Assembly: GCA_044225365.1 (NCBI GenBank)
Contig: JBGAIQ010000037.1
Coordinates: forward strand, 1-55,636
DNA length: 55,636 bases
Origin: Planctomycetota bacterium
GTDB lineage: Bacteria > Planctomycetota > B15-G4 > JADJEK01
Direction: 5' to 3'
Shown here piece after piece: positions 1 to 55,636 of this stretch (the stretch's first letter is position 1; each line of letters starts with the position of its first letter). The position numbers and the translations under genes were made by a program. Below the pieces are notes generated by a model that saw only the letters and a list, made by a program, of their open reading frames with translations, had not been told where the DNA came from and ran no database searches.

Positions 1-567
1 AACCTCGCAGAAGGGCTGCGAGAGCCGACGCACGCTCTCAAGGCCCTGTGCGCCTTGCTGCGCGGGCGTTGGTACGCGTTCCGTTACGGTAGCCGGCTGC
101 GCGCCGGCAAGAACTTTCGTTGCTACGGGAAGCTCGCGCTGCGGGGGAGCGGGAAAGTGGTCGTGGGCGACGACGTCGTCTTCAGCGCGAATCTGCGACA
201 CGTCTATCTCGGCGTGTCGTCGCCCGCAGCGGAGATCCGGCTCGGGGACCGAGTCTGGCTGAACGGGACGTCGATCAGTTGCAGCGATCGCGTCACCATC
301 GGCCATCGCGCGCTCGTCGGTCGGGTCGACCTGATCGATCACGAGTTCCACGATCCGCGTGATCTCTCGCGCAAGCGCGCGATCCGCAGTGCTCCGATCG
401 TCCTCGAAGACGATACGTGGGTGGGGAACGACTGCCTGATCCTGAAAGGGGTGACGATCGGGCGCTACAGCGTGATCGGCGCGCGAACGGTCGTTCGTAA
501 ATCACTCCCGGGTCGCGTCGTCGCGATCGGCAATCCTGCGCAGATCGTGAAGCGCCTCGATCCGTAG
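1..567 (+). CDS. Hexapeptide-repeat (left-handed beta-helix) O-acyltransferase, maltose/galactoside acetyltransferase-like; probably 5'-truncated by the window edge
   Basis: C-terminal LbH signature 'PIVLEDDTWVGNDCLILKGVTIGRYSVIGARTVV...VAIGNPA' and 'IDHEFH'. The frame is open from base 1; the ORF track starts it at TTG 55. Confidence 0.85.
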   Translation, partial: NLAEGLREPTHALKALCALLRGRWYAFRYGSRLRAGKNFRCYGKLALRGSGKVVVGDDVVFSANLRHVYLGVSSPAAEIRLGDRVWLNGTSISCSDRVTIGHRALVGRVDLIDHEFHDPRDLSRKRAIRSAPIVLEDDTWVGNDCLILKGVTIGRYSVIGARTVVRKSLPGRVVAIGNPAQIVKRLDP

Positions 568-649
568 CGGCTTCGTTCGCGGCAAACTCCGAATCGTGGC
601 CCGCGAACATCGAAGCGAGCGACGCCGATGTACGAGGACGAGCCGATCG

Positions 650-844
650 TTTCACACGGAGGACCACGGAGGCCAGAGGAGGTCCACGGAGGTCGGAGAA
701 GAGCAGAAGTTCAAAAGGGGCTGTCCTCCGCACGCACCGCGATCTCCGAGGCGCAAACATTCGTGAGGACCGCCGAGCTGGCCCCCTTTCCAATTTCCTG
801 CGCTCCGTGGGCCTCCTCTTACCTCCGTGAACCTCCGTGGAAAA
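650..844. repeat. MITE/REP-like palindromic element, complete copy (~195 bp, ~42-bp imperfect terminal inverted repeats)
   Basis: Left arm 650-692 has four tandem 10-mers (CACACGGAGG ACCACGGAGG CCAGAGGAGG TCCACGGAGG). Right arm 803-844 is their reverse complement. Inner complementary pairs are AAAGGGG(714-720)/CCCCTTT(783-789) and GTCCTC(723-728)/GAGGAC(765-770). Confidence 0.85.
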
Positions 845-904
845 CTCCGGATCGGTCCCGGCAAGTGCACGCGTGAATGCAAGGGCGAGCGGCGCAGTCG
901 TCCT

Positions 905-999
905 CGAGGACGAGCCGATCGTTTCACACGGAGGACCACGGAGGCCAGAGGAGGACCACGGAGGTCGGAGAAGAGCGGAGGTCTGAAAAGGGGCCGTCC
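905..999. repeat. Second (left-half) copy of the same element
   Basis: Near-identical direct repeat of 633-726 (CGAGGACGAGCCGATCGTTTCACACGGAGG...AAAAGGGGCyGTCC); no right arm before the stop codon at 1047. Confidence 0.85.
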
Positions 1000-1046
1000 G
1001 TCCCGCGCGGTGTCAACCGAATCGCCTCGGCATCCGCGTGGGATCT

Positions 1047-3566
1047 TCAGTTCTCGACCGTGAAGACGCCGCCCGCGAGGTCCTCGAGGCCGGCGCCATC
1101 GAGGAGGGGGAGTTCGACGTCGATCGCGAGCGTCGCGACGTCATCGAACGGAAGCGCGATCGTCGCATGACCCGTTGCGTCGAGTTTCGAGGCGGCGTGC
1201 GCGAAGGATCCGCACCGCGATACGTGGCGCAATCGCCAATCGTTCTCGCTGGCGTCCTCGAAGCGTGAACTTGGCGCGGCAAAGACATCGATCTCCCGGC
1301 CCGCCGGACCCGCGAGGGCGAGCGTGAACGACTTCCCGTCCGGATTCCGCTTCACGGATTCGATCGATACGTGGCCGGGCGCGCGATCGAGGCAGCCCGT
1401 CTCGAGCAATTCGGTATGGAGCAACGTGATCGCGAACCAGAGTGGATTGCGCGTCTCGAAGCCTCCGAGCTTGTTCACGGGGATTCCGTATCGAATGCCG
1501 GTCTCCCGGTTCATTCCGAATCGGTAGCCGTACTTCGCGCGGTACTTCGCGAGCACTTCGCCGTGGAGGGCTGCGTACCACGCGATCCACTCGGCATCGC
1601 GTCCCGGTCGATCGATCTCGATCGTGCGTAGAAGTGCTCGAAACGCGTTCGCGGGAGGACCGGCGAACAGGTCGCCCATGTCGCCTTCCCAGGCGCGGCC
1701 CTCGGAGCACGGGCCGATGTAGTTGCCGATGAAGCAGGCGGCGATCATGTGCCACTGCCAACTCGACGCCTCGGTGTAATACCCGTCGTCGAGGAGCCGG
1801 CGGCGCAGATCGGCCTTCGCGAACTCGCGCAGCGTCTTCGAATACGGTTCGAACCGCGACGTCAGCGGGTTCAGTTCCACGGGCAGGTTGTGCAGACCGA
1901 CCGGGCCGGGAAACGCGCGCGGCTGATCGCCCGTCGTGAACGAGCCGAGACGGATCCCCTGGAGCCAAACCGTTTCGCCGTAGGGAACCGAGCGATCGAG
2001 GCGAAGGTCGGTCGCACGCTGCGTGAAGTCGAGCAGTTCCTTCGCAGCGCCGTCGCTGTAGCGATAGGCTTCGAGAGCGGTCTCCGTGTTGCGTCCGTAG
2101 TGGTCATCGGTGTCGTTCTCGAGGTCGTATCGCGTCGCGTCGAAGCCGCGATCGAACTTCGCGCAAGCGATGCGGATCGCGTCGAGATACTCCGGTTTCG
2201 GGTCGTCGCGCCAGACTCGCATCAAACCGACGGACGTGTCGAAGTCGTGGTACCAGGAGCGGTCGAATGCGATCGCCCAGGACTGGTCGTACGTACTTCG
2301 CTTCGGCGGTGCGAGCACGCCCTGCGGCGAGACTTTCTCCGGCATGCGACCGAACCAGTTTCCGCCGGCGCCGCGGCCGTAGGGCACGTTCTTCGGCAGG
2401 TCGTGTTCGCGACGCAGCTTCACCATCGCGTCCGCCATCTTTCCGGCGTAGAAGTGCGCGTAGTTGTGCAGCGATTTGTCGTCGGGGAACAGGTCCGCGA
2501 TCGAGAGCACGGTCGTGATGAAGTGCGTGGGGGAGAGCTCGGCACTCAGGACGGGCGCCTTCTTGCCGACGTCGTAGAGGCAGAACAAACCCGTCGGCGC
2601 GTAGACGTTGTTCTTCATCAGCGACAACGCGAAGCGACGGAGAGTCTCGCGTACGCGGGGGAGAAGAGCGTCGTCGTCGCCGGCGGCGCGCGGGATGCGG
2701 GCGTAGCGCAGCATCGCTTCGTGGATGCCGCGGATCCCGAGCACGTATTCCCGGCCGAGTTTCTCGCCGCTCTCGACGTCGTAGCCGCTCACGACCTGGT
2801 AGCCGGTCTCCGGGTCGACGATGCCGAGGCCGTTGCCGCCCGCGCCGCCGCTCGCGGGATCGAGATGGATGGAGAGGACGTCGCGCACGTCGTCGAGCAG
2901 CATCGTTCGCAGCTCCGCATGCGACACGCGCGGCAGGAAGTGCGCGCCGACGACATCGTCGACGTCGACCTCGCCGCCGATGCACGAGAGTGCGATGCGG
3001 CCCCAACTCGGAGGCGCTTCGCCCGCGAGATCCTCGAAGTCGCGCCCGATCCGCAGGCGATACGACACGAAACCCGACGGGTCCTCGCCGATCCTCTCGG
3101 CGACGAGCGAGCCGCCAACGCGCTCGGACGCGCCGAGCAGGTACGCGAGATCGCGCCCACCTTCGCTCTCGAACGTGACGACGAGCTTCGCGTCGTTCGT
3201 GCGCGGGCGCACGCGAAGCTCGACCGTGAAGCGGTTCGAGTACGGTCCGAGCAAGGTCAGCAACTGATCGACCCGCGGTTCGCCCGCGCGCAGTCGCAAC
3301 ACGTGATTGCCGTCGTCGAGTTCGATCACTCGACACCGCGGATCGCACTCCTTCGGTGCGAACGCGCCTTCCCAGTACGCTCCGTACTTCTTCGGATCGG
3401 TCGTCGAGTCGGCGACCATCTCGAATCCCGAGTCGAGGAGGAGGTCGACCGCGATCGCGTCCTTCGGCCCAGATGCCGGATCGACCGCTCGTGACGCCTG
3501 CGGTGCACACCACGCAGTGCTCGCCGAGAGCGCGCAGGCGACGAATCGTGCGAGCCCGATCTTCAC
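1047..3566 (-). CDS. Secreted hypothetical protein (839 aa); possible N-terminal carbohydrate-binding-like module and central helical glycosidase-like region
   Basis: Signal peptide 'MKIGLARFVACALSASTAWC'. 'LLLDSGFE' resembles a CBM-like start. The core is helical and aromatic/acidic-rich. The GTGA start overlaps the upstream gene's stop. Function is a guess. Confidence 0.7.
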   Translation of the reverse strand: MKIGLARFVACALSASTAWCAPQASRAVDPASGPKDAIAVDLLLDSGFEMVADSTTDPKKYGAYWEGAFAPKECDPRCRVIELDDGNHVLRLRAGEPRVDQLLTLLGPYSNRFTVELRVRPRTNDAKLVVTFESEGGRDLAYLLGASERVGGSLVAERIGEDPSGFVSYRLRIGRDFEDLAGEAPPSWGRIALSCIGGEVDVDDVVGAHFLPRVSHAELRTMLLDDVRDVLSIHLDPASGGAGGNGLGIVDPETGYQVVSGYDVESGEKLGREYVLGIRGIHEAMLRYARIPRAAGDDDALLPRVRETLRRFALSLMKNNVYAPTGLFCLYDVGKKAPVLSAELSPTHFITTVLSIADLFPDDKSLHNYAHFYAGKMADAMVKLRREHDLPKNVPYGRGAGGNWFGRMPEKVSPQGVLAPPKRSTYDQSWAIAFDRSWYHDFDTSVGLMRVWRDDPKPEYLDAIRIACAKFDRGFDATRYDLENDTDDHYGRNTETALEAYRYSDGAAKELLDFTQRATDLRLDRSVPYGETVWLQGIRLGSFTTGDQPRAFPGPVGLHNLPVELNPLTSRFEPYSKTLREFAKADLRRRLLDDGYYTEASSWQWHMIAACFIGNYIGPCSEGRAWEGDMGDLFAGPPANAFRALLRTIEIDRPGRDAEWIAWYAALHGEVLAKYRAKYGYRFGMNRETGIRYGIPVNKLGGFETRNPLWFAITLLHTELLETGCLDRAPGHVSIESVKRNPDGKSFTLALAGPAGREIDVFAAPSSRFEDASENDWRLRHVSRCGSFAHAASKLDATGHATIALPFDDVATLAIDVELPLLDGAGLEDLAGGVFTVEN

Positions 3567-4603
3567 GGTCGTTTCGTCTCTTGGCTTGCTGGTTTGGACT
3601 TCTCGCCCGTCCCATCTGGCGCGTTCTTCTCGGGTCGCGGGAAGAGATCGTCCGGCCAGATCTTCGCGCTCGCGATCAGTCCATCGACGAGCGACTTCAC
3701 GGCCGCGATTCGCTTCTGAGCGACGAGATGCAGGCGAACCATCTCCTGCGCGTCGGCGTACGACACGACGACGTCGGGGTCGCGCTTCACGACTCCGACG
3801 ACGAGGAAGGCCTCATCCGTCTCCGCGACCCCCGAGATGGCGCCCTCGGATCCGATCAGCACCGTCGGGCGCAAGTCGTCGATCAGCCCGGCCGCCGAAT
3901 TCTCGTCGAACGTCAGCTCCGAGCTGTCGAGCTTGTCGTTCGCCTTCGCGATCGATTCGAGGTCGCTCGCGACGTGACCGGAGAGGACCTTCGTCAGGAA
4001 CTCCTTGGCTTCGTCGCCCGACGTGAACTTCTTCTTCGATGCCGAGACGCGAACGACGTGCACTCGCCCCTTCTTGCGGAACTGATCCCGATTCGAGTTC
4101 CAGCAGGTCCGCATCTCGACCTCGCTCACTTGGAGCGAGCGGGCGAGTTCGGGACGAAGGAGCTTCCCATCCGGCACCTCGCCCAGGCAGCGTGCGATGT
4201 ACTCCTCGCCTTCGAGCGCGTGCCGCAACTCCATGCGATCTTGATCGAGCGTGCGACCGATGCGGCGCAGGAAGGAGCCGTAGCCCGCTTTCCCGCCGCA
4301 GTTCTTGATCCGGTTCGCGAGGGCTTCCGACAGACGATCGTCCGTGACGTCGACGTGCGCCTCCTTCGACTTCTGGTCGATCAAGCGCTCGATCACGAGC
4401 TGCTGCACCGTGGTGCGGACGACGTCTTCCTTCGCATCCTTGCCGCCGAGGATCTTCTCCACGTCGTCGGCCGTCACGGCCGAGCCGTTCACGGTCGCGA
4501 GCACCCGCGTGACGACGCGCGGCGGCTCGGCCCGGACCAGGTTCGAAGGGAAAACGAAGGTGAACAGCACGAGCGATGCGATGAACCGTGGGAGCGACGT
4601 CAT
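3563..4603 (-). CDS. SurA/PpiC-type periplasmic chaperone / peptidyl-prolyl isomerase-like protein
   Basis: Signal peptide; SurA-N-like 'RVLATVNGSAVT...QQLVIERLIDQ...VDVTDD'; C-terminal 'SYADAQEMVR...LIASAKI'; directly downstream of mfd with ATGA overlap. Confidence 0.75.
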   Translation of the reverse strand: MTSLPRFIASLVLFTFVFPSNLVRAEPPRVVTRVLATVNGSAVTADDVEKILGGKDAKEDVVRTTVQQLVIERLIDQKSKEAHVDVTDDRLSEALANRIKNCGGKAGYGSFLRRIGRTLDQDRMELRHALEGEEYIARCLGEVPDGKLLRPELARSLQVSEVEMRTCWNSNRDQFRKKGRVHVVRVSASKKKFTSGDEAKEFLTKVLSGHVASDLESIAKANDKLDSSELTFDENSAAGLIDDLRPTVLIGSEGAISGVAETDEAFLVVGVVKRDPDVVVSYADAQEMVRLHLVAQKRIAAVKSLVDGLIASAKIWPDDLFPRPEKNAPDGTGEKSKPASQETKRP

Positions 4604-7600
4604 GACGGTGCCTTGACAGTGGGACCGGAGCGCGTGCGTCGCATTCGATCGGAGAGGAAGGCGAGCACCCGATCGGGGCCGCGGATCTTGTCGGCCAGTC
4701 GCACATGGATCAGGCCATTGCTGAGCATGGCGGCCTCTTTCGACGAGAATGGCGACGACTTGTGGAACCAGCGGGGCTGCGCGAGTTCGAGAAGCACATG
4801 GTCGTCCCCAGGATACAGGAGACGGCGGATTCCCAGCGCGCGACAGGCGTGCTTCAACGCGAACACGGCGAGCAGGTTGGAGACCGGCTGCGGGATGCGC
4901 CCGAAACGGTCGCGCAGTTCGGCGGTGAACTCTTCGATCGCATCACCCTGCGTGGCGCCGAGCCGGCGGAGGATCTCCATGCGCTGGCCGGGATCCGGCA
5001 CGTACTCGGCGGGGAGGAACGCGACCACGCCGAGATCGACATCGGTGTCGAGCGGCGGAAGAGGCGGCTGATCGCCGCGCGCCCGCGCGACGGCTTCGGC
5101 GAGGAGACGGCAGTAGAGGTCGTAACCGACCGCGAGGATGTGACCGCTCTGGGCGGCCGAGAGGAGATCGCCCGCGCCGCGGATCTCGAGATCCTTGATC
5201 GAGATGTCGTAGCCGGCGCCGAGGTGGGACAGCTCTTCGATCGCCTTGAGCCGGCGTTCCGAATCCTGCGGAAGCGTCGACTCCTTCACGAGGAGGTAGC
5301 AGTGGGCCGGCACTTCGCTGCGCCCGACGCGACCGCGGAGCTGATGCAGATCAGCGAGGCCGAATAGCTCGGGTCGATCGACGAAGATCGTGTTCGCGCG
5401 CGGCAGATCGAGTCCGGACTCGACGATGCTGGTGGAGACCAGGACGTCCGCCTCGCCCTTCACGAAGCTCTGCATCGCACCTTCCAGTTCGTCGTCCGAC
5501 ATCTGGCCGTGAGCGATCGTGATCTTCGCGGTCGGGACCAGCGCCGCGACGCGATCGGCGGTGGCGCCGAGACTCTCGATCCGATTGTGGATGAAGAAGA
5601 CCTGTCCGCCGCGATCGAGTTCGAACAGGATCGCCTTGCGAACGAAGGCGTCCTCGAAGCGATGGATCTCGGTCTTCACCGGGCGGCGACCGGGGGGCGG
5701 AGTGCTCAGCGCGGAGATGTCGCGCAGGCCGACGAGCGCCATGTGGAGCGTGCGCGGGATCGGGGTCGCCGTGAGCGTGAGGACGTCGACGCTCGACTTC
5801 AGGAACTTCAGCGACTCCTTCGCCTTCACTCCGAATCGCTGCTCCTCGTCGACGATGACGAGGCCGAGGTCCTTGAACGCGACATCCTTGGAGAGGAGAC
5901 GATGGGTGCCGACGACGATGTCGATCTCGCCGCTCTGCAGGCGCTTCAACGTATCGCGCTGCTCGCTCGGCTTGCGGAAGCGTGAGAGCACCGCGATCTT
6001 GATCGGGTAGCTCGCGAAGCGGCGGGAGAAAGTCTCGTAGTGCTGCTCGGCGAGCAGCGTTGTGGGAACGAGCATCGCGACCTGACGTCCGCCGAGCACG
6101 ACGCGGAACGCGGCGCGCACGGAAACTTCTGTCTTGCCGAAGCCGACGTCGCCGCAGATCAGCCGGTCCATCGGGCGGCGCGAATCGAGGTCCTTGTGGA
6201 CGTCGAGCGTCGCGGTCCGTTGATCAGGGGTGTCGGAGTAGGGGAACGAGCTCTCGAATTCGAGGATCATCGAGTCGTCGCGCGGATGGGGCGCGCCGGG
6301 GCGCACCTCGCGTGCGGCCTGCACCTTGATGAGGTCCTGTGCGATGTCCTCGAGCGCGGCTTTGACCTTCGCCTTCTTGCTCGCCCACGACTTGCCACCG
6401 ATCTTGTCGAGCTTCGGCGGTGCGCCGCTAGGTCCGACGTAGCGCTGCACCAGCTCGATCTTCGCGGCGGGCAGATAGAAGATCGTGCCACCGTCGAACT
6501 CGAGGACGAGGAAGTCCTCCTCGCCCTGATCGCGCTTCATTCGCATCATCCCGTTGAAGCGGGCGATGCCGTGCGTCTGGTGAACGAGATAGTCCCCCGG
6601 ATGGAGCTCGAGCAGATTCGTGATCGCTCGCAGCGGGACACTGCTCTTGCGGGGGCGCGGTCGATGGATCCGCGGTTTGCCGAGGAGTTCGAGCGCGTTG
6701 AGGACGGCGATTCGTTCCGCGACGAGCTGGAATCCGGCGCGGACGTGGCCGACGCGGAGTTCGAGCCAGGGAGCGAGCAGCTCGCGTTCGGCGAGGAGAT
6801 GCGACATGCGCTTCTGCTCGCCGGCGCTCTCGCAGAGCACGACGATTCGATCGCAGCGCCGGCGCAATGCAGCGAGCGATTCGTGGAGCGACTCGACTCC
6901 GCCTCCGACGCCCGCGACCGACACGGTCTCGAGGTTCGCATCGAACTCGCCGTCGACTCGCGCAGCGGCGAGTTCGATTCCATTGCCTCGTTCCACGAAC
7001 TCTCGCGCGCGTCGCACTCGGTCTTGATCGATTCCGTGCGCGAAGGAGTGCTCCTCGATGCGATCGATCGTCCGCCGGGTCTCGGCATGGACGACGAGGA
7101 GTGCGGGGGAGAGTCGCTCGTGCAGCAGGATCGCGCGGGCGGTCTTGCCGCGCAGCTCGTCCTTGCGCAGGAGCGGGATCGCGATCCTCTTCAGCGAGGT
7201 GATCGAGAGTTGTGTCTCGGCGTCGAAGGCGCGGATCGATTCGACCACGTCGTCGAAGAACTCGATGCGCAGCGGGTTCTTCTCGCCGTAGGGGAAGACG
7301 TCGACGATATCGCCGCGCAGCGAGATTTCACCCGGGGCGCCGACGAGTGCTGCGGGCGCAAAACCGGTCGCACGCAGTTGTGCCGACAAGTCCTGGGCGT
7401 CCAGGGATCTGCCGACCTCGACGACGAGGGATCGCGACGTGATCTCTTCGTCGCGCGGCTGCGGCTCGAGGAGGACGGCAGCGGGAACGATGAACACGTC
7501 GCCGCGCGCGGGCCGCTTCAACGCCGCGAGCTGTAGCATTCGCTCCGATAGATCGGCCCGGCTTTCGGCTTCGTCGTCGTCGTCCTGCGCGGGGCGGAAG

Positions 7601-7842
7601 AGTCGGACGTTGGTGAGTTCCGCAGGCGAGAGCAGCGTCTCGAGGTCGTCCTCCAGCGCTTCGCCCGAAGAAACGTCCGGAACGACGACGAAGCACCCAT
7701 GCGACGACGCGAGGGTCGACACGACGACGGCCTGAACGGATCCCGAGAGACCTCCGAGCACGCAGCGCGAAGTCGCGCCGCGGACGCCGAGGTCGTCAAG
7801 ACTCTTCGGCGCTTTGAGCTCGATCCGGAGCGGTTCCATCAC
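4600..7842 (-). CDS. mfd: Transcription-repair coupling factor Mfd
   Basis: UvrB-like N-terminus (PGEISLRGDIVDVFP); CarD/RID 'GDYLVHQTHGIARF'; 'MDRLICGDVGFGKTEV'; 'VDEEQRFGV'; 'TATPIPRTL'; 'HQLRGRVGR'; 'DLEIRGAG'; TRCF C-terminus 'ELRDRFG'. Confidence 0.97.
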   Translation of the reverse strand: MMEPLRIELKAPKSLDDLGVRGATSRCVLGGLSGSVQAVVVSTLASSHGCFVVVPDVSSGEALEDDLETLLSPAELTNVRLFRPAQDDDDEAESRADLSERMLQLAALKRPARGDVFIVPAAVLLEPQPRDEEITSRSLVVEVGRSLDAQDLSAQLRATGFAPAALVGAPGEISLRGDIVDVFPYGEKNPLRIEFFDDVVESIRAFDAETQLSITSLKRIAIPLLRKDELRGKTARAILLHERLSPALLVVHAETRRTIDRIEEHSFAHGIDQDRVRRAREFVERGNGIELAAARVDGEFDANLETVSVAGVGGGVESLHESLAALRRRCDRIVVLCESAGEQKRMSHLLAERELLAPWLELRVGHVRAGFQLVAERIAVLNALELLGKPRIHRPRPRKSSVPLRAITNLLELHPGDYLVHQTHGIARFNGMMRMKRDQGEEDFLVLEFDGGTIFYLPAAKIELVQRYVGPSGAPPKLDKIGGKSWASKKAKVKAALEDIAQDLIKVQAAREVRPGAPHPRDDSMILEFESSFPYSDTPDQRTATLDVHKDLDSRRPMDRLICGDVGFGKTEVSVRAAFRVVLGGRQVAMLVPTTLLAEQHYETFSRRFASYPIKIAVLSRFRKPSEQRDTLKRLQSGEIDIVVGTHRLLSKDVAFKDLGLVIVDEEQRFGVKAKESLKFLKSSVDVLTLTATPIPRTLHMALVGLRDISALSTPPPGRRPVKTEIHRFEDAFVRKAILFELDRGGQVFFIHNRIESLGATADRVAALVPTAKITIAHGQMSDDELEGAMQSFVKGEADVLVSTSIVESGLDLPRANTIFVDRPELFGLADLHQLRGRVGRSEVPAHCYLLVKESTLPQDSERRLKAIEELSHLGAGYDISIKDLEIRGAGDLLSAAQSGHILAVGYDLYCRLLAEAVARARGDQPPLPPLDTDVDLGVVAFLPAEYVPDPGQRMEILRRLGATQGDAIEEFTAELRDRFGRIPQPVSNLLAVFALKHACRALGIRRLLYPGDDHVLLELAQPRWFHKSSPFSSKEAAMLSNGLIHVRLADKIRGPDRVLAFLSDRMRRTRSGPTVKAPS

Positions 7843-8548
7843 GCTTCAATTCACGCAGCGCGAGCCTGGCGGCGCGCTGCTCGGCGATCTTCTTGGTCTT
7901 GCCCTTGGCCGGGGCGAACAGTCGGTCGCCGATCCGCGCAGCGATGACGAACTCTTTCTTGTGGTCGGGCCCGACCTCGTCGAGTACCGAGTACGTGGGG
8001 TGCTTGCCGAAGAGACGTTGGGTCGACTGCTGCAACGCGGCTTTGTAATTCGCTGCGGATCGCTTGGTCCCGAGCTTCTTGATGTCCTCTTCGAGCCAGC
8101 TCACGATGAGATCGCGCACCGTTTCGAAGTTCGAATCGAGGTAGATCGCGCCGACGATCGCTTCGAGCGCATTGGCGATCAACGACTGAGGCACGCCGCG
8201 GCCCTTGCGAATGCCCTTTCCGACGCGCAGGTACGATGCCACGGCGAATCGCTTGCCGATCTCGACGAGCGCCGCGCCGGACACCACCGACGACTTGAGC
8301 CTCGTGAGGTCGCCTTCGGTCTGGGTCGGGAAAGCGTTGAACAGATGAGTCGCGACGGCGAGGCCGATCACCGAGTCGCCGAGGAACTCGAGACGCTCGT
8401 TCGCGTCCGTCCACGGATCGCGGAGCGACGAGTGCGTGAGCGCAAGGCGAATGAGCTCGCGGTTCGAGAAGCGGTAGTTCAGCCGCCCCTCGAGCTCCGT
8501 GATCTTCTTGTCGCGCTCCTTCTCGAGCGCGGCCTTCTTGTCGGTCAC
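7796..8548 (-). CDS. rnc: Ribonuclease III
   Basis: 'ALTHSS', 'NERLEFLGD', 'ANALEAIVGAIYLD' and dsRBD 'NYKAALQ...GPDHKKEF...GKTKKIAEQRAA'. True start taken as GTG 8548, overlapping the dgt stop (GTGA); the longer ORF-track call from 9010 overlaps dgt. Confidence 0.95.
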   Translation of the reverse strand: MTDKKAALEKERDKKITELEGRLNYRFSNRELIRLALTHSSLRDPWTDANERLEFLGDSVIGLAVATHLFNAFPTQTEGDLTRLKSSVVSGAALVEIGKRFAVASYLRVGKGIRKGRGVPQSLIANALEAIVGAIYLDSNFETVRDLIVSWLEEDIKKLGTKRSAANYKAALQQSTQRLFGKHPTYSVLDEVGPDHKKEFVIAARIGDRLFAPAKGKTKKIAEQRAARLALRELKRDGTAPDRAQSAEES

Positions 8549-9696
8549 ACTCGCTCCGAAGGATCGAACAACTTGCGATAGTCCTGCTCGGCGTAGCGGT
8601 CCGTCATGCCGGCCAGGTAGTCGCAGACCGCGCGCTCGACGCCCTCGCTCTCGGCCCACTTCTGGAACTCGGGGGGGAGGAGCTCCGGCCGGTCCACGTA
8701 GGCATCGAACAACTGAGCGAGGAGGCGCTTCGCCTTGTCCATCATGCGCACCACGCGGTAGTGGCGATAGAACTTGGCGAACAGGTACTCCTGCAGGATC
8801 TCGAGGTCGCGCTCCATACCGAGGGAGAACGCGACCAATGGACCCCGCTCGCGTGCGTCGTGTGCGTTCGAAGGATCTGCTTCGCGCAGTCGCTCGCTCG
8901 AAGTCTCGATCAGATCGGCGATCATCGCCTTGACGATCTTGTTGATCGCGACGAGGCGAACGTCGCTCTCCGACTTGCTGCCGATCTCCTTGACCGCGGC
9001 CTCGAGACAACGTCCGAACAGCGGGACGTCGACCGCGACGTCGTGGAGATCGAGGATGCCCGCGCGCAGGCCATCGTCGAGATCATGGTGGTTGTAGGCC
9101 GTCGAGTCCGCGAGGTCGACGAGCGTCGTCTCGAGCAGCGGCTTGCGCATCGGCGTGAACTCGTTCGTCTGCGCATCGGGCCCGGTCGGCCCGTGCTTCA
9201 GGATCGCTTCGCGGAGCTCGAAGGAGAGGTTGAGTCCCGCGAATCCCGGATATCGGCGCTCGAGCCGATCGACGATACGCAACCCTTGGACGTTGTGCTC
9301 GAAGCCCCCGAGATCCTTCATCTTCTGGTGGAGGACCTCGCCACCGGCGTGGCCGAACGGCGGATGTCCGAGATCGTGAGCGAGCGACAACGCCTCGACG
9401 AAGGTCTCGTTCAGGCCGAGCGCGCACGCGACCGAACGCGCGATCTGCGACACTTCCAAGGAGTGGGTCAATCGCGTTCGATAGTAGTCGCCCTCGTGAT
9501 ACACGAAGACTTGCGTCTTGTACTCGAGACGACGGAAGGCCTTGGAATGCAGGATCCGATCCCGGTCCCGCTGATACATGGTGCGATGCCGATCCTCGGG
9601 TTCGAAGTGCGCACGACCCCGCGAATCCAAGGACAACACGGCGTAGGGCGCGAGGGTTCGTCGCTCGCGTTCCTCCAGTTCGGCTCGAAGTAACAT
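8545..9696 (-). CDS. dgt: Deoxyguanosinetriphosphate triphosphohydrolase-like HD protein
   Basis: 'QRDRDRILHSKAFRRLEYKTQV', 'RTRLTHSLEV', 'AHDLGHPPFGHAG', 'AYNHHDLDDG', 'DYLAGMTDRYA'. Confidence 0.93.
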   Translation of the reverse strand: MLLRAELEERERRTLAPYAVLSLDSRGRAHFEPEDRHRTMYQRDRDRILHSKAFRRLEYKTQVFVYHEGDYYRTRLTHSLEVSQIARSVACALGLNETFVEALSLAHDLGHPPFGHAGGEVLHQKMKDLGGFEHNVQGLRIVDRLERRYPGFAGLNLSFELREAILKHGPTGPDAQTNEFTPMRKPLLETTLVDLADSTAYNHHDLDDGLRAGILDLHDVAVDVPLFGRCLEAAVKEIGSKSESDVRLVAINKIVKAMIADLIETSSERLREADPSNAHDARERGPLVAFSLGMERDLEILQEYLFAKFYRHYRVVRMMDKAKRLLAQLFDAYVDRPELLPPEFQKWAESEGVERAVCDYLAGMTDRYAEQDYRKLFDPSERV

Positions 9697-9775
9697 GCCG
9701 GCATCGTATCAAGCGGACGGTATCGGCGCACGGCCGTGCGCCCGCATCCACGGACGCCGCGGTGGGGCACGACCC

Positions 9776-11785
9776 TCAATGCCCGCGGAACGCGGCGAGG
9801 CGCGGCGAGATCCTTCCCTCGGCGAGAAGGCGGTCCCAATCGGGCTGCGGGATGGCGTTCGCGAACCAACGCCACGACGACTGGCCGGTGGGGGTCGCCG
9901 CCGAGACGGGGAGGTCGTCGTGCCACAGATTCGCTCCGCCGACGTCGAACGTCGATACGAGGGCCGACGCGATCGCCGCGCCCTGCGCGGGATCGGCCGC
10001 TGCGAGGCGCGAGCGATTCTCGAGCGCGAGGAAGATCCCGTTGCGCAAGGCAAAGGCGTCCGCGCCCGCTTGCATGCGAGCGGCGCAGTCGATCGCGGCG
10101 CGCGCGACGAGATCCGAGGCCACGTCGGCCGCGAAGAAGTTGGAGTTGACGAGCGCGTGCATGCGTTCCTCGTCCGAACCTTCGCGGGCGACCCGCTCGA
10201 GCAGTTCGGGGCCGCCGGGCACTGCGGCGGCGAACGCGGCGACGGAGCGGATCATCGCCGTCGAAGCGGCGGGGGACAGTCCTGCCTTCAGGTCACCGGA
10301 GAGTCGGCGTTCGAGGTGCTCGGCGGCGAACGCGCCGTCTCGATACGCCGCTGCGGTCCACGCGTTCGCCAGAAGGGATTCGCGCGCGGCCGATCCCTCG
10401 ACGCGTCCGAGCCAGGACTCCGCCGAACGCAGTCCGTCGAACGCATCCGCCAGGTCGGCGTGCTCGGCGTAGAGCGTCGGCAAGAGCGCCGCGAGGGCGG
10501 CGAGTTCGTCGGAGCGACGCTTGCGGAGCGCGTCGAGCTCGCGACGTTCGTCGGCCGAGAGATCGGTCCCGAGGCGTTCGAGATCGTCGATTCGTGCGTC
10601 GAGCGCGTGCGGCTCCTTTCCGAGGACGAGAGACTGGAAATGGGGCAGCGCCTCCGCCCAGAACGCATCGGGCGACAGTTCGGAAGCGAGTCGCCTCCAG
10701 CAGGCGACGGCCTCGTCGAGCGACAGCCGGCCTCCGGGCTCGAGCGGACGGTCGGGATGCAGCTCGCTCGAGATGGCGTCGTGGAGATTCGCCGCGTAGT
10801 CGGGGAGGAAGCCGCGCGGATTCCGAACGCGGTGTGCGTTCCCTGCTTTCGTGCTCCCCATAGTCCCCATAACCCTTGGAATGGAGACCTCCGCGAACGG
10901 ATCCGCGCCGCCTTCGTTCGCCGCGGCGTCGACCTCGTGCGCGAGCTTCTCGCGTAGTGAATCGACGATCGCTTCGTGATCCGGCGTGAATCCGACCTTG
11001 GCACGGTTCTCCCGCAGCGGTCCCGCAGGAACGAACGCGTTCACGCCGTTCCGCGACCAGACCTGTTCGAAGGGCGGCGCGAGCGATCCCAGCACGAGGA
11101 AAGCGCGGATCTCGTCCTCCTCTCCGCGCAGGATCAAGTGCGAGATGAACGCTTCGCGCGCCTTCTGCGCCTCCGCCTCGTCGTCACCGAAGAAGGCGGC
11201 GTCGCGCAGGGCCGCGAAGATCACGTATCGCGCGCAGAGCGCTGGCGCGAGTCCCGTGCGCGACGCGGAGCCGAACGTCCCGGAGAGACGGTCGTCGATG
11301 CACGGCGGCCCGAGGAGGAAGTCGTCGTCGAGGAAGGGAAACAGATCGGCCGGGGCGAGGCGCGGCAGAGCCTCGCGCAACTTCGCGAACGACTCCTGCG
11401 CCTGCCGATGCATGGGCAGTTCGAGCACGTAGGGGTAGGGGAGGACGCGACCGCGGCTCGCGTTCACGAAGGACTCGGGTGCGTCGTGGAGTGCGTCGTC
11501 GAGGAATCGGCGTTGCCGCTCATCCGGTCGCCGTGTGTGCTCGAAGTCGGCGAACAGCAGGGCTGATTCCTGCTGGCGTGTCGCGAGTTCCTTGACGATG
11601 GCGAGCAGGCCAGGATCGATTCGAGACGACGCGGGCGCTTCGCGGCGCACGGCGTCCTGCGCCGTGGCGAACGCACTGGAGAAGATGCCGATCGCCACCG
11701 CGACGAGCGGCGCTGCGAGGGCACGGATTTCGATGGGACCGGATGGCGCGGATTCGATCCGTCGCCGCAAGATCTTTGGACTCAT
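9776..11785 (-). CDS. Secreted/membrane-anchored hypothetical protein (669 aa), largely alpha-helical
   Basis: ATG 11785 preceded by GAGG; hydrophobic 'ALAAPLVAVAIGIFSSAFATA|QD'; Ala/Leu/Arg/Glu-rich helical body; no recognisable domain. Confidence 0.7.
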   Translation of the reverse strand: MSPKILRRRIESAPSGPIEIRALAAPLVAVAIGIFSSAFATAQDAVRREAPASSRIDPGLLAIVKELATRQQESALLFADFEHTRRPDERQRRFLDDALHDAPESFVNASRGRVLPYPYVLELPMHRQAQESFAKLREALPRLAPADLFPFLDDDFLLGPPCIDDRLSGTFGSASRTGLAPALCARYVIFAALRDAAFFGDDEAEAQKAREAFISHLILRGEEDEIRAFLVLGSLAPPFEQVWSRNGVNAFVPAGPLRENRAKVGFTPDHEAIVDSLREKLAHEVDAAANEGGADPFAEVSIPRVMGTMGSTKAGNAHRVRNPRGFLPDYAANLHDAISSELHPDRPLEPGGRLSLDEAVACWRRLASELSPDAFWAEALPHFQSLVLGKEPHALDARIDDLERLGTDLSADERRELDALRKRRSDELAALAALLPTLYAEHADLADAFDGLRSAESWLGRVEGSAARESLLANAWTAAAYRDGAFAAEHLERRLSGDLKAGLSPAASTAMIRSVAAFAAAVPGGPELLERVAREGSDEERMHALVNSNFFAADVASDLVARAAIDCAARMQAGADAFALRNGIFLALENRSRLAAADPAQGAAIASALVSTFDVGGANLWHDDLPVSAATPTGQSSWRWFANAIPQPDWDRLLAEGRISPRLAAFRGH

Positions 11786-11837
11786 GGTTCCTCGTTTCGT
11801 GTTCGCAGTCTTCGCTCGTCGCGGTTCGTCTTCGACG

Positions 11838-12326
11838 TCAGCTCGAACCCGGGATCTCGTCGCAGTAACCATCCGTGTCGTAGGTGACGATGGTCGTTGC
11901 GATCTCGGCGCCGTACTGACACGTCCGCTCTCCGATCGGGATCGAGATGATCCCGAGGATCGAGAGACTGCCCGGCGAGCAGGTGCCGACCTTCGTCCAC
12001 CCTGCGATCGAGCTCGTCTTCAGCTTGAACTCCGCCGGGTCCTTCTTGTCATGGTGCGCGGGCACGTACTCGAGCACGCGGCAGCACGCTTCGACGCCCT
12101 GCGAGCCGCTTCCCCCGACACCGACCTGGAACTTGCCGACGTCGACGGTGACGCCGGACGCGCAGTCGCGCGGGAGGTGGCACTTGGCCTCGCTCGGCTT
12201 CTTGTCGAGCGACCCGCACTCGCGCGCGTGCGCGAACGGCGAGGCGGCGAACGAGAGCGTGAGAGCGACGAGACCGAGCAGGGTGAGAGCGCGCGGCGAC
12301 GGATTCCCAACGAACCGGGAGGACAT
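11838..12326 (-). CDS. Small secreted Cys-rich protein (162 aa, 8 Cys in the mature part)
   Basis: ATG 12326 preceded by AAAGGA; signal peptide ending 'PFAHA|REC'; GC-rich third positions like neighbouring genes. Confidence 0.75.
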   Translation of the reverse strand: MSSRFVGNPSPRALTLLGLVALTLSFAASPFAHARECGSLDKKPSEAKCHLPRDCASGVTVDVGKFQVGVGGSGSQGVEACCRVLEYVPAHHDKKDPAEFKLKTSSIAGWTKVGTCSPGSLSILGIISIPIGERTCQYGAEIATTIVTYDTDGYCDEIPGSS

Positions 12327-12610
12327 GATCGGGTTCCTTTCATCAAGAGCCGAGAAGGGGGCGCGCAGGCGTTCTTCGCCCGCGCCGACGACCCCGCGGC
12401 CAGAACGCACGGGTGCGCGGTCCGCGACGCACACCGCGCTCGCTATTTTCGAATTCGACCCGCCGACCGCGTCGAAACCGGGTCTTCGAGCACGAATACG
12501 AGCTTCGTGCGAACTCTCCAGAAGTTCCACGAAAGGGGATGGCGCGGTGAGCGGCGGGTCGTGACAGTCGCCTTACAGGCACACCCCGCACGCTGGACGA
12601 TGATGGAGCG

Positions 12611-14557
12611 ATGGAAATCGACCTTCGCACTCGTCGTCGCGACTTCCTCCGCCTCACGGCCGCCGCTGCGAGTCTCGCTCTCGCACCGCGTGGCTTCGCA
12701 AGGAACGGGCGCGCCGTCGATCCGCTCCGTGGGATCTGGTGGTTCTATCCGTCGTTCCTCGAGCACCCCGAGGGACCGTGGGGAACCTGCCCCGATCGCA
12801 ATGCGTCGCCTCTTCCGCTCTGGAAGGCGTGCCTCTCGTGGCTCGCGGACCATGGCGTGAACTCCGCGTTCGTGCACTTCGGACCCTTCGGGTCGGATCT
12901 CTCACCCTTCGCGCAGGATCGGGTGCGCACCGGTTGGGGCTTCCACTATCTGCTGGACTTCGAACGCTTCCCCGAAGCCCGAACGTTCGACAAGAGCACT
13001 CTGGCGCGCAATCGAGAACTGCTGAACGCGATCTGCACGCACGGCAAGGCGGTCGGCTGCGACGTCTACACGCATCACTACAACTTCTCCGCGCCGAAAC
13101 CGTTCGTCGACGGCCATCACGTCGATCTCCTGAAGGTGCCGGTCGGCTCGAAGCGAATCGTGAAGGATCTCTACCCGGGTTTCTGCGACCAACGCCAACT
13201 GCTCCATCGGAACCTCTGCTGGAACAGTCCGCTCTATCGCGCCTTCCTCGTCAGTTGTTGGGAGGAGACCTGCAGGGTCGTGCCGGATCTGAAGGGGATC
13301 CTCGTCACCCCCGGAGAGAATGCGCGCTGTCCCTGCGTGAATTGCGTGGGTGCGACCGACGATCCCGGCGCGCCCTTCGCCACGAGCAAGGAGAGACTCG
13401 CCACGCTCGGCAACTTCGTCCAGGTGTTCGTCGATACGCTGAAGAGGGCGGGCCGCGAGCCGATGGTGCGCGCGTGGGCAGCGGGCAAGAGTCGCCCGTG
13501 GATCGAGGTGTTCCCGAAGGGTGTGCGGTACTTCCTCAAGTACTCCTACTTCGACGTCGTCGACTGCGATCCCGACCCGGCGATCGCGGAGTGGGTCGCG
13601 GCGGGGCATCGCATCGTGGCGACGCCGGAGATCCAGGGCGGCGAGAATGGAGGGCCGACGCTCTGGCGCCGACCGGACTACCTGCCCGCCGTCGTCTCGA
13701 AGTCGTTCGCGGCCGGCGCGGAGGGCGTGGTCGCGTGCGTCAACTCCGAGCACGGATTCCTTTCCACGCCGCGCCGCGTCCAACACAGCCCGACCGTCCT
13801 GTTCGCGAATGCCGTGAAGAACCCGGGGAAGAGCGATCGCGAACTCTCCGTGTCGCTCGACCGCGCGATCTTCGGTGACGTCGGAGCCGACATCCATCGT
13901 GTCCTCGAGGCCGCCTGCGAGATCGTGTTCACCATGCCGCGGATCGTGTTCGAGCCCGAGGAAGGCTTCACCTGGCAGTTCGCCTACACGTTTTTCAAGG
14001 ACGAGTGGCCGGGCCGCCTCGGCAGCGTGATCGATGCGGACCGCGGGATCGCGGGCGATATCGCGACGCTGAAGGACGTGCTCTCCGCGGCGCGAACGCG
14101 GAAGTTCGAGGAGCCCTTCCCGGCCAGTTCGCTCGCGGGACGGCGCGACCCGCTCGAAGTCCTGCGGCAGGCCGCGGCGAAGGCGCGCGCTGCGGAGGCC
14201 GAACTCATCGAACTCGAGAAGCGGGTCGACGAGAGCGCAGCGGCGGACTTCGATCTCGTGAAGATCTCCGTGAAGTTGTGTCGGATCCTCGGCGACGAGT
14301 GGACGGCACTGCTCGCGGCTCGAATCTGTTTCGAGGCCTGCATGGGTCCGAATGGCGCCGCCGCGCGCGAGGCGCTCGGGAAACGCTGTCTCGTCGAGTT
14401 CGACAAGTCGATCGCCGCGATCGACGAGTGCGGCGCCGTTGCGCGAACCCTGCCGCATGGACTCGTGAGCAGCACGCTCGTCGAACGTTCGCCGCGCAAG
14501 CGCTCGCAGCGTCTCGAGGAGAAGGCCGAGGCGTCGCGGCGACTCGGCCTCGGTTGA
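12611..14557 (+). CDS. Tat-exported protein, possible glycoside-hydrolase-like barrel enzyme
   Basis: Twin-arginine signal 'RRRDFLRLTAAAASLALAPRGFA'; 'LRGIWWFYP'; 'GILVTPGE'; CxCxxC 'CPCVNC'; helical C-terminus. Family uncertain. Confidence 0.7.
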   Translation: MEIDLRTRRRDFLRLTAAAASLALAPRGFARNGRAVDPLRGIWWFYPSFLEHPEGPWGTCPDRNASPLPLWKACLSWLADHGVNSAFVHFGPFGSDLSPFAQDRVRTGWGFHYLLDFERFPEARTFDKSTLARNRELLNAICTHGKAVGCDVYTHHYNFSAPKPFVDGHHVDLLKVPVGSKRIVKDLYPGFCDQRQLLHRNLCWNSPLYRAFLVSCWEETCRVVPDLKGILVTPGENARCPCVNCVGATDDPGAPFATSKERLATLGNFVQVFVDTLKRAGREPMVRAWAAGKSRPWIEVFPKGVRYFLKYSYFDVVDCDPDPAIAEWVAAGHRIVATPEIQGGENGGPTLWRRPDYLPAVVSKSFAAGAEGVVACVNSEHGFLSTPRRVQHSPTVLFANAVKNPGKSDRELSVSLDRAIFGDVGADIHRVLEAACEIVFTMPRIVFEPEEGFTWQFAYTFFKDEWPGRLGSVIDADRGIAGDIATLKDVLSAARTRKFEEPFPASSLAGRRDPLEVLRQAAAKARAAEAELIELEKRVDESAAADFDLVKISVKLCRILGDEWTALLAARICFEACMGPNGAAAREALGKRCLVEFDKSIAAIDECGAVARTLPHGLVSSTLVERSPRKRSQRLEEKAEASRRLGLG

Positions 14558-14587
14558 GTCGGACCTGCCCGACTTCGACCCGAACGA

Positions 14588-16135
14588 TCAGTTGCGGCGG
14601 AAGCCCTTCACGTCGGGGTCGTCGATCGCGACGTATCCCGAACTCGCGAGGACCTTCATCGCATCGGGCGGCAGGAGCGGTGAGATGAGAGCGCCGAGTT
14701 CGCGGTTCTTCACGGCATCGAGGATGCGAGGCATCAGGTGCACCAGGACGTTTCCGGCGATTCGATCCTGGAACAGATTCTGACTGAGCGCGAATTGCGG
14801 AGTGCCCTCGGGCTCGCCGAGCAGGGCGCCGCGATCGCGCCGGGCGAGCGCCTTGAAGAGGCCGCCACGCCGGATCTCGATGAGGAGCCCGCGGGCGACT
14901 GCTTCGAGCTCGAAGTCTCCGACGAACGGGACCCGATTCGCGATGACGCCGTGCAGTGGATTGGGGACGACGACGAACTCGTCCGGGTGCGTCAGCGATC
15001 CGAGGATGCGCGCGGTGTTCGCGAGATCCGCCGTCACGTCGTTGCCGAGTCCGTAGGGATACGCGTTCCAACGCATGTCCTCGTCCTCGAACGCGTGGAT
15101 GCAGAGGAACGAGAGGACGAGGGCGACGGCGAAGCGGACCTTCGAGCGCGCGCGGAACGCATGGATCAGGAAGATCCCGACGCCGGCCGCACACGGCAGC
15201 AGGATGTCGATCGTGTTGTGATCCCAGAACGAGGGCGATGCGAAGAGGTAGTAACCGATCCATGCGATCGCGAGCCAGCGCAGCATTCGAAGCCGCGGGC
15301 ACTGCGGGCCGAGAGCGAGCCCGAGGACTCCGATCGCGAGTGCGGGATCGCAGTAGCGCGCGAAGTCGCGAAGCTTCTCCGCGAACGAGACGGCGGTTCC
15401 CTTGAAGAAGTAGAAGGCGAAGACCTGTACCGCGAACTCGGCGCCGTAGCGGGCGAAGAGGAGGAGTCCGAGCGCGACGAGCGGGAGGAGCGTCATCGCA
15501 CCCGCGATCGCGAGCGCGCGCAGGGAGCCGCGCCGCACGATCTCGGTCGCGATCACGAGCACGCCGATGATCGCGGTCAGCTTGAAGCTGATCGTGAGGG
15601 CGAGGAGGAGGCCGCAGAAGGCGGCATCCTTGTCGGAGACGACGGACCTTCGCACGACGAGGAAGAGCGCGGCGGCGAGACCGAGGTTCGTCCAGATCTC
15701 TCGCTCGAAGCCGTGCCAGGCGACCATCGGCGCCGCGCATTGGTAGGCGAGCGCCGCCGTCAGCGCGACGGCACGACCGTATCGCTGATGGAGCAGCGCG
15801 CCGAGCAAGCAGGCCGTGGCGATCACCGCCACGCCGGTGAGGAGCGACGCCGTCGCCCACGGCGGGAAGCCGAGCCGGAACGCGAGCGCGTAGAGGTACT
15901 CGAGCGTCGGATACGCGACGTGCGTGAAGTCGACGTACGGTGCGTCCCCGCGCGCGATCCTCCAAGCGGCGTGCAGGTAGAAGCCGTCGAGAACCGTTTC
16001 ACGTCCGAAGGCGACGAGGAGGAGCCGGACGAGCGTGCCGAGGACGACGATCCAAGCGGCGGTGTTTCGCCAGGTCCCGTCGGCGGCTTTGTTTGTCGAT
16101 TCGGACTCCAAGGAGTCGCTCGTTCCTGGCAGCAT
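14588..16135 (-). CDS. Multi-pass membrane protein, ArnT/PMT-like GT-C glycosyltransferase
   Basis: First TM followed by 'DGFYLHAAWRIARGDAPYVDFTHVAYP', typical of the GT-C first loop; ~10 further hydrophobic helices; soluble C-terminal domain. Start (ATG 16135) is uncertain. Confidence 0.7.
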   Translation of the reverse strand: MLPGTSDSLESESTNKAADGTWRNTAAWIVVLGTLVRLLLVAFGRETVLDGFYLHAAWRIARGDAPYVDFTHVAYPTLEYLYALAFRLGFPPWATASLLTGVAVIATACLLGALLHQRYGRAVALTAALAYQCAAPMVAWHGFEREIWTNLGLAAALFLVVRRSVVSDKDAAFCGLLLALTISFKLTAIIGVLVIATEIVRRGSLRALAIAGAMTLLPLVALGLLLFARYGAEFAVQVFAFYFFKGTAVSFAEKLRDFARYCDPALAIGVLGLALGPQCPRLRMLRWLAIAWIGYYLFASPSFWDHNTIDILLPCAAGVGIFLIHAFRARSKVRFAVALVLSFLCIHAFEDEDMRWNAYPYGLGNDVTADLANTARILGSLTHPDEFVVVPNPLHGVIANRVPFVGDFELEAVARGLLIEIRRGGLFKALARRDRGALLGEPEGTPQFALSQNLFQDRIAGNVLVHLMPRILDAVKNRELGALISPLLPPDAMKVLASSGYVAIDDPDVKGFRRN

Positions 16136-16221
16136 CGAAGTTAAGATGTCGGTCCTTTGTCGGCAGGACGGATCGTAGCGTGTGTGGAGCTCGCGACGTC
16201 CTTTGCCGCGGACGACATTTG

Positions 16222-17322
16222 ATGCCGCATTCCATCCAGGCCCGCCGCGTCGCGATGATCGATCGCCTGCACGATTACGTGCGGCGCCGGCTGTTGCCCC
16301 GTCTCGGCGCGAGCGGTGAGTTCGAACTGACGCCGGCAACGAAAGGTCGCCGCTCGATCGTCGTCTTCCTGACGTGTAGCGCGGGTCGCTTCGTGCTGAA
16401 GTGTCATCCCGAGCTCGTCCGCGCCGCTCGAACCTACCTGTCGCAACGTCACATCGAGCGTCGCGGCGGTCCGATCCCGAGGTTGCTCGTCGCCGACTTC
16501 TCGCCGTTCACGTATTTCGAACTCGGCGCGTTCGTGTTGGTCGAGGAGTCGTTCACGGGAAAGCACCTGGCAGAAGCATCCGATCGCAAGGCGGCGATCG
16601 TGAGCGCTGCGCGTGCGCTTGCGGCATTCCACGACATGCGATCCCCCGGCTACGGTGCGCTCATCCCGCTCCTGCGGCGCAAGACCGGCTACTTCGACGC
16701 GATCATGCGGCGAATGAAGCGGCGGATCGAGCATCTCGGCGGAGTCGATCGTCACTTCCGGCCCTTGCTCGCGCCGGCGTTCATCGGCTGGTTCGAGCAG
16801 TATCGCGATCGGGTGGAGGATGGCTCGCCCTACGAGTTGTCGCATCTGCGAATGACCGGGACGAACGTGCTCGTGTCCGAGGACGGTTCGGCGTGCGTGA
16901 TCGACATCGTGACGTCGCGCTACGCGCGGTCGTCGTTCGACCTGACGAGCGCCCTGCATCGCTGGTGTCACAACGACGACCAACGCGCGGCGCTGCTCGA
17001 GAGTTACTTCGCGACTCGCAAGACGATGACGCGCGAGCGGTTCGAGCGCGACTACGCGTTCTATCATGCGTTCTTCCACTTCTCGCAGGCGCACGATCAC
17101 GGTGAAGTGATCGCGTCGCTCGACCAGAAGCGCCGCGCGACGGGGAAGCGCAACTGGCCGAAGCGCCGCGCGCGCACGGCGTTCGTGCGCTACCACCTTC
17201 GCGAAGCCTGGCAGGCGATCCGGGATTCCGGAGTGCCGCTCTCCGAGCACCTCATGCGTGCGCTGCGTTCGACATTCCTGAAGCAGAAGCGCAAGCTCGT
17301 CCCGCAGTCCGCACCGGCTTGA
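16222..17322 (+). CDS. Aminoglycoside-phosphotransferase/kinase-like fold protein with non-canonical catalytic loop
   Basis: 'FVLKC', 'PIPRLL', 'LVEESFTG', 'ARALAAFH', 'HLRMTGTNVL...VIDIV'. Start could be ATG 16222 or 16255. Confidence 0.75.
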   Translation: MPHSIQARRVAMIDRLHDYVRRRLLPRLGASGEFELTPATKGRRSIVVFLTCSAGRFVLKCHPELVRAARTYLSQRHIERRGGPIPRLLVADFSPFTYFELGAFVLVEESFTGKHLAEASDRKAAIVSAARALAAFHDMRSPGYGALIPLLRRKTGYFDAIMRRMKRRIEHLGGVDRHFRPLLAPAFIGWFEQYRDRVEDGSPYELSHLRMTGTNVLVSEDGSACVIDIVTSRYARSSFDLTSALHRWCHNDDQRAALLESYFATRKTMTRERFERDYAFYHAFFHFSQAHDHGEVIASLDQKRRATGKRNWPKRRARTAFVRYHLREAWQAIRDSGVPLSEHLMRALRSTFLKQKRKLVPQSAPA

Positions 17323-17343
17323 CGCCTCGCGCGACGACGATCG

Positions 17344-17772
17344 CTACGACCCGATCGCGGTGTACAGCATCACGAACACCACGACCCCTGTGACCGACAC
17401 GTACAGCCAGATCGGGAACGTGATCTTCGCGATCTTCTTGTGCTGCTCGCGCTGATCCTTGAGTCCGCGATAGAGCGTGATCACGACGAGGGGAACGTTG
17501 ACGATCGCGAGCAGGACGTGGGACGCCAGGATGGCGAGGTACACGGATTTCAACGCGCCGTGGCCGGGGTAGGGCACCGAGCCGACCTTCGCGTGATAGA
17601 TCACGTAACTGACGAGGAAGAGTCCCGACGTCATCGCCGCCGACAGCATGAACCGCTTGTGGAGGACGACGTCCTTCCGGTTGCGGATCGCGTTGAATCC
17701 GAGCAGGAGCAACACGGTCGTGAGCGCGTTGAGGGCGGTATTGAGTTTGGGGAGGTCGGCGTATTCCAGCAT
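17344..17772 (-). CDS. DUF420 family membrane protein (CtaM/YozB-like)
   Basis: 'LPKLNTALN', 'HKRFMLSA', 'FLVSYVIYH', 'ILASHVLLA', 'HKKIAKITFPIWLYVSVTGVVVF'. Confidence 0.9.
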   Translation of the reverse strand: MLEYADLPKLNTALNALTTVLLLLGFNAIRNRKDVVLHKRFMLSAAMTSGLFLVSYVIYHAKVGSVPYPGHGALKSVYLAILASHVLLAIVNVPLVVITLYRGLKDQREQHKKIAKITFPIWLYVSVTGVVVFVMLYTAIGS

Positions 17773-17787
17773 GGACGTCGATCCTGA

Positions 17788-18570
17788 TCAGTCTTGCCGC
17801 GTACGGCGAGCGAGCGCGGCGGCGAGCACGATCACGAGGCCGGCGGCGACGATCGTGATCAGGAGATCGGTCGCGAAATGGGGCGCCGCCGCCGAGAACG
17901 CGCGACCGTACAGGGCATCGCGGAACGCCCGCATCCCATAGAACAACGGATTCGCCTGCATGACGAGACGGAGCGCGGAGGGCGTGCCTTCGATCGGGAA
18001 GAACGCGCCGGACAGCAGCCACATCGGGATGAGGAACACGTTCATGATCGCGTGGAAGCCCTGCGTCGAATCGAGTCGCCACGCGATCATGAAACCGAGC
18101 GCGGCGAGTCCGAGCGAGAGCAACGCGAGCAGGAACGCGGCGAGCAAACCGCTGGAGATCGAGAGAGCGATCCCGGCGAAGGGCGCGAGCAGGAGGTAGA
18201 GGATTCCTTGGAAGCACGCGATGGCTGCCGCTCCGAGCACCTTGCCGAGCACGATCGAGAGACGCGAGACCGGTGCGGCGAGGACTCCCTGCAGGAACCC
18301 TTCCTTGCGGTCCTCGATGATCGAGATCGTCGCGAAGATCGCGGTGAAGAGGAGCGTGAGCACGACGATACCGGGATACACGTACTCGAGATAATCGACT
18401 CGCGTGTCGGTGCCGTGGAAGCTCGCTCGCAGGCCGAAACCGAGAAGGAGCCAGAACACGAGCGGCTGAACCAACGCGCCGACGATCCGATTTCGTTGGC
18501 GATAGAACCGCACGATCTCGCGTTCGAGCAGGGGCAGCGCCCCCGCGAGGAGGGGAACGGTTTCGCTCAT
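17788..18570 (-). CDS. ABC-2 type transporter permease
   Basis: 'REIVRFYRQ', 'DYLEYVYPGI', 'SIIEDRKEGFLQGVLAAPVSR', 'LLSGAFFP', 'ANPLFYG'; ATG 18570 overlaps the ATPase stop. Confidence 0.9.
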   Translation of the reverse strand: MSETVPLLAGALPLLEREIVRFYRQRNRIVGALVQPLVFWLLLGFGLRASFHGTDTRVDYLEYVYPGIVVLTLLFTAIFATISIIEDRKEGFLQGVLAAPVSRLSIVLGKVLGAAAIACFQGILYLLLAPFAGIALSISSGLLAAFLLALLSLGLAALGFMIAWRLDSTQGFHAIMNVFLIPMWLLSGAFFPIEGTPSALRLVMQANPLFYGMRAFRDALYGRAFSAAAPHFATDLLITIVAAGLVIVLAAALARRTRQD

Positions 18571-19523
18571 GGCGATCCCTCCTCGTCGTCTTTCGCCCGC
18601 GAACGCTCGGACATGTGGAACGTGCGTCCCGTCGCACGCGCGAACACGTCGTCGAGCGAGGGCCGAGCGATCTCGAGGTGTTCGAGCGCGGGTCCAAGAC
18701 GTTCGGCGACCGCGCTCGCGTGCTTCTCGATACCGTCGCCACCGAGGACGAACTCGGCTCCGACGCGGCGGGGCGAGTCCTGCGATACGGATCGCAACGC
18801 CAGCAGACATCGCTCTTCATCGCGGCTCGTCACCCGTAGCACGACGCCGCCGAGTTCGGCCTTGAGGACCGTGGGCGCGCCGTTCGCGACTACCTTGCCG
18901 CGATCGAGGATCGTCACCACGTCCGCCGCGTCCGCTTCATCGAAGAGATGGGTGGTGAAGAGGACGGTGACGCCTTCGACTCGCAGCTCATCGAGGGCGC
19001 GAACGAGATCCAAGCGCGCGGTCGGGTCGAGTCCCGTCGAGGGTTCGTCGAGCAGGAGGAGGCGCGGCGAATGGACCATCGCCTTCCCGATCTCCACGCG
19101 CCTCGCGAGACCGCCGGACAGTTCCTCGACGCGATCGTCCTTCCGATCGAGCACGGCGAAGCGCTCGAGCAGTTCCATCGCCCGAGTCCGCGCCCTCGCC
19201 CGCGAAAGCCCGTAGAGTCGCCCCGCGTACATCAGGTTCTCGATCGCGGTGAGTTTCGCGTCGAGGCTCGGATTCTGGAAGACGACGCCGATCGTCCGTC
19301 GCACCGTGGCGGATGCCATTGCGCAGTCCGAGTCGAAGATCGAGAGCGTTCCCGAATCGAGTTCGAGCAAGGTCGCAGCGATCCGGAAGAGCGTCGACTT
19401 CCCGCTCCCGTTCGGTCCGAGGATCGCGTGCCGACATCCCGCCTCGACGCTGAGATCGATTCCGGCGAGCGCCGTGCGAGGCCCGAACCGCTTCGTGACG
19501 CCGCGAGCGGCGAGCGCGTGCAT
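18567..19523 (-). CDS. ABC transporter ATP-binding protein (DrrA-like)
   Basis: Walker A GPNGSGKS, signature LSGG, Walker B LLLLDEP, H-loop TTH; ATG 19523 lies just downstream of the heme O synthase stop. Confidence 0.92.
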   Translation of the reverse strand: MHALAARGVTKRFGPRTALAGIDLSVEAGCRHAILGPNGSGKSTLFRIAATLLELDSGTLSIFDSDCAMASATVRRTIGVVFQNPSLDAKLTAIENLMYAGRLYGLSRARARTRAMELLERFAVLDRKDDRVEELSGGLARRVEIGKAMVHSPRLLLLDEPSTGLDPTARLDLVRALDELRVEGVTVLFTTHLFDEADAADVVTILDRGKVVANGAPTVLKAELGGVVLRVTSRDEERCLLALRSVSQDSPRRVGAEFVLGGDGIEKHASAVAERLGPALEHLEIARPSLDDVFARATGRTFHMSERSRAKDDEEGSP

Positions 19524-19525
19524 CG

Positions 19526-20548
19526 TCAGAGCGTGTCCTTGACGAGCGCGAGGAGGAGGGCCGGCAGGTAGAGCAGCGACCAATGGAACAGGCGCCGGGC
19601 CGACGCATCGTCCCGCTTTCGCGCGAAGGCGATTCCGCTCGCGAGGAAGACGCCCCCGAACAGGAGAGCCGCCGAACCGTAGAAGATCGTCGCGCCGCGG
19701 ATCGACGCGAGGTCGCGCAGGAGGAGCGGCAGCAGGGAGACGACGACCAGCAGCACGAGGTGCACGACGGCGCTACGACCGAGTCTTCGGCCATCGCGAT
19801 CGATCACCGCGAGCATCGGGTAGCCGGCACGCGCATAGTCCTCGCGATAGAGCCGCGAGATCGCGTAGAAGTGCGGGAGCTGCCAGAACGTCAGCACCGC
19901 GAAGAGGAACGCGGCGTTCCAGTCGAGCGATCCCGCCGCGGCCACGTAACCGATCACCGGTGGCAGTGCGCCGGGAATCGTGCCGATGAGCGTGGAGTGC
20001 GGCGTGGTGCGCTTCAGCGGCGTGTAGAGCAGCACGTAGATGAGGGCGGAAGCGGCGGCGAGGCTCGTCGCGAGTGCGTTGGTGAACACGGCGAGCGTCG
20101 CGACTCCGGCGACGACGAGGAACACGCCGATCGCGAACGCGGTGCGCGGCGCCATTCGGCCCGCGGGGAGCGGACGATCCTTCGTGCGATTCATCTTCGC
20201 GTCGAGGTCGCGCTCGGCCCATTGGTTCAACGCATTCGCGCCGAAGGCGGCGAGCGCCGTCCCGAGCATCGCGGCGAGGAAGGCGCCGATCGTTTCGAGA
20301 GTCAGCGACGCACTCGTCGGCGCGATGACGCTGCGGCCGTCGACGAAGCCGAGGGCCGCTGTGACGAGCACGAGCGACGACAGCCGCAGCTTCAGGAGGA
20401 TCGAGAGGTCGTGGAGCGGAGACAGCCGCGACTTCGTGCGCGCGTCAGGGCTTTCCGCGGGCCGCAAGGGAGCGGGGGCGGAAGTCGCGGGCGACTGCGA
20501 TATGCGAGGCTCGGCGATCACGCGGCGTTCCAACGCGATGAGAATCAA
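19526..20548 (-). CDS. cyoE: Protoheme IX farnesyltransferase (heme O synthase, CyoE/CtaB)
   Basis: 'NALNQWAERDLDAKMNRTKDRPLPAG', 'YVLLYTPLKR', 'IGTIPGALPPVIG', 'FWQLPHFYAI', 'YREDYARAG'. Start may be GTG 20521. Confidence 0.93.
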   Translation of the reverse strand: MILIALERRVIAEPRISQSPATSAPAPLRPAESPDARTKSRLSPLHDLSILLKLRLSSLVLVTAALGFVDGRSVIAPTSASLTLETIGAFLAAMLGTALAAFGANALNQWAERDLDAKMNRTKDRPLPAGRMAPRTAFAIGVFLVVAGVATLAVFTNALATSLAAASALIYVLLYTPLKRTTPHSTLIGTIPGALPPVIGYVAAAGSLDWNAAFLFAVLTFWQLPHFYAISRLYREDYARAGYPMLAVIDRDGRRLGRSAVVHLVLLVVVSLLPLLLRDLASIRGATIFYGSAALLFGGVFLASGIAFARKRDDASARRLFHWSLLYLPALLLALVKDTL

Positions 20549-20656
20549 GAGACGCTATCACTTGGAATCGGGGTGGGTCAACGCCGAGCGGAGCGCGCTT
20601 TGGGGCGTCGCGGCCAACGTCGTTGGAAACAGGGACGGAAGGGCTTGGAGACGGTT

Positions 20657-21055
20657 CTAGCGGGCGCGGCGAATCGTCGCAGGGTCGTCGAGTTCCGCCA
20701 TGAGCGAGTCGACGTATTGGTGCACGTTCCGCGCTTCGTCGATCAGCGAGTTCACGAGGCACTGGATCCGCTCGTCCGTTTCGTGCGGCGTGCGATGTTC
20801 GAGCTCGGCCGCGCGTGCGGAGAGTCGCTTCGCGCCAAGGGTCGACGAACTTCCGGCGATCCGATGCGCGGCGCGTACGAGCTCGTCCCGCCCGCCAGAA
20901 GTGAGTCCGACCGAGATCGCCATGAGCTGCTCGTCGAGACCGCTCTTGTACTCGCGAAGCGCTTCGCGAAGCACCGTCGGATCCGCGAGCATTCCGAGCT
21001 CGTCGAGATGCTGCTTGATCCCCGTCAGATCCGTCGGTTTCGGGAGCGTCGCCAT
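20657..21055 (-). CDS. Stand-alone Hpt (histidine phosphotransfer) domain protein
   Basis: 'AAHRIAGSSSTLGAKRLS..A.ELE' matches the Hpt motif; ATG 21055 preceded by AGGGG. Confidence 0.8.
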   Translation of the reverse strand: MATLPKPTDLTGIKQHLDELGMLADPTVLREALREYKSGLDEQLMAISVGLTSGGRDELVRAAHRIAGSSSTLGAKRLSARAAELEHRTPHETDERIQCLVNSLIDEARNVHQYVDSLMAELDDPATIRRAR

Positions 21056-21178
21056 GATTCCCCTATCGGCGTGAGGAGTGCCGGAACTTAGACCGGTCTT
21101 TGCGGAACGATCACGAGCGGTCACCTGCGCTCGCGGGGACACTATGATTCGAAGACATCGAACCGAGAAGGGAGCCCC

Positions 21179-24100
21179 ATGAGCACGCTGTCGAAGAATC
21201 TCGTCACGATCTGTGTCGCACTCGGCCTCTGTGCTGCGGCGCTCGTCGTGGTGATCGTGAGGACGATCGGGTCCGACGACGGCTCGAGCGTCGTGTCGAC
21301 GAGCGCTGCCGATTCGAAGAGTGGAGCGCCCGACGAGAAGGCCGAGAGCGCCAAGGCCACGACGAAGGACGCTCCGGTCGATCGCACGGAGGAGCGCGCC
21401 GCCGCGCGAGTCGTCGCGACGCGACGCGTCAAGGGACGCGTCCTCGACGCGCGGCGCATGCCCGCGCCGGGTGCAACGGTCGAGCGGGTGACCGCGTCGG
21501 GAGCGTCGCAACCCGATCCCGCGCGAAGTCCCGTTCCAAAGGTCACGGCGACGAGCGGCTCGCGCGGTGAGTTCACGCTCGATCTACCCTGCGTCGCTCC
21601 GGAAGCGACCGGCTCTTCGGCATCGCACGATTCGAGGCTCATCGTGCGCGCGCGCGGCGTCGACGGCGCGGTGGCGTTGAAGTCGCTCTACGTGGAGGTG
21701 GGCGACGGGGGTGTCGACCGCCCGGGCCCGGAGATCGACGTCGGAACGCTGGTCCTCGAGCCGTCCGCCTCGATCGCGGTGACCGTGAAGGAAGGCGGAC
21801 AGCCCGTTCCCCACGCGCGCGTCGCGGTCGCGAACGCGACGCATGCCCGCGTGGGCGAAGCCGAGACCGACGAGAACGGCGTGGCGAGGATCGTCGATTT
21901 GAAGCGGGGACTCGTGTACCCGAGCGCGACCTATCGCGAGAGCGAGGCCCACGGGCGGGCCTTCCTGCCGGACGACGCTTCGATCGTGCTCGACCTCGCG
22001 CCGATGCTCGGCCGATCCGTCCTGGTGCGGGACGCCAAGACGAAGCAGCCGATCGAGGGCGCGGACGTACAGGTCATCGAGATGAAGTGGGCGGCTGCGG
22101 CATCGTCGTACGATCCGGACGATCCGCAGATGGGCTTCATGCAGGAGACGATCTTCGTTCAGGCGGACAAGGCGGTCCACGCGACCACGGACGCGAGCGG
22201 CGTCGCCGTCGTCGGTCGCCTGCCGCGGAGCGGCTCGTTCGAGGCGAGCGCGAGCGCGAAGGGGTACAAGGAAGCCGAAGGCTATGGCGGGACGCGGCTC
22301 GTCGAGCCGCCCGGAGTGACGACGATCGATCTCTCGCCGCGCAACGGTCGTGACGTGCATTTCCCGATCGTCGCGGGAGAGTGTCCGATCCCCGCGATCG
22401 GCACGAAGCTCGACGTGAAGTGGGCGACGGGGAGCCGCAGCTACGCGGACAAGACTCCCGATCCGAGCGCCACCAACGAGATCGTGATGGGCGATGCCGA
22501 GATCGTGGTCCCCGACGTCGAGAGCAATGCGTCCTTCACGGCGACGACGGCGGATGGCGCGATCGCCCGCCTGTGGATCGGCGCGAACGAGACTCGGGCC
22601 AAACCGATCGCCTTCGTGCGAGCGCGTTCGATCACGGTGCACGTCGTCGACGCCTCCTCCAAACCCGCGCCCGGCTACGTCGTCTCCGCGCGCAACCAGG
22701 GCAACAACGAGTTCCCGGGATCCGCGGAGACCGACGCGTCCGGCCTCGCGGTCCTGAAGGGCTTCGTGCCGGAACTCGTCAACCTGTATCTCGCCGAGAA
22801 GGGTGGGCCGCGCTACTCGGGCGAATCGATCGGCTCCGTCGATCTGAACAAGGGCGACGCGACGCTCGAGGCGCGAGTACCCATCGACGTACAGGTGCGG
22901 CTCACCCTTCACGTGGATGGCGCTCCGATGCTCCCGTCCAAATACACCGTGCGTTCCCGCAGCCGCGCGCTCAGGATCGTCGACGAGTTCCCGCAGAGCG
23001 GGCAAGCGCTGATCGCCGGAAAGCTCGCGGCGAACGAATTCGGCAAGGAGATGCAGATCTTCGTGAATGCATCCGAATGGATGACGGGGAGCGCGACATG
23101 CACTCCGATCGCTGGGCAGGTCGTGGAGGCGACCGTGGAACTCGCGCACAAGGGCGGGCTCGACGTCGTCCTCGCGCGGAGCGGGAGGAAGGACAAGCCG
23201 CGCGTCGAGATCGGGCTCGAGAAGCAGGATCCCGCGACCGGCGAATTCGCGAGTCTCCCGCAGTTCGCGTCGGGGCAGGGTCTGCGAATCCCGAACGGGC
23301 CGAAGGACGGTTATCGCTTCATGAATCTCGAGCCCGGGACGTATCGCGCCGCCGACCACACGAGTCGCGCCGTATCGCTCCCCGTCGTCGTCGCGAGGAG
23401 CGAAGTCGCGCAGGTCGAACTCGCCCTCGCGCCGCCAACCTTTGCGCGCGGCCGCGTCGTGCTGCCTTCGGGCACGGATCGCTACATCGTGCGCGTCCTC
23501 GTCGAGGCCCAAGGACTCGCGAAGGTCGAAGCGTGGTCCCCCGACGTCGGACGCTATCCCGACGGCGAATACGTGGGCGAGGACGGAACGTTCTCCGTCG
23601 CCCTTCCGGGCGATCGCGACGTCGTCGTCCGCGTCTGGCATCCATGGCTGCAGCCCGCGGATCCTGGAGGTCGCGTCGAACTGAAGGCGGGACAGAGCGC
23701 GGACGGAATCGTCCTCACGCTCGAGGCGGGGCAGGAGGTGCGATTGCCGGCGCCGAACCTTCCCCCCGAGTTCTCGAATCCGCTTCGCGACTTCGTCGCT
23801 CGCGTCGGCGTCTACGCCAAGGACGGCGCTCTCGATCGCGAGCCCGATCGTTGGATCCCCGCGCCCTACGTCGAGGGAGAGCTGCGGTTCGGCGGAATCG
23901 CGGCGGGACGATGCACGCTCCTCGTCGATCTCGGATCCAAGTTCGCGCCGCTCGCCTTGCGCGACACGCCGATCGAAATCGGGCGCACGCAGCTTCCGGC
24001 TGCGATGTTCGTCACGGGCGCCCGGATCCGCACACGAATCCTCACAGCGAAGGGCACGGACCCGCCGCGCATCTACGCCTCCGCCGAGCATCGCGGCGCG

Positions 24101-24277
24101 CCGGTCTACCGCCGCGGCGTGAATTCGCGTGGAGAAGCAGAGGTGGTGCTCGAAGGCCTCGGCGCCGGGAAATTCCACTTCAGCGTCGGGACGGAATCGG
24201 GGTGGCAACGCACGATGGAGCGGGACGTCGAACTCGGCGAGGCGGGCGAGGTGATCCTCGATTTCGACCTGCGGTGA
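21179..24277 (+). CDS. N-terminally anchored protein with tandem carboxypeptidase-regulatory-like beta-sandwich repeats (1032 aa)
   Basis: N-terminal TM; repeats such as 'GRVLDARRMPAPGATV', 'GQPVPHARVAV..ETDENG', 'VRDAKTKQPIEGADV..TTDASG', 'NLEPGTYR'. Confidence 0.8.
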   Translation: MSTLSKNLVTICVALGLCAAALVVVIVRTIGSDDGSSVVSTSAADSKSGAPDEKAESAKATTKDAPVDRTEERAAARVVATRRVKGRVLDARRMPAPGATVERVTASGASQPDPARSPVPKVTATSGSRGEFTLDLPCVAPEATGSSASHDSRLIVRARGVDGAVALKSLYVEVGDGGVDRPGPEIDVGTLVLEPSASIAVTVKEGGQPVPHARVAVANATHARVGEAETDENGVARIVDLKRGLVYPSATYRESEAHGRAFLPDDASIVLDLAPMLGRSVLVRDAKTKQPIEGADVQVIEMKWAAAASSYDPDDPQMGFMQETIFVQADKAVHATTDASGVAVVGRLPRSGSFEASASAKGYKEAEGYGGTRLVEPPGVTTIDLSPRNGRDVHFPIVAGECPIPAIGTKLDVKWATGSRSYADKTPDPSATNEIVMGDAEIVVPDVESNASFTATTADGAIARLWIGANETRAKPIAFVRARSITVHVVDASSKPAPGYVVSARNQGNNEFPGSAETDASGLAVLKGFVPELVNLYLAEKGGPRYSGESIGSVDLNKGDATLEARVPIDVQVRLTLHVDGAPMLPSKYTVRSRSRALRIVDEFPQSGQALIAGKLAANEFGKEMQIFVNASEWMTGSATCTPIAGQVVEATVELAHKGGLDVVLARSGRKDKPRVEIGLEKQDPATGEFASLPQFASGQGLRIPNGPKDGYRFMNLEPGTYRAADHTSRAVSLPVVVARSEVAQVELALAPPTFARGRVVLPSGTDRYIVRVLVEAQGLAKVEAWSPDVGRYPDGEYVGEDGTFSVALPGDRDVVVRVWHPWLQPADPGGRVELKAGQSADGIVLTLEAGQEVRLPAPNLPPEFSNPLRDFVARVGVYAKDGALDREPDRWIPAPYVEGELRFGGIAAGRCTLLVDLGSKFAPLALRDTPIEIGRTQLPAAMFVTGARIRTRILTAKGTDPPRIYASAEHRGAPVYRRGVNSRGEAEVVLEGLGAGKFHFSVGTESGWQRTMERDVELGEAGEVILDFDLR

Positions 24278-24317
24278 CAGCGCGGGGGATTGGACGCGAG
24301 CCTCGCGTCCCGAGCGC

Positions 24318-25259
24318 TCACTTGGGGACGGAGGCGGGAGCGGGGGCCAGGCGCGCGCGTCGTTCGGCGTATTCGGCGAGGCGGTCGGAGCGACCGGAGT
24401 CGTTCGCCAGGGCGATGAGGCGATCGAGCGCGAGCAGCGCGCCCTTGGCGTCGTCGACCGCGAGGCGATCTTCGATCGCGGACTCGAGACAGACTCGGGC
24501 GTCCTCGTAGAGGAGGCGGGCGACGAGCAGCGTGGCGATGTGTTCGCGAGCGGTCGCTTCGAGGCGCCGGTCCCCTGCGGTCCGGGCGAGGGAGGCGGCG
24601 TGCTGCAGCTCCGCGATCGCGCCGAGGGAGTCGTCGCGGTGCTCCAGGATCGACGCCAGCGTCATGCGCGCGGCGGCGTGGTTCAACAGGATCTCGAGGG
24701 TGAGGCCCTGCATGTCGAACACGCGCACGGCTTCGCGCGCCGCGGCTTCGGCATCCACGTACGCGCCGTCGCGATCGAGGAGCCGGGCCTGGAGGATCTG
24801 ATATTCGCCTCGCGCCGTGAGCGTGCCGAGCTTCACCGCGTCCTTCTGCGCATCGGCGATCCACGGCCGTGCCGCTGCGATGTCGTCCCGATCGAGCGCG
24901 ATGCGCGCAGCATTCACGCCGGCCTCGAAGGCGCCAGAGAGATCGCCGCAGCCGCGCGCCGTGGCGAGGGCCTCGCCATTCCAGCGCTCGGCGTCCTCCG
25001 TCTTCCCGCGCCGTTCCGCCGTGATCGCGAGTTCGCGTCGGATCGAGATGCGGAGTCGACAATCGCCATCTTCGTCGGCCTTGGCGAGCGCGTTCGTGAG
25101 GAGCGACTCCGCACGTTCGAGGTCGTTGGATTCGAGCGCGGCGACTCCCGCTCGTTCGAGATCGCGTCCGGGCGCGTTCATGAATCCGGGAGCCGGCACC
25201 GAGCAACCGCCTGCGACGAAGACGAGCAACGATGCGATGGAAGGCGCCTCCGCGCGCAA
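24318..25259 (-). CDS. TPR-like helical repeat lipoprotein
   Basis: TTG start with GAGGAG 7 nt upstream; lipobox 'VAGGC'; TPR-like repeats (e.g. 'LAITAERRGKTEDAERWNGEALA'). Confidence 0.75.
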   Translation of the reverse strand: MRAEAPSIASLLVFVAGGCSVPAPGFMNAPGRDLERAGVAALESNDLERAESLLTNALAKADEDGDCRLRISIRRELAITAERRGKTEDAERWNGEALATARGCGDLSGAFEAGVNAARIALDRDDIAAARPWIADAQKDAVKLGTLTARGEYQILQARLLDRDGAYVDAEAAAREAVRVFDMQGLTLEILLNHAAARMTLASILEHRDDSLGAIAELQHAASLARTAGDRRLEATAREHIATLLVARLLYEDARVCLESAIEDRLAVDDAKGALLALDRLIALANDSGRSDRLAEYAERRARLAPAPASVPK

Positions 25260-25270
25260 GGGAACACTCC

Positions 25271-26500
25271 TCAGAGGGAACGCGGCAGGAACGGCAACGG
25301 CTCGAAGCGATCCCCGAGGAACGCCTGCGAGTCGAGGCCGAGGTGCCGTTCGAGCAGTGTGGCGTAGACCCGGCGGAAATCGAACTGAAATGCGACGTCG
25401 CCCTCGACGAGATCCTGCAGTTTCGGAGGCGTTCCGAGGAGACCAGGCTCGAGCGAGGACGACACCAGATAGACCGGCGCCGCCGCGCCATGATCGGTGC
25501 CGAGCGATGCATTCTGATCGACCCTTCTACCGAACTCCGAGAACGCGCAGACGAGCACCTTCTCCTTCGCGATCACGTTCGGAAGCGCCTTCTGGAACGC
25601 CACGAGGCAATTGCCGAGGTCGGAGAGCAGAGCCGCGTGCGCGTCCTGCTGACGCACGTGCGTGTCGAAACCATCGTGCGCGACGTAGAAGACTCGGGGG
25701 CGTACGCCCGCGGCGATGAGATCGAGGAGCGTCGACAATGCGCGCCCGAGCTTGCTTCCGGGCAGTCCTCGATCCTTCGATCCCGCGGAACTCGTGACAT
25801 CCGCCAGTCGGTCGGAGAGCTTCAGGGCCGCGGCGTTCGCGGCGAGGAGCGGCCCGAGCGCATCGCTTCCCCCGCTTCGTGAGCGCCGAGGTTCCACGCA
25901 GAGACTGCGATCCACGCCCTTCAGATCGTCGAGCGAGTAGAGGATCGGCGCCGCGCGCGCCTCGCCGATCAGCGCGAGGGGCTCCTTGTCGTCGAGAACG
26001 CCGATGGCGGGCTCCTCGAGCGAAACGGACGCATTGGAGTCCTTCGGAACGCCGATGCGGCGATCGATCAAAGGTGCGAGGAAACCGTGGGTGGGGGACT
26101 CGGTCAGGCGACCGGAGTGCCAGATGTCCATCGAGCGGAAGTGCGAACGATCGGGATTCGGGTAACCCACGTTCATCGCGACCGCGAGTTCGGAATCGTC
26201 GAGCAGTCGTCGAAAGCCGCGTAGCGACGGGTGGAAGTACAGCCCCTGCGTAAAGGGGATCGCGTTCTTCGCCAGGATGCCGAGGGAAGGGCGGGCCTTG
26301 TGGTACGCGGAGTCATCGCACGGCGGGATCGTGTTGAGTCCGTCGTTGCCGCCGCCGAGCCGCAGGAGGACGAGGATCGTGTCGTCGTTGCGTCGCGCGG
26401 ACGACTCCGCCAGGAGGCGGGGCGCGAGGAGGAGGCTCGGCACCGCGGAAGCCGCGAGCGTGACGAAGCCGCGACGAGTGATTGCGATCTTGGAGTTCAT
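25271..26500 (-). CDS. DUF1501 family Tat-exported protein
   Basis: 'TRRGFV' Tat motif, 'LGGGNDGLNT', 'VGYPNPDRSHFRSMDIW', 'GFDTH', 'FSEFGRR..QNASLGTDHG', 'DFRRVYAT'. Confidence 0.9.
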   Translation of the reverse strand: MNSKIAITRRGFVTLAASAVPSLLLAPRLLAESSARRNDDTILVLLRLGGGNDGLNTIPPCDDSAYHKARPSLGILAKNAIPFTQGLYFHPSLRGFRRLLDDSELAVAMNVGYPNPDRSHFRSMDIWHSGRLTESPTHGFLAPLIDRRIGVPKDSNASVSLEEPAIGVLDDKEPLALIGEARAAPILYSLDDLKGVDRSLCVEPRRSRSGGSDALGPLLAANAAALKLSDRLADVTSSAGSKDRGLPGSKLGRALSTLLDLIAAGVRPRVFYVAHDGFDTHVRQQDAHAALLSDLGNCLVAFQKALPNVIAKEKVLVCAFSEFGRRVDQNASLGTDHGAAAPVYLVSSSLEPGLLGTPPKLQDLVEGDVAFQFDFRRVYATLLERHLGLDSQAFLGDRFEPLPFLPRSL

Positions 26501-27822
26501 GTGAGCGAAGCCTCCGGCAGCGACAGCAGCAGGGCGAGCAGGGCGTTTCCACGATCCGCCGGGTCCTTCGCGGCGAGCGCATCGCGCACGGCGTGGCTCA
26601 CGGCGATGTCGAGGGGCGAAGCGAGCAGCATCTCCGCCGCCGCCTCCACGTTCCCCGCCGTGAATGCGGGCGGCGGCGAATCGTCGTTCCAGACGGCTCC
26701 GAGTTCGCCCCGTGAGATGGCCTGCGCGATCGCGATCCGTTGCAGCGAAGTCGCCGTCTGGATCCACGCATCTTCGCCGTCCCACCCCTTGACGGTCGGC
26801 GGGCGCAGGAGACTCTGACCGAGTCGTGTGATCGCGGATTCGATCGCCGAAGGCTTGCCTCGCACGGCGAGCGTGCTCAGCGAACCGAGAACGAACTCGA
26901 CGGGTGAGGCGATGCGCGCGCCGCGATGCTCCGCGCGATGGAAGTACGCCGAGCGCAGGAGCACGCGCAACGACTCGCCGATGTGCAAGTCGTGCTGCGT
27001 GAGGAGTGCAGCGAAGGCGGCGACGGCGTCGGGCGCGGGATCGCGCGTGACATAGAAGCGCAACAACTTCGAAGCGAGGAACTGCGCGGTCGCGGGATGA
27101 TCGGCTGCGATGCGCACCACGTCCTCGCCGCGCAGATCTCCCGTCGTTCCGAGCACCGTCTTCTTGCCATCGTCATGGAGTTCCGGCACGAACTCGAACT
27201 TCTGTCCAGCGCGGCGGAACCCCGTGAACGCTCGCGCGGCTTCCTGGATGTCGTGCTCGGTGTAGTTTCCGATTCCGAGGGAGAACAGCTCGAAGAGCTC
27301 GCGAGCGAAATTCTCGTTCGGCTTGCCGCGACGATTCTTCTCGGCGTCGAGCCACACGAGCATCGCGGGGTCGCGCGCGACTTTCAGCAGCAGATCTTCG
27401 AAACGCCCCGAGCCGCTTTGGAGGAAGGTCTCGATCTGACCGAGCATGAGTGCAGGCTCGTCCACCTTCGCGTTCGACGTGGCGAAGTGACCGTGCCAGA
27501 AGATCGCGAGCTTGTGGCGCGCAGTGGCGGTTCGCTCGTTCTTCGTCTCCTCCGCCGGAGGGAGCATGGCGCTGATCCACAACGCCGCGGACTGCGCGGC
27601 GTCACCCTGCGTGACGGCGATCGCCGCGGGAGGAAGCCCCGCGACCCGGGATCGGTCGAGAGCGAATCGATCGATCGTCGGCGTGAGGCCTCGAGCGAGC
27701 GCCGCGGACACCTCGCGTTCGTTCGCCCCGAACGTCGCACGACGCAGGAGATGCCGCGCGCACGCGGCGTCGAACGCGGCGTCGGGAAGCGGCGCGAAGA
27801 ACTCGGCGGCCCGTGCGTTCAT
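26497..27822 (-). CDS. DUF1800 family protein
   Basis: 'HLLRRATFG', 'FWHGHFATS', 'DPAMLVWLD', 'PNENFARELFELFSLG', 'EAARAFTG', 'PPTVKGW'. Confidence 0.92.
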   Translation of the reverse strand: MNARAAEFFAPLPDAAFDAACARHLLRRATFGANEREVSAALARGLTPTIDRFALDRSRVAGLPPAAIAVTQGDAAQSAALWISAMLPPAEETKNERTATARHKLAIFWHGHFATSNAKVDEPALMLGQIETFLQSGSGRFEDLLLKVARDPAMLVWLDAEKNRRGKPNENFARELFELFSLGIGNYTEHDIQEAARAFTGFRRAGQKFEFVPELHDDGKKTVLGTTGDLRGEDVVRIAADHPATAQFLASKLLRFYVTRDPAPDAVAAFAALLTQHDLHIGESLRVLLRSAYFHRAEHRGARIASPVEFVLGSLSTLAVRGKPSAIESAITRLGQSLLRPPTVKGWDGEDAWIQTATSLQRIAIAQAISRGELGAVWNDDSPPPAFTAGNVEAAAEMLLASPLDIAVSHAVRDALAAKDPADRGNALLALLLSLPEASLT

Positions 27823-29594
27823 CGCTGGCCTCCGCCCTCACCGATCCGCAGCCCGACGTCGAGCGTATGACCCTTGCCCGTCGCGAGCAGGAGTGCATCG
27901 AGATCCCCGCTGCCCTTCAGGATCGTCAGGAACAAATCGATCCAGGTCGCTGCGCTTGCGCGATTCTCGCCTTCCTTCAGCATGCGGTCGGTGATCAACG
28001 CCTCGCGATTCGAATCGAGGATCGCGGCGAGCGCGGCGAGATCGAGGCGGAGCTCCGTCGTCGCGGGCTTCGACTTGCGTGGTTCCTTGTGAAGCGCGAG
28101 TTCGCGCACGGCGGCGACGACGCCTTCGACCGCCGAGCCGATCACGAGTTGATCCGGCGTGAGTGCGAGCGCCGGGGTGGCGTTGTATTGGATCGCAGGT
28201 GCATCGTTCGTCTGTGAAGGGGAGTCGGCGGACTCGCCGGGCTTCGGATCGCCGGGTTCGGGAGCGCTGAACCTGGCGTCGTAGATCGTGACCTTGCCCT
28301 CGGTGGATCTCCCCGCGAGCAGCGAGGTCTTGCCCTTCCCGGCGCGATCGAGATTGATGATCGATACCGCGCTCTGGAACGCGGTCGCGAGTTCGCTCTC
28401 CTTCAGTTTGCCCTTCACGACGTTGGCGATCAGGGTGAAGGCTGGGAGGCGGATCGCGGGAGGCTTGTACAGATCGCTGAAGGTCTGCGGTGTCACCACG
28501 AGGAGCATGCCCTGGCCGAGCGCGGGCAGGATCTCGTCGGCGAAGGAACGCCCGCCGAAGAACAGGTTCATCGCATTGTCGAACTGCACGAAGTCGTTCG
28601 TGCTGTCCTCGGCGAGCCACCGCTCGTGGTCGCGATAGAACTCCGCGAAGCGTCGATCGAGTCGCAGCGACGCGATCGCACCGCTCGGCCAGATCTCGGG
28701 GGGCGTGTCGGCATCCGCGCTGCGGTACCAGTGATCGACGGATTCCTCGAGCGCAGGATGTTCGAGTTCGGCCTGCAGGCGGAGCATCGCGGGCTCGAGG
28801 GACAACGACGCCGCCAGTGTCGTCGCGTGGTTGATTCCGATATCGAGTCCATGGAGGAACAGCGCTTCGATCCCGTTGCCGTGCTTCTCGGCGGCGGGCT
28901 TGTCGTTCGCCTTGCGCAGGGCGCTGAGATCGAGGTGGAGCGAGAGCCGCGGCGGGCCATCCGGCGCGCGCGACGGTTCGTCCGCGTTCGCGGTTTCTGG
29001 GAGCGCTGCGAGCGTGGCTTCCAGCTTGGACTTGGTGTTCGCGAACACCAAGTAACTGCCGACGGTCGCGTGGAATTCCGATCCGTTCGCACTACGGATC
29101 TTGCCCTCGCTGATCCCATTCTCCGTCGCTCCGATCAGGGTCGCCGCTTGATCGAGCACCAGGAACCAACGCTCGGCGGTGGCAGCATCGCGCAGATCGA
29201 CGAACGCGAGGAGATCCGGGGTGCCGCCCTTCTTCTTCTCGTCGGCCGGCGGTTCGACGCAGATCACGACTCGTCGCGCGATGAGTGTGCGAAGGAAGCC
29301 CTTGAGGTCGAGGTTGAGGGCGCCCGCAAGGAAACGCAACGCGGAGAGGCCTCGCTTCGCCTCCTTCTTCTTCCACGCCGCGACCCACGGCGGAGAGTGC
29401 TCGAGCGCGCGGTAGAGCGACGACTCGGCGATGCGGTCGAACGCGCCGCCGCCGTTGTCCAGCACGATCTGGACGGGATAGCTCGCGACCACGCTCTTCA
29501 GTTGAGCGGGCAGCGCGACGGCGATGTCGTCCGCGCGTTCCCCGCGAAGCAGGAGCGCGCAGGCGAGGACGGTCGAAGGGAGGGGGAGCATCAC
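27819..29594 (-). CDS. Secreted hypothetical protein (DUF3352-like); first gene of the DUF1800/DUF1501 operon
   Basis: GGAGG upstream of GTG 29594; hydrophobic N-terminus; overlapping stop/start with the DUF1800 gene. Family assignment is tentative. Confidence 0.7.
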   Translation of the reverse strand: MMLPLPSTVLACALLLRGERADDIAVALPAQLKSVVASYPVQIVLDNGGGAFDRIAESSLYRALEHSPPWVAAWKKKEAKRGLSALRFLAGALNLDLKGFLRTLIARRVVICVEPPADEKKKGGTPDLLAFVDLRDAATAERWFLVLDQAATLIGATENGISEGKIRSANGSEFHATVGSYLVFANTKSKLEATLAALPETANADEPSRAPDGPPRLSLHLDLSALRKANDKPAAEKHGNGIEALFLHGLDIGINHATTLAASLSLEPAMLRLQAELEHPALEESVDHWYRSADADTPPEIWPSGAIASLRLDRRFAEFYRDHERWLAEDSTNDFVQFDNAMNLFFGGRSFADEILPALGQGMLLVVTPQTFSDLYKPPAIRLPAFTLIANVVKGKLKESELATAFQSAVSIINLDRAGKGKTSLLAGRSTEGKVTIYDARFSAPEPGDPKPGESADSPSQTNDAPAIQYNATPALALTPDQLVIGSAVEGVVAAVRELALHKEPRKSKPATTELRLDLAALAAILDSNREALITDRMLKEGENRASAATWIDLFLTILKGSGDLDALLLATGKGHTLDVGLRIGEGGGQR

Positions 29595-29724
29595 GAGCAA
29601 CCTCCAGGCGACGAGGCGTCGCAGGGAACGAAAGGGGACGTGGGGCGCGACGATGGGAAGGATCCCGAAGCCCTACCCGGCGTGAAACGAAGCCGCATTC
29701 CTATCGCGCAATTCGAGAATTCGT

Positions 29725-29754
29725 TTGCGAAGGCCACCTCATGGAATTTAACTT
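29725..29754 (+). promoter_or_regulatory. Candidate sigma70-type promoter for the rho leader
   Basis: TTGCGA (29725-29730), 18 nt spacer, TAACTT (29749-29754), in an AT-rich patch immediately before the long hairpin. Confidence 0.4.
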
Positions 29755-29765
29755 CTTCTCACTCC

Positions 29766-29938
29766 CAACGGAGATGAAGGTTCGGGACACAGGCGGTGTG
29801 CCTTCGGTGTTCGAGAGAACAAGATCGTCCCTTCATTCGAGCGTTCGATCTGGACCCCGTTGAATTGGGGCGAATCGGGTCGACTCGAGTCGAATCGAAA
29901 CGAACCGACGCCGCCACCGTCCCTGGAACCCTCCGTTG
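29766..29938 (+). ncRNA. Candidate structured RNA (173-nt rod-like hairpin; 6S-like RNA or part of the rho leader)
   Basis: Nested pairings CAACGGAG/CTCCGTTG, GGTTC/GAACC, GGGAC/GTCCC, GGCGGTGT/ACGCCGCC, ATTCGAG/CTCGAGT, TCGATCTG/CGGGTCGA and CCCC/GGGG. Several G.U pairs favour the + strand. Confidence 0.45.
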
Positions 29939-30273
29939 CCTGCGAAGTCGTCGATGCCGTGCTGACGCGAGTGAGCGTCGCGCAAGCGATGCTGCATTTC
30001 CGGTTCCGCTCATCGTGACTGGATCCCCCTGACCCCCTGATCCCAGGTGGTCAGCGTGAATTCGGAGGGGATCGTCTCGCGAGGAGCGAGGCGCGCAGGA
30101 GTTTGTTCCGAAGTCGAATCGGTTGGAATCGCCGCGCAATTCGTATTCGCGAGCATCGAGAGGGGCCATCGCGGCCTAGCTCCGAGGGCTCGTCGTGTCG
30201 ACCCGCGAGGTGGCGCGGAGCGCGAGAATGGTCTCGTGCGACTCACTCGCTCGGGTCTTCGCAAGGACGCAAA

Positions 30274-31671
30274 ATGTCGAGGAATGGAAGAGGTCGTCGG
30301 CGTGGCCGCCGCGGTCCCGGGCCCGGGCAGCAGGGTCATCAGGGCCATTCGGGCAATCAGGGCGGCTATTCCGGCCAGGGCGGAGGATACTCGGGCGACC
30401 GAGGCCGCTACCAGCAGGGCGGCGGCGGCGGCGGCGGCGGTCGCGGTCGACGCCAAGGTGGCGGCGGTCGTCCGCAACACTTCCGTGAGGGCGGCGGCGG
30501 TGGTGGAGGTCAGCGTGGACCGATCGATCCGTCGCAAGGCATCCCGGTCAGCGGTGTCCTCGAGCTCGTGAAGGAAGGCTTCGGATACCTTCGCAATCCC
30601 AAGAAGGACTACGAGCCCTCTCCCGACGATCCCTGGGTTCCGCTGCCGATCCTCCGCAAATTCGGCCTGCGCGAGGGCAGCATGCTCAGCGCGACCGCAT
30701 TCCGCCAGCGCTCTCGCGGCACGCATCCGGGGGTCGAGTACGTCGAGAAGGTCGACGGCATCGTCCCCGAACACGCCGAGAAAGATGCGCCGATCAAGAA
30801 TCTCGTCTCCGTCGATCCTCGCGAGCGCTACGTCCTCGCGGAGGAGAATGGCGACATCGACCTGCGAATCGTCGATCTGATCGCACCGCTCGGCAAGGGG
30901 CAGCGCGCGCTCATCGTCGCGCCGCCGCGAACCGGAAAGACCGTCTTCCTCGAGAAGATCGGGAATCGAATCTGCAAGGCGTACCCTGAAGCGCATCTCA
31001 TGGTCGCGCTGGTCGACGAGCGGCCGGAGGAAGCGACGCATTTCAAGCGAAGCGTTCCGCCCACCGCCGAGGTGATCGCATCGACCAACGACGAGCCGGG
31101 CTCGCGGCACATCCAAGTCGCGGAGCTCGTGAGCGCTCGCGCCAAACGATTGCTCGAGGCCGGCCGCGACGTCGTCGTGCTCATCGATTCGCTCACTCGC
31201 CTCGGTCGGGCCTACAACCTCGAGACCAAAGGATCCGGACGTACGTTGTCCGGCGGTCTCGACGCCAAAGTCCTCGAGAAGCCGAAGGCCTTCTTCGGTG
31301 CGGCTCGCAACGTCGAGAACGGCGGCTCGCTCACGATCGTCGCGACGGCGCTCGTCGAGACCGGCAGCCGCATGGATGAGGTGATCTTCGAGGAGTTCAA
31401 GGGCACGGGCAATATGGAGCTCGTTCTCTCGCGCACGCTCGCTGAACGCCGCATCTGGCCGGCGATCGACGTGAATCGTTCGGGTACGCGCCGCGAGGAA
31501 CTCTTGCTCAGTCCGAGCGAACTCGCGAAGATCCATCTGCTGCGGCGGGTGCTGAACCGCATGCGGCCGGTCGAGGCCATGGAACTGTTGCGCAAGAAGA
31601 TCGCCGAGACGCGCAGCAATCAGGAGTTCCTCGCGCGGTTCGACGCGCTCGGCAGTGCGATCGACGATTGA
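30274..31671 (+). CDS. rho: Transcription termination factor Rho with a low-complexity N-terminal extension
   Basis: 'GVLELVKEGFGYLR', 'APLGKGQRALIVAPPRTGKT', 'VDERPEE', 'DSLTRLGRAYN', 'SGRTLSGG', 'FEEFKGTGNMEL', 'SGTRREE'; ATG 30274 preceded by AAGGA. Confidence 0.96.
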   Translation: MSRNGRGRRRGRRGPGPGQQGHQGHSGNQGGYSGQGGGYSGDRGRYQQGGGGGGGGRGRRQGGGGRPQHFREGGGGGGGQRGPIDPSQGIPVSGVLELVKEGFGYLRNPKKDYEPSPDDPWVPLPILRKFGLREGSMLSATAFRQRSRGTHPGVEYVEKVDGIVPEHAEKDAPIKNLVSVDPRERYVLAEENGDIDLRIVDLIAPLGKGQRALIVAPPRTGKTVFLEKIGNRICKAYPEAHLMVALVDERPEEATHFKRSVPPTAEVIASTNDEPGSRHIQVAELVSARAKRLLEAGRDVVVLIDSLTRLGRAYNLETKGSGRTLSGGLDAKVLEKPKAFFGAARNVENGGSLTIVATALVETGSRMDEVIFEEFKGTGNMELVLSRTLAERRIWPAIDVNRSGTRREELLLSPSELAKIHLLRRVLNRMRPVEAMELLRKKIAETRSNQEFLARFDALGSAIDD

Positions 31672-31726
31672 CGCGAACGCGTTCGATCGAATCGACGTTC
31701 GGAACGACGATCGAGGAGGTACCCAG

Positions 31727-32242
31727 ATGGTTCGGATTGCGCGACTTTCCACCGTGGCGCTGCTCGGCGCCGTTCTCTTCTCCACCGGTTGTTCCTCGGG
31801 TCGCACGTACTCCGAGGGCGTGGTCGGGCGCGAGAAGTCGAATTGGTTCCTGTTCGACTTCCGTCGCAACGAACAGCGCGAGAGCTGGTCGATCTTCTGC
31901 GAGCCGTTCCTCACCGCGGGAACGACGAGTGCGGGCAATTTCTACACCGACCTCTTCGCCGGCGGCGTCACGATGGTGAACATCCCCGGCATCTCGATGG
32001 TCCTCATCTATCCGTTCCAGTACCACGATCAGCCGGATGCGACGGCGCACGTCTTCGGCGTCGGCAGTGGCGAAGGCGATCTCCGCATCTCGCTGCTGTG
32101 GGGCATGTTCTCGCTCGGGCGCAATTGGAACATCTTCTGGGCGCGTGGATTCTGGGTCGGCAAGGACGATCCGCTGTACCCGAGTCCGAGCGACGCGGCG
32201 AAGAGCGCCTACGAGAAGATCACGGTCGCACCGCCGAAGTGA
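31727..32242 (+). CDS. Hypothetical lipoprotein, aromatic-rich
   Basis: Strong RBS GAGGAGGT; lipobox 'LFSTGC'. Confidence 0.8.
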   Translation: MVRIARLSTVALLGAVLFSTGCSSGRTYSEGVVGREKSNWFLFDFRRNEQRESWSIFCEPFLTAGTTSAGNFYTDLFAGGVTMVNIPGISMVLIYPFQYHDQPDATAHVFGVGSGEGDLRISLLWGMFSLGRNWNIFWARGFWVGKDDPLYPSPSDAAKSAYEKITVAPPK

Positions 32243-32250
32243 GCTCGCGC

Positions 32251-32279
32251 CGAACCTCCGCGCGATGCGCGGAGGTTCG
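32251..32279. terminator. Perfect hairpin between convergent genes; likely terminator or 3'-end stabiliser
   Basis: CGAACCTCCGCGC-GAT-GCGCGGAGGTTCG, 13-bp stem; no U tract. Confidence 0.55.
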
Positions 32280-32291
32280 CTCGAGGAACGA

Positions 32292-33995
32292 TCACCACGA
32301 ACGCAATCGCAGGGTGTTCGTGAGCTGCGTACCCGTGTACGCCTGGAGCTGAATGCCGTCGTATCCCAGCACCGCGGGGAGTACGGCGTCGATCGAGAGG
32401 ACTCCGTTCGCGCCGATCGAAGCGAGGGGCAGTACGGAGATTGGGCTCTGCAGCGCGAAGTTCCCCGCGGGAGTCGGGATCGGAACGGAAGCGAGCGACA
32501 GCGAAGCAAACAGGATCACGGGTGAGGAGGTTGGCGCGTCGAGCACGCGAAGCGATCCGTTCGCCGCTTCGAGGATCGCACCGTTCCACCAGAGTCGAGC
32601 GTGATGTTCATCGGCGCCGAGATCGCCGCCGGCCGGGGGGAGCGGGTCGCCTTCGAAGTCCGTCGTGATCGCGGGCAGCGCGGGAGTCGCGATCGCTTGG
32701 CCGACGCCGGGAGAACCGGCGCGCAGGTGATAGTCGTTCGACGCTTCGTCGACGAAGAGCGGGTCCGCGCTCTGGAGCGCTCCGCACGATCCGCTGCCGC
32801 CGCCCTCGAGGAGCGTCGCGCAGAGATCGGCAACGATGCCCCCGCCGAACGGTGAAGCGGCGTGCCAGAAGATCGAGTTCGTCACGACGAGCGCGAGCGG
32901 CGTCGGGGAGTCTCCGTGGAAGAGCGGTCCGGTCGCGTGTTGGCCGAAGGTGCAGTGGTCGACGACGAATCCCGTCGCCGAGTGAATGCCGAGCTGCGTG
33001 ACGAGTTCGATCACCGAGAAGTTCGGGGAGGGTCCGAAGGGCCCATTGCCGCCGAAGATGCATCGTCGCAGCATCGCCGTGGGTTTCGAGAAGCCCGTGA
33101 TCGAGAGCGCGGCCCCGATCGGCGCACGGTTGCCGACGAACACGCACGAGTCGATGGCGACGGCGGGATGGTCGGCGAGGTGCAGGCCGCCCGCCGAGAC
33201 GCGAGCGTCGTTGTCGCGGAACTCGCAGTTGCGGACTCTTAGTGGACCCATCTGATAGGGGCCCATGATCCACGCGCCGCCGGCATCGTCCGCAGAGTTC
33301 CCGATGAACGAGCAGTTCTCGACGGTGCCCGCGCCAATGAAGACGAGGCCACCTGCGCTGGACTTCGCCTTGTTGCTCTCGAAGCTGCATTGGCGCACCG
33401 TGAACGAGAACGTGACATCGATGAACGCGCCCGCTCCCTGGTCCGCGAGACGATTGCCGACGAACGCGCAATCCTCCATCAGGCCCGTGCTGTCGAACAC
33501 GTACGCGCCGGCGCCGAGCCGCGGCGGAGCGTTCACCAGATTCGCGGTCGCGGAGTTGTTCGAGAAGCGGCAGCGGCGGACCGCGAGGTCGACGCTTCCC
33601 GCGAACAGGCCGCCACCGGCGTCGAACGGATTGACGACGCCATCACCGGTCGCCACGCCCTCTCCGTCCTCGAGCGTGAAGCCTTCGACCTCTTCGTGAA
33701 GGGTTTCCGTCGCGCCGGCCGGGAAGATCTTGATCACGGGGCGATGCAGTCCGGTCGCGCGAATCCGCGTGACGTCCGGCCCGCCGGTTCCGACGAGGCG
33801 CAGCGCCTTGTCGCCGAAATCGAGGGCTTCGTGGTAATCGCCCGGCGCGACGAGGATCGAGTCGCCGCTTTGCGCGGCGTCGATCGCGGCCTGGATCGAC
33901 TGGCCCGCTGCGACGAGGACGTCGGCGGCTCGGGCGGTCGATCCGAGCGCGGCGACGCCGCAGGCGATCAGGAGGAATCCGAGGTGTGAACGCAT
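32292..33995 (-). CDS. Secreted right-handed beta-helix (pectin-lyase-like) protein with choice-of-anchor-Q-like segment and a C-terminal domain
   Basis: Signal peptide ending 'TARA|ADV'; 'SIQAAIDAAQSGDSILVAPGDYHE'; repeated 'C.F..N.A...GGG'; 'DPLFVD...DYHLRAGSP...DFEGDP...DLGADE'. Confidence 0.85.
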   Translation of the reverse strand: MRSHLGFLLIACGVAALGSTARAADVLVAAGQSIQAAIDAAQSGDSILVAPGDYHEALDFGDKALRLVGTGGPDVTRIRATGLHRPVIKIFPAGATETLHEEVEGFTLEDGEGVATGDGVVNPFDAGGGLFAGSVDLAVRRCRFSNNSATANLVNAPPRLGAGAYVFDSTGLMEDCAFVGNRLADQGAGAFIDVTFSFTVRQCSFESNKAKSSAGGLVFIGAGTVENCSFIGNSADDAGGAWIMGPYQMGPLRVRNCEFRDNDARVSAGGLHLADHPAVAIDSCVFVGNRAPIGAALSITGFSKPTAMLRRCIFGGNGPFGPSPNFSVIELVTQLGIHSATGFVVDHCTFGQHATGPLFHGDSPTPLALVVTNSIFWHAASPFGGGIVADLCATLLEGGGSGSCGALQSADPLFVDEASNDYHLRAGSPGVGQAIATPALPAITTDFEGDPLPPAGGDLGADEHHARLWWNGAILEAANGSLRVLDAPTSSPVILFASLSLASVPIPTPAGNFALQSPISVLPLASIGANGVLSIDAVLPAVLGYDGIQLQAYTGTQLTNTLRLRSW

Positions 33996-34071
33996 GGGTG
34001 AGAACCTCCGAATCGAGCGACTCCGCCATGCTACCACTCGCGAGCCGGCATCGCTCGCGACGCGCGACTCC

Positions 34072-35391
34072 TCAATTCTGAAGCTTCACGACCTCGACGA
34101 CGCGCCAGTAGTCGCTCGGCACGCCGGTCGGGGTCGACTCCAGGAACAGCAGCTTTCCGTTGCCCGATTGAGTGATCTCGACGATGTTGTCATTGGGCGT
34201 GGGAATCGCCGTCTCGGGGAGGATCTGGATCGGTTTCGCTGCTTCGGAGAACGCCTTCGAGCGGTCGAATCGGCGACCTTCGAGGGTGGGGACGTTCGGC
34301 ATCGGCGGGCTGTGATAGAGCTGGCACGTCAACGTGCGTCCGTCGTCGGCGAGGGCGGGATGGAGAAGCATGAGGCCCGGCGCACCGTCGGCGCCGACGT
34401 CCTGACGAATCGTGACGCCGAACTTCCGATCGAAGAAGAAGAGATCGGGCAGCGAGCCGTTGCCGTCGCTCGCGGAGAGATTCGTCGCGCCGGACGCGTA
34501 GGCGATCGTGTTGCCGTCTGCAGAGACGGAGGGAAGGGAGCAGAATCCGTTCGCGGTCTTGCCGAGTCGCTTCGTGATCAGCGACGTCGTCTTCGCCTTT
34601 CGATCCCGCAGGAAGATGTTCGGCGCCGGAGTCGTGATCGGCGAATTCGGATCGAGGTTCGTCGCCATCGTCTGGAATGCGACCACGTCCCCGTTCTTCG
34701 AGAGGTCGAACGGCGTGAGGTCGAATGCGCCGACCTCGGAGTTGCAGAGCAGACCACCCGTGCTGACCGAGATCCGCTCGACGTCGTTGGTGTCGATGTC
34801 GAACGCGAAGAGCTGCGAGTGACCATTGCCGGCGAAGTCGATCAGGTTGTTCGCGGGCGAAGAGAAGAGGACCGTTCTTCCGTCACGGCTGATCCTCGCG
34901 AGCTGAACGTCGTCGTTCGCACCGCTCTTTCCATCGACCGTGATCGAGCAGAGTCGGCGTTTTCCCGTCTTCAGGTCCTGCCAGATCGCCTGCTTGAAGC
35001 CGTTGTGAGGCATTCCGAGGTTCGACGCCGCGGTCACGTAGGCCACGTATCGTCCGTTGCTCGAGATCGTGAGCTCGGAGACGTCCGCATCGGCGTCGCC
35101 GCTCGGGACACCGAAGGAGACACACTCGATCTTCTGCTTCTTGCGATCGACGCGATACGCCTGCGACGCTCCTCCTATCCCGGGGACGAGATTCGTCGCG
35201 GTCGAGAGGAAGGCGACGTAGCGACCGTTCTTGTTCACTTGCAGCCGCTGGCAGATCGCATTCGGTGGCGCGGAATCGAACCCCATGAACGCTGGAGTTG
35301 GATTCGATGCGTCGATCGCATCGTTGCCGGCGAAGGCGCTCGCGGTGAGGAGGAGCGAAGAGATCAGAGCAATGGAGGTGGAAGCGTGCAT
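34072..35391 (-). CDS. Secreted TolB-like (PD40) beta-propeller protein, paralogue 1
   Basis: Signal peptide; repeats 'NGRYVAF.S.ATNL', 'ISRDGRTVLFSS', 'SVSADGNTIAY'. Confidence 0.85.
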   Translation of the reverse strand: MHASTSIALISSLLLTASAFAGNDAIDASNPTPAFMGFDSAPPNAICQRLQVNKNGRYVAFLSTATNLVPGIGGASQAYRVDRKKQKIECVSFGVPSGDADADVSELTISSNGRYVAYVTAASNLGMPHNGFKQAIWQDLKTGKRRLCSITVDGKSGANDDVQLARISRDGRTVLFSSPANNLIDFAGNGHSQLFAFDIDTNDVERISVSTGGLLCNSEVGAFDLTPFDLSKNGDVVAFQTMATNLDPNSPITTPAPNIFLRDRKAKTTSLITKRLGKTANGFCSLPSVSADGNTIAYASGATNLSASDGNGSLPDLFFFDRKFGVTIRQDVGADGAPGLMLLHPALADDGRTLTCQLYHSPPMPNVPTLEGRRFDRSKAFSEAAKPIQILPETAIPTPNDNIVEITQSGNGKLLFLESTPTGVPSDYWRVVEVVKLQN

Positions 35392-35452
35392 GAGGGATTC
35401 CTGAGCGTTCCTTGGATTCTTTGGTCTCTCGGCGATGCTGTCGATCGGCGCG

Positions 35453-36760
35453 TCAGTTCGAGAGGTCGAGGTCGAAGAGGCTGCCGAGCGGCGGGGCGTC
35501 CAATACCTTGGCGGACGTCTGGAAGATCAGGGACTTGCCGTCGCGAGTGATCCGCGGATCGATCATGTTGTCCCACTTCGTCGCGTTGTCGTTGTCGTTG
35601 ACGTGGATCACGCATCCTTCGCCCGTGACGCGGTCGAAGCGACGAACGTCGCTGAGGAACGTGCCGGCGACCGTCGGATGATCGATGGTGGCGCGACAGA
35701 CGAAGTAGCGCCCGTCGGCGGAGAGCGACGTCTCCGAGAGGTCGAAGTGATTCGAGCCTTCGTCGATGCCCGCGATGCGCTCGATCGTCCCGAGCTTCAG
35801 ATCGAAGAAGAAGGCGTCGGTGCGCGCGCCGTTCGGATCGCTCGCGACGAGATTCGACGCGTCGGAGAGGTACGCGACGTAGCGGCCGTTGGCCGAGATC
35901 TGAGCCTCGAAGCTCGAAGCGTTCGGCACCGCGCCGACGTGACCTCGCGAGACCATGATCGTCATGTCGTGCTTCAGGTCGCGGACGAAGATGTCGCCGA
36001 CCAGCGGAGACTTGGCCGCCGAGGCGTCGAGGTTCGTCGCGTAGCTCACGAACGTGATGGACTTGCCGTCGTTCGAGACGTCGCACAGATAGCTGTCGGA
36101 GTTGCCGAAGGCGCCGCCGTGAGCGATGGACACGGGCGTCACGACGCCGGTCGCGATCTCGCACACGTACACCTGGCGATGCGTGTTCCCGAAGGTGTTG
36201 ACGAGGTTCGTGGCGTCGGTGTCGAACGCCACGTACTTCCCGTTGCCGCTGATGCGGGCCTCGTTCGAGTCGGCGTTGCCCGGAGCGCCGAGGGCCGTTC
36301 GCGAGCACAACACGCGCTTGCCCGTCTTCATGTCCTGCCAGATCGCCTGCCCGTTGCCGTTCGCCGGTACACCGAGATTGGTCGCGTAACTGATGTAGGT
36401 GACGTAGCGGCCATTGTTCGAGATCTCGATATCGATCGATACGTCGTTGCCGGCGATGCCGCCCGGATTCCGCGTCGGACACGACACCTTCCCGGTCTTG
36501 CGATCGAGGCGGTAGACCTCGGCGGTTCCCCCGACTCCCGGAACGAGATTCGAGGCGGTGGAGATGAAGGCGAGGTAGCGCCCGCTCTTCGAGGCCCGCT
36601 CCCGCGTGAGGGGGCCGTTGGGCTCGTCGGGTCCCGTGAGATGGAAGCCGATCGGTTGCGCCGACGAGGCCAGGATCGGGCCTTCGGCTGCGAACGAAGC
36701 GGGAAGGAGCACAAGGATCGAGAACGAGGCGAGAGCAATGCGGCGCACGAGATTCTCCAT
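35453..36760 (-). CDS. Secreted TolB-like (PD40) beta-propeller protein, paralogue 2
   Basis: Signal peptide; repeats 'ISGNGKYVAFDTDATNL', 'ISANGRYVAYLSDASNL'; clearly homologous to the adjacent gene. Confidence 0.85.
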   Translation of the reverse strand: MENLVRRIALASFSILVLLPASFAAEGPILASSAQPIGFHLTGPDEPNGPLTRERASKSGRYLAFISTASNLVPGVGGTAEVYRLDRKTGKVSCPTRNPGGIAGNDVSIDIEISNNGRYVTYISYATNLGVPANGNGQAIWQDMKTGKRVLCSRTALGAPGNADSNEARISGNGKYVAFDTDATNLVNTFGNTHRQVYVCEIATGVVTPVSIAHGGAFGNSDSYLCDVSNDGKSITFVSYATNLDASAAKSPLVGDIFVRDLKHDMTIMVSRGHVGAVPNASSFEAQISANGRYVAYLSDASNLVASDPNGARTDAFFFDLKLGTIERIAGIDEGSNHFDLSETSLSADGRYFVCRATIDHPTVAGTFLSDVRRFDRVTGEGCVIHVNDNDNATKWDNMIDPRITRDGKSLIFQTSAKVLDAPPLGSLFDLDLSN

Positions 36761-36837
36761 TCAGCGCACTCGAGTGCGCCTACTTCCAGAATCCGTGAAG
36801 TGCGGGGTGGATCTCGCAAATGCTGCGGAGTGATGCG

Positions 36838-36874
36838 AAAGAGCGGCGCGAGACTCTCGTCTCACGCCGCTCTT
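36838..36874 (-). terminator. Intrinsic terminator of fusA
   Basis: Minus strand: GAGCGGCGTGAGAC-GAGA-GTCTCGCGCCGCTC followed by TTT, ~25 nt after the fusA stop. Confidence 0.7.
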
Positions 36875-36898
36875 CGGGTCGAGCGATCACTCTCGCGA

Positions 36899-39049
36899 TC
36901 ACTTCTTCTTGGCCGCAGCCTCGCGCATCTTCGCCGAATCGTCGTAGACCTTCTTCGCGAGTTCGTTCGGCACGTCCCAGTAGCCTTGCGGCTCCATCGA
37001 ATAGGTGCCGCGACCCTGCGTCAAGGAACGCAGGCGCGAACTGTAAGCGAACATCTCGGAGATCGGCACTTCGGCGTGGACGACCTTCAGGTTCTGACGG
37101 CTGTCGACGTCGTGCACGCGCGCTCGGCGTGAGTTGAGGTCGCCGATGATGTCGCCGAGGTGATCCTCCGGCGCCGCCACTTCGACCTTCATCACGGGTT
37201 CGAGCAGCTTGGTCGTCTCGCGGAGGAACGCTTCGCGGAACGCGAGGCGGCCGGCCGCTTCGAACGCCATGTCGCTCGAGTCGACGTCGTGGTACGAACC
37301 GTCGTACACAGAGGCCTTGAAGCCCACGAACTGGAAGCGCTCCGGTCCACCCGCCTCGGCGAGGCGGCGGATGCCGCGCTCGATCGACGGGATGTACTCG
37401 CGGGGGATCGCGCCGCCCTTGATCTCGTTCTCGAACTCGATGTCGAAGCTGCCGGGCAGCGGCTCGAAGCGAACCTTCGCGACGGCGTACTGACCGGAAC
37501 CACCCGTCTGCTTGATGTGGCGGGCTTCGACGCTGACCTCGCGAGCGAGCGTCTGCTTGTAGGCGACGCGCGGCGCGCCGACCTCGCAGCCGACGCCGAA
37601 CTCGCGCTGGATGCGGTGCTGCAGGACTTCGAGGTGGAGTTCACCCATTCCCGCGATGACCGTCTCGTTCGTCTCCTGATCCGTGAAGTAGGAGAACGTC
37701 GGGTCTTCCTTCGCGAGCTTGGAGAGCGCCATGCTGAGCTTGTCGCGATCGCCACGCGAAGCCGGCTCGATCGACATCGAGATCACGGGATCCGGGAAAT
37801 CGATCGCTTCGAGCACGATCGGCTTGTTCTCGTCGCACAGCGTGTCGCCCGTGTACGTGAGCTTGACGCCGACCGTGGCGGCGATGTCGCCAGCGCGGAC
37901 TTCGTCGATCTGCTCACGCTCGGCGGCGTGCATGCGATACAGGCGTCCGATGCGCTCGGTCTTGCCCTTCGACGAGTTGTAGACCTGGCTGCCGTTCGTG
38001 AGGACGCCGGAATAGACGCGGATGAACGTCAGGTCGCCCGTCTTCTCGGTGATCGTCTTGAAGGCGAGCGCCGTGAAGGGAGCTTCGGGATCGTGCGGCC
38101 GGATCTCTTCCTGGTCCTTCTTGTCGGGGTTCTTGCCCTTGATGGGGGGCAGGTCGAGCGGGCAGGGCAGATAGTCGACGACGGCGTCGAGCAACTGCTG
38201 AACGCCCTTGTTGCGGAGCGCGGCGCCGCAGAGCAATGGGAACACCGAGCACTTGATCGTGCCCTTGCGCAGCGCGCTCATGACCTCGGGGATCGTGACC
38301 GGCGCTTCTTCGAGGACCTTCTCGAGCAGAGCGTCGTCGAACTCGGCCGCCATCTCGAGCAGATGATGGCGCGCTTCCTTCGCGGCATCGACGTACTCGG
38401 CCGGGATCGGATGCTCGGAGAACTTCTTGCCGCCCTCGGCGGAATCGTCGAACGTCACCGCGACTTCGCGCAGCACGTCGATGAGGCCGACGAAGTCCTT
38501 GCCGGCACCCATCGGGAGCTGGAGGACGGCGGGGCGGCCGCCGAGCCGGTCCTTGATCGACGCCACCGTCATGTCGAAGTCCGCACCGATGCGGTCCATC
38601 TTGTTGACGAAGCAGAGTCGCGGAACGTTGTTCTTCGAGGCCTGGCGCCAGACCGTCTCGGACTGGGCTTCGACGCCGGAGACGGCATCGAACACGGCGA
38701 CGGCGCCGTCGAGCACACGAAGGCTGCGCTCGACCTCGGCCGTGAAGTCCACGTGGCCGGGGGTGTCGATGAGGTTGAGCGCGTGGCCTCGCCACTCGCA
38801 GCTCGTGGCCGCGGCGGTGATCGTGATGCCGCGCTCACGCTCCTCTTCGAGGTAGTCCATCTTGGCGGCGCCGTCGTGGACCTCGCCGATCTTGTGCTCC
38901 TTGCCCGTATAGAACAAGATGCGCTCGGAGATCGTGGTCTTGCCGGCGTCGATGTGAGCCATGATCCCGAAGTTCCGTAGGGTCTTCAGGTACTTGGCGG
39001 CCTTGGAAACTTCCAGGTTAGGGCTGGGTGCCGCTCCCGCTGTCGACAT
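36899..39049 (-). CDS. fusA: Elongation factor G (stand-alone copy)
   Basis: '[15 protein letters not shown]', 'ERERGITI', 'DTPGHVDF', 'NKMD', 'GMGELHL', 'KQTGGSGQY', 'GSYHDVDSS', 'LLEPVM'. Confidence 0.96.
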
Positions 39050-39279
39050 GGGGACGGTGCTCCGCGATTTCGAGATTCTTCGAGGGTGCGAAAACCTTGC
39101 ATGTTATCACAGGACGACGAGCGCAGGAAGATCTTTGTGTCGCTCCACGGTGCGAATTCGGCGTCGCCCGCGAGATGTGATCTTTGCTGCGTTTGGTCGG
39201 CTTCGAGCCCTTCGGCCCGAAGGCTCGCGCGGTCGATTCGGTTCCACACCCACCTTTCCCGTCTGCCCTGGGAGGCGCC

Positions 39280-41289
39280 ATGCGTTCGATCCTCGTTTGC
39301 ACTTCCGGATTTTGTATCGCGATGGCGCACGGTCTCGCGCTCGGCTCGCCACCGACCAGCCCTCAGATCGGGAGCACGCCCACGGTCTTCTCCGCGACGG
39401 CCACCGGCGGCTCCTACGGGTCCGCGTTGACGCCCGTCGGCGACGTGAATGGCGACGGTTATGCCGATTTCGTCCTGACCGATTTCCTCGCCGAGCAACC
39501 GGGCGACGTCCAGAGCGACGAGGGCGTGGTCTTTGGTTTCTACGGCAGCGCAACGGGCGTCTCGACGACCCCGAACTGGTCGGTCGACGGCGATGTCGTC
39601 AACGTCCACTTCGGCGTCCAGGCGAGCGGCGCGGGCGACGTCAATGGCGACGGGTTCGACGACGTGCTGGTCTGCGCTCCGAACTACGCGAACGGCCAGA
39701 CCAAGGAAGGCCAGGTCCGCCTCTACTTCGGATCCGCTTCGGGCCTCTCGACCACGGCCGGCTGGCTCTTCGAGAGCGACACCGTCAACTCCGAGATCGG
39801 CACCTTCCTCGCGGCCCTCGGTGACGTGAACGGGGACGGCTTCGCCGACCTCGGGATGTCCGACAAGAACATGGCGCTCGCATGCGCTTTCTACGGCAGC
39901 GCGACGACGCCGCCGACCACCCCGAACTGGACGTTTGCATCGATTGGCCAGGGGCAGGGCGGCATGGCGGGCGTGGGCGACGTGAACGGCGACGGATTCG
40001 ACGACATCATCGTCGGCGGTCTCAAGGGCACGGGCTCGGCCACATTGCAGCAGACTTGGCTCTTCCGCGGCAGCGCGACCGGACTCTCGCTCGCGCCGTT
40101 CCAGACCTTCACCGGCGCAGCGAGCTGCCTCGGACTGCGCGTCGCGGCGGGAGGCGACATCAACGGCGACGGCAATCCGGACGTCGTGACCGGTGACGTA
40201 TGCACCGACTCCTTGAAGATCCTGCGCGGCGCGGGCTCCGGTCTCCTCCAGATGCTTCCTCCCGCGAACCTCTGGAAGCCTTCCGACGCCCTCGATTTCC
40301 CGCGCGCACTCGCGGGCGGGGCCGATGCCGATGGTGACGGTTTCGCGGACGTCCTCGTCGGCGATCCCACGGCGAAGAAAGCGTGGCTGTTCCGCGGCAC
40401 CAGCAAGGGCCTCGCGGCCGACCCGGCGTGGACGGCGAACGCACCTGTCGACACCACGGTGACTCCCGTCTTCGGAACGACGGTCGCGTTCGCGGGCGAC
40501 GTCGACGCCGACGGTGATTCCGAGATTCTCATCAGCGATCCCGACGCCGACTCGGTGAACAAGGTCGGAGTCGATGCCTTCGGTCGGGTTTACGAATACG
40601 CCGGCGCGCCGGTCAACGCCGACGACGCCGTGCCGACGTTCGTTTCCGGCGACACGCTCGTCGGCGCGCTGGCGGCGCAGGGCGACGACACCGAGGCGAA
40701 CTTCGCGGGCGTGAAAGGGATGAAACTCGTCCTCGCATTCGCGGCGGGCGCCGGTCAGAAGCTGACGACCAACCTCATCGATCCCACCGGCAAGCAGGAG
40801 TCGTCGTTCGACGTCACGCTCGGCGCGGCCGGAGCGTCGAAGACCATCAAATTCAAGCGCTCGGGTCTCTACCGCCTCGAGTTCGCGCTGAAGAAGGGCG
40901 CGAATGCGGCGCTCTCGATCGTGACGAGTCGCGAACTGCCGAAGAATGCGCTCGCGCGCACCGTGAACGTGGCGCTCAAGGTCGGCGCCAACAACGTTGC
41001 GCTCGATTTCCTCGCGATCGGCGGCGCGACGTTCGATGCGGACCTGCTCCCCGCCGTCGCACTCACCAATCTCTCGGCCGGGGTGACCACTCCTGCAGGG
41101 TCCGATCTGTCGATCGCTGCGTTCACGACCGGTGACCCGACGCATCTCGTCGTCGCGGCCGTCCCGCTGAACGCGACCGGCAAGTTCCGGCTGCGCATCC
41201 ATGCCGACTCGACGGCGAAGACGTCGCTCGCGGTGACGCTGACACCGAATCAGCCCGCGGTCGGCAGCGCGACCGTGAACCTGCCCTGA
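39280..41289 (+). CDS. Secreted FG-GAP (integrin-alpha-like) 7-bladed propeller protein with two C-terminal beta-sandwich (PPC-like) modules
   Basis: GGAGG RBS; signal peptide; seven D[VIA][ND][GA]DG loops; C-terminal repeats 'LIDPTG...SGLYRL' and 'VTTPAG...TGKFRL'. Confidence 0.87.
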   Translation: MRSILVCTSGFCIAMAHGLALGSPPTSPQIGSTPTVFSATATGGSYGSALTPVGDVNGDGYADFVLTDFLAEQPGDVQSDEGVVFGFYGSATGVSTTPNWSVDGDVVNVHFGVQASGAGDVNGDGFDDVLVCAPNYANGQTKEGQVRLYFGSASGLSTTAGWLFESDTVNSEIGTFLAALGDVNGDGFADLGMSDKNMALACAFYGSATTPPTTPNWTFASIGQGQGGMAGVGDVNGDGFDDIIVGGLKGTGSATLQQTWLFRGSATGLSLAPFQTFTGAASCLGLRVAAGGDINGDGNPDVVTGDVCTDSLKILRGAGSGLLQMLPPANLWKPSDALDFPRALAGGADADGDGFADVLVGDPTAKKAWLFRGTSKGLAADPAWTANAPVDTTVTPVFGTTVAFAGDVDADGDSEILISDPDADSVNKVGVDAFGRVYEYAGAPVNADDAVPTFVSGDTLVGALAAQGDDTEANFAGVKGMKLVLAFAAGAGQKLTTNLIDPTGKQESSFDVTLGAAGASKTIKFKRSGLYRLEFALKKGANAALSIVTSRELPKNALARTVNVALKVGANNVALDFLAIGGATFDADLLPAVALTNLSAGVTTPAGSDLSIAAFTTGDPTHLVVAAVPLNATGKFRLRIHADSTAKTSLAVTLTPNQPAVGSATVNLP

Positions 41290-41337
41290 CGCCAAGGAGC
41301 GGAAGAGTTCGCTTCGGTGCGCTCGGAATGGAAGTTC

Positions 41338-42984
41338 CTACTTCGTTCCGAGCGCCGCTGATTCGCCGCGATTGCGCTTGCTGAGCTCCGCGAGGAAGCC
41401 CTTCGCGACTCCGCCCGCATCGACGGTGTGGATCGTCACGCGGTGGGTGCGATTGCCTTCGTCGACTTCGTGCAGGATCTGTTCGGGCACGAGGACCGCG
41501 CCACGCGACGGTACTCCATCCGAGAGCAGGACGATCGTATCGATATCGAAGACCTTGCCCTGCTTGGTGAGGACGCGGCCCGCATCCTCGCCGAACGCGA
41601 GTTCGAGCGCGCCGAGGAGATCGGTACCGCCGCCTGCCGCTGCATTGCGCACGAATTCGGTCGCCGCCGCTGCGGTCTTCTCATCGAGGACGACGAGGTC
41701 CTTCGAGAAGGGGATGAACGTCTCGTTGAAGAGGATGACGTTGAAGCGAGTGCCCTTGCGCAGACCCTGCAGACAACGATCGAATTCGCGATTCGCGACG
41801 GCGAGTCGACTGGGACCCGCATCGTCGCCGACGACGGGTTGCTGCATCGAGCCCGAGACGTCGAGGAGGAAGACGACCGCGTCGCCATCGATCGAAATGC
41901 CGAAGTAGCGCGCGCCCTGTTCGCGAGCGAGCGGCTTGGTCTGCGGCGGGAGTTCGAACTCGGCGCTCACGCTCGACCACCAGGCGGTCCACTCCTCGGG
42001 CCGCAGACTCGGCAGGTCCTGTCCGGTCAGCGCGCCGAGCGAATCCCGGATCACGGTGCGCACGCGGTGGCGCGAGCCCGCCTTCTCCGGTTGCTCGCGT
42101 TCGAGCGCGGCGATCAGCGCCGGGATCGATGAGCGATCGCGGTACTTGCCGAGTTCCTCGGCCGCCGCGAGGCGAACCGTCCAATGAGAATCCTCGAGCG
42201 CCGTGCGCGCCGCTTTCTGCAGCCGTTCCTTCTGGATCCCGACGAGATCCTGGGATGCGATGCGGTCGAGGGCGAGCAGGGCTTCGAGGCGAACGGTCGG
42301 GTCGGAGTCCTTGAGAGCCGGATCGAGGAGCGGCGCCATCTCGCCGATTCCGAGCTCGCCGAGCGCCCGTGCGGCGCTCGCGCGCACGCTCGCCGCGTCG
42401 TCCGTGAGCAACTTGCCGATCGCGCCCGCGCTGGTGGTGGAGCCGCGCCGCGCCAGGACCCGCGCCGCGATCTCGCGCTTCAGCGCGCCGTCGCGCGGAG
42501 TTCGATCCGTGAGCGCCACGCGGGTGAGGAACACGTCGGTCCCAGGATCCTTGCACTGCACGAGCGCATCCGTCGCGAGGCGGCGCACGAGCCACGGTTG
42601 CTCCGCTCGCCAGCGTCGGCGTTCGAGATAGGGATCGCTCTCGGGACGGAACGTCGCGGCCTGCATCAGCACCAGAGCGGAATCGGTCGCGCCGCTCGTC
42701 GCCGCGGCGTCGAGCAGGGCGCCGGCCTTGTCGACCGCGGAGCGATCGTAGTACCGGATCGGAGCGCCAAGATCGTCGGGGCTGCCCGGCGCGTCGGGTG
42801 AATCGGGCTTCACGGGCGCGCCATTCGCGATCGGGGTGTAGAGATCGATCTCGTGGTGCTTCAGCTTCTCGAGGAATCCGCGCACGGCGGCGACGGCATC
42901 ATCGCCCGCGAGCGGGGATCTCGAGAACGCAGGAAGCGCGAGGGCGCCAACGGACACGGAGAGCAGGAAAGAAATTGCTCGCAT
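41338..42984 (-). CDS. Secreted HEAT-repeat plus vWA (MIDAS) domain protein
   Basis: HEAT repeats 'LLTDDAASVRASAARALG', 'LKDSDPTVRLEA', 'LEDSHWTVRLAAAEELG'; vWA 'VVFLLDVSGSM', 'GGTD', 'IVLLSDG'. Start 42984 or 42996. Confidence 0.87.
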   Translation of the reverse strand: MRAISFLLSVSVGALALPAFSRSPLAGDDAVAAVRGFLEKLKHHEIDLYTPIANGAPVKPDSPDAPGSPDDLGAPIRYYDRSAVDKAGALLDAAATSGATDSALVLMQAATFRPESDPYLERRRWRAEQPWLVRRLATDALVQCKDPGTDVFLTRVALTDRTPRDGALKREIAARVLARRGSTTSAGAIGKLLTDDAASVRASAARALGELGIGEMAPLLDPALKDSDPTVRLEALLALDRIASQDLVGIQKERLQKAARTALEDSHWTVRLAAAEELGKYRDRSSIPALIAALEREQPEKAGSRHRVRTVIRDSLGALTGQDLPSLRPEEWTAWWSSVSAEFELPPQTKPLAREQGARYFGISIDGDAVVFLLDVSGSMQQPVVGDDAGPSRLAVANREFDRCLQGLRKGTRFNVILFNETFIPFSKDLVVLDEKTAAAATEFVRNAAAGGGTDLLGALELAFGEDAGRVLTKQGKVFDIDTIVLLSDGVPSRGAVLVPEQILHEVDEGNRTHRVTIHTVDAGGVAKGFLAELSKRNRGESAALGTK

Positions 42985-43099
42985 GAAGTCTGTCATGGCC
43001 GCGGGACGGTTCGATGCGCCTATCCTATCGACGAATTTTCGACAGATCCTTGTCGAACTCGCAATGAGTGGCCCCGGCTTCTCGCTCAGGAATCCGCCG

Positions 43100-44347
43100 A
43101 TGACGACCGACCGCCTGTACTTCGAGGACAGTCAACTCATCGAGTTCGACGCTCGCGTCATCGCCGTCGAGTCCGACGGCAGCGAGATCCGTGTGCTGCT
43201 CGATCGCACGGCGTTCTACCCCGAAGGCGGTGGACAGCCTTCCGATTTCGGCCGGCTGACGGTCCTCAGCGACGATGCCGCAGAGGTTGTCGACGTTCAG
43301 GAGCAGGGCGGCGCGATCTGGCATCGGCTGAAGGTCGTCGATGCTGCGGCCGCACGCGGGTTCGAGGTCGGCGCCACGGTCGTCGGGAAGGTCGATTGGA
43401 AGCGCCGCTTCGATCACATGCAGCAGCACACCGGTCAGCATCTGATCTCGCGAGTCTTCGTGGAGCAGATGGGGCTCGACACCTCGTCGTTCCACATGGG
43501 CGATCAGGCCTGCACGATCGATCTCGCCATTTCCAATCTCACGGAGTCGCAGATCCGCGCCGCCGAGGAGCGCGCGGCCGAAGTGCTGCGCGACGCGCGG
43601 CCGGTGACCGTGCGCATCGGCGACGCGGCCGCGAATCTCGATCTGCGCAAGGAGGGTATGGCGAAGGGCGAGTTTCGCGCCATCGTGATCGAAGGCGTCG
43701 ACGCCTGCGCCTGCGGCGGCACGCACGTCTCGAACACCGCGCAGATCGAGGCGGTCGCGATCCGCAGGGTCGAGCGAATCAACGATACGCGGTGCCGAGT
43801 CGAGTTCGTGTGTGGTGGTCGTGCACGAGCGGACTACCGGCAGAAGCGCGATCGGCTGCGCGACCTCGGCCGCCTCCTGTCCGCCGAGGAAGGCAAGCTC
43901 GGCGACGCGACGAAGGCTCTCTTGGAGCAGCGCAAGGACGCGGACAAACGCATCAAGGAACTCACGAGGGAAGCGATGCCCGCTCGAGCCGATCGGTGGA
44001 TGGAGACCGCGACGACGGTCGGCGGGAGGCGACTGTTGGTCGCACGGCTCGAATCCGGTCTCCCCGAGGAGGTCGAGGGCCTCGCCGGCGAACTCAGCAA
44101 GCGACCGCTGCTCGTCGCGGCCCTCGTCGCCACGCCGAGCGGTGCGGAGAAGGGGCAGCTCTTCACCATCGCGGCCCCGGATTCGAAGGTCGCTGCGAAC
44201 GAGTGGTTGAAAGCGGTGCTCGACCCGGTTGGCGGCAAGGGCGGCGGGTCGCCCAAGCTCGCCCGCGGCGGTTTCCCGCGCGAGAAGGCGGAGGCGGTCG
44301 CGGAGGCCGCGTCGAAGCTCGGGGCGGACCTCATCGCCAGGTCCTGA
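43100..44347 (+). CDS. AlaX-type alanyl-tRNA editing protein with C-terminal DHHA1 domain
   Basis: 'TDRLYFED', 'LDRTAFYPEGGGQPSD', Zn ligands 'HMQQHTGQH' and 'CGGTH', DHHA1 'GGKGGGSPKLARGG'. Confidence 0.9.
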   Translation: MTTDRLYFEDSQLIEFDARVIAVESDGSEIRVLLDRTAFYPEGGGQPSDFGRLTVLSDDAAEVVDVQEQGGAIWHRLKVVDAAAARGFEVGATVVGKVDWKRRFDHMQQHTGQHLISRVFVEQMGLDTSSFHMGDQACTIDLAISNLTESQIRAAEERAAEVLRDARPVTVRIGDAAANLDLRKEGMAKGEFRAIVIEGVDACACGGTHVSNTAQIEAVAIRRVERINDTRCRVEFVCGGRARADYRQKRDRLRDLGRLLSAEEGKLGDATKALLEQRKDADKRIKELTREAMPARADRWMETATTVGGRRLLVARLESGLPEEVEGLAGELSKRPLLVAALVATPSGAEKGQLFTIAAPDSKVAANEWLKAVLDPVGGKGGGSPKLARGGFPREKAEAVAEAASKLGADLIARS

Positions 44348-44434
44348 ACGCGCCGCGCGATTGCGGGGCGGCTCGGGTTGCAATACACTTTCGACTCGTG
44401 GTAGAGAGGACTTCGTTCGTTCGCGGGGGACGCG

Positions 44435-45100
44435 TTGACGAATTCGCCGGTCGAATCCATCGCCAAAGAGAACCCACTGCTCCGCGATGGTGCAGCGGCG
44501 TGGGACCGACTGATCGAGGCTGCTGGGCCCGCATCGCTGATCGTCGTGATCGGCGAGCGCATGGGCGCCGTGCTCCGGGGGCGCTTCGAACCGGAGGACG
44601 TCTGGCAAGAAGTCCTCCTGCTCGCGTGGCGCGATCGCACAGGCTTCGAATGGCGAGGGCAGGCGAGTTTTCGCTCCTGGTTGCTGACGATCGCCGATCA
44701 TCGAATTCGTGACCTCGTACAGCACGAGAACGCCGAGAAGCGGGGCGGCGGGGCGACCCTGGCGCCATCTCCGTCGGGAACTAGCCCATCCGGATTCGAT
44801 TCGAGTTCGGCGAGTTCGGTGTTCGCAGGACCGATCGCCACGACGACTCCGAGTCGCGCGGCGAGTCTGCGCGAGGAAGCTCGAGTGATGCGAGCAGCGC
44901 TCGAGGAACTGTCCGATGAAGTTCGCGACATCGTTCGGTTGCGCTTGTTCGAGGAGCGCCCGATCGAGGAGATCGCGGCGACTCTCGGCATCGGGGAATC
45001 CGCCGTTCGGCATCGCTTCCGCAAAGGACTCGAAGCGTATGCTCAACGGCTGAAGACGTCGCTGCACGCGCGAGGGAGTGCTGAAAACGGGAAAGCGTGA
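44435..45100 (+). CDS. ECF sigma-70 factor, Planctomycete kinase-associated type
   Basis: Sigma2 'EPEDVWQEV..AWR....F.WRG..SFRSWLLTIA..RIRD'; 'AEKR' and 'TTPSRAA' linker; sigma4 'ALEELS...RDIVRLR.FEE..IEEIA..LG....AV..R'; stop overlaps the kinase start (GTGA). Confidence 0.9.
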   Translation: MTNSPVESIAKENPLLRDGAAAWDRLIEAAGPASLIVVIGERMGAVLRGRFEPEDVWQEVLLLAWRDRTGFEWRGQASFRSWLLTIADHRIRDLVQHENAEKRGGGATLAPSPSGTSPSGFDSSSASSVFAGPIATTTPSRAASLREEARVMRAALEELSDEVRDIVRLRLFEERPIEEIAATLGIGESAVRHRFRKGLEAYAQRLKTSLHARGSAENGKA

Positions 45101-48100
45101 CGCCGTGGAATGCTCGTTTCGCTTCGGAGATTATGAACCTCGATGACGGACTACGGCTTCCGATGCAGGAGCGCGGCAACCTTTGCAACGGGGAGCTTGG
45201 ACCGCGTGATGACGAAGAATTCCTGGACGTCGTGGTGGACGCCGCAATCGAAGCGGCGGGACGCGGCGAACGGCTCGACGTAGAGCTGTACCTGCGCAGC
45301 AGGCCGCATCTCGAGAAGCGCATCGACGAAGCGCTACAACTCTGCCGCGACGTGGCGATTCGAAGAGCGCCTGCGGATCGGATCGGCGGTTATGAGATCC
45401 TTCGCGAGATCGGGCGGGGAGGCATGGGAACGGTCTATCTCGCGCGGCAGGTCGGACTCGGTCGTGAGGTCGCACTGAAGGTACTGCCCGGCACCGCGCG
45501 CTTCTCCGAGCGATCTCGGAAACGATTCCTCGCCGAGGCGCAAGCTCTCGGTCGGCTCGGTCATCCGCACGTCGTCGTGATCCACGACGTGATCGAGACC
45601 GCGGATACTTGCGCGTTCGCGATGGAGTGGGTGGACGGGAAGGATTTGTCGAAGGTCATCGAAGCCCAACGAAGGGGACAAGGCGCGCAATCGCTCGATA
45701 TCGCGCAGATTTCCGACCGCGAGGAGGCGCCGTCGAGTTGCGGCGCGTGGGGGGTGTTCGTCGCGCGGATCTGCATTGAGATCGCACGAGCTCTTTCGGC
45801 GGCGCACCGCGCAGGTTTGTTGCACCGCGACGTGAAGCCCTCCAACGTCTTGTTGCGAAGAGACGGGACGGCGCTGCTCTCCGATTTCGGGCTCGTGCGC
45901 GACGAGGACTCTTCGCGACTCACGGAGGTCGGTCGCTTCGTCGGAACGCTCGCCTACGCGGCCCCGGAGCAGATTCGGGGGGATGCGATCGACGTTCGTT
46001 CGGATGTGTACTCGCTCGGGGTCACGCTGTATCACGCGCTCGGCCTCGCGCTGCCGTTCCGTGGGACGACGCCCGAAGCGATGCTGCACAGCATCGAGCG
46101 GGGCGCGGTGCGGCGATTGCACTCGATGGACGCGACGATACCACGCGATCTGGCGACGATCGTGGCGAAGGCGATGGACGTCGATCCGGCGCGACGGTAC
46201 GCGAGCGCCGACGAGTTGGCGGACGACCTCGAACGGTTCCTGCGCCATGAGCCGATCGTCGCGGTGCCGGACGGGCTTGCGACGCGGATGTGGAAATTCG
46301 TGCGACGCAACCGTCGCACGGTCTTTGCCGCTTCGCTGGCGGCGATCGTCACTACGGCGATCGCAGCCTTTGCGGTAGCGTGGTATCTCGACTGGAAAGA
46401 GCGGCCGGCGCGCGCGGCGGCACTGATCACGAAAGCGCGGCAAAGGCTGGCGGATCCGCAATCACGCGTGCGGGCCGCGTATCCGCAGTCACTTCCAACG
46501 CAGCTCGACGATACGGAACGAGAACGTGGTACACGTGATGCGGTCGCGCTCTACGACGAAGCGATTGGCCTCGTAGTTCAACCCGAGCGAATCCACGCCG
46601 AACGTGCGGCGGTCGCCACGGTCGTGAGCGGAGGTGAATACGCGGGGAGCGACGAACGCGCGGCCGGGATCGCGGCGTTTCTCTCGGGCGACAGTGAAAG
46701 AGCGTTGCGCTGCTGGCGAAAGGCCACGATCGATGGCCCGGTCGATCCCCTGGTCGAGGTCTTTCTCGGGCAGCGACAGCTCGAGAACGGCGAATTCGCA
46801 GCGGCGTATGCGCATCTGTTGCGGGTCGAACGGGAATGGCCCGAAGCGATGTTCGTGCGGCTCGACCTCGCGGACACCGCATTGCGACTCGGAGACGCCG
46901 ACGCTGCGGAGCAGTGGCTCGCACCGCTTTCGTTCCGCGATTGCCGAGGGAGTGTGTCGAAACGCATCCTCCTACGATTGCATTCGGAATGCGCGGAGGC
47001 GAGAGGCAACCTGGAGTTGGCAGAAGCACTGGATCACATCCTCGCCAATCGCTTCGGCGCGACCACACAGTCCACGCTCGGTCACGCGCGCAGGCTTGCG
47101 CGTCTTGGCCGGCCGTGGGAGGCGGTTGACGTCGTCTATCGAATGCGCGACTGGAATCCGCGACCACCCACGTGGGAGCGGGACACTCGCGAAGTCCTCG
47201 ACGCGGCGGCGTGGACGCTGACCCGCGCTGAATTGGCGGGTTGGTTCGGCGTGGGTCGCGACAGAGATGCGGACCCCGATCTCGGAAAATGGCTCGCGGT
47301 GTTCGAAGTCGATTCCGCAAACGGAAAAGAAAGTGCGACGTTCGACCTCGAGGACTCCGCTCCCAACCCTCATGGGGTCTCGCTTCGAGACCTCGATCGT
47401 GTCGAGAGGGTGTCCAAGATGAGTCGAAGTCTTCCCACGGGCGTGCGGCGGTTGGCGCGTTTCATTGCGGCATTTCCCGAATCGGATGCGATCGCAATTG
47501 TGTCAAGAATCGCGACGATGGCGCCCAAGACAGCAGCATTCGCTGTCGTGAGCATGTTCGTGGCGGACGCCCTTGGGCAAACTGAGATCTATCGCTGGGA
47601 CGGCGAGGCTTCGGGCGCAGCATTTGGCTACGACGTAGCAAATGCGGGAGACGTCGACAACGACGGATACACCGACGTCATCATCGGTGCAATGCAAGAG
47701 AACTCGAACACGGGTTCGGCGACGGTGCGGTCAGGTCGTACCGGTGCCATCCTTCACAAATGGCTCGGCGTGGCCGCGAACGATCAATTCGGGCATTCAG
47801 TCGTTGGGTTGGGTGACCTGAATGGCGATGGATACGACGATGTTGCCGTCGGAATGCGTGGCAACGAGAATCCGGCTAATCCGGGCTACGTCCGGGTGTT
47901 CTCGGGGCAGACCGGCGCGGTGCTTTATCATTTCGCGGGATCGGCGCCGGCGATTCTGCTCGGCACTCGGATCGCCAACGTCGGCGATGTGAACGGCGAT
48001 GGGACGGATGATCTCGGAGCGTCCTCGATACAGGCATTCAATGAGGTCAAGATCTTCTCGGGAGCCACAGGAAACGTCATTCATGTCATTCAAGGTCCCA

Positions 48101-50238
48101 GTCCAGGGTTCCTCGGCACCCAGATGGTCAGGCTCGGAGACCTCAATGGGGATGGGAAAGAGGACTTCGGACTGTCGGATCATTTGACCAACGGGCACGC
48201 GGGAGAAATTCAGGTCCGTTCCGGAGCGAATGCTTCGATCATCTACTCGATTCTGGGAAGTACACCGGGAACCTACTTCGGTGTACCCATGGCGAACGTG
48301 GGTGACTTGAACGGAGACGGGAAGACGGATTTCGCAACTGCAGCGTCCAGTGGAGGTGGCCTGGGAGCGGTCTTTGTATATTCCGGCGAGGACGGATCCC
48401 TCCTCGACTCACGTGCTGGCATCAATGCAGGTGCATACTTCGGAAATTCCATCACATCGGTCGCGGACGTCGACCACGATGGGCTGAACGATCTCGCAAT
48501 CGCATCCTTTACCGACAGCACGAACGGTACGAACGCCGGACGGGTATACATCGTGAGTTCTGCGACTCTCGATACGATCTCATCGATCGATGGCGAGAAC
48601 GCCGAAGACTTCTTTGGACACAGAGTTGCCGGGGCTGACCTAACGAATGACGGAAACATCGACCTCATTGTTGGCGCAGCGTTCAAGGATGCGGGTGGCG
48701 TCGACGATGGGTCGACTTACGTATATTCCTTGATCGATGGCTGCTCGACCACGCTCCCGCATTACACCGTCGGCACGACCCCGCGCGACGTTCTGCTCGT
48801 CGATCGCGATGGCGACGGCGACATCGACGCGGTCAGCGCGAACAGCGGCGCGGCTTCACTGTCCGTGCTCACGAACGACGGGCTCGGAGGATTCTCCGGA
48901 ACGCCGCTGACGATCGCGCTCGGCGTGGGCGACGATCCGCAATCGATCGTGCCGCAAGGCAATGGCCTCGCGGTGGCCTGCCCGAGTACGAATCGCATCC
49001 GGCTCCTCGCGCCGAGCGGCGGCTCGTGGACCTACTCGGGTCAGTCCCTCACTCCTCCCGGCCAGCGGCCGGTCGATCTTGCGAGCGGCGCCTTGCATGG
49101 CACGAGCGCGATCGACCTCGTCATCGCCCTCGAGGGCTCGTTCTTCGGCACCGGCGGGGGCGTCGCCGTCACGAATCCCGGCGGGTCACTCACGCTGCTC
49201 CCCGCACCTCCGGGCGGTTTCCTGTCGGTCAAGCGCGTGGCCGTCGGCGATCTCGACGGCGACGGCGACCTGGACATCGTGGCCGGCATGACGGGCACCG
49301 CGTTCGTCGCCGGTCCGACGGCGAACGTGCTCTTGTATGCGAACGACGGTAGTGGAACGTTCAGCTACGCGGGCGCCTTGACCGGCGGCGGCGTGCCGAG
49401 CGGATTCGCGCTGCGCGACCTCGACGGCGACAACGACGTCGACCTGATGGTGGTCGCGCAGGCGGTGCCGCCCTTCGCGACGACGTCCGGATTGACGGTA
49501 TTCAAAAACAACGGGACGGGCGCACTCGGCCCCTCGCGATTCACGGCGTTGTCGCAACTCGCGGCGGGCTCGTTGCCGGGCGACGTGGTGTCGCTCGACC
49601 TGAATTCGGATTCGCTAGCGGGATTCCTCTCGCTCGAGGACGTCGTCGTGGCGGACACGACGGGCAGCACGCTGAAGGGCTTCCGCTCTTTCGGAACGAC
49701 GAGCTTCGCGTCGACGGAGGACCTCGAGGCCGACGACACGCCGGTCGCGCTCGCGGCCGGCGATCTCAATGCCGACGGGATCCCGGATCTCGTCGAGGTC
49801 AACGCGGGCTGTGATTCGCTGACGGTGTCGCTCTCGACTCTCAATGCGCTCGCGCAGAAGTTCGGGACGGGCTGCGCGGGAACGGCGGGCAAGGTACCCG
49901 CGATCTCGGCCGTCGGCTCGCCGACCTTTGGCAATCCGAGCTTCGGTGTGAAGCTCACGAACGGCCGCGCGGCGTCGTTCGTGTTCTTCGGGATCTCGCT
50001 GAACTACCTGAACGCGCCTCTCGGCGGCGGCTGTTCGCTGTTCCTGACGCCACCGGTGTCGTTCTTCACGACGTTCACCAACGCAACGGGTCAGGCGCAG
50101 ATCAACTTCGGGATCCCGACCGCGGTGCCGCCCTTCGTCGGGCTGAACGCCTACTTCCAGTACTTCGTGAACGACCCGGTCGGCGGGTACTCGGGCTTCG
50201 CGTTCTCGGACGCGCTGCGCATCCGGCTCGGAAACTGA
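45097..50238 (+). CDS. Ser/Thr protein kinase - TM - TPR - two FG-GAP propellers - C-terminal domain fusion (1713 aa)
   Basis: Intact Hanks motifs GRGGMG, VALK, HRDVKPSN, DFG, APE, DVYSLG; TM at ~46318-46389; TPR-like helices; about 14 FG-GAP/DxDGDG-type loops (two degenerate) after 47578; single uninterrupted ORF. Confidence 0.88.
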   Translation: MTPWNARFASEIMNLDDGLRLPMQERGNLCNGELGPRDDEEFLDVVVDAAIEAAGRGERLDVELYLRSRPHLEKRIDEALQLCRDVAIRRAPADRIGGYEILREIGRGGMGTVYLARQVGLGREVALKVLPGTARFSERSRKRFLAEAQALGRLGHPHVVVIHDVIETADTCAFAMEWVDGKDLSKVIEAQRRGQGAQSLDIAQISDREEAPSSCGAWGVFVARICIEIARALSAAHRAGLLHRDVKPSNVLLRRDGTALLSDFGLVRDEDSSRLTEVGRFVGTLAYAAPEQIRGDAIDVRSDVYSLGVTLYHALGLALPFRGTTPEAMLHSIERGAVRRLHSMDATIPRDLATIVAKAMDVDPARRYASADELADDLERFLRHEPIVAVPDGLATRMWKFVRRNRRTVFAASLAAIVTTAIAAFAVAWYLDWKERPARAAALITKARQRLADPQSRVRAAYPQSLPTQLDDTERERGTRDAVALYDEAIGLVVQPERIHAERAAVATVVSGGEYAGSDERAAGIAAFLSGDSERALRCWRKATIDGPVDPLVEVFLGQRQLENGEFAAAYAHLLRVEREWPEAMFVRLDLADTALRLGDADAAEQWLAPLSFRDCRGSVSKRILLRLHSECAEARGNLELAEALDHILANRFGATTQSTLGHARRLARLGRPWEAVDVVYRMRDWNPRPPTWERDTREVLDAAAWTLTRAELAGWFGVGRDRDADPDLGKWLAVFEVDSANGKESATFDLEDSAPNPHGVSLRDLDRVERVSKMSRSLPTGVRRLARFIAAFPESDAIAIVSRIATMAPKTAAFAVVSMFVADALGQTEIYRWDGEASGAAFGYDVANAGDVDNDGYTDVIIGAMQENSNTGSATVRSGRTGAILHKWLGVAANDQFGHSVVGLGDLNGDGYDDVAVGMRGNENPANPGYVRVFSGQTGAVLYHFAGSAPAILLGTRIANVGDVNGDGTDDLGASSIQAFNEVKIFSGATGNVIHVIQGPSPGFLGTQMVRLGDLNGDGKEDFGLSDHLTNGHAGEIQVRSGANASIIYSILGSTPGTYFGVPMANVGDLNGDGKTDFATAASSGGGLGAVFVYSGEDGSLLDSRAGINAGAYFGNSITSVADVDHDGLNDLAIASFTDSTNGTNAGRVYIVSSATLDTISSIDGENAEDFFGHRVAGADLTNDGNIDLIVGAAFKDAGGVDDGSTYVYSLIDGCSTTLPHYTVGTTPRDVLLVDRDGDGDIDAVSANSGAASLSVLTNDGLGGFSGTPLTIALGVGDDPQSIVPQGNGLAVACPSTNRIRLLAPSGGSWTYSGQSLTPPGQRPVDLASGALHGTSAIDLVIALEGSFFGTGGGVAVTNPGGSLTLLPAPPGGFLSVKRVAVGDLDGDGDLDIVAGMTGTAFVAGPTANVLLYANDGSGTFSYAGALTGGGVPSGFALRDLDGDNDVDLMVVAQAVPPFATTSGLTVFKNNGTGALGPSRFTALSQLAAGSLPGDVVSLDLNSDSLAGFLSLEDVVVADTTGSTLKGFRSFGTTSFASTEDLEADDTPVALAAGDLNADGIPDLVEVNAGCDSLTVSLSTLNALAQKFGTGCAGTAGKVPAISAVGSPTFGNPSFGVKLTNGRAASFVFFGISLNYLNAPLGGGCSLFLTPPVSFFTTFTNATGQAQINFGIPTAVPPFVGLNAYFQYFVNDPVGGYSGFAFSDALRIRLGN
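48742..50238 (+). repeat. ~1.5-kb direct repeat, copy 1 (second propeller plus C-terminal domain)
   Basis: From 'CSTTLPHY' to 'LRIRLGN*'; collinear with 51622-53115, with long identical stretches and mostly synonymous differences. Confidence 0.92.
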
Positions 50239-50322
50239 GCTTCGAGGTACGGCGGCGCTGGCGAACGGTCAGCGTCGCTGGGGTCATCGCCCCCGCAGTC
50301 TTACAACTCGAGGAGAATCGTC

Positions 50323-53115
50323 GTGATTCGACACGTCCGTTCGCGGCTGGCATCCATCGTGTGGATCGGCATTCCCTTGATCGTGGAGACGGTGCAAGCG
50401 ACTTCGACCGCGAGCGGTCAGACCTTGATCTACGAGTCTCACGGCGCAGCCGCCAGTGATCAACACGGTCAAACCGTTTCGAACTACGGCGATCTCGACG
50501 GTGATGGACTCGAGGAATTCGCAGTTGGCGCACCGCTCGTGAACGTAGGTTCGTCTGCGGACCGCGGAAGAGTCGTCGTCTATCGCGGCTCCGATGGTTC
50601 AGTGCTCTTCACCTGGTTTGGCTTGGTCACGAACGAGCGATTCGGATCTTCGATCGATTCGGCAGGCGACTTGAACATGGATGGTGTACCGGATCTCTTG
50701 ATCGGCGCGCCGCATATCGCGGGCGGAGGCCCGACATCGATCGGTCACGTGCGCGCATTTTCAGGTGCGACGGGATCACTATTGTTCGACATCTCGAAGC
50801 CGACGTACGTCGGACACGCCTTCGGCGCGTGCGTTGCAAATGTAGGAGATGTCGACAACGACTCTGTTCCGGACGTCGCAATCGGGCGATTCAACGGGGG
50901 CACGGGACTGCCGCAAACGACCGAGGTGTACTCGGGAGCGAACCAGACCCTGCTGCGCTCCGTGGTAGCGACTACTCCGGGGAACGCCTATCCGCGATCT
51001 TGTGCAGGCTTGGGAGATCTCGACACGGATGGATTCGACGACTTCTTAGTTGGAGAAGTCCCAGTGCCAGCGGCACTAGGAAGAGTGAGAGTGATTTCGG
51101 GTCACACGGGATCCACGCTGCAACTGCTCTTGGGTGCGAGCATCGGAGATGGATTCGGTCAGGTCGTCGCGAACGCAGGAGATTTGACCGGAGACGGCAA
51201 GAGCGATGCGTTCGCCGGCTCGCCTGTCGCAGCGCCTAGCGGGACTCCTACCGGTCGCGTTCAACTCTTTTCGGCGGCCGATGGGACGCTTGTGAGGGCG
51301 TGGAACGGGAGCCAGCCGAATGAGGCATTTGGGAATTCGATTTCGAGCGTAGGCGATCTCGATCTCGACGGAGTTCCGGATGCCATCTTTGGGGCTCCGC
51401 AACAGGTGACACAAGCCGGACGAGTGGAAGTGGTGCACGGATCCGACGGATCCGTGTGGTTCGAGATCGCCGGATTGACTGGAGACAAGTTCGGCGATGC
51501 TGTTGCCGCGGCCGACGTGACCGGCGATGGATTGCGCGACCTCATCGTGGGCTCGCCGGCGAACGATGTTCCAACGACCAACGCAGGCGCGGCGTACGTC
51601 TACGATGCCCCGTCCCGGAATTGCTCGACTTCTCTCCCTCATTATGATGTCGGCTCGACTCCTCGCGACGTGCTGCTCGTCGATCGTGACGGCGACGGCG
51701 ATCGCGACGCGGTGACGGCGAACAGCGGCGCGGGAACGTTGACGGTCCTCACCAACGACGGCCTGGGCGGATTCGGCGCTGCGGCACTGACGATCGCGCT
51801 CGGCGCGGGCGACGATCCACAGTCGGTGGTGACGCAAGGAACCGGCCTCGCGGTGGCCTGCCCGAGCACGAACGCCATTCGCCTACTGGCACCAAGCGCC
51901 GGCTCGTGGACGTACTCGAGAACGACGCTGACGCCTCCGGGCCAGCGGCCGGTGGATCTCGCGAGCGGCAATCTCGACGGCGCGGGCGGCGTCGACCTCG
52001 CAATCGCGCTCGAGGGCAGCGTGTTCGGCGTGGGCGGCGGCGTCGCGGTGTCGCTCGGCGGCGCGCCGGTGATGCTGCCTTCGCCTCCCGGCGGGTTCCT
52101 GTCCATCAAGCGCGTCGCCATCGGCGATCTCGACGGCGACGGCGATCAGGACATCGTTGCGGGCATGTCGGGCACCGCGTTCGCGCCCGTTCCGACTGCG
52201 AATATCCTGCTCTACGAGAACACGGGCAGTGGATCGTTCACCTACGTCGGCGCGTTGCCTGGCGGCGGCGTTCCGAGCGGCCTCGCGCTGCACAACATCG
52301 ACAACGACAACGACGTCGACCTGATCGTGATCGCGCAGCCCGTGCCGCCGTTCGGCACGACCTCGGGCCTGACGGTATTCACGAACAACGGGACGGGCGC
52401 GTTCGGACCCTCGCGCTTCATGGCTTTGTCGCAGCTCGCAGCGGGCTCTTTGCCGGGTGACGTGGTGGCGCTCGATCTCAATTCGGATTCGTTGCCCGGG
52501 TTCATCTCCCTGGAGGACGTCGTCGTCGCCGACACGACCGGCAGCACGCTGAAATCCTTCCGCTCGTTCGGAACGACGAGCTTCGCGTCGACGGAGGACC
52601 TCGAGGCCGACGACACGCCGGTGGCGCTCGCGGCCGGTGATCTCAACGCCGACGGGATCCCGGACCTGGTCGAGGTCAACGCGGGCTGCGATTCGCTGAC
52701 CGTGTCGCTCTCGACTCTCAATGCGCTCGCGCAGAAGTTCGGGACGGGCTGCGCGGGAACGGCGGGTAAGGTACCCGCGATCTCGGCGGAGGGATTGCCG
52801 ACGTTCGGGAATCCGAGCTTCGGCGTGAAACTCACGAACGGTCGCGCAGCGTCGTTCGTGTTCTTCGGAATCTCGCTGAACTACCTGAACGCTCCGCTCG
52901 GGGGCGGCTGCACTCTGTTCCTGACGCCGCCGGTTGCTTTCTACAGCACGTTCACCGACGCAACGGGACAGACGCAGATCGGCCTGCCGATCCCGAACGC
53001 GGTGCCGCCCTTCGTCGGGCTCAACGCGTACTTCCAGTACTTCGTGAACGACCCGGTCGGCGGGTACTCGGGATTCGCGTTCTCCGACGCCCTGCGCATC
53101 CGACTCGGGAATTGA
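50323..53115 (+). CDS. Secreted FG-GAP protein with two propellers and C-terminal domain (930 aa); paralogue of the kinase ectodomain
   Basis: GAGGAG RBS, GTG start, signal-like N-terminus ending 'TASG|QTLIY'; seven DxD/NxDG-type loops, then the duplicated half. Confidence 0.9.
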   Translation: MIRHVRSRLASIVWIGIPLIVETVQATSTASGQTLIYESHGAAASDQHGQTVSNYGDLDGDGLEEFAVGAPLVNVGSSADRGRVVVYRGSDGSVLFTWFGLVTNERFGSSIDSAGDLNMDGVPDLLIGAPHIAGGGPTSIGHVRAFSGATGSLLFDISKPTYVGHAFGACVANVGDVDNDSVPDVAIGRFNGGTGLPQTTEVYSGANQTLLRSVVATTPGNAYPRSCAGLGDLDTDGFDDFLVGEVPVPAALGRVRVISGHTGSTLQLLLGASIGDGFGQVVANAGDLTGDGKSDAFAGSPVAAPSGTPTGRVQLFSAADGTLVRAWNGSQPNEAFGNSISSVGDLDLDGVPDAIFGAPQQVTQAGRVEVVHGSDGSVWFEIAGLTGDKFGDAVAAADVTGDGLRDLIVGSPANDVPTTNAGAAYVYDAPSRNCSTSLPHYDVGSTPRDVLLVDRDGDGDRDAVTANSGAGTLTVLTNDGLGGFGAAALTIALGAGDDPQSVVTQGTGLAVACPSTNAIRLLAPSAGSWTYSRTTLTPPGQRPVDLASGNLDGAGGVDLAIALEGSVFGVGGGVAVSLGGAPVMLPSPPGGFLSIKRVAIGDLDGDGDQDIVAGMSGTAFAPVPTANILLYENTGSGSFTYVGALPGGGVPSGLALHNIDNDNDVDLIVIAQPVPPFGTTSGLTVFTNNGTGAFGPSRFMALSQLAAGSLPGDVVALDLNSDSLPGFISLEDVVVADTTGSTLKSFRSFGTTSFASTEDLEADDTPVALAAGDLNADGIPDLVEVNAGCDSLTVSLSTLNALAQKFGTGCAGTAGKVPAISAEGLPTFGNPSFGVKLTNGRAASFVFFGISLNYLNAPLGGGCTLFLTPPVAFYSTFTDATGQTQIGLPIPNAVPPFVGLNAYFQYFVNDPVGGYSGFAFSDALRIRLGN
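51622..53115 (+). repeat. ~1.5-kb direct repeat, copy 2
   Basis: From 'CSTSLPHY' to 'LRIRLGN*'; matches 48742-50238. Confidence 0.92.
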
Positions 53116-53126
53116 CGCTCCCCGCT

Positions 53127-53353
53127 CGAACGCGTTCTTCGGCAAGCGTCCTTCGGCGACGGTGACCTGCGTCACGCGGACCGTCGAGACGGAGCCGAGG
53201 AACGCGTTCGTTCGTGCAGGAGGAGCCGGAACGCGGGGGGACTCGACTGCGAGCACGTGCCACAGGCGCAGCCGCGCTGGAGCGCGGCGGTCCGTCATGT
53301 AGGAGCGGATGGAGATCGCGCGCCGGCACGGTCGCGCCAAGACGATCGTCTTC
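53127..53353 (+). ncRNA. Candidate structured RNA(s) between the FG-GAP gene and the ferredoxin gene
   Basis: Hairpin 53127-53210 (CGAACGCGTTCTTCGGC/GCCGAGGAACGCGTTCG, inner CGACGGT/ACCGTCG). Branched fold ~53237-53353 (CGTGCC/GGCACG, GGCGC/GCGCC, GCCGCGC/GCGCGGC, TCCGTC/GATGGA). Confidence 0.35.
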
Positions 53354-53360
53354 AGATCGC

Positions 53361-53395
53361 AAGAGCCCCGTCTTCGAAGAACCGGGGCTCTTTTT
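53361..53395 (+). terminator. Intrinsic terminator
   Basis: GAGCCCCG-TCTTCGAAGAAC-CGGGGCTC followed by TTTTT. Confidence 0.8.
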
Positions 53396-53479
53396 CTACT
53401 CCGGACGTGGAGGGAGATGTCCCGCGGGGTACAAAAGGGGGTCTTCCCGACCGTTTCACCATCGAACGAGACGACTCCC

Positions 53480-53683
53480 ATGCCGATAAAGCGAGTGTGG
53501 ATCGAGGACGGCTGCATCGCGTGCAACCTCAGCCAGGACACGTGTCCGCAGGTCTTCGAGATCCCCGCCGGATCGAATACGGCCGTCGTCAAGCCGGACG
53601 CGGATCTCGTGCGGAACGAGAAGGCGATCAAGGAGGCGGCAGCGGCGTGTCCGGTGAATGTGATCCAGTTCGAAGAGGCCTGA
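53480..53683 (+). CDS. Monocluster ferredoxin (67 aa)
   Basis: 'CIACNLSQDTCPQVF' and 'EAAAACPVNVI', the single-cluster ferredoxin pattern. Confidence 0.9.
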   Translation: MPIKRVWIEDGCIACNLSQDTCPQVFEIPAGSNTAVVKPDADLVRNEKAIKEAAAACPVNVIQFEEA

Positions 53684-53708
53684 TGCGGGTTCGTCGCCTG
53701 CGCAGGAA

Positions 53709-55433
53709 TTGCGACCTCGCGTGAGCTCCTCGCACTCTCTCGGCATTCGTCTCACGATCATCGGCGCCATCATGCTCGTGCTGATGGCGGCGGGAGCATT
53801 GCTCGTCGGCAATCTGCCGCGCTCGACGTCCAACGATCCGAACCTCGTGCTGATCGTCCTCGATACCGTTCGCTACGACCACACGTCGCTCGGATCCTCC
53901 CGCGCGACGACTCCGTTCCTGAAGGATCTTGCGGGCAGCGGAGTCGAATTCACGAGCGCGCGCTCGGCGGCCGAATGGACGATGCCGTCGCACGCCTCGA
54001 TCTTCACGGGCCTGTTGCCGCACCAGCATCTCTGCACCTTCGAGCATCGCTATCTGCCGGACGAAGTCGTGACGATCGCGGAGCGATTGCGCCAGAAGCC
54101 GTATCGCACCGCCGCGTTTTCCTCGAACGTGAACGTCAGCAGGGTGTTCAACTTCGATCAGGGTTTCGACCACTTCTTCGAGGCGTTCAACGAGAGCGCC
54201 ACCTTGGCGTATGGTTCGCGGAGCGCGGCATTACTCGCCGACCTGGAGCGCTGGCTCGGACAGTCGCGGAACGAGCCGGTCTTCCTCTTCGTGAACCTAA
54301 TGGAAGCGCATCTGCCGTACGAGGCGACCGCGGCGAATCTCGCGACGTTCGCCCCGCGGGGGCAATCGCTCGACCCGAAGGAGCTCGGTGCGCGCGACTT
54401 CTTCGACCGCGTCCTCGCGGGAGAGCGGCGGCTCGACGATGAGTTCAAGTCCGCGCTCGCGGAGCGCTACGACGCCGCGCTGCACACCGTGGACGATCGA
54501 CTGCGCGATGTGATCGAGATGCTCGGGAAGAGCCACATCGATTCCAGCAACACGATCTTCGTCATCACTTCGGATCATGGCGAACACCTCGGTGAGGGCG
54601 GGCTCGTCGATCATCACGGATCGTTGTCGGAGGAACTCCTGCGGGTCCCGCTCGTCATCTACGGGCGCGGTGTCGCCGCGGGCAAGAAGGTCGCGTCGCC
54701 CGTAAGCACGGCCAACATCGCGCGCTGGCTCGACGTGTTGCCATCCGGTGGTTTCAAGCCCGATCGATATTCCGCGCAGGGCGCCATCGTGAGCGAGCGT
54801 ACGGCAGAGCCTGAGATCGTCGCACGGCTCGCGGCGAACCGCCCGGGGGTCGATCATGGATTCCTCGAATTCGGGGAATCCGCGATCGTCGACTCGAGCG
54901 GGCGATGGAAGCTCGTCCACCGCGACGACGGGGCCGCGATGCTCTATGAACTCGGTCCCGGTGGCGCGACTCTCATCGATCCGACCGCGGAGCCGGAAGT
55001 GCGAACGCGCCTCTCCCAGAGCCTGGCGACGATCGTGAGGACGCCGAGCGTCGTCGAGCGATTCGATGTGCACGCGGAGTTCGCCCCCGACAACGACGCG
55101 CTGACGTCGATCGCGCAGAGCGGGTATGGCTCGCCCGCAAGCGTCGGGTCGACCGCGTCGATCCACGCGCAGATCCATCTCGAGCGTGGAAATCGTTCCT
55201 TGACGAAGGGCGACCTGGCGGAGGCGAAGAAGGACTACGAAGCGGCGCTCGCGATCGAGCCGCGATTCGCGGCTGCCTACTTCAATCTCGCTGTCATCGC
55301 CGAGAAGTCGAATGCGCCCACGGCTGATCAGAAGCGGGCCTGGGAGCGCTACGTCGATATCGCGCTGCGCACGACGCCCGACGATCAAACCTCGATCCAA
55401 CAGGCGTATCAGCGGCTCGAAGCGCTGCGGTGA
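53709..55433 (+). CDS. Membrane-anchored sulfatase-like (alkaline phosphatase superfamily) protein with C-terminal TPR
   Basis: TM anchor; 'PNLVLIVLDTVR', 'WTMPSHASIFTG', 'NLMEAHLPY', 'TSDHGE', 'RVPLVI'; TPR 'YEAALAIEPRFAAAYFNLA'. Start may be GTG 53721. Confidence 0.87.
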   Translation: MRPRVSSSHSLGIRLTIIGAIMLVLMAAGALLVGNLPRSTSNDPNLVLIVLDTVRYDHTSLGSSRATTPFLKDLAGSGVEFTSARSAAEWTMPSHASIFTGLLPHQHLCTFEHRYLPDEVVTIAERLRQKPYRTAAFSSNVNVSRVFNFDQGFDHFFEAFNESATLAYGSRSAALLADLERWLGQSRNEPVFLFVNLMEAHLPYEATAANLATFAPRGQSLDPKELGARDFFDRVLAGERRLDDEFKSALAERYDAALHTVDDRLRDVIEMLGKSHIDSSNTIFVITSDHGEHLGEGGLVDHHGSLSEELLRVPLVIYGRGVAAGKKVASPVSTANIARWLDVLPSGGFKPDRYSAQGAIVSERTAEPEIVARLAANRPGVDHGFLEFGESAIVDSSGRWKLVHRDDGAAMLYELGPGGATLIDPTAEPEVRTRLSQSLATIVRTPSVVERFDVHAEFAPDNDALTSIAQSGYGSPASVGSTASIHAQIHLERGNRSLTKGDLAEAKKDYEAALAIEPRFAAAYFNLAVIAEKSNAPTADQKRAWERYVDIALRTTPDDQTSIQQAYQRLEALR

Positions 55434-55505
55434 TCGAGCGCCGCAGCGACTCTTGCATTGGCCGAATCACGAAGATCGTCGCGGCCTTCCGCGGGAACGC
55501 GGCCC

Positions 55506-55636
55506 ATCGTTTTCCACGGAGGTTCACGGAGGTCAGAAGAGGACCACGGAGTTCGGAGAAGAACGGAGGTTCGAAAAGGGGCTGTCCTCCGCACGCGAGA
55601 CGATGTGGATCTCCCCGGCGCCCGCGTTCGTGAGGA
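55506..55636. repeat. Third copy of the CACGGAGG element, cut by the window end
   Basis: 10-mers TCCACGGAGG TTCACGGAGG TCAGAAGAGG ACCACGGAGT, then AAAAGGGGCTGTCCTCCGCACGC as at 713-735; ends in TTCGTGAGGA as at 760-769. Confidence 0.88.

Follow-up and report, generated by a model that had tools for sequence, protein, structure and literature searches.

Sigma factor-kinase pairs are thought to be a main route of envelope signalling in Planctomycetota. In an uncultured planctomycete, the gene for a stress-type (ECF) sigma factor adjoins the gene for a propeller-bearing membrane kinase, and the next gene encodes a free secreted paralogue of the kinase's propeller part. This arrangement raises the question of whether the kinase acts as the partner of the sigma factor, and what the free protein contributes. 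The reading that we prefer, with a probability of roughly 0.55, is that the locus encodes a planctomycetal sigma factor/receptor kinase signalling pair in which a membrane Hanks kinase replaces the anti-sigma factor.

Gene organization

The window is the whole 55,636-nucleotide stretch of DNA that was analysed. A sequence-only reading had placed three co-oriented genes in it, and three ORFs were found exactly where it placed them, all on the + strand (Table 1). The start codons are TTG for the sigma factor, GTG for the kinase and GTG for the free paralogue. The overlap that had been described between the sigma factor stop and the kinase start exists as GTGA at nt 45097-45100 if the kinase starts at GTG, but it is lost if translation begins instead at M23 (nt 45163), as in the gene call of the database; the sigma and kinase genes are then 62 nt apart. 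An overlap is plausible because ATGA overlaps occur in the related loci L002, L007 and L014, and these 4-nt overlaps suggest coupled translation. The kinase and paralogue genes are separated by 84 nt without a terminator-like site, and GAGGAG lies 7 nt upstream of the paralogue's GTG. A scan of nt 42900-53800 for terminators and for promoters other than the ECF type returned no promoter-like sites and fewer terminator-like sites than were obtained in shuffles.

Table 1. Features of the sigma factor/receptor kinase locus
Feature	Coordinates (nt)	Strand	Basis
ECF-type sigma factor gene, 221 aa	44435..45100	+	ORF, Pfam
Candidate phosphosite codons T136-S140 ('TTTPS'), end of sigma2-sigma4 linker	44840..44854	+	Analogy
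Receptor Ser/Thr kinase gene, 1713 aa from GTG	45097..50238	+	ORF, Pfam, orthologue alignment
Hanks-type kinase domain, residues 99-370	45391..46206	+	Pkinase 5.6e-43; invariant catalytic residues
Transmembrane segment TM1, residues 408-431, after RRNRR	46318..46389	+	Kyte-Doolittle; model helix 406-451
TPR-like helical-repeat domain, residues 472-718	46510..47250	+	AlphaFold2 model, sub-cut-off TPR matches
Conserved junction motif, residues about 752-790, common to short kinases	47350..47466	+	Alignments
Signal-peptide-like segment H2, residues 808-827, internal	47518..47577	+	5/5 orthologues, family recurrence
Kinase propeller 1, residues 828-1212, FG-GAP type, six D-x-[DN]-x-D-G loops	47578..48732	+	Pfam, AlphaFold2 model
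Kinase propeller 2, residues 1221-1583	48757..49845	+	Pfam; 81.6% identical to paralogue's propeller 2
Terminal beta-sandwich domain, 130 aa	49846..50235	+	90.8% identical to paralogue's copy
Free secreted paralogue, 930 aa	50323..53115	+	ORF, Pfam, AlphaFold2 model, integrin alpha matches
Shared tract of paralogue (propeller 2 and end domain), compare kinase nt about 48740-50238	51620..53115	+	DNA identity about 90%

Domain structure of the receptor kinase

Besides Pkinase, the kinase gene gave Pfam matches to FG-GAP_3 (1.1e-34) and FG-GAP (6.7e-33). The kinase domain is intact, as had been claimed, with the Gly-loop, VAIK Lys, alphaC Glu, HRD, DFG, APE and subdomain XI Arg all present; an alignment of 16 kinases shows no variation at G106, G108, K128, E147, H243-R244-D245, N250, D263-F264-G265, P290-E291 or R367. 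The expected transmembrane segment was also found, as one strong hydrophobic segment (TM1) with a Kyte-Doolittle value of 2.27 and a range of 1.98-2.27 over five orthologues. The TPR-like helices that had been described stand as confident helical repeats in the AlphaFold2 model, but no TPR model reaches its cut-off: TPR_19 gave 21.2 bits against a Pfam cut-off of 25, and the best of three TPR models, applied to the region alone, stayed under its own cut-off at 24.5 bits. Over its whole length, the TPR-like region was matched by a single 50%-identity cluster (E < 1e-30). In the AlphaFold2 model of residues 1-1200, both TM1 and a second hydrophobic segment, H2, have pLDDT values below 50, and this model therefore leaves the topology unsettled.

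The propellers were modelled in the free paralogue (AlphaFold2, pLDDT 85.7), where 28 + 28 strands are followed by a beta-sandwich at residues 803-930, in agreement with the two 7-bladed FG-GAP propellers and terminal domain of the sequence-only reading. The integrin-alpha fold proposed for them was likewise supported, as the best Foldseek matches in the PDB are integrin alpha chains (E 4e-20), with a TM-score of 0.68 against propeller-only integrin alpha chains and whole-chain values of 0.32-0.36 against full integrin alpha. The kinase has 9 loops of the calcium-type pattern D-x-[DN]-x-D-G, and the paralogue has 7. Although the 7 blades and the loops are those of the integrin alpha propeller, neither protein is an integrin proper, a class of alpha/beta heterodimers having thigh and calf domains and a C-terminal TM: no thigh or calf domains follow the propellers by Pfam or in the model, no beta subunit is seen in the window, and two tandem propellers are joined to an unnamed end domain, with one copy of the whole fused to a kinase. 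This end domain has no Pfam match up to E 10, and a comparison with PDB sequences gave one chance-level match and none that is credible; its nearest Atlas clusters are unnamed Planctomycetota proteins. Bacterial homologues of the integrin alpha propeller, including planctomycetal ones, are on record (PMC3192720), and the word 'kinase' is absent from that paper.

Four metagenomic orthologues of the kinase were identified (56-67% identity, 98% coverage), all of them full-length and fused alike. Alignment showed the kinase/propeller fusion to be continuous in 5/5 orthologues, and the fusion claim holds, kinase and FG-GAP parts never being separate among them. The sequence-only reading did not recognize the architecture as a characterized system, and in the literature searched no description of a kinase double propeller, a signal-peptide-like joint or a mosaic paralogue was found. 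The architecture is not a one-off, however, since Pkinase and FG-GAP occur together in 19/120 relatives among the matches listed. The relatives are of Planctomycetota origin, and the kinase is a member of a modular family with varied end domains.

Mosaic structure of the free paralogue

The free paralogue consists of a signal peptide (residues 1-26/32), propeller 1 (33-430), propeller 2 (438-800) and the terminal domain (801-930), with Pfam matches to FG-GAP_3 (1.2e-37) and FG-GAP (5.7e-37). It had been described as the kinase ectodomain in stand-alone secreted form, which is correct for the architecture, but it is not a plain copy. The two are 62% identical over 911 aa, a value composed of 29-46% in the N-propeller and 63-97% in the C half, and the similarity ends at the stop codon. 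Four-fold sites differ at 0.20-0.42 in the shared tract versus 0.53-0.88 in the N-propeller (0.29 in a single window of that comparison). Judged from these alignments, the paralogue is a mosaic, with an N-propeller foreign to the kinase clade and a C half that follows the kinase of its own lineage.

The same pattern was found in a second lineage, in which the N-propeller of the free-type protein P0126 shows 53% identity to that of the paralogue, compared with 93% identity to kinase P0006 for its propeller 2 and 100% for its end domain. P0126 and P0006 were placed as sisters at 100/98 support, and a clade of the two free proteins was rejected (p-AU 0.0005). Matching of the C half within lineages, in two lineages, suggests gene conversion. 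This conversion is not constant, because the four-fold sites of the shared tract do differ, and it is no proof of a shared partner, because conversion between neighbouring copies can be neutral.

It is possible, though on the unlikely side, that the free paralogue is functionally unrelated to the receptor, being an ordinary secreted FG-GAP protein that undergoes neutral gene conversion with its neighbour. Planctomycetota commonly encode free double-propeller proteins that carry this end domain (P0127, for example, is 35% identical over 99%, and P0128 bears the name 'integrin alpha'), and none of the 4 orthologue contigs yielded the paralogue; the remaining four-fold differences in the shared tract also fit an unrelated protein, whereas the recurrence of a converted C half in the P0126/P0006 lineage and the short intergenic gap that lacks a terminator-like site argue for a connection. 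An uncontrolled complex prediction for kinase residues 1221-1713 with paralogue residues 438-930 scored 0.28 against a mark of 0.32 and speaks neither for binding nor against it.

Signal-peptide-like joint

The n-region of H2 contains a Lys, its hydrophobic stretch is about 13 residues long, and an A-x-G site immediately precedes Q828, the start of propeller 1. This composition fits the Sec signal peptide pattern (positive n-region, hydrophobic core of 7-15 residues, small residues at -3/-1), but H2 is internal. The segment is present with this pattern in 5/5 orthologues, with Gln at +1. A crude custom pattern, as opposed to a trained predictor, counted a cleavage-like motif after H2 in 19/40 cases, versus 3/62 for TM1, 4/102 for other hydrophobic segments and 74/1240 (6%) for random windows; the H2 of L002 is without such a site. 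The mature start predicted for the kinase's propeller part, Q-T-x-I-Y, is that of the free paralogue, and in free relatives the corresponding position is occupied by an N-terminal signal peptide, with the mature chain beginning in the same way. Within the family, the chains of 19 short kinases (806-872 aa) terminate shortly after the conserved junction motif and immediately short of where H2 would lie, and in the long kinases H2 is followed by varied domains (FG-GAP, C-type lectin, or a region with no Pfam match). In FG-GAP kinases that do not have the TPR module, the FG-GAP repeats are not preceded by a second hydrophobic segment.

The long kinase is most likely a kinase-TM-TPR gene fused to a downstream gene for a secreted protein, which would explain the signal-peptide-like joint. 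The view of H2 as a relic of that event is weakened because its signal-peptide character, together with A-x-G followed by Gln, has been kept across orthologues that are 56-67% identical. Two further ideas about this region were dropped, the second as improbable: a Tat-type signal, because the RR before H2 is not conserved in the orthologue alignment, and internal translation from M775, which lies after a GAGG-like stretch, because this Met sits in the motif that is also found in short kinases.

Whether H2 still functions, exporting the double propeller and being cut by signal peptidase between A-x-G and Q828, is doubtful, and we are equally doubtful that the gene gives two products, one with the kinase, TM and TPR parts and the other a soluble double propeller that serves as a separate binding partner. 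Such a polyprotein would fit the presumed ancestral two-gene state and the existence of the free paralogue, and it is favoured by the conservation of H2 and of Gln at +1, the enrichment of the cleavage-like motif at H2 over TM1, the mature start common to the free paralogue, the ends of the short kinases, and the missing second segment in FG-GAP kinases without the TPR module. Standard insertion after TM1, however, would turn H2 the wrong way round for cutting by signal peptidase. The H2 of L002 is a further exception, and the cleavage-like motif was scored by a crude pattern. We regard as improbable a general form of this idea, in which a planctomycetal receptor kinase family is built as polyproteins whose internal signal peptide releases the sensor module, which signals back by binding the kinase-TM-TPR body; the free paralogue would plug into the same port, with gene conversion keeping its C half matched while its N-propeller recognizes another ligand. 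If true, bacterial receptors would here be constructed in a manner for which no description was found.

Sigma factor and its linkage to the kinase

The sigma factor gave Pfam matches to Sigma70_r2 (4e-7) and Sigma70_r4_2 (3e-10), with sigma2 at about residues 47-97, sigma4 at about residues 152-200, and a linker rich in S/T/P. With sigma2 and sigma4 only, in a protein near the about 200 aa that define the class, it is an ECF (group 4) factor. TIGR02937 (sigma70-ECF) matched at 61.6 bits, above the cut-off of 42.9, and the best NCBIfam match, TIGR02984 (Planctomycetaceae-specific subfamily 1), reached 80 bits, below the cut-off of 183.75. Region sigma2.2 carries the motif ExxDxxQE at residues 52-59 (E52-x-x-D55-x-x-Q58-E59), of which D55 and Q58 are invariant in 16/16 aligned sigma sequences, as are P139 and S140 of the linker. 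By analogy only, the linker residues T136-S140 are a candidate phosphosite, likened to the linker phosphosite T106 of EcfK (PMC13147305).

The four best sigma homologues lie on contigs of 18196, 18710, 20638 and 8169 bp, which are the sizes of the contigs that carry the four kinase orthologues; judged from these equal sizes, conservation of the sigma-kinase linkage in 4/4 orthologues is supported. A sigma-70/ECF ORF was located directly upstream, on the same strand, in 16/78 related kinase loci, a set found by kinase motifs that consists mostly of generic kinases and cannot show what follows the short kinases; only L002, in which an ECF gene and a kinase-TPR-FG-GAP gene have an ATGA overlap, shares the TPR region. 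No anti-sigma domain was found among the neighbouring genes, which together with the conserved linkage fits the proposal of a kinase instead of an anti-sigma factor. No phosphatase gene was seen in the window.

Comparison with known systems

ECF groups linked to Ser/Thr kinases (STKs) are known in Planctomycetes (PMC7826278, PMC8999054), and the planctomycetal sigma-kinase pairs are described as being without any experiment (PMC8999054). [quoted passage not shown] The ECF43 phospho-switch is explained by the missing acidic sigma2.2 motif, the DxxD/DAED having been lost and a conserved Thr being present instead (QTTA/STTA) (PMC8999054, PMC13147305). As in the ECF43 pairs EcfP-PknT of Vibrio parahaemolyticus and EcfK-PknS of Xanthomonas citri, the ECF gene studied here adjoins the gene for a single-pass Hanks-type Ser/Thr kinase and is not accompanied by an anti-sigma factor; the extracytoplasmic domain of the kinase is variable in ECF43 (PMC13147305, PMC8999054). 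Unlike ECF43 sigma factors, which have uncharged residues and the conserved Thr, the present one retains ExxDxxQE and is therefore outside ECF43, and for the same reason the ECF43 sigma2.2 switch is inapplicable to it. The pair also differs from those of ECF43 in its phylum, in its far larger ectodomain and in being known from sequence alone.

Planctomycetota origin and a kinase in the place of the anti-sigma factor are shared with ECF59, ECF61, ECF62 and ECF217 (PMC7826278, PMC8999054), and retention of the acidic sigma2.2 motif is shared with the non-ECF43 STK-linked groups (PMC8999054). The conserved Ser/Thr kinase neighbourhood of STK-linked ECF factors is seen here in the orthologues, by equal contig sizes, and in part of the wider loci. 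The kinase itself resembles membrane STKs of Planctomycetota with TPR or WD40 arrays, which have a cytoplasmic Pkinase domain, one TM and predicted periplasmic repeats (PMC11032199), but the present kinase continues beyond its TPR-like part with another hydrophobic segment, the signal-peptide-like H2, and then the two propellers. FG-GAP is not mentioned in the main text and one supplement file of PMC11032199.

There is a small chance that co-transcription is all that ties the two genes together, the kinase acting on substrates other than the sigma factor, and the sigma factor being competent by itself and controlled by transcription or another factor. The retained acidic RNAP-contact motif ExxDxxQE would be consistent with this, non-ECF43 groups may work differently (PMC8999054), and an upstream sigma ORF is confined to 16 of the 78 related kinase loci; on the other hand, the linkage is kept in all four orthologues, the 4-nt overlaps suggest coupled translation, no anti-sigma gene was found nearby, and the linker contains an invariant S/T-P-S. 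An assembly or sequencing error that joined a kinase gene to an FG-GAP gene can be dismissed almost entirely as the source of the 1713-aa ORF. A signal-peptide-like segment does lie at the joint, and a similar 1.5-kb tract nearby could mislead an assembler, but the four orthologues, on other contigs, run through the joint unbroken and are laid out alike, and the two similar tracts are far from the joint and have diverged at about 10% of their bases.

Proposed mechanism

For the signalling pair that we prefer, we infer the following topology, phosphorylation step, ligand and paralogue role. The kinase domain would lie in the cytoplasm, and a single membrane pass would connect it to the TPR-like domain, the signal-peptide-like joint, the two integrin-alpha-like calcium-type propellers and the small beta-sandwich, all outside the cytoplasm. 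Against this topology, the flanking charges of H2 would insert it N-in, in conflict with a periplasmic TPR domain. A ligand, perhaps a surface glycan or protein, would bind the propellers and alter kinase activity. The kinase would then phosphorylate the sigma factor, most plausibly in the S/T-rich linker rather than in sigma2.2, and the sigma factor would activate a regulon that probably includes this operon. The free protein, which the sequence-only reading cast as a putative partner, decoy or output, may be a co-sensor or competitor: its C half, kept receptor-like by conversion, would probably share a partner with that of the receptor, and with an N-propeller of its own it would probably have another specificity.

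Significance

The sigma factor/kinase pair is of a known kind, known from genomics and tested only for the proteobacterial ECF43 pairs; to this kind the locus adds the signal-peptide-like joint in the kinase and the mosaic free paralogue. Its intact kinase, the invariant Ser/Thr site in the sigma factor's linker and the known fold of the sensor make it a compact test case. The joint is a readable record of a probable gene fusion, and it poses the question of by what route such long receptor kinases enter the membrane and whether they are cut. The receptor and its paralogue, which share a C half and have divergent N-propellers, are a natural experiment on which half of the sensor gives specificity.

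Organization and conservation of the locus

Judged from its genes, the locus is at its core a pair of a planctomycetal ECF sigma factor (gene 1) and a receptor Ser/Thr kinase (gene 2), of a kind known from genomics. What is particular to it is a double integrin-like propeller, an unnamed end domain, a signal-peptide-like joint and an adjoining mosaic free copy (gene 3). The sequence-only reading had placed the three genes exactly where they were found, all on the + strand, and its observation of the locus as a whole was confirmed.

Relatives of the kinase were sought in a set of 5.8 billion proteins, yielding four full-length orthologues from metagenomes (1678-1709 aa, 56-67% identity, 98% query coverage) with equal Pfam content. 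The joint between kinase and propellers is continuous in all five proteins, the window's included, so that the proposed fusion is real; this continuity argues strongly against misassembly of the joint. The best four homologues of the sigma factor (64-70% identity) are located on contigs of 18196, 18710, 20638 and 8169 bp, and the contigs of the four kinase orthologues have these same sizes, which was read, indirectly, as sigma-kinase linkage in four of four orthologues.

Retrieval of 78 kinase loci with kinase motifs from GTDB genomes gave mostly generic planctomycetal kinases; 69 of the loci have at least 600 nt upstream, and at 16 of the 78 the kinase is immediately preceded by a sigma-70/ECF ORF on its own strand. 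At one of these 16 (L002), the ECF gene is followed by a kinase-TPR-FG-GAP gene, with a 1434-aa ORF or 1292 aa from an ATG overlapping the sigma stop, whose product is 36% identical to the window's kinase over residues 39-1174; a glycosyltransferase gene is next. Locus L061 (9695-14590) encodes a 1631-aa kinase to which HlyD-type membrane-fusion domains are fused; a Sigma70_r2 ORF immediately precedes it. Pkinase and FG-GAP were combined in 19 of the 120 relatives listed, counting the window's own protein, so this uncharacterised combination is recurrent in Planctomycetota.

Neither an anti-sigma domain nor a PP2C phosphatase was found among the larger ORFs of the window. The remainder of the window encodes housekeeping genes (Mfd, RNase III, Rho, EF-G) and a DUF1501/DUF1800 pair, a pairing common in Planctomycetota. 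The gene immediately preceding that of the sigma factor, in the same orientation, encodes a 454-aa protein in which the alanyl-tRNA synthetase catalytic region is represented by its C-terminal end only, accompanied by tRNA_SAD and DHHA1 domains; it looks like a free-standing editing-type protein.

Features of the locus and its surroundings, in window coordinates and protein residues
Feature	Window position	Strand	Residues	Basis or remark
DUF1501/DUF1800 gene pair	25271-27822	-		adjacent genes
Third FG-GAP gene	39184-41289	+		701-aa ORF
HEAT-repeat and von Willebrand A protein	41338-42996	-		near locus
454-aa protein	42983-44347	+
Gene 1, ECF-type sigma factor	44435-45100	+	221 aa	Pfam, NCBIfam
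Gene 2, receptor kinase	45097-50238	+	1713 aa	ORF and Pfam
Conserved helical N-terminal extension	45208-45381	+	38-95	alignment of five orthologues, AlphaFold2 model
Hanks kinase domain			99-370	Pkinase 5.6e-43 (Pfam)
TM1			408-431	strong hydrophobic segment
Helical repeats			472-718	AlphaFold2 model
H2, second hydrophobic segment			808-827	just before propeller 1; hydrophobicity weaker than TM1
C-terminal portion of gene 2				two FG-GAP propellers, then 130-aa end domain
Gene 3, free protein	50323-53115	+	930 aa	signal peptide, two propellers, end domain
Sulfatase with C-terminal TPR repeats	53709-55433	+		opposite side of locus

Sigma factor

Gene 1 was matched by Sigma70_r2 (4e-7) and Sigma70_r4_2 (3e-10) in Pfam and exceeded the cut-off of the general ECF model in NCBIfam; the closest specific NCBIfam model, TIGR02984 (Planctomycetaceae-specific subfamily 1), reached 80 bits, where its cut-off is 183.75. 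According to the ECF classification, the kinase-linked groups are ECF43, ECF59-62, ECF217, ECF267 and ECF283, in which anti-sigma factors are mostly absent (PMC7826278), and experiments on these groups cover ECF43 only (PMC13147305, PMC8999054). The latter two sources describe EcfP and EcfK, of the tested ECF43 pairs EcfP-PknT and EcfK-PknS, as having a sigma2.2 without the acidic DxxD/DAED motif, where Thr phosphorylation means activation; EcfK depends on a further phosphosite, T106, in the linker that joins sigma2 to sigma4 (PMC13147305, PMC8999054). The non-ECF43 groups retain such an acidic motif, and their mechanism may differ, as stated in a review (PMC8999054).

The sigma2.2 of gene 1 reads E52-x-x-D55-x-x-Q58-E59, with D55 and Q58 invariant across 16 aligned relatives, a motif that by its sequence places the window's sigma factor outside ECF43. 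The linker of gene 1 is Ser/Thr/Pro-rich and ends in T-T-T-P-S, of which P139 and S140 are invariant (16/16). By analogy with T106 of EcfK, T-T-T-P-S may be a candidate phosphorylation target.

Receptor kinase

The Hanks kinase had been described as intact, and all its catalytic motifs are invariant across 16 aligned kinases. The extension preceding it, which forms helices in the model, contains D39, E40, L43, D44 and R69-P70-H71-L72 invariant in the five orthologues; a search for a family match to residues 38-95 returned none, and the sigma factor could dock on this extension. The proposed transmembrane segment corresponds to TM1, which is preceded by RRNRR. As for the TPR-like helices, the helical repeats are modelled with confidence, but Pfam TPR models stayed below their cut-offs, leaving a resemblance only; residues 721-840 form a lower-confidence stretch. 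Sigma stop and kinase start overlap (GTGA) only if translation of the kinase begins at its GTG; the database gene call has M23, 62 nt downstream, as its start. The overlap is plausible, since ATGA overlaps occur at the related loci L002, L007 and L014.

Signal-peptide-like joint

H2 consists of a Lys, about 13 hydrophobic residues and A-x-G, followed by Q828. Although the residues vary, each of the five orthologues retains this character, as well as a small-x-small site ahead of Q-T-E. The signal peptide of the free paralogue ends in A-S-G before Q-T-L-I-Y; since both sites precede Q-T, the presumed mature ends match.

When kinase residues 435-830 were scanned with HMMER against 1.84 billion representatives, a single cluster (that of protein P0007) matched at E < 1e-30, and the exact family is therefore rare. 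There were 139 weaker matches, and 93 of the 138 proteins retrieved were kinases (HRD motif). Nineteen of these kinases are short (806-872 aa): a junction motif, common to them and the window's kinase, is directly followed by their C terminus, which falls 15-30 residues short of the H2 position. Among the 62 kinases of at least 1000 aa, a hydrophobic segment was located 340-480 residues past TM1 in 40. The cleavage-like pattern [AVSGTC]-x-[AGS]-Q was far commoner after H2 (19/40) than at the other positions tested: after TM1 (3/62), after other hydrophobic segments (4/102) and in random windows (74/1240). Beyond H2, the 11 members scanned carried FG-GAP repeats (four), a C-type lectin domain (one) or no Pfam match (six).

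A planctomycetal kinase family was observed with a signal-peptide-like segment approximately 400 residues past the transmembrane segment and differing end domains thereafter (P0370, P0371, P0394, P0404, P0414, P0448, P0453, P0498, P0010 and others). In planctomycetal FG-GAP kinases without the TPR module, the part leading up to the FG-GAP repeats contains no further hydrophobic segment beyond the single transmembrane one. A distinct receptor layout, with one transmembrane segment and FG-GAP/PQQ-type propellers followed by 4-5 strongly hydrophobic C-terminal segments, is found at L025 (9974-15604) and L012 (9515-15646) and in P0027 and P0050. In the literature searched, no paper was found on FG-GAP kinases or on an internal signal peptide in them, and the text and one supplement file of PMC11032199 do not mention FG-GAP.

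On the simplest reading of these sequences, the long kinases would be read-through fusions of a kinase-TM-TPR gene with a secreted-protein gene behind it, although this leaves the persistence of the signal-peptide character of H2 unexplained.

Free paralogue and its mosaic history

Gene 3 is, as proposed, a stand-alone secreted copy of the ectodomain architecture; over 911 aa it is 62% identical to the ectodomain of the kinase. Its AlphaFold2 model (pLDDT 85.7) contains 28 + 28 strands, and hence the two 7-bladed propellers that had been predicted, and a beta-sandwich at 803-930. Integrin alpha chains were the top PDB matches of the model (E 4e-20), in agreement with the integrin-alpha fold, and the TM-score against propeller-only PDB chains was 0.68. 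The end domain has neither a Pfam nor a PDB sequence match and resembles unnamed Planctomycetota clusters only. The product of the third FG-GAP gene, with a likely start at M33 and then a signal-peptide-like stretch, comprises a single propeller, in which 8 loops are of the D-x-[DN]-x-D-G type, and a C-terminal part without a Pfam match. Its resemblance to the paralogue's propeller 1 is distant (26-30% identity), and the C half common to kinase and paralogue is missing from it.

Paralogue and kinase share 29-46% amino acid identity in the N-propeller, where differences at four-fold sites are saturated (0.53-0.88; one window 0.29), versus 63-97% between the linker that separates the propellers and the stop codon (0.20-0.42). 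In the latter region (about 48740-50238 in the kinase gene, 51620-53115 in the paralogue) DNA identity is approximately 90% and increases 3'-ward, and similarity stops at the stop codon. In the N-propeller parts of the two genes (window 47000-48500 and 50500-51500), G+C falls to 0.58-0.62, versus 0.64-0.69 in the flanks and shared C halves.

In the N-propeller tree, the five fused kinases group together to the exclusion of the paralogue (SH-aLRT 99), and in the propeller 2 tree the paralogue is nested within the kinase clade (100); the C-half placement was rejected by the N-propeller data (p-AU 0.008), with groups named after the trees had been seen. A second free-type protein, P0126, is a 602-aa fragment from a 4466-bp contig. 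Over the 72 columns of the final two N-propeller blades, it is 53% identical to the window's paralogue and 30-41% identical to the kinases. In propeller 2 and the end domain, it is 93% and 100% identical to kinase P0006, versus 83% and 87% to the window's paralogue. P0126 is sister to P0006 in the C-half tree (100/98), and a grouping of both free proteins as a clade was rejected for the C half (p-AU 0.0005).

The C half of the free protein thus follows the local kinase in two lineages, a pattern that suggests gene conversion or partial copying on repeated occasions, and the mosaic copy would be evolving in concert with the kinase. The matching C halves may meet each other or a common partner, to which neutral conversion between neighbouring genes is a live alternative. 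No free paralogue was found on the four orthologue contigs, a negative weakened by the fact that near-identical tracts break assemblies.

Membrane topology and interpretation

From the sequence-only reading, the planctomycetal ECF sigma/receptor kinase pair and the fusion stand, but the signalling step from kinase to sigma factor and the role of the paralogue as partner, decoy or output are, like the ligand and the membrane topology, things we infer.

The charges flanking H2 favour N-in insertion; if TM1 spans the membrane, this is possible only with a cytoplasmic TPR part. Periplasmic TPR arrays are predicted in a survey of planctomycetal kinases (PMC11032199). The AlphaFold2 model is uninformative on topology, as TM1 and H2 both have pLDDT < 50. 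In our preferred reading, H2 may be too short to stop transfer, in which case everything after TM1 would be periplasmic. Alternatively, H2 may be used and cut, and the gene would then encode a polyprotein; cleavage at the H2 site, if true, would be the most testable surprise of the locus.
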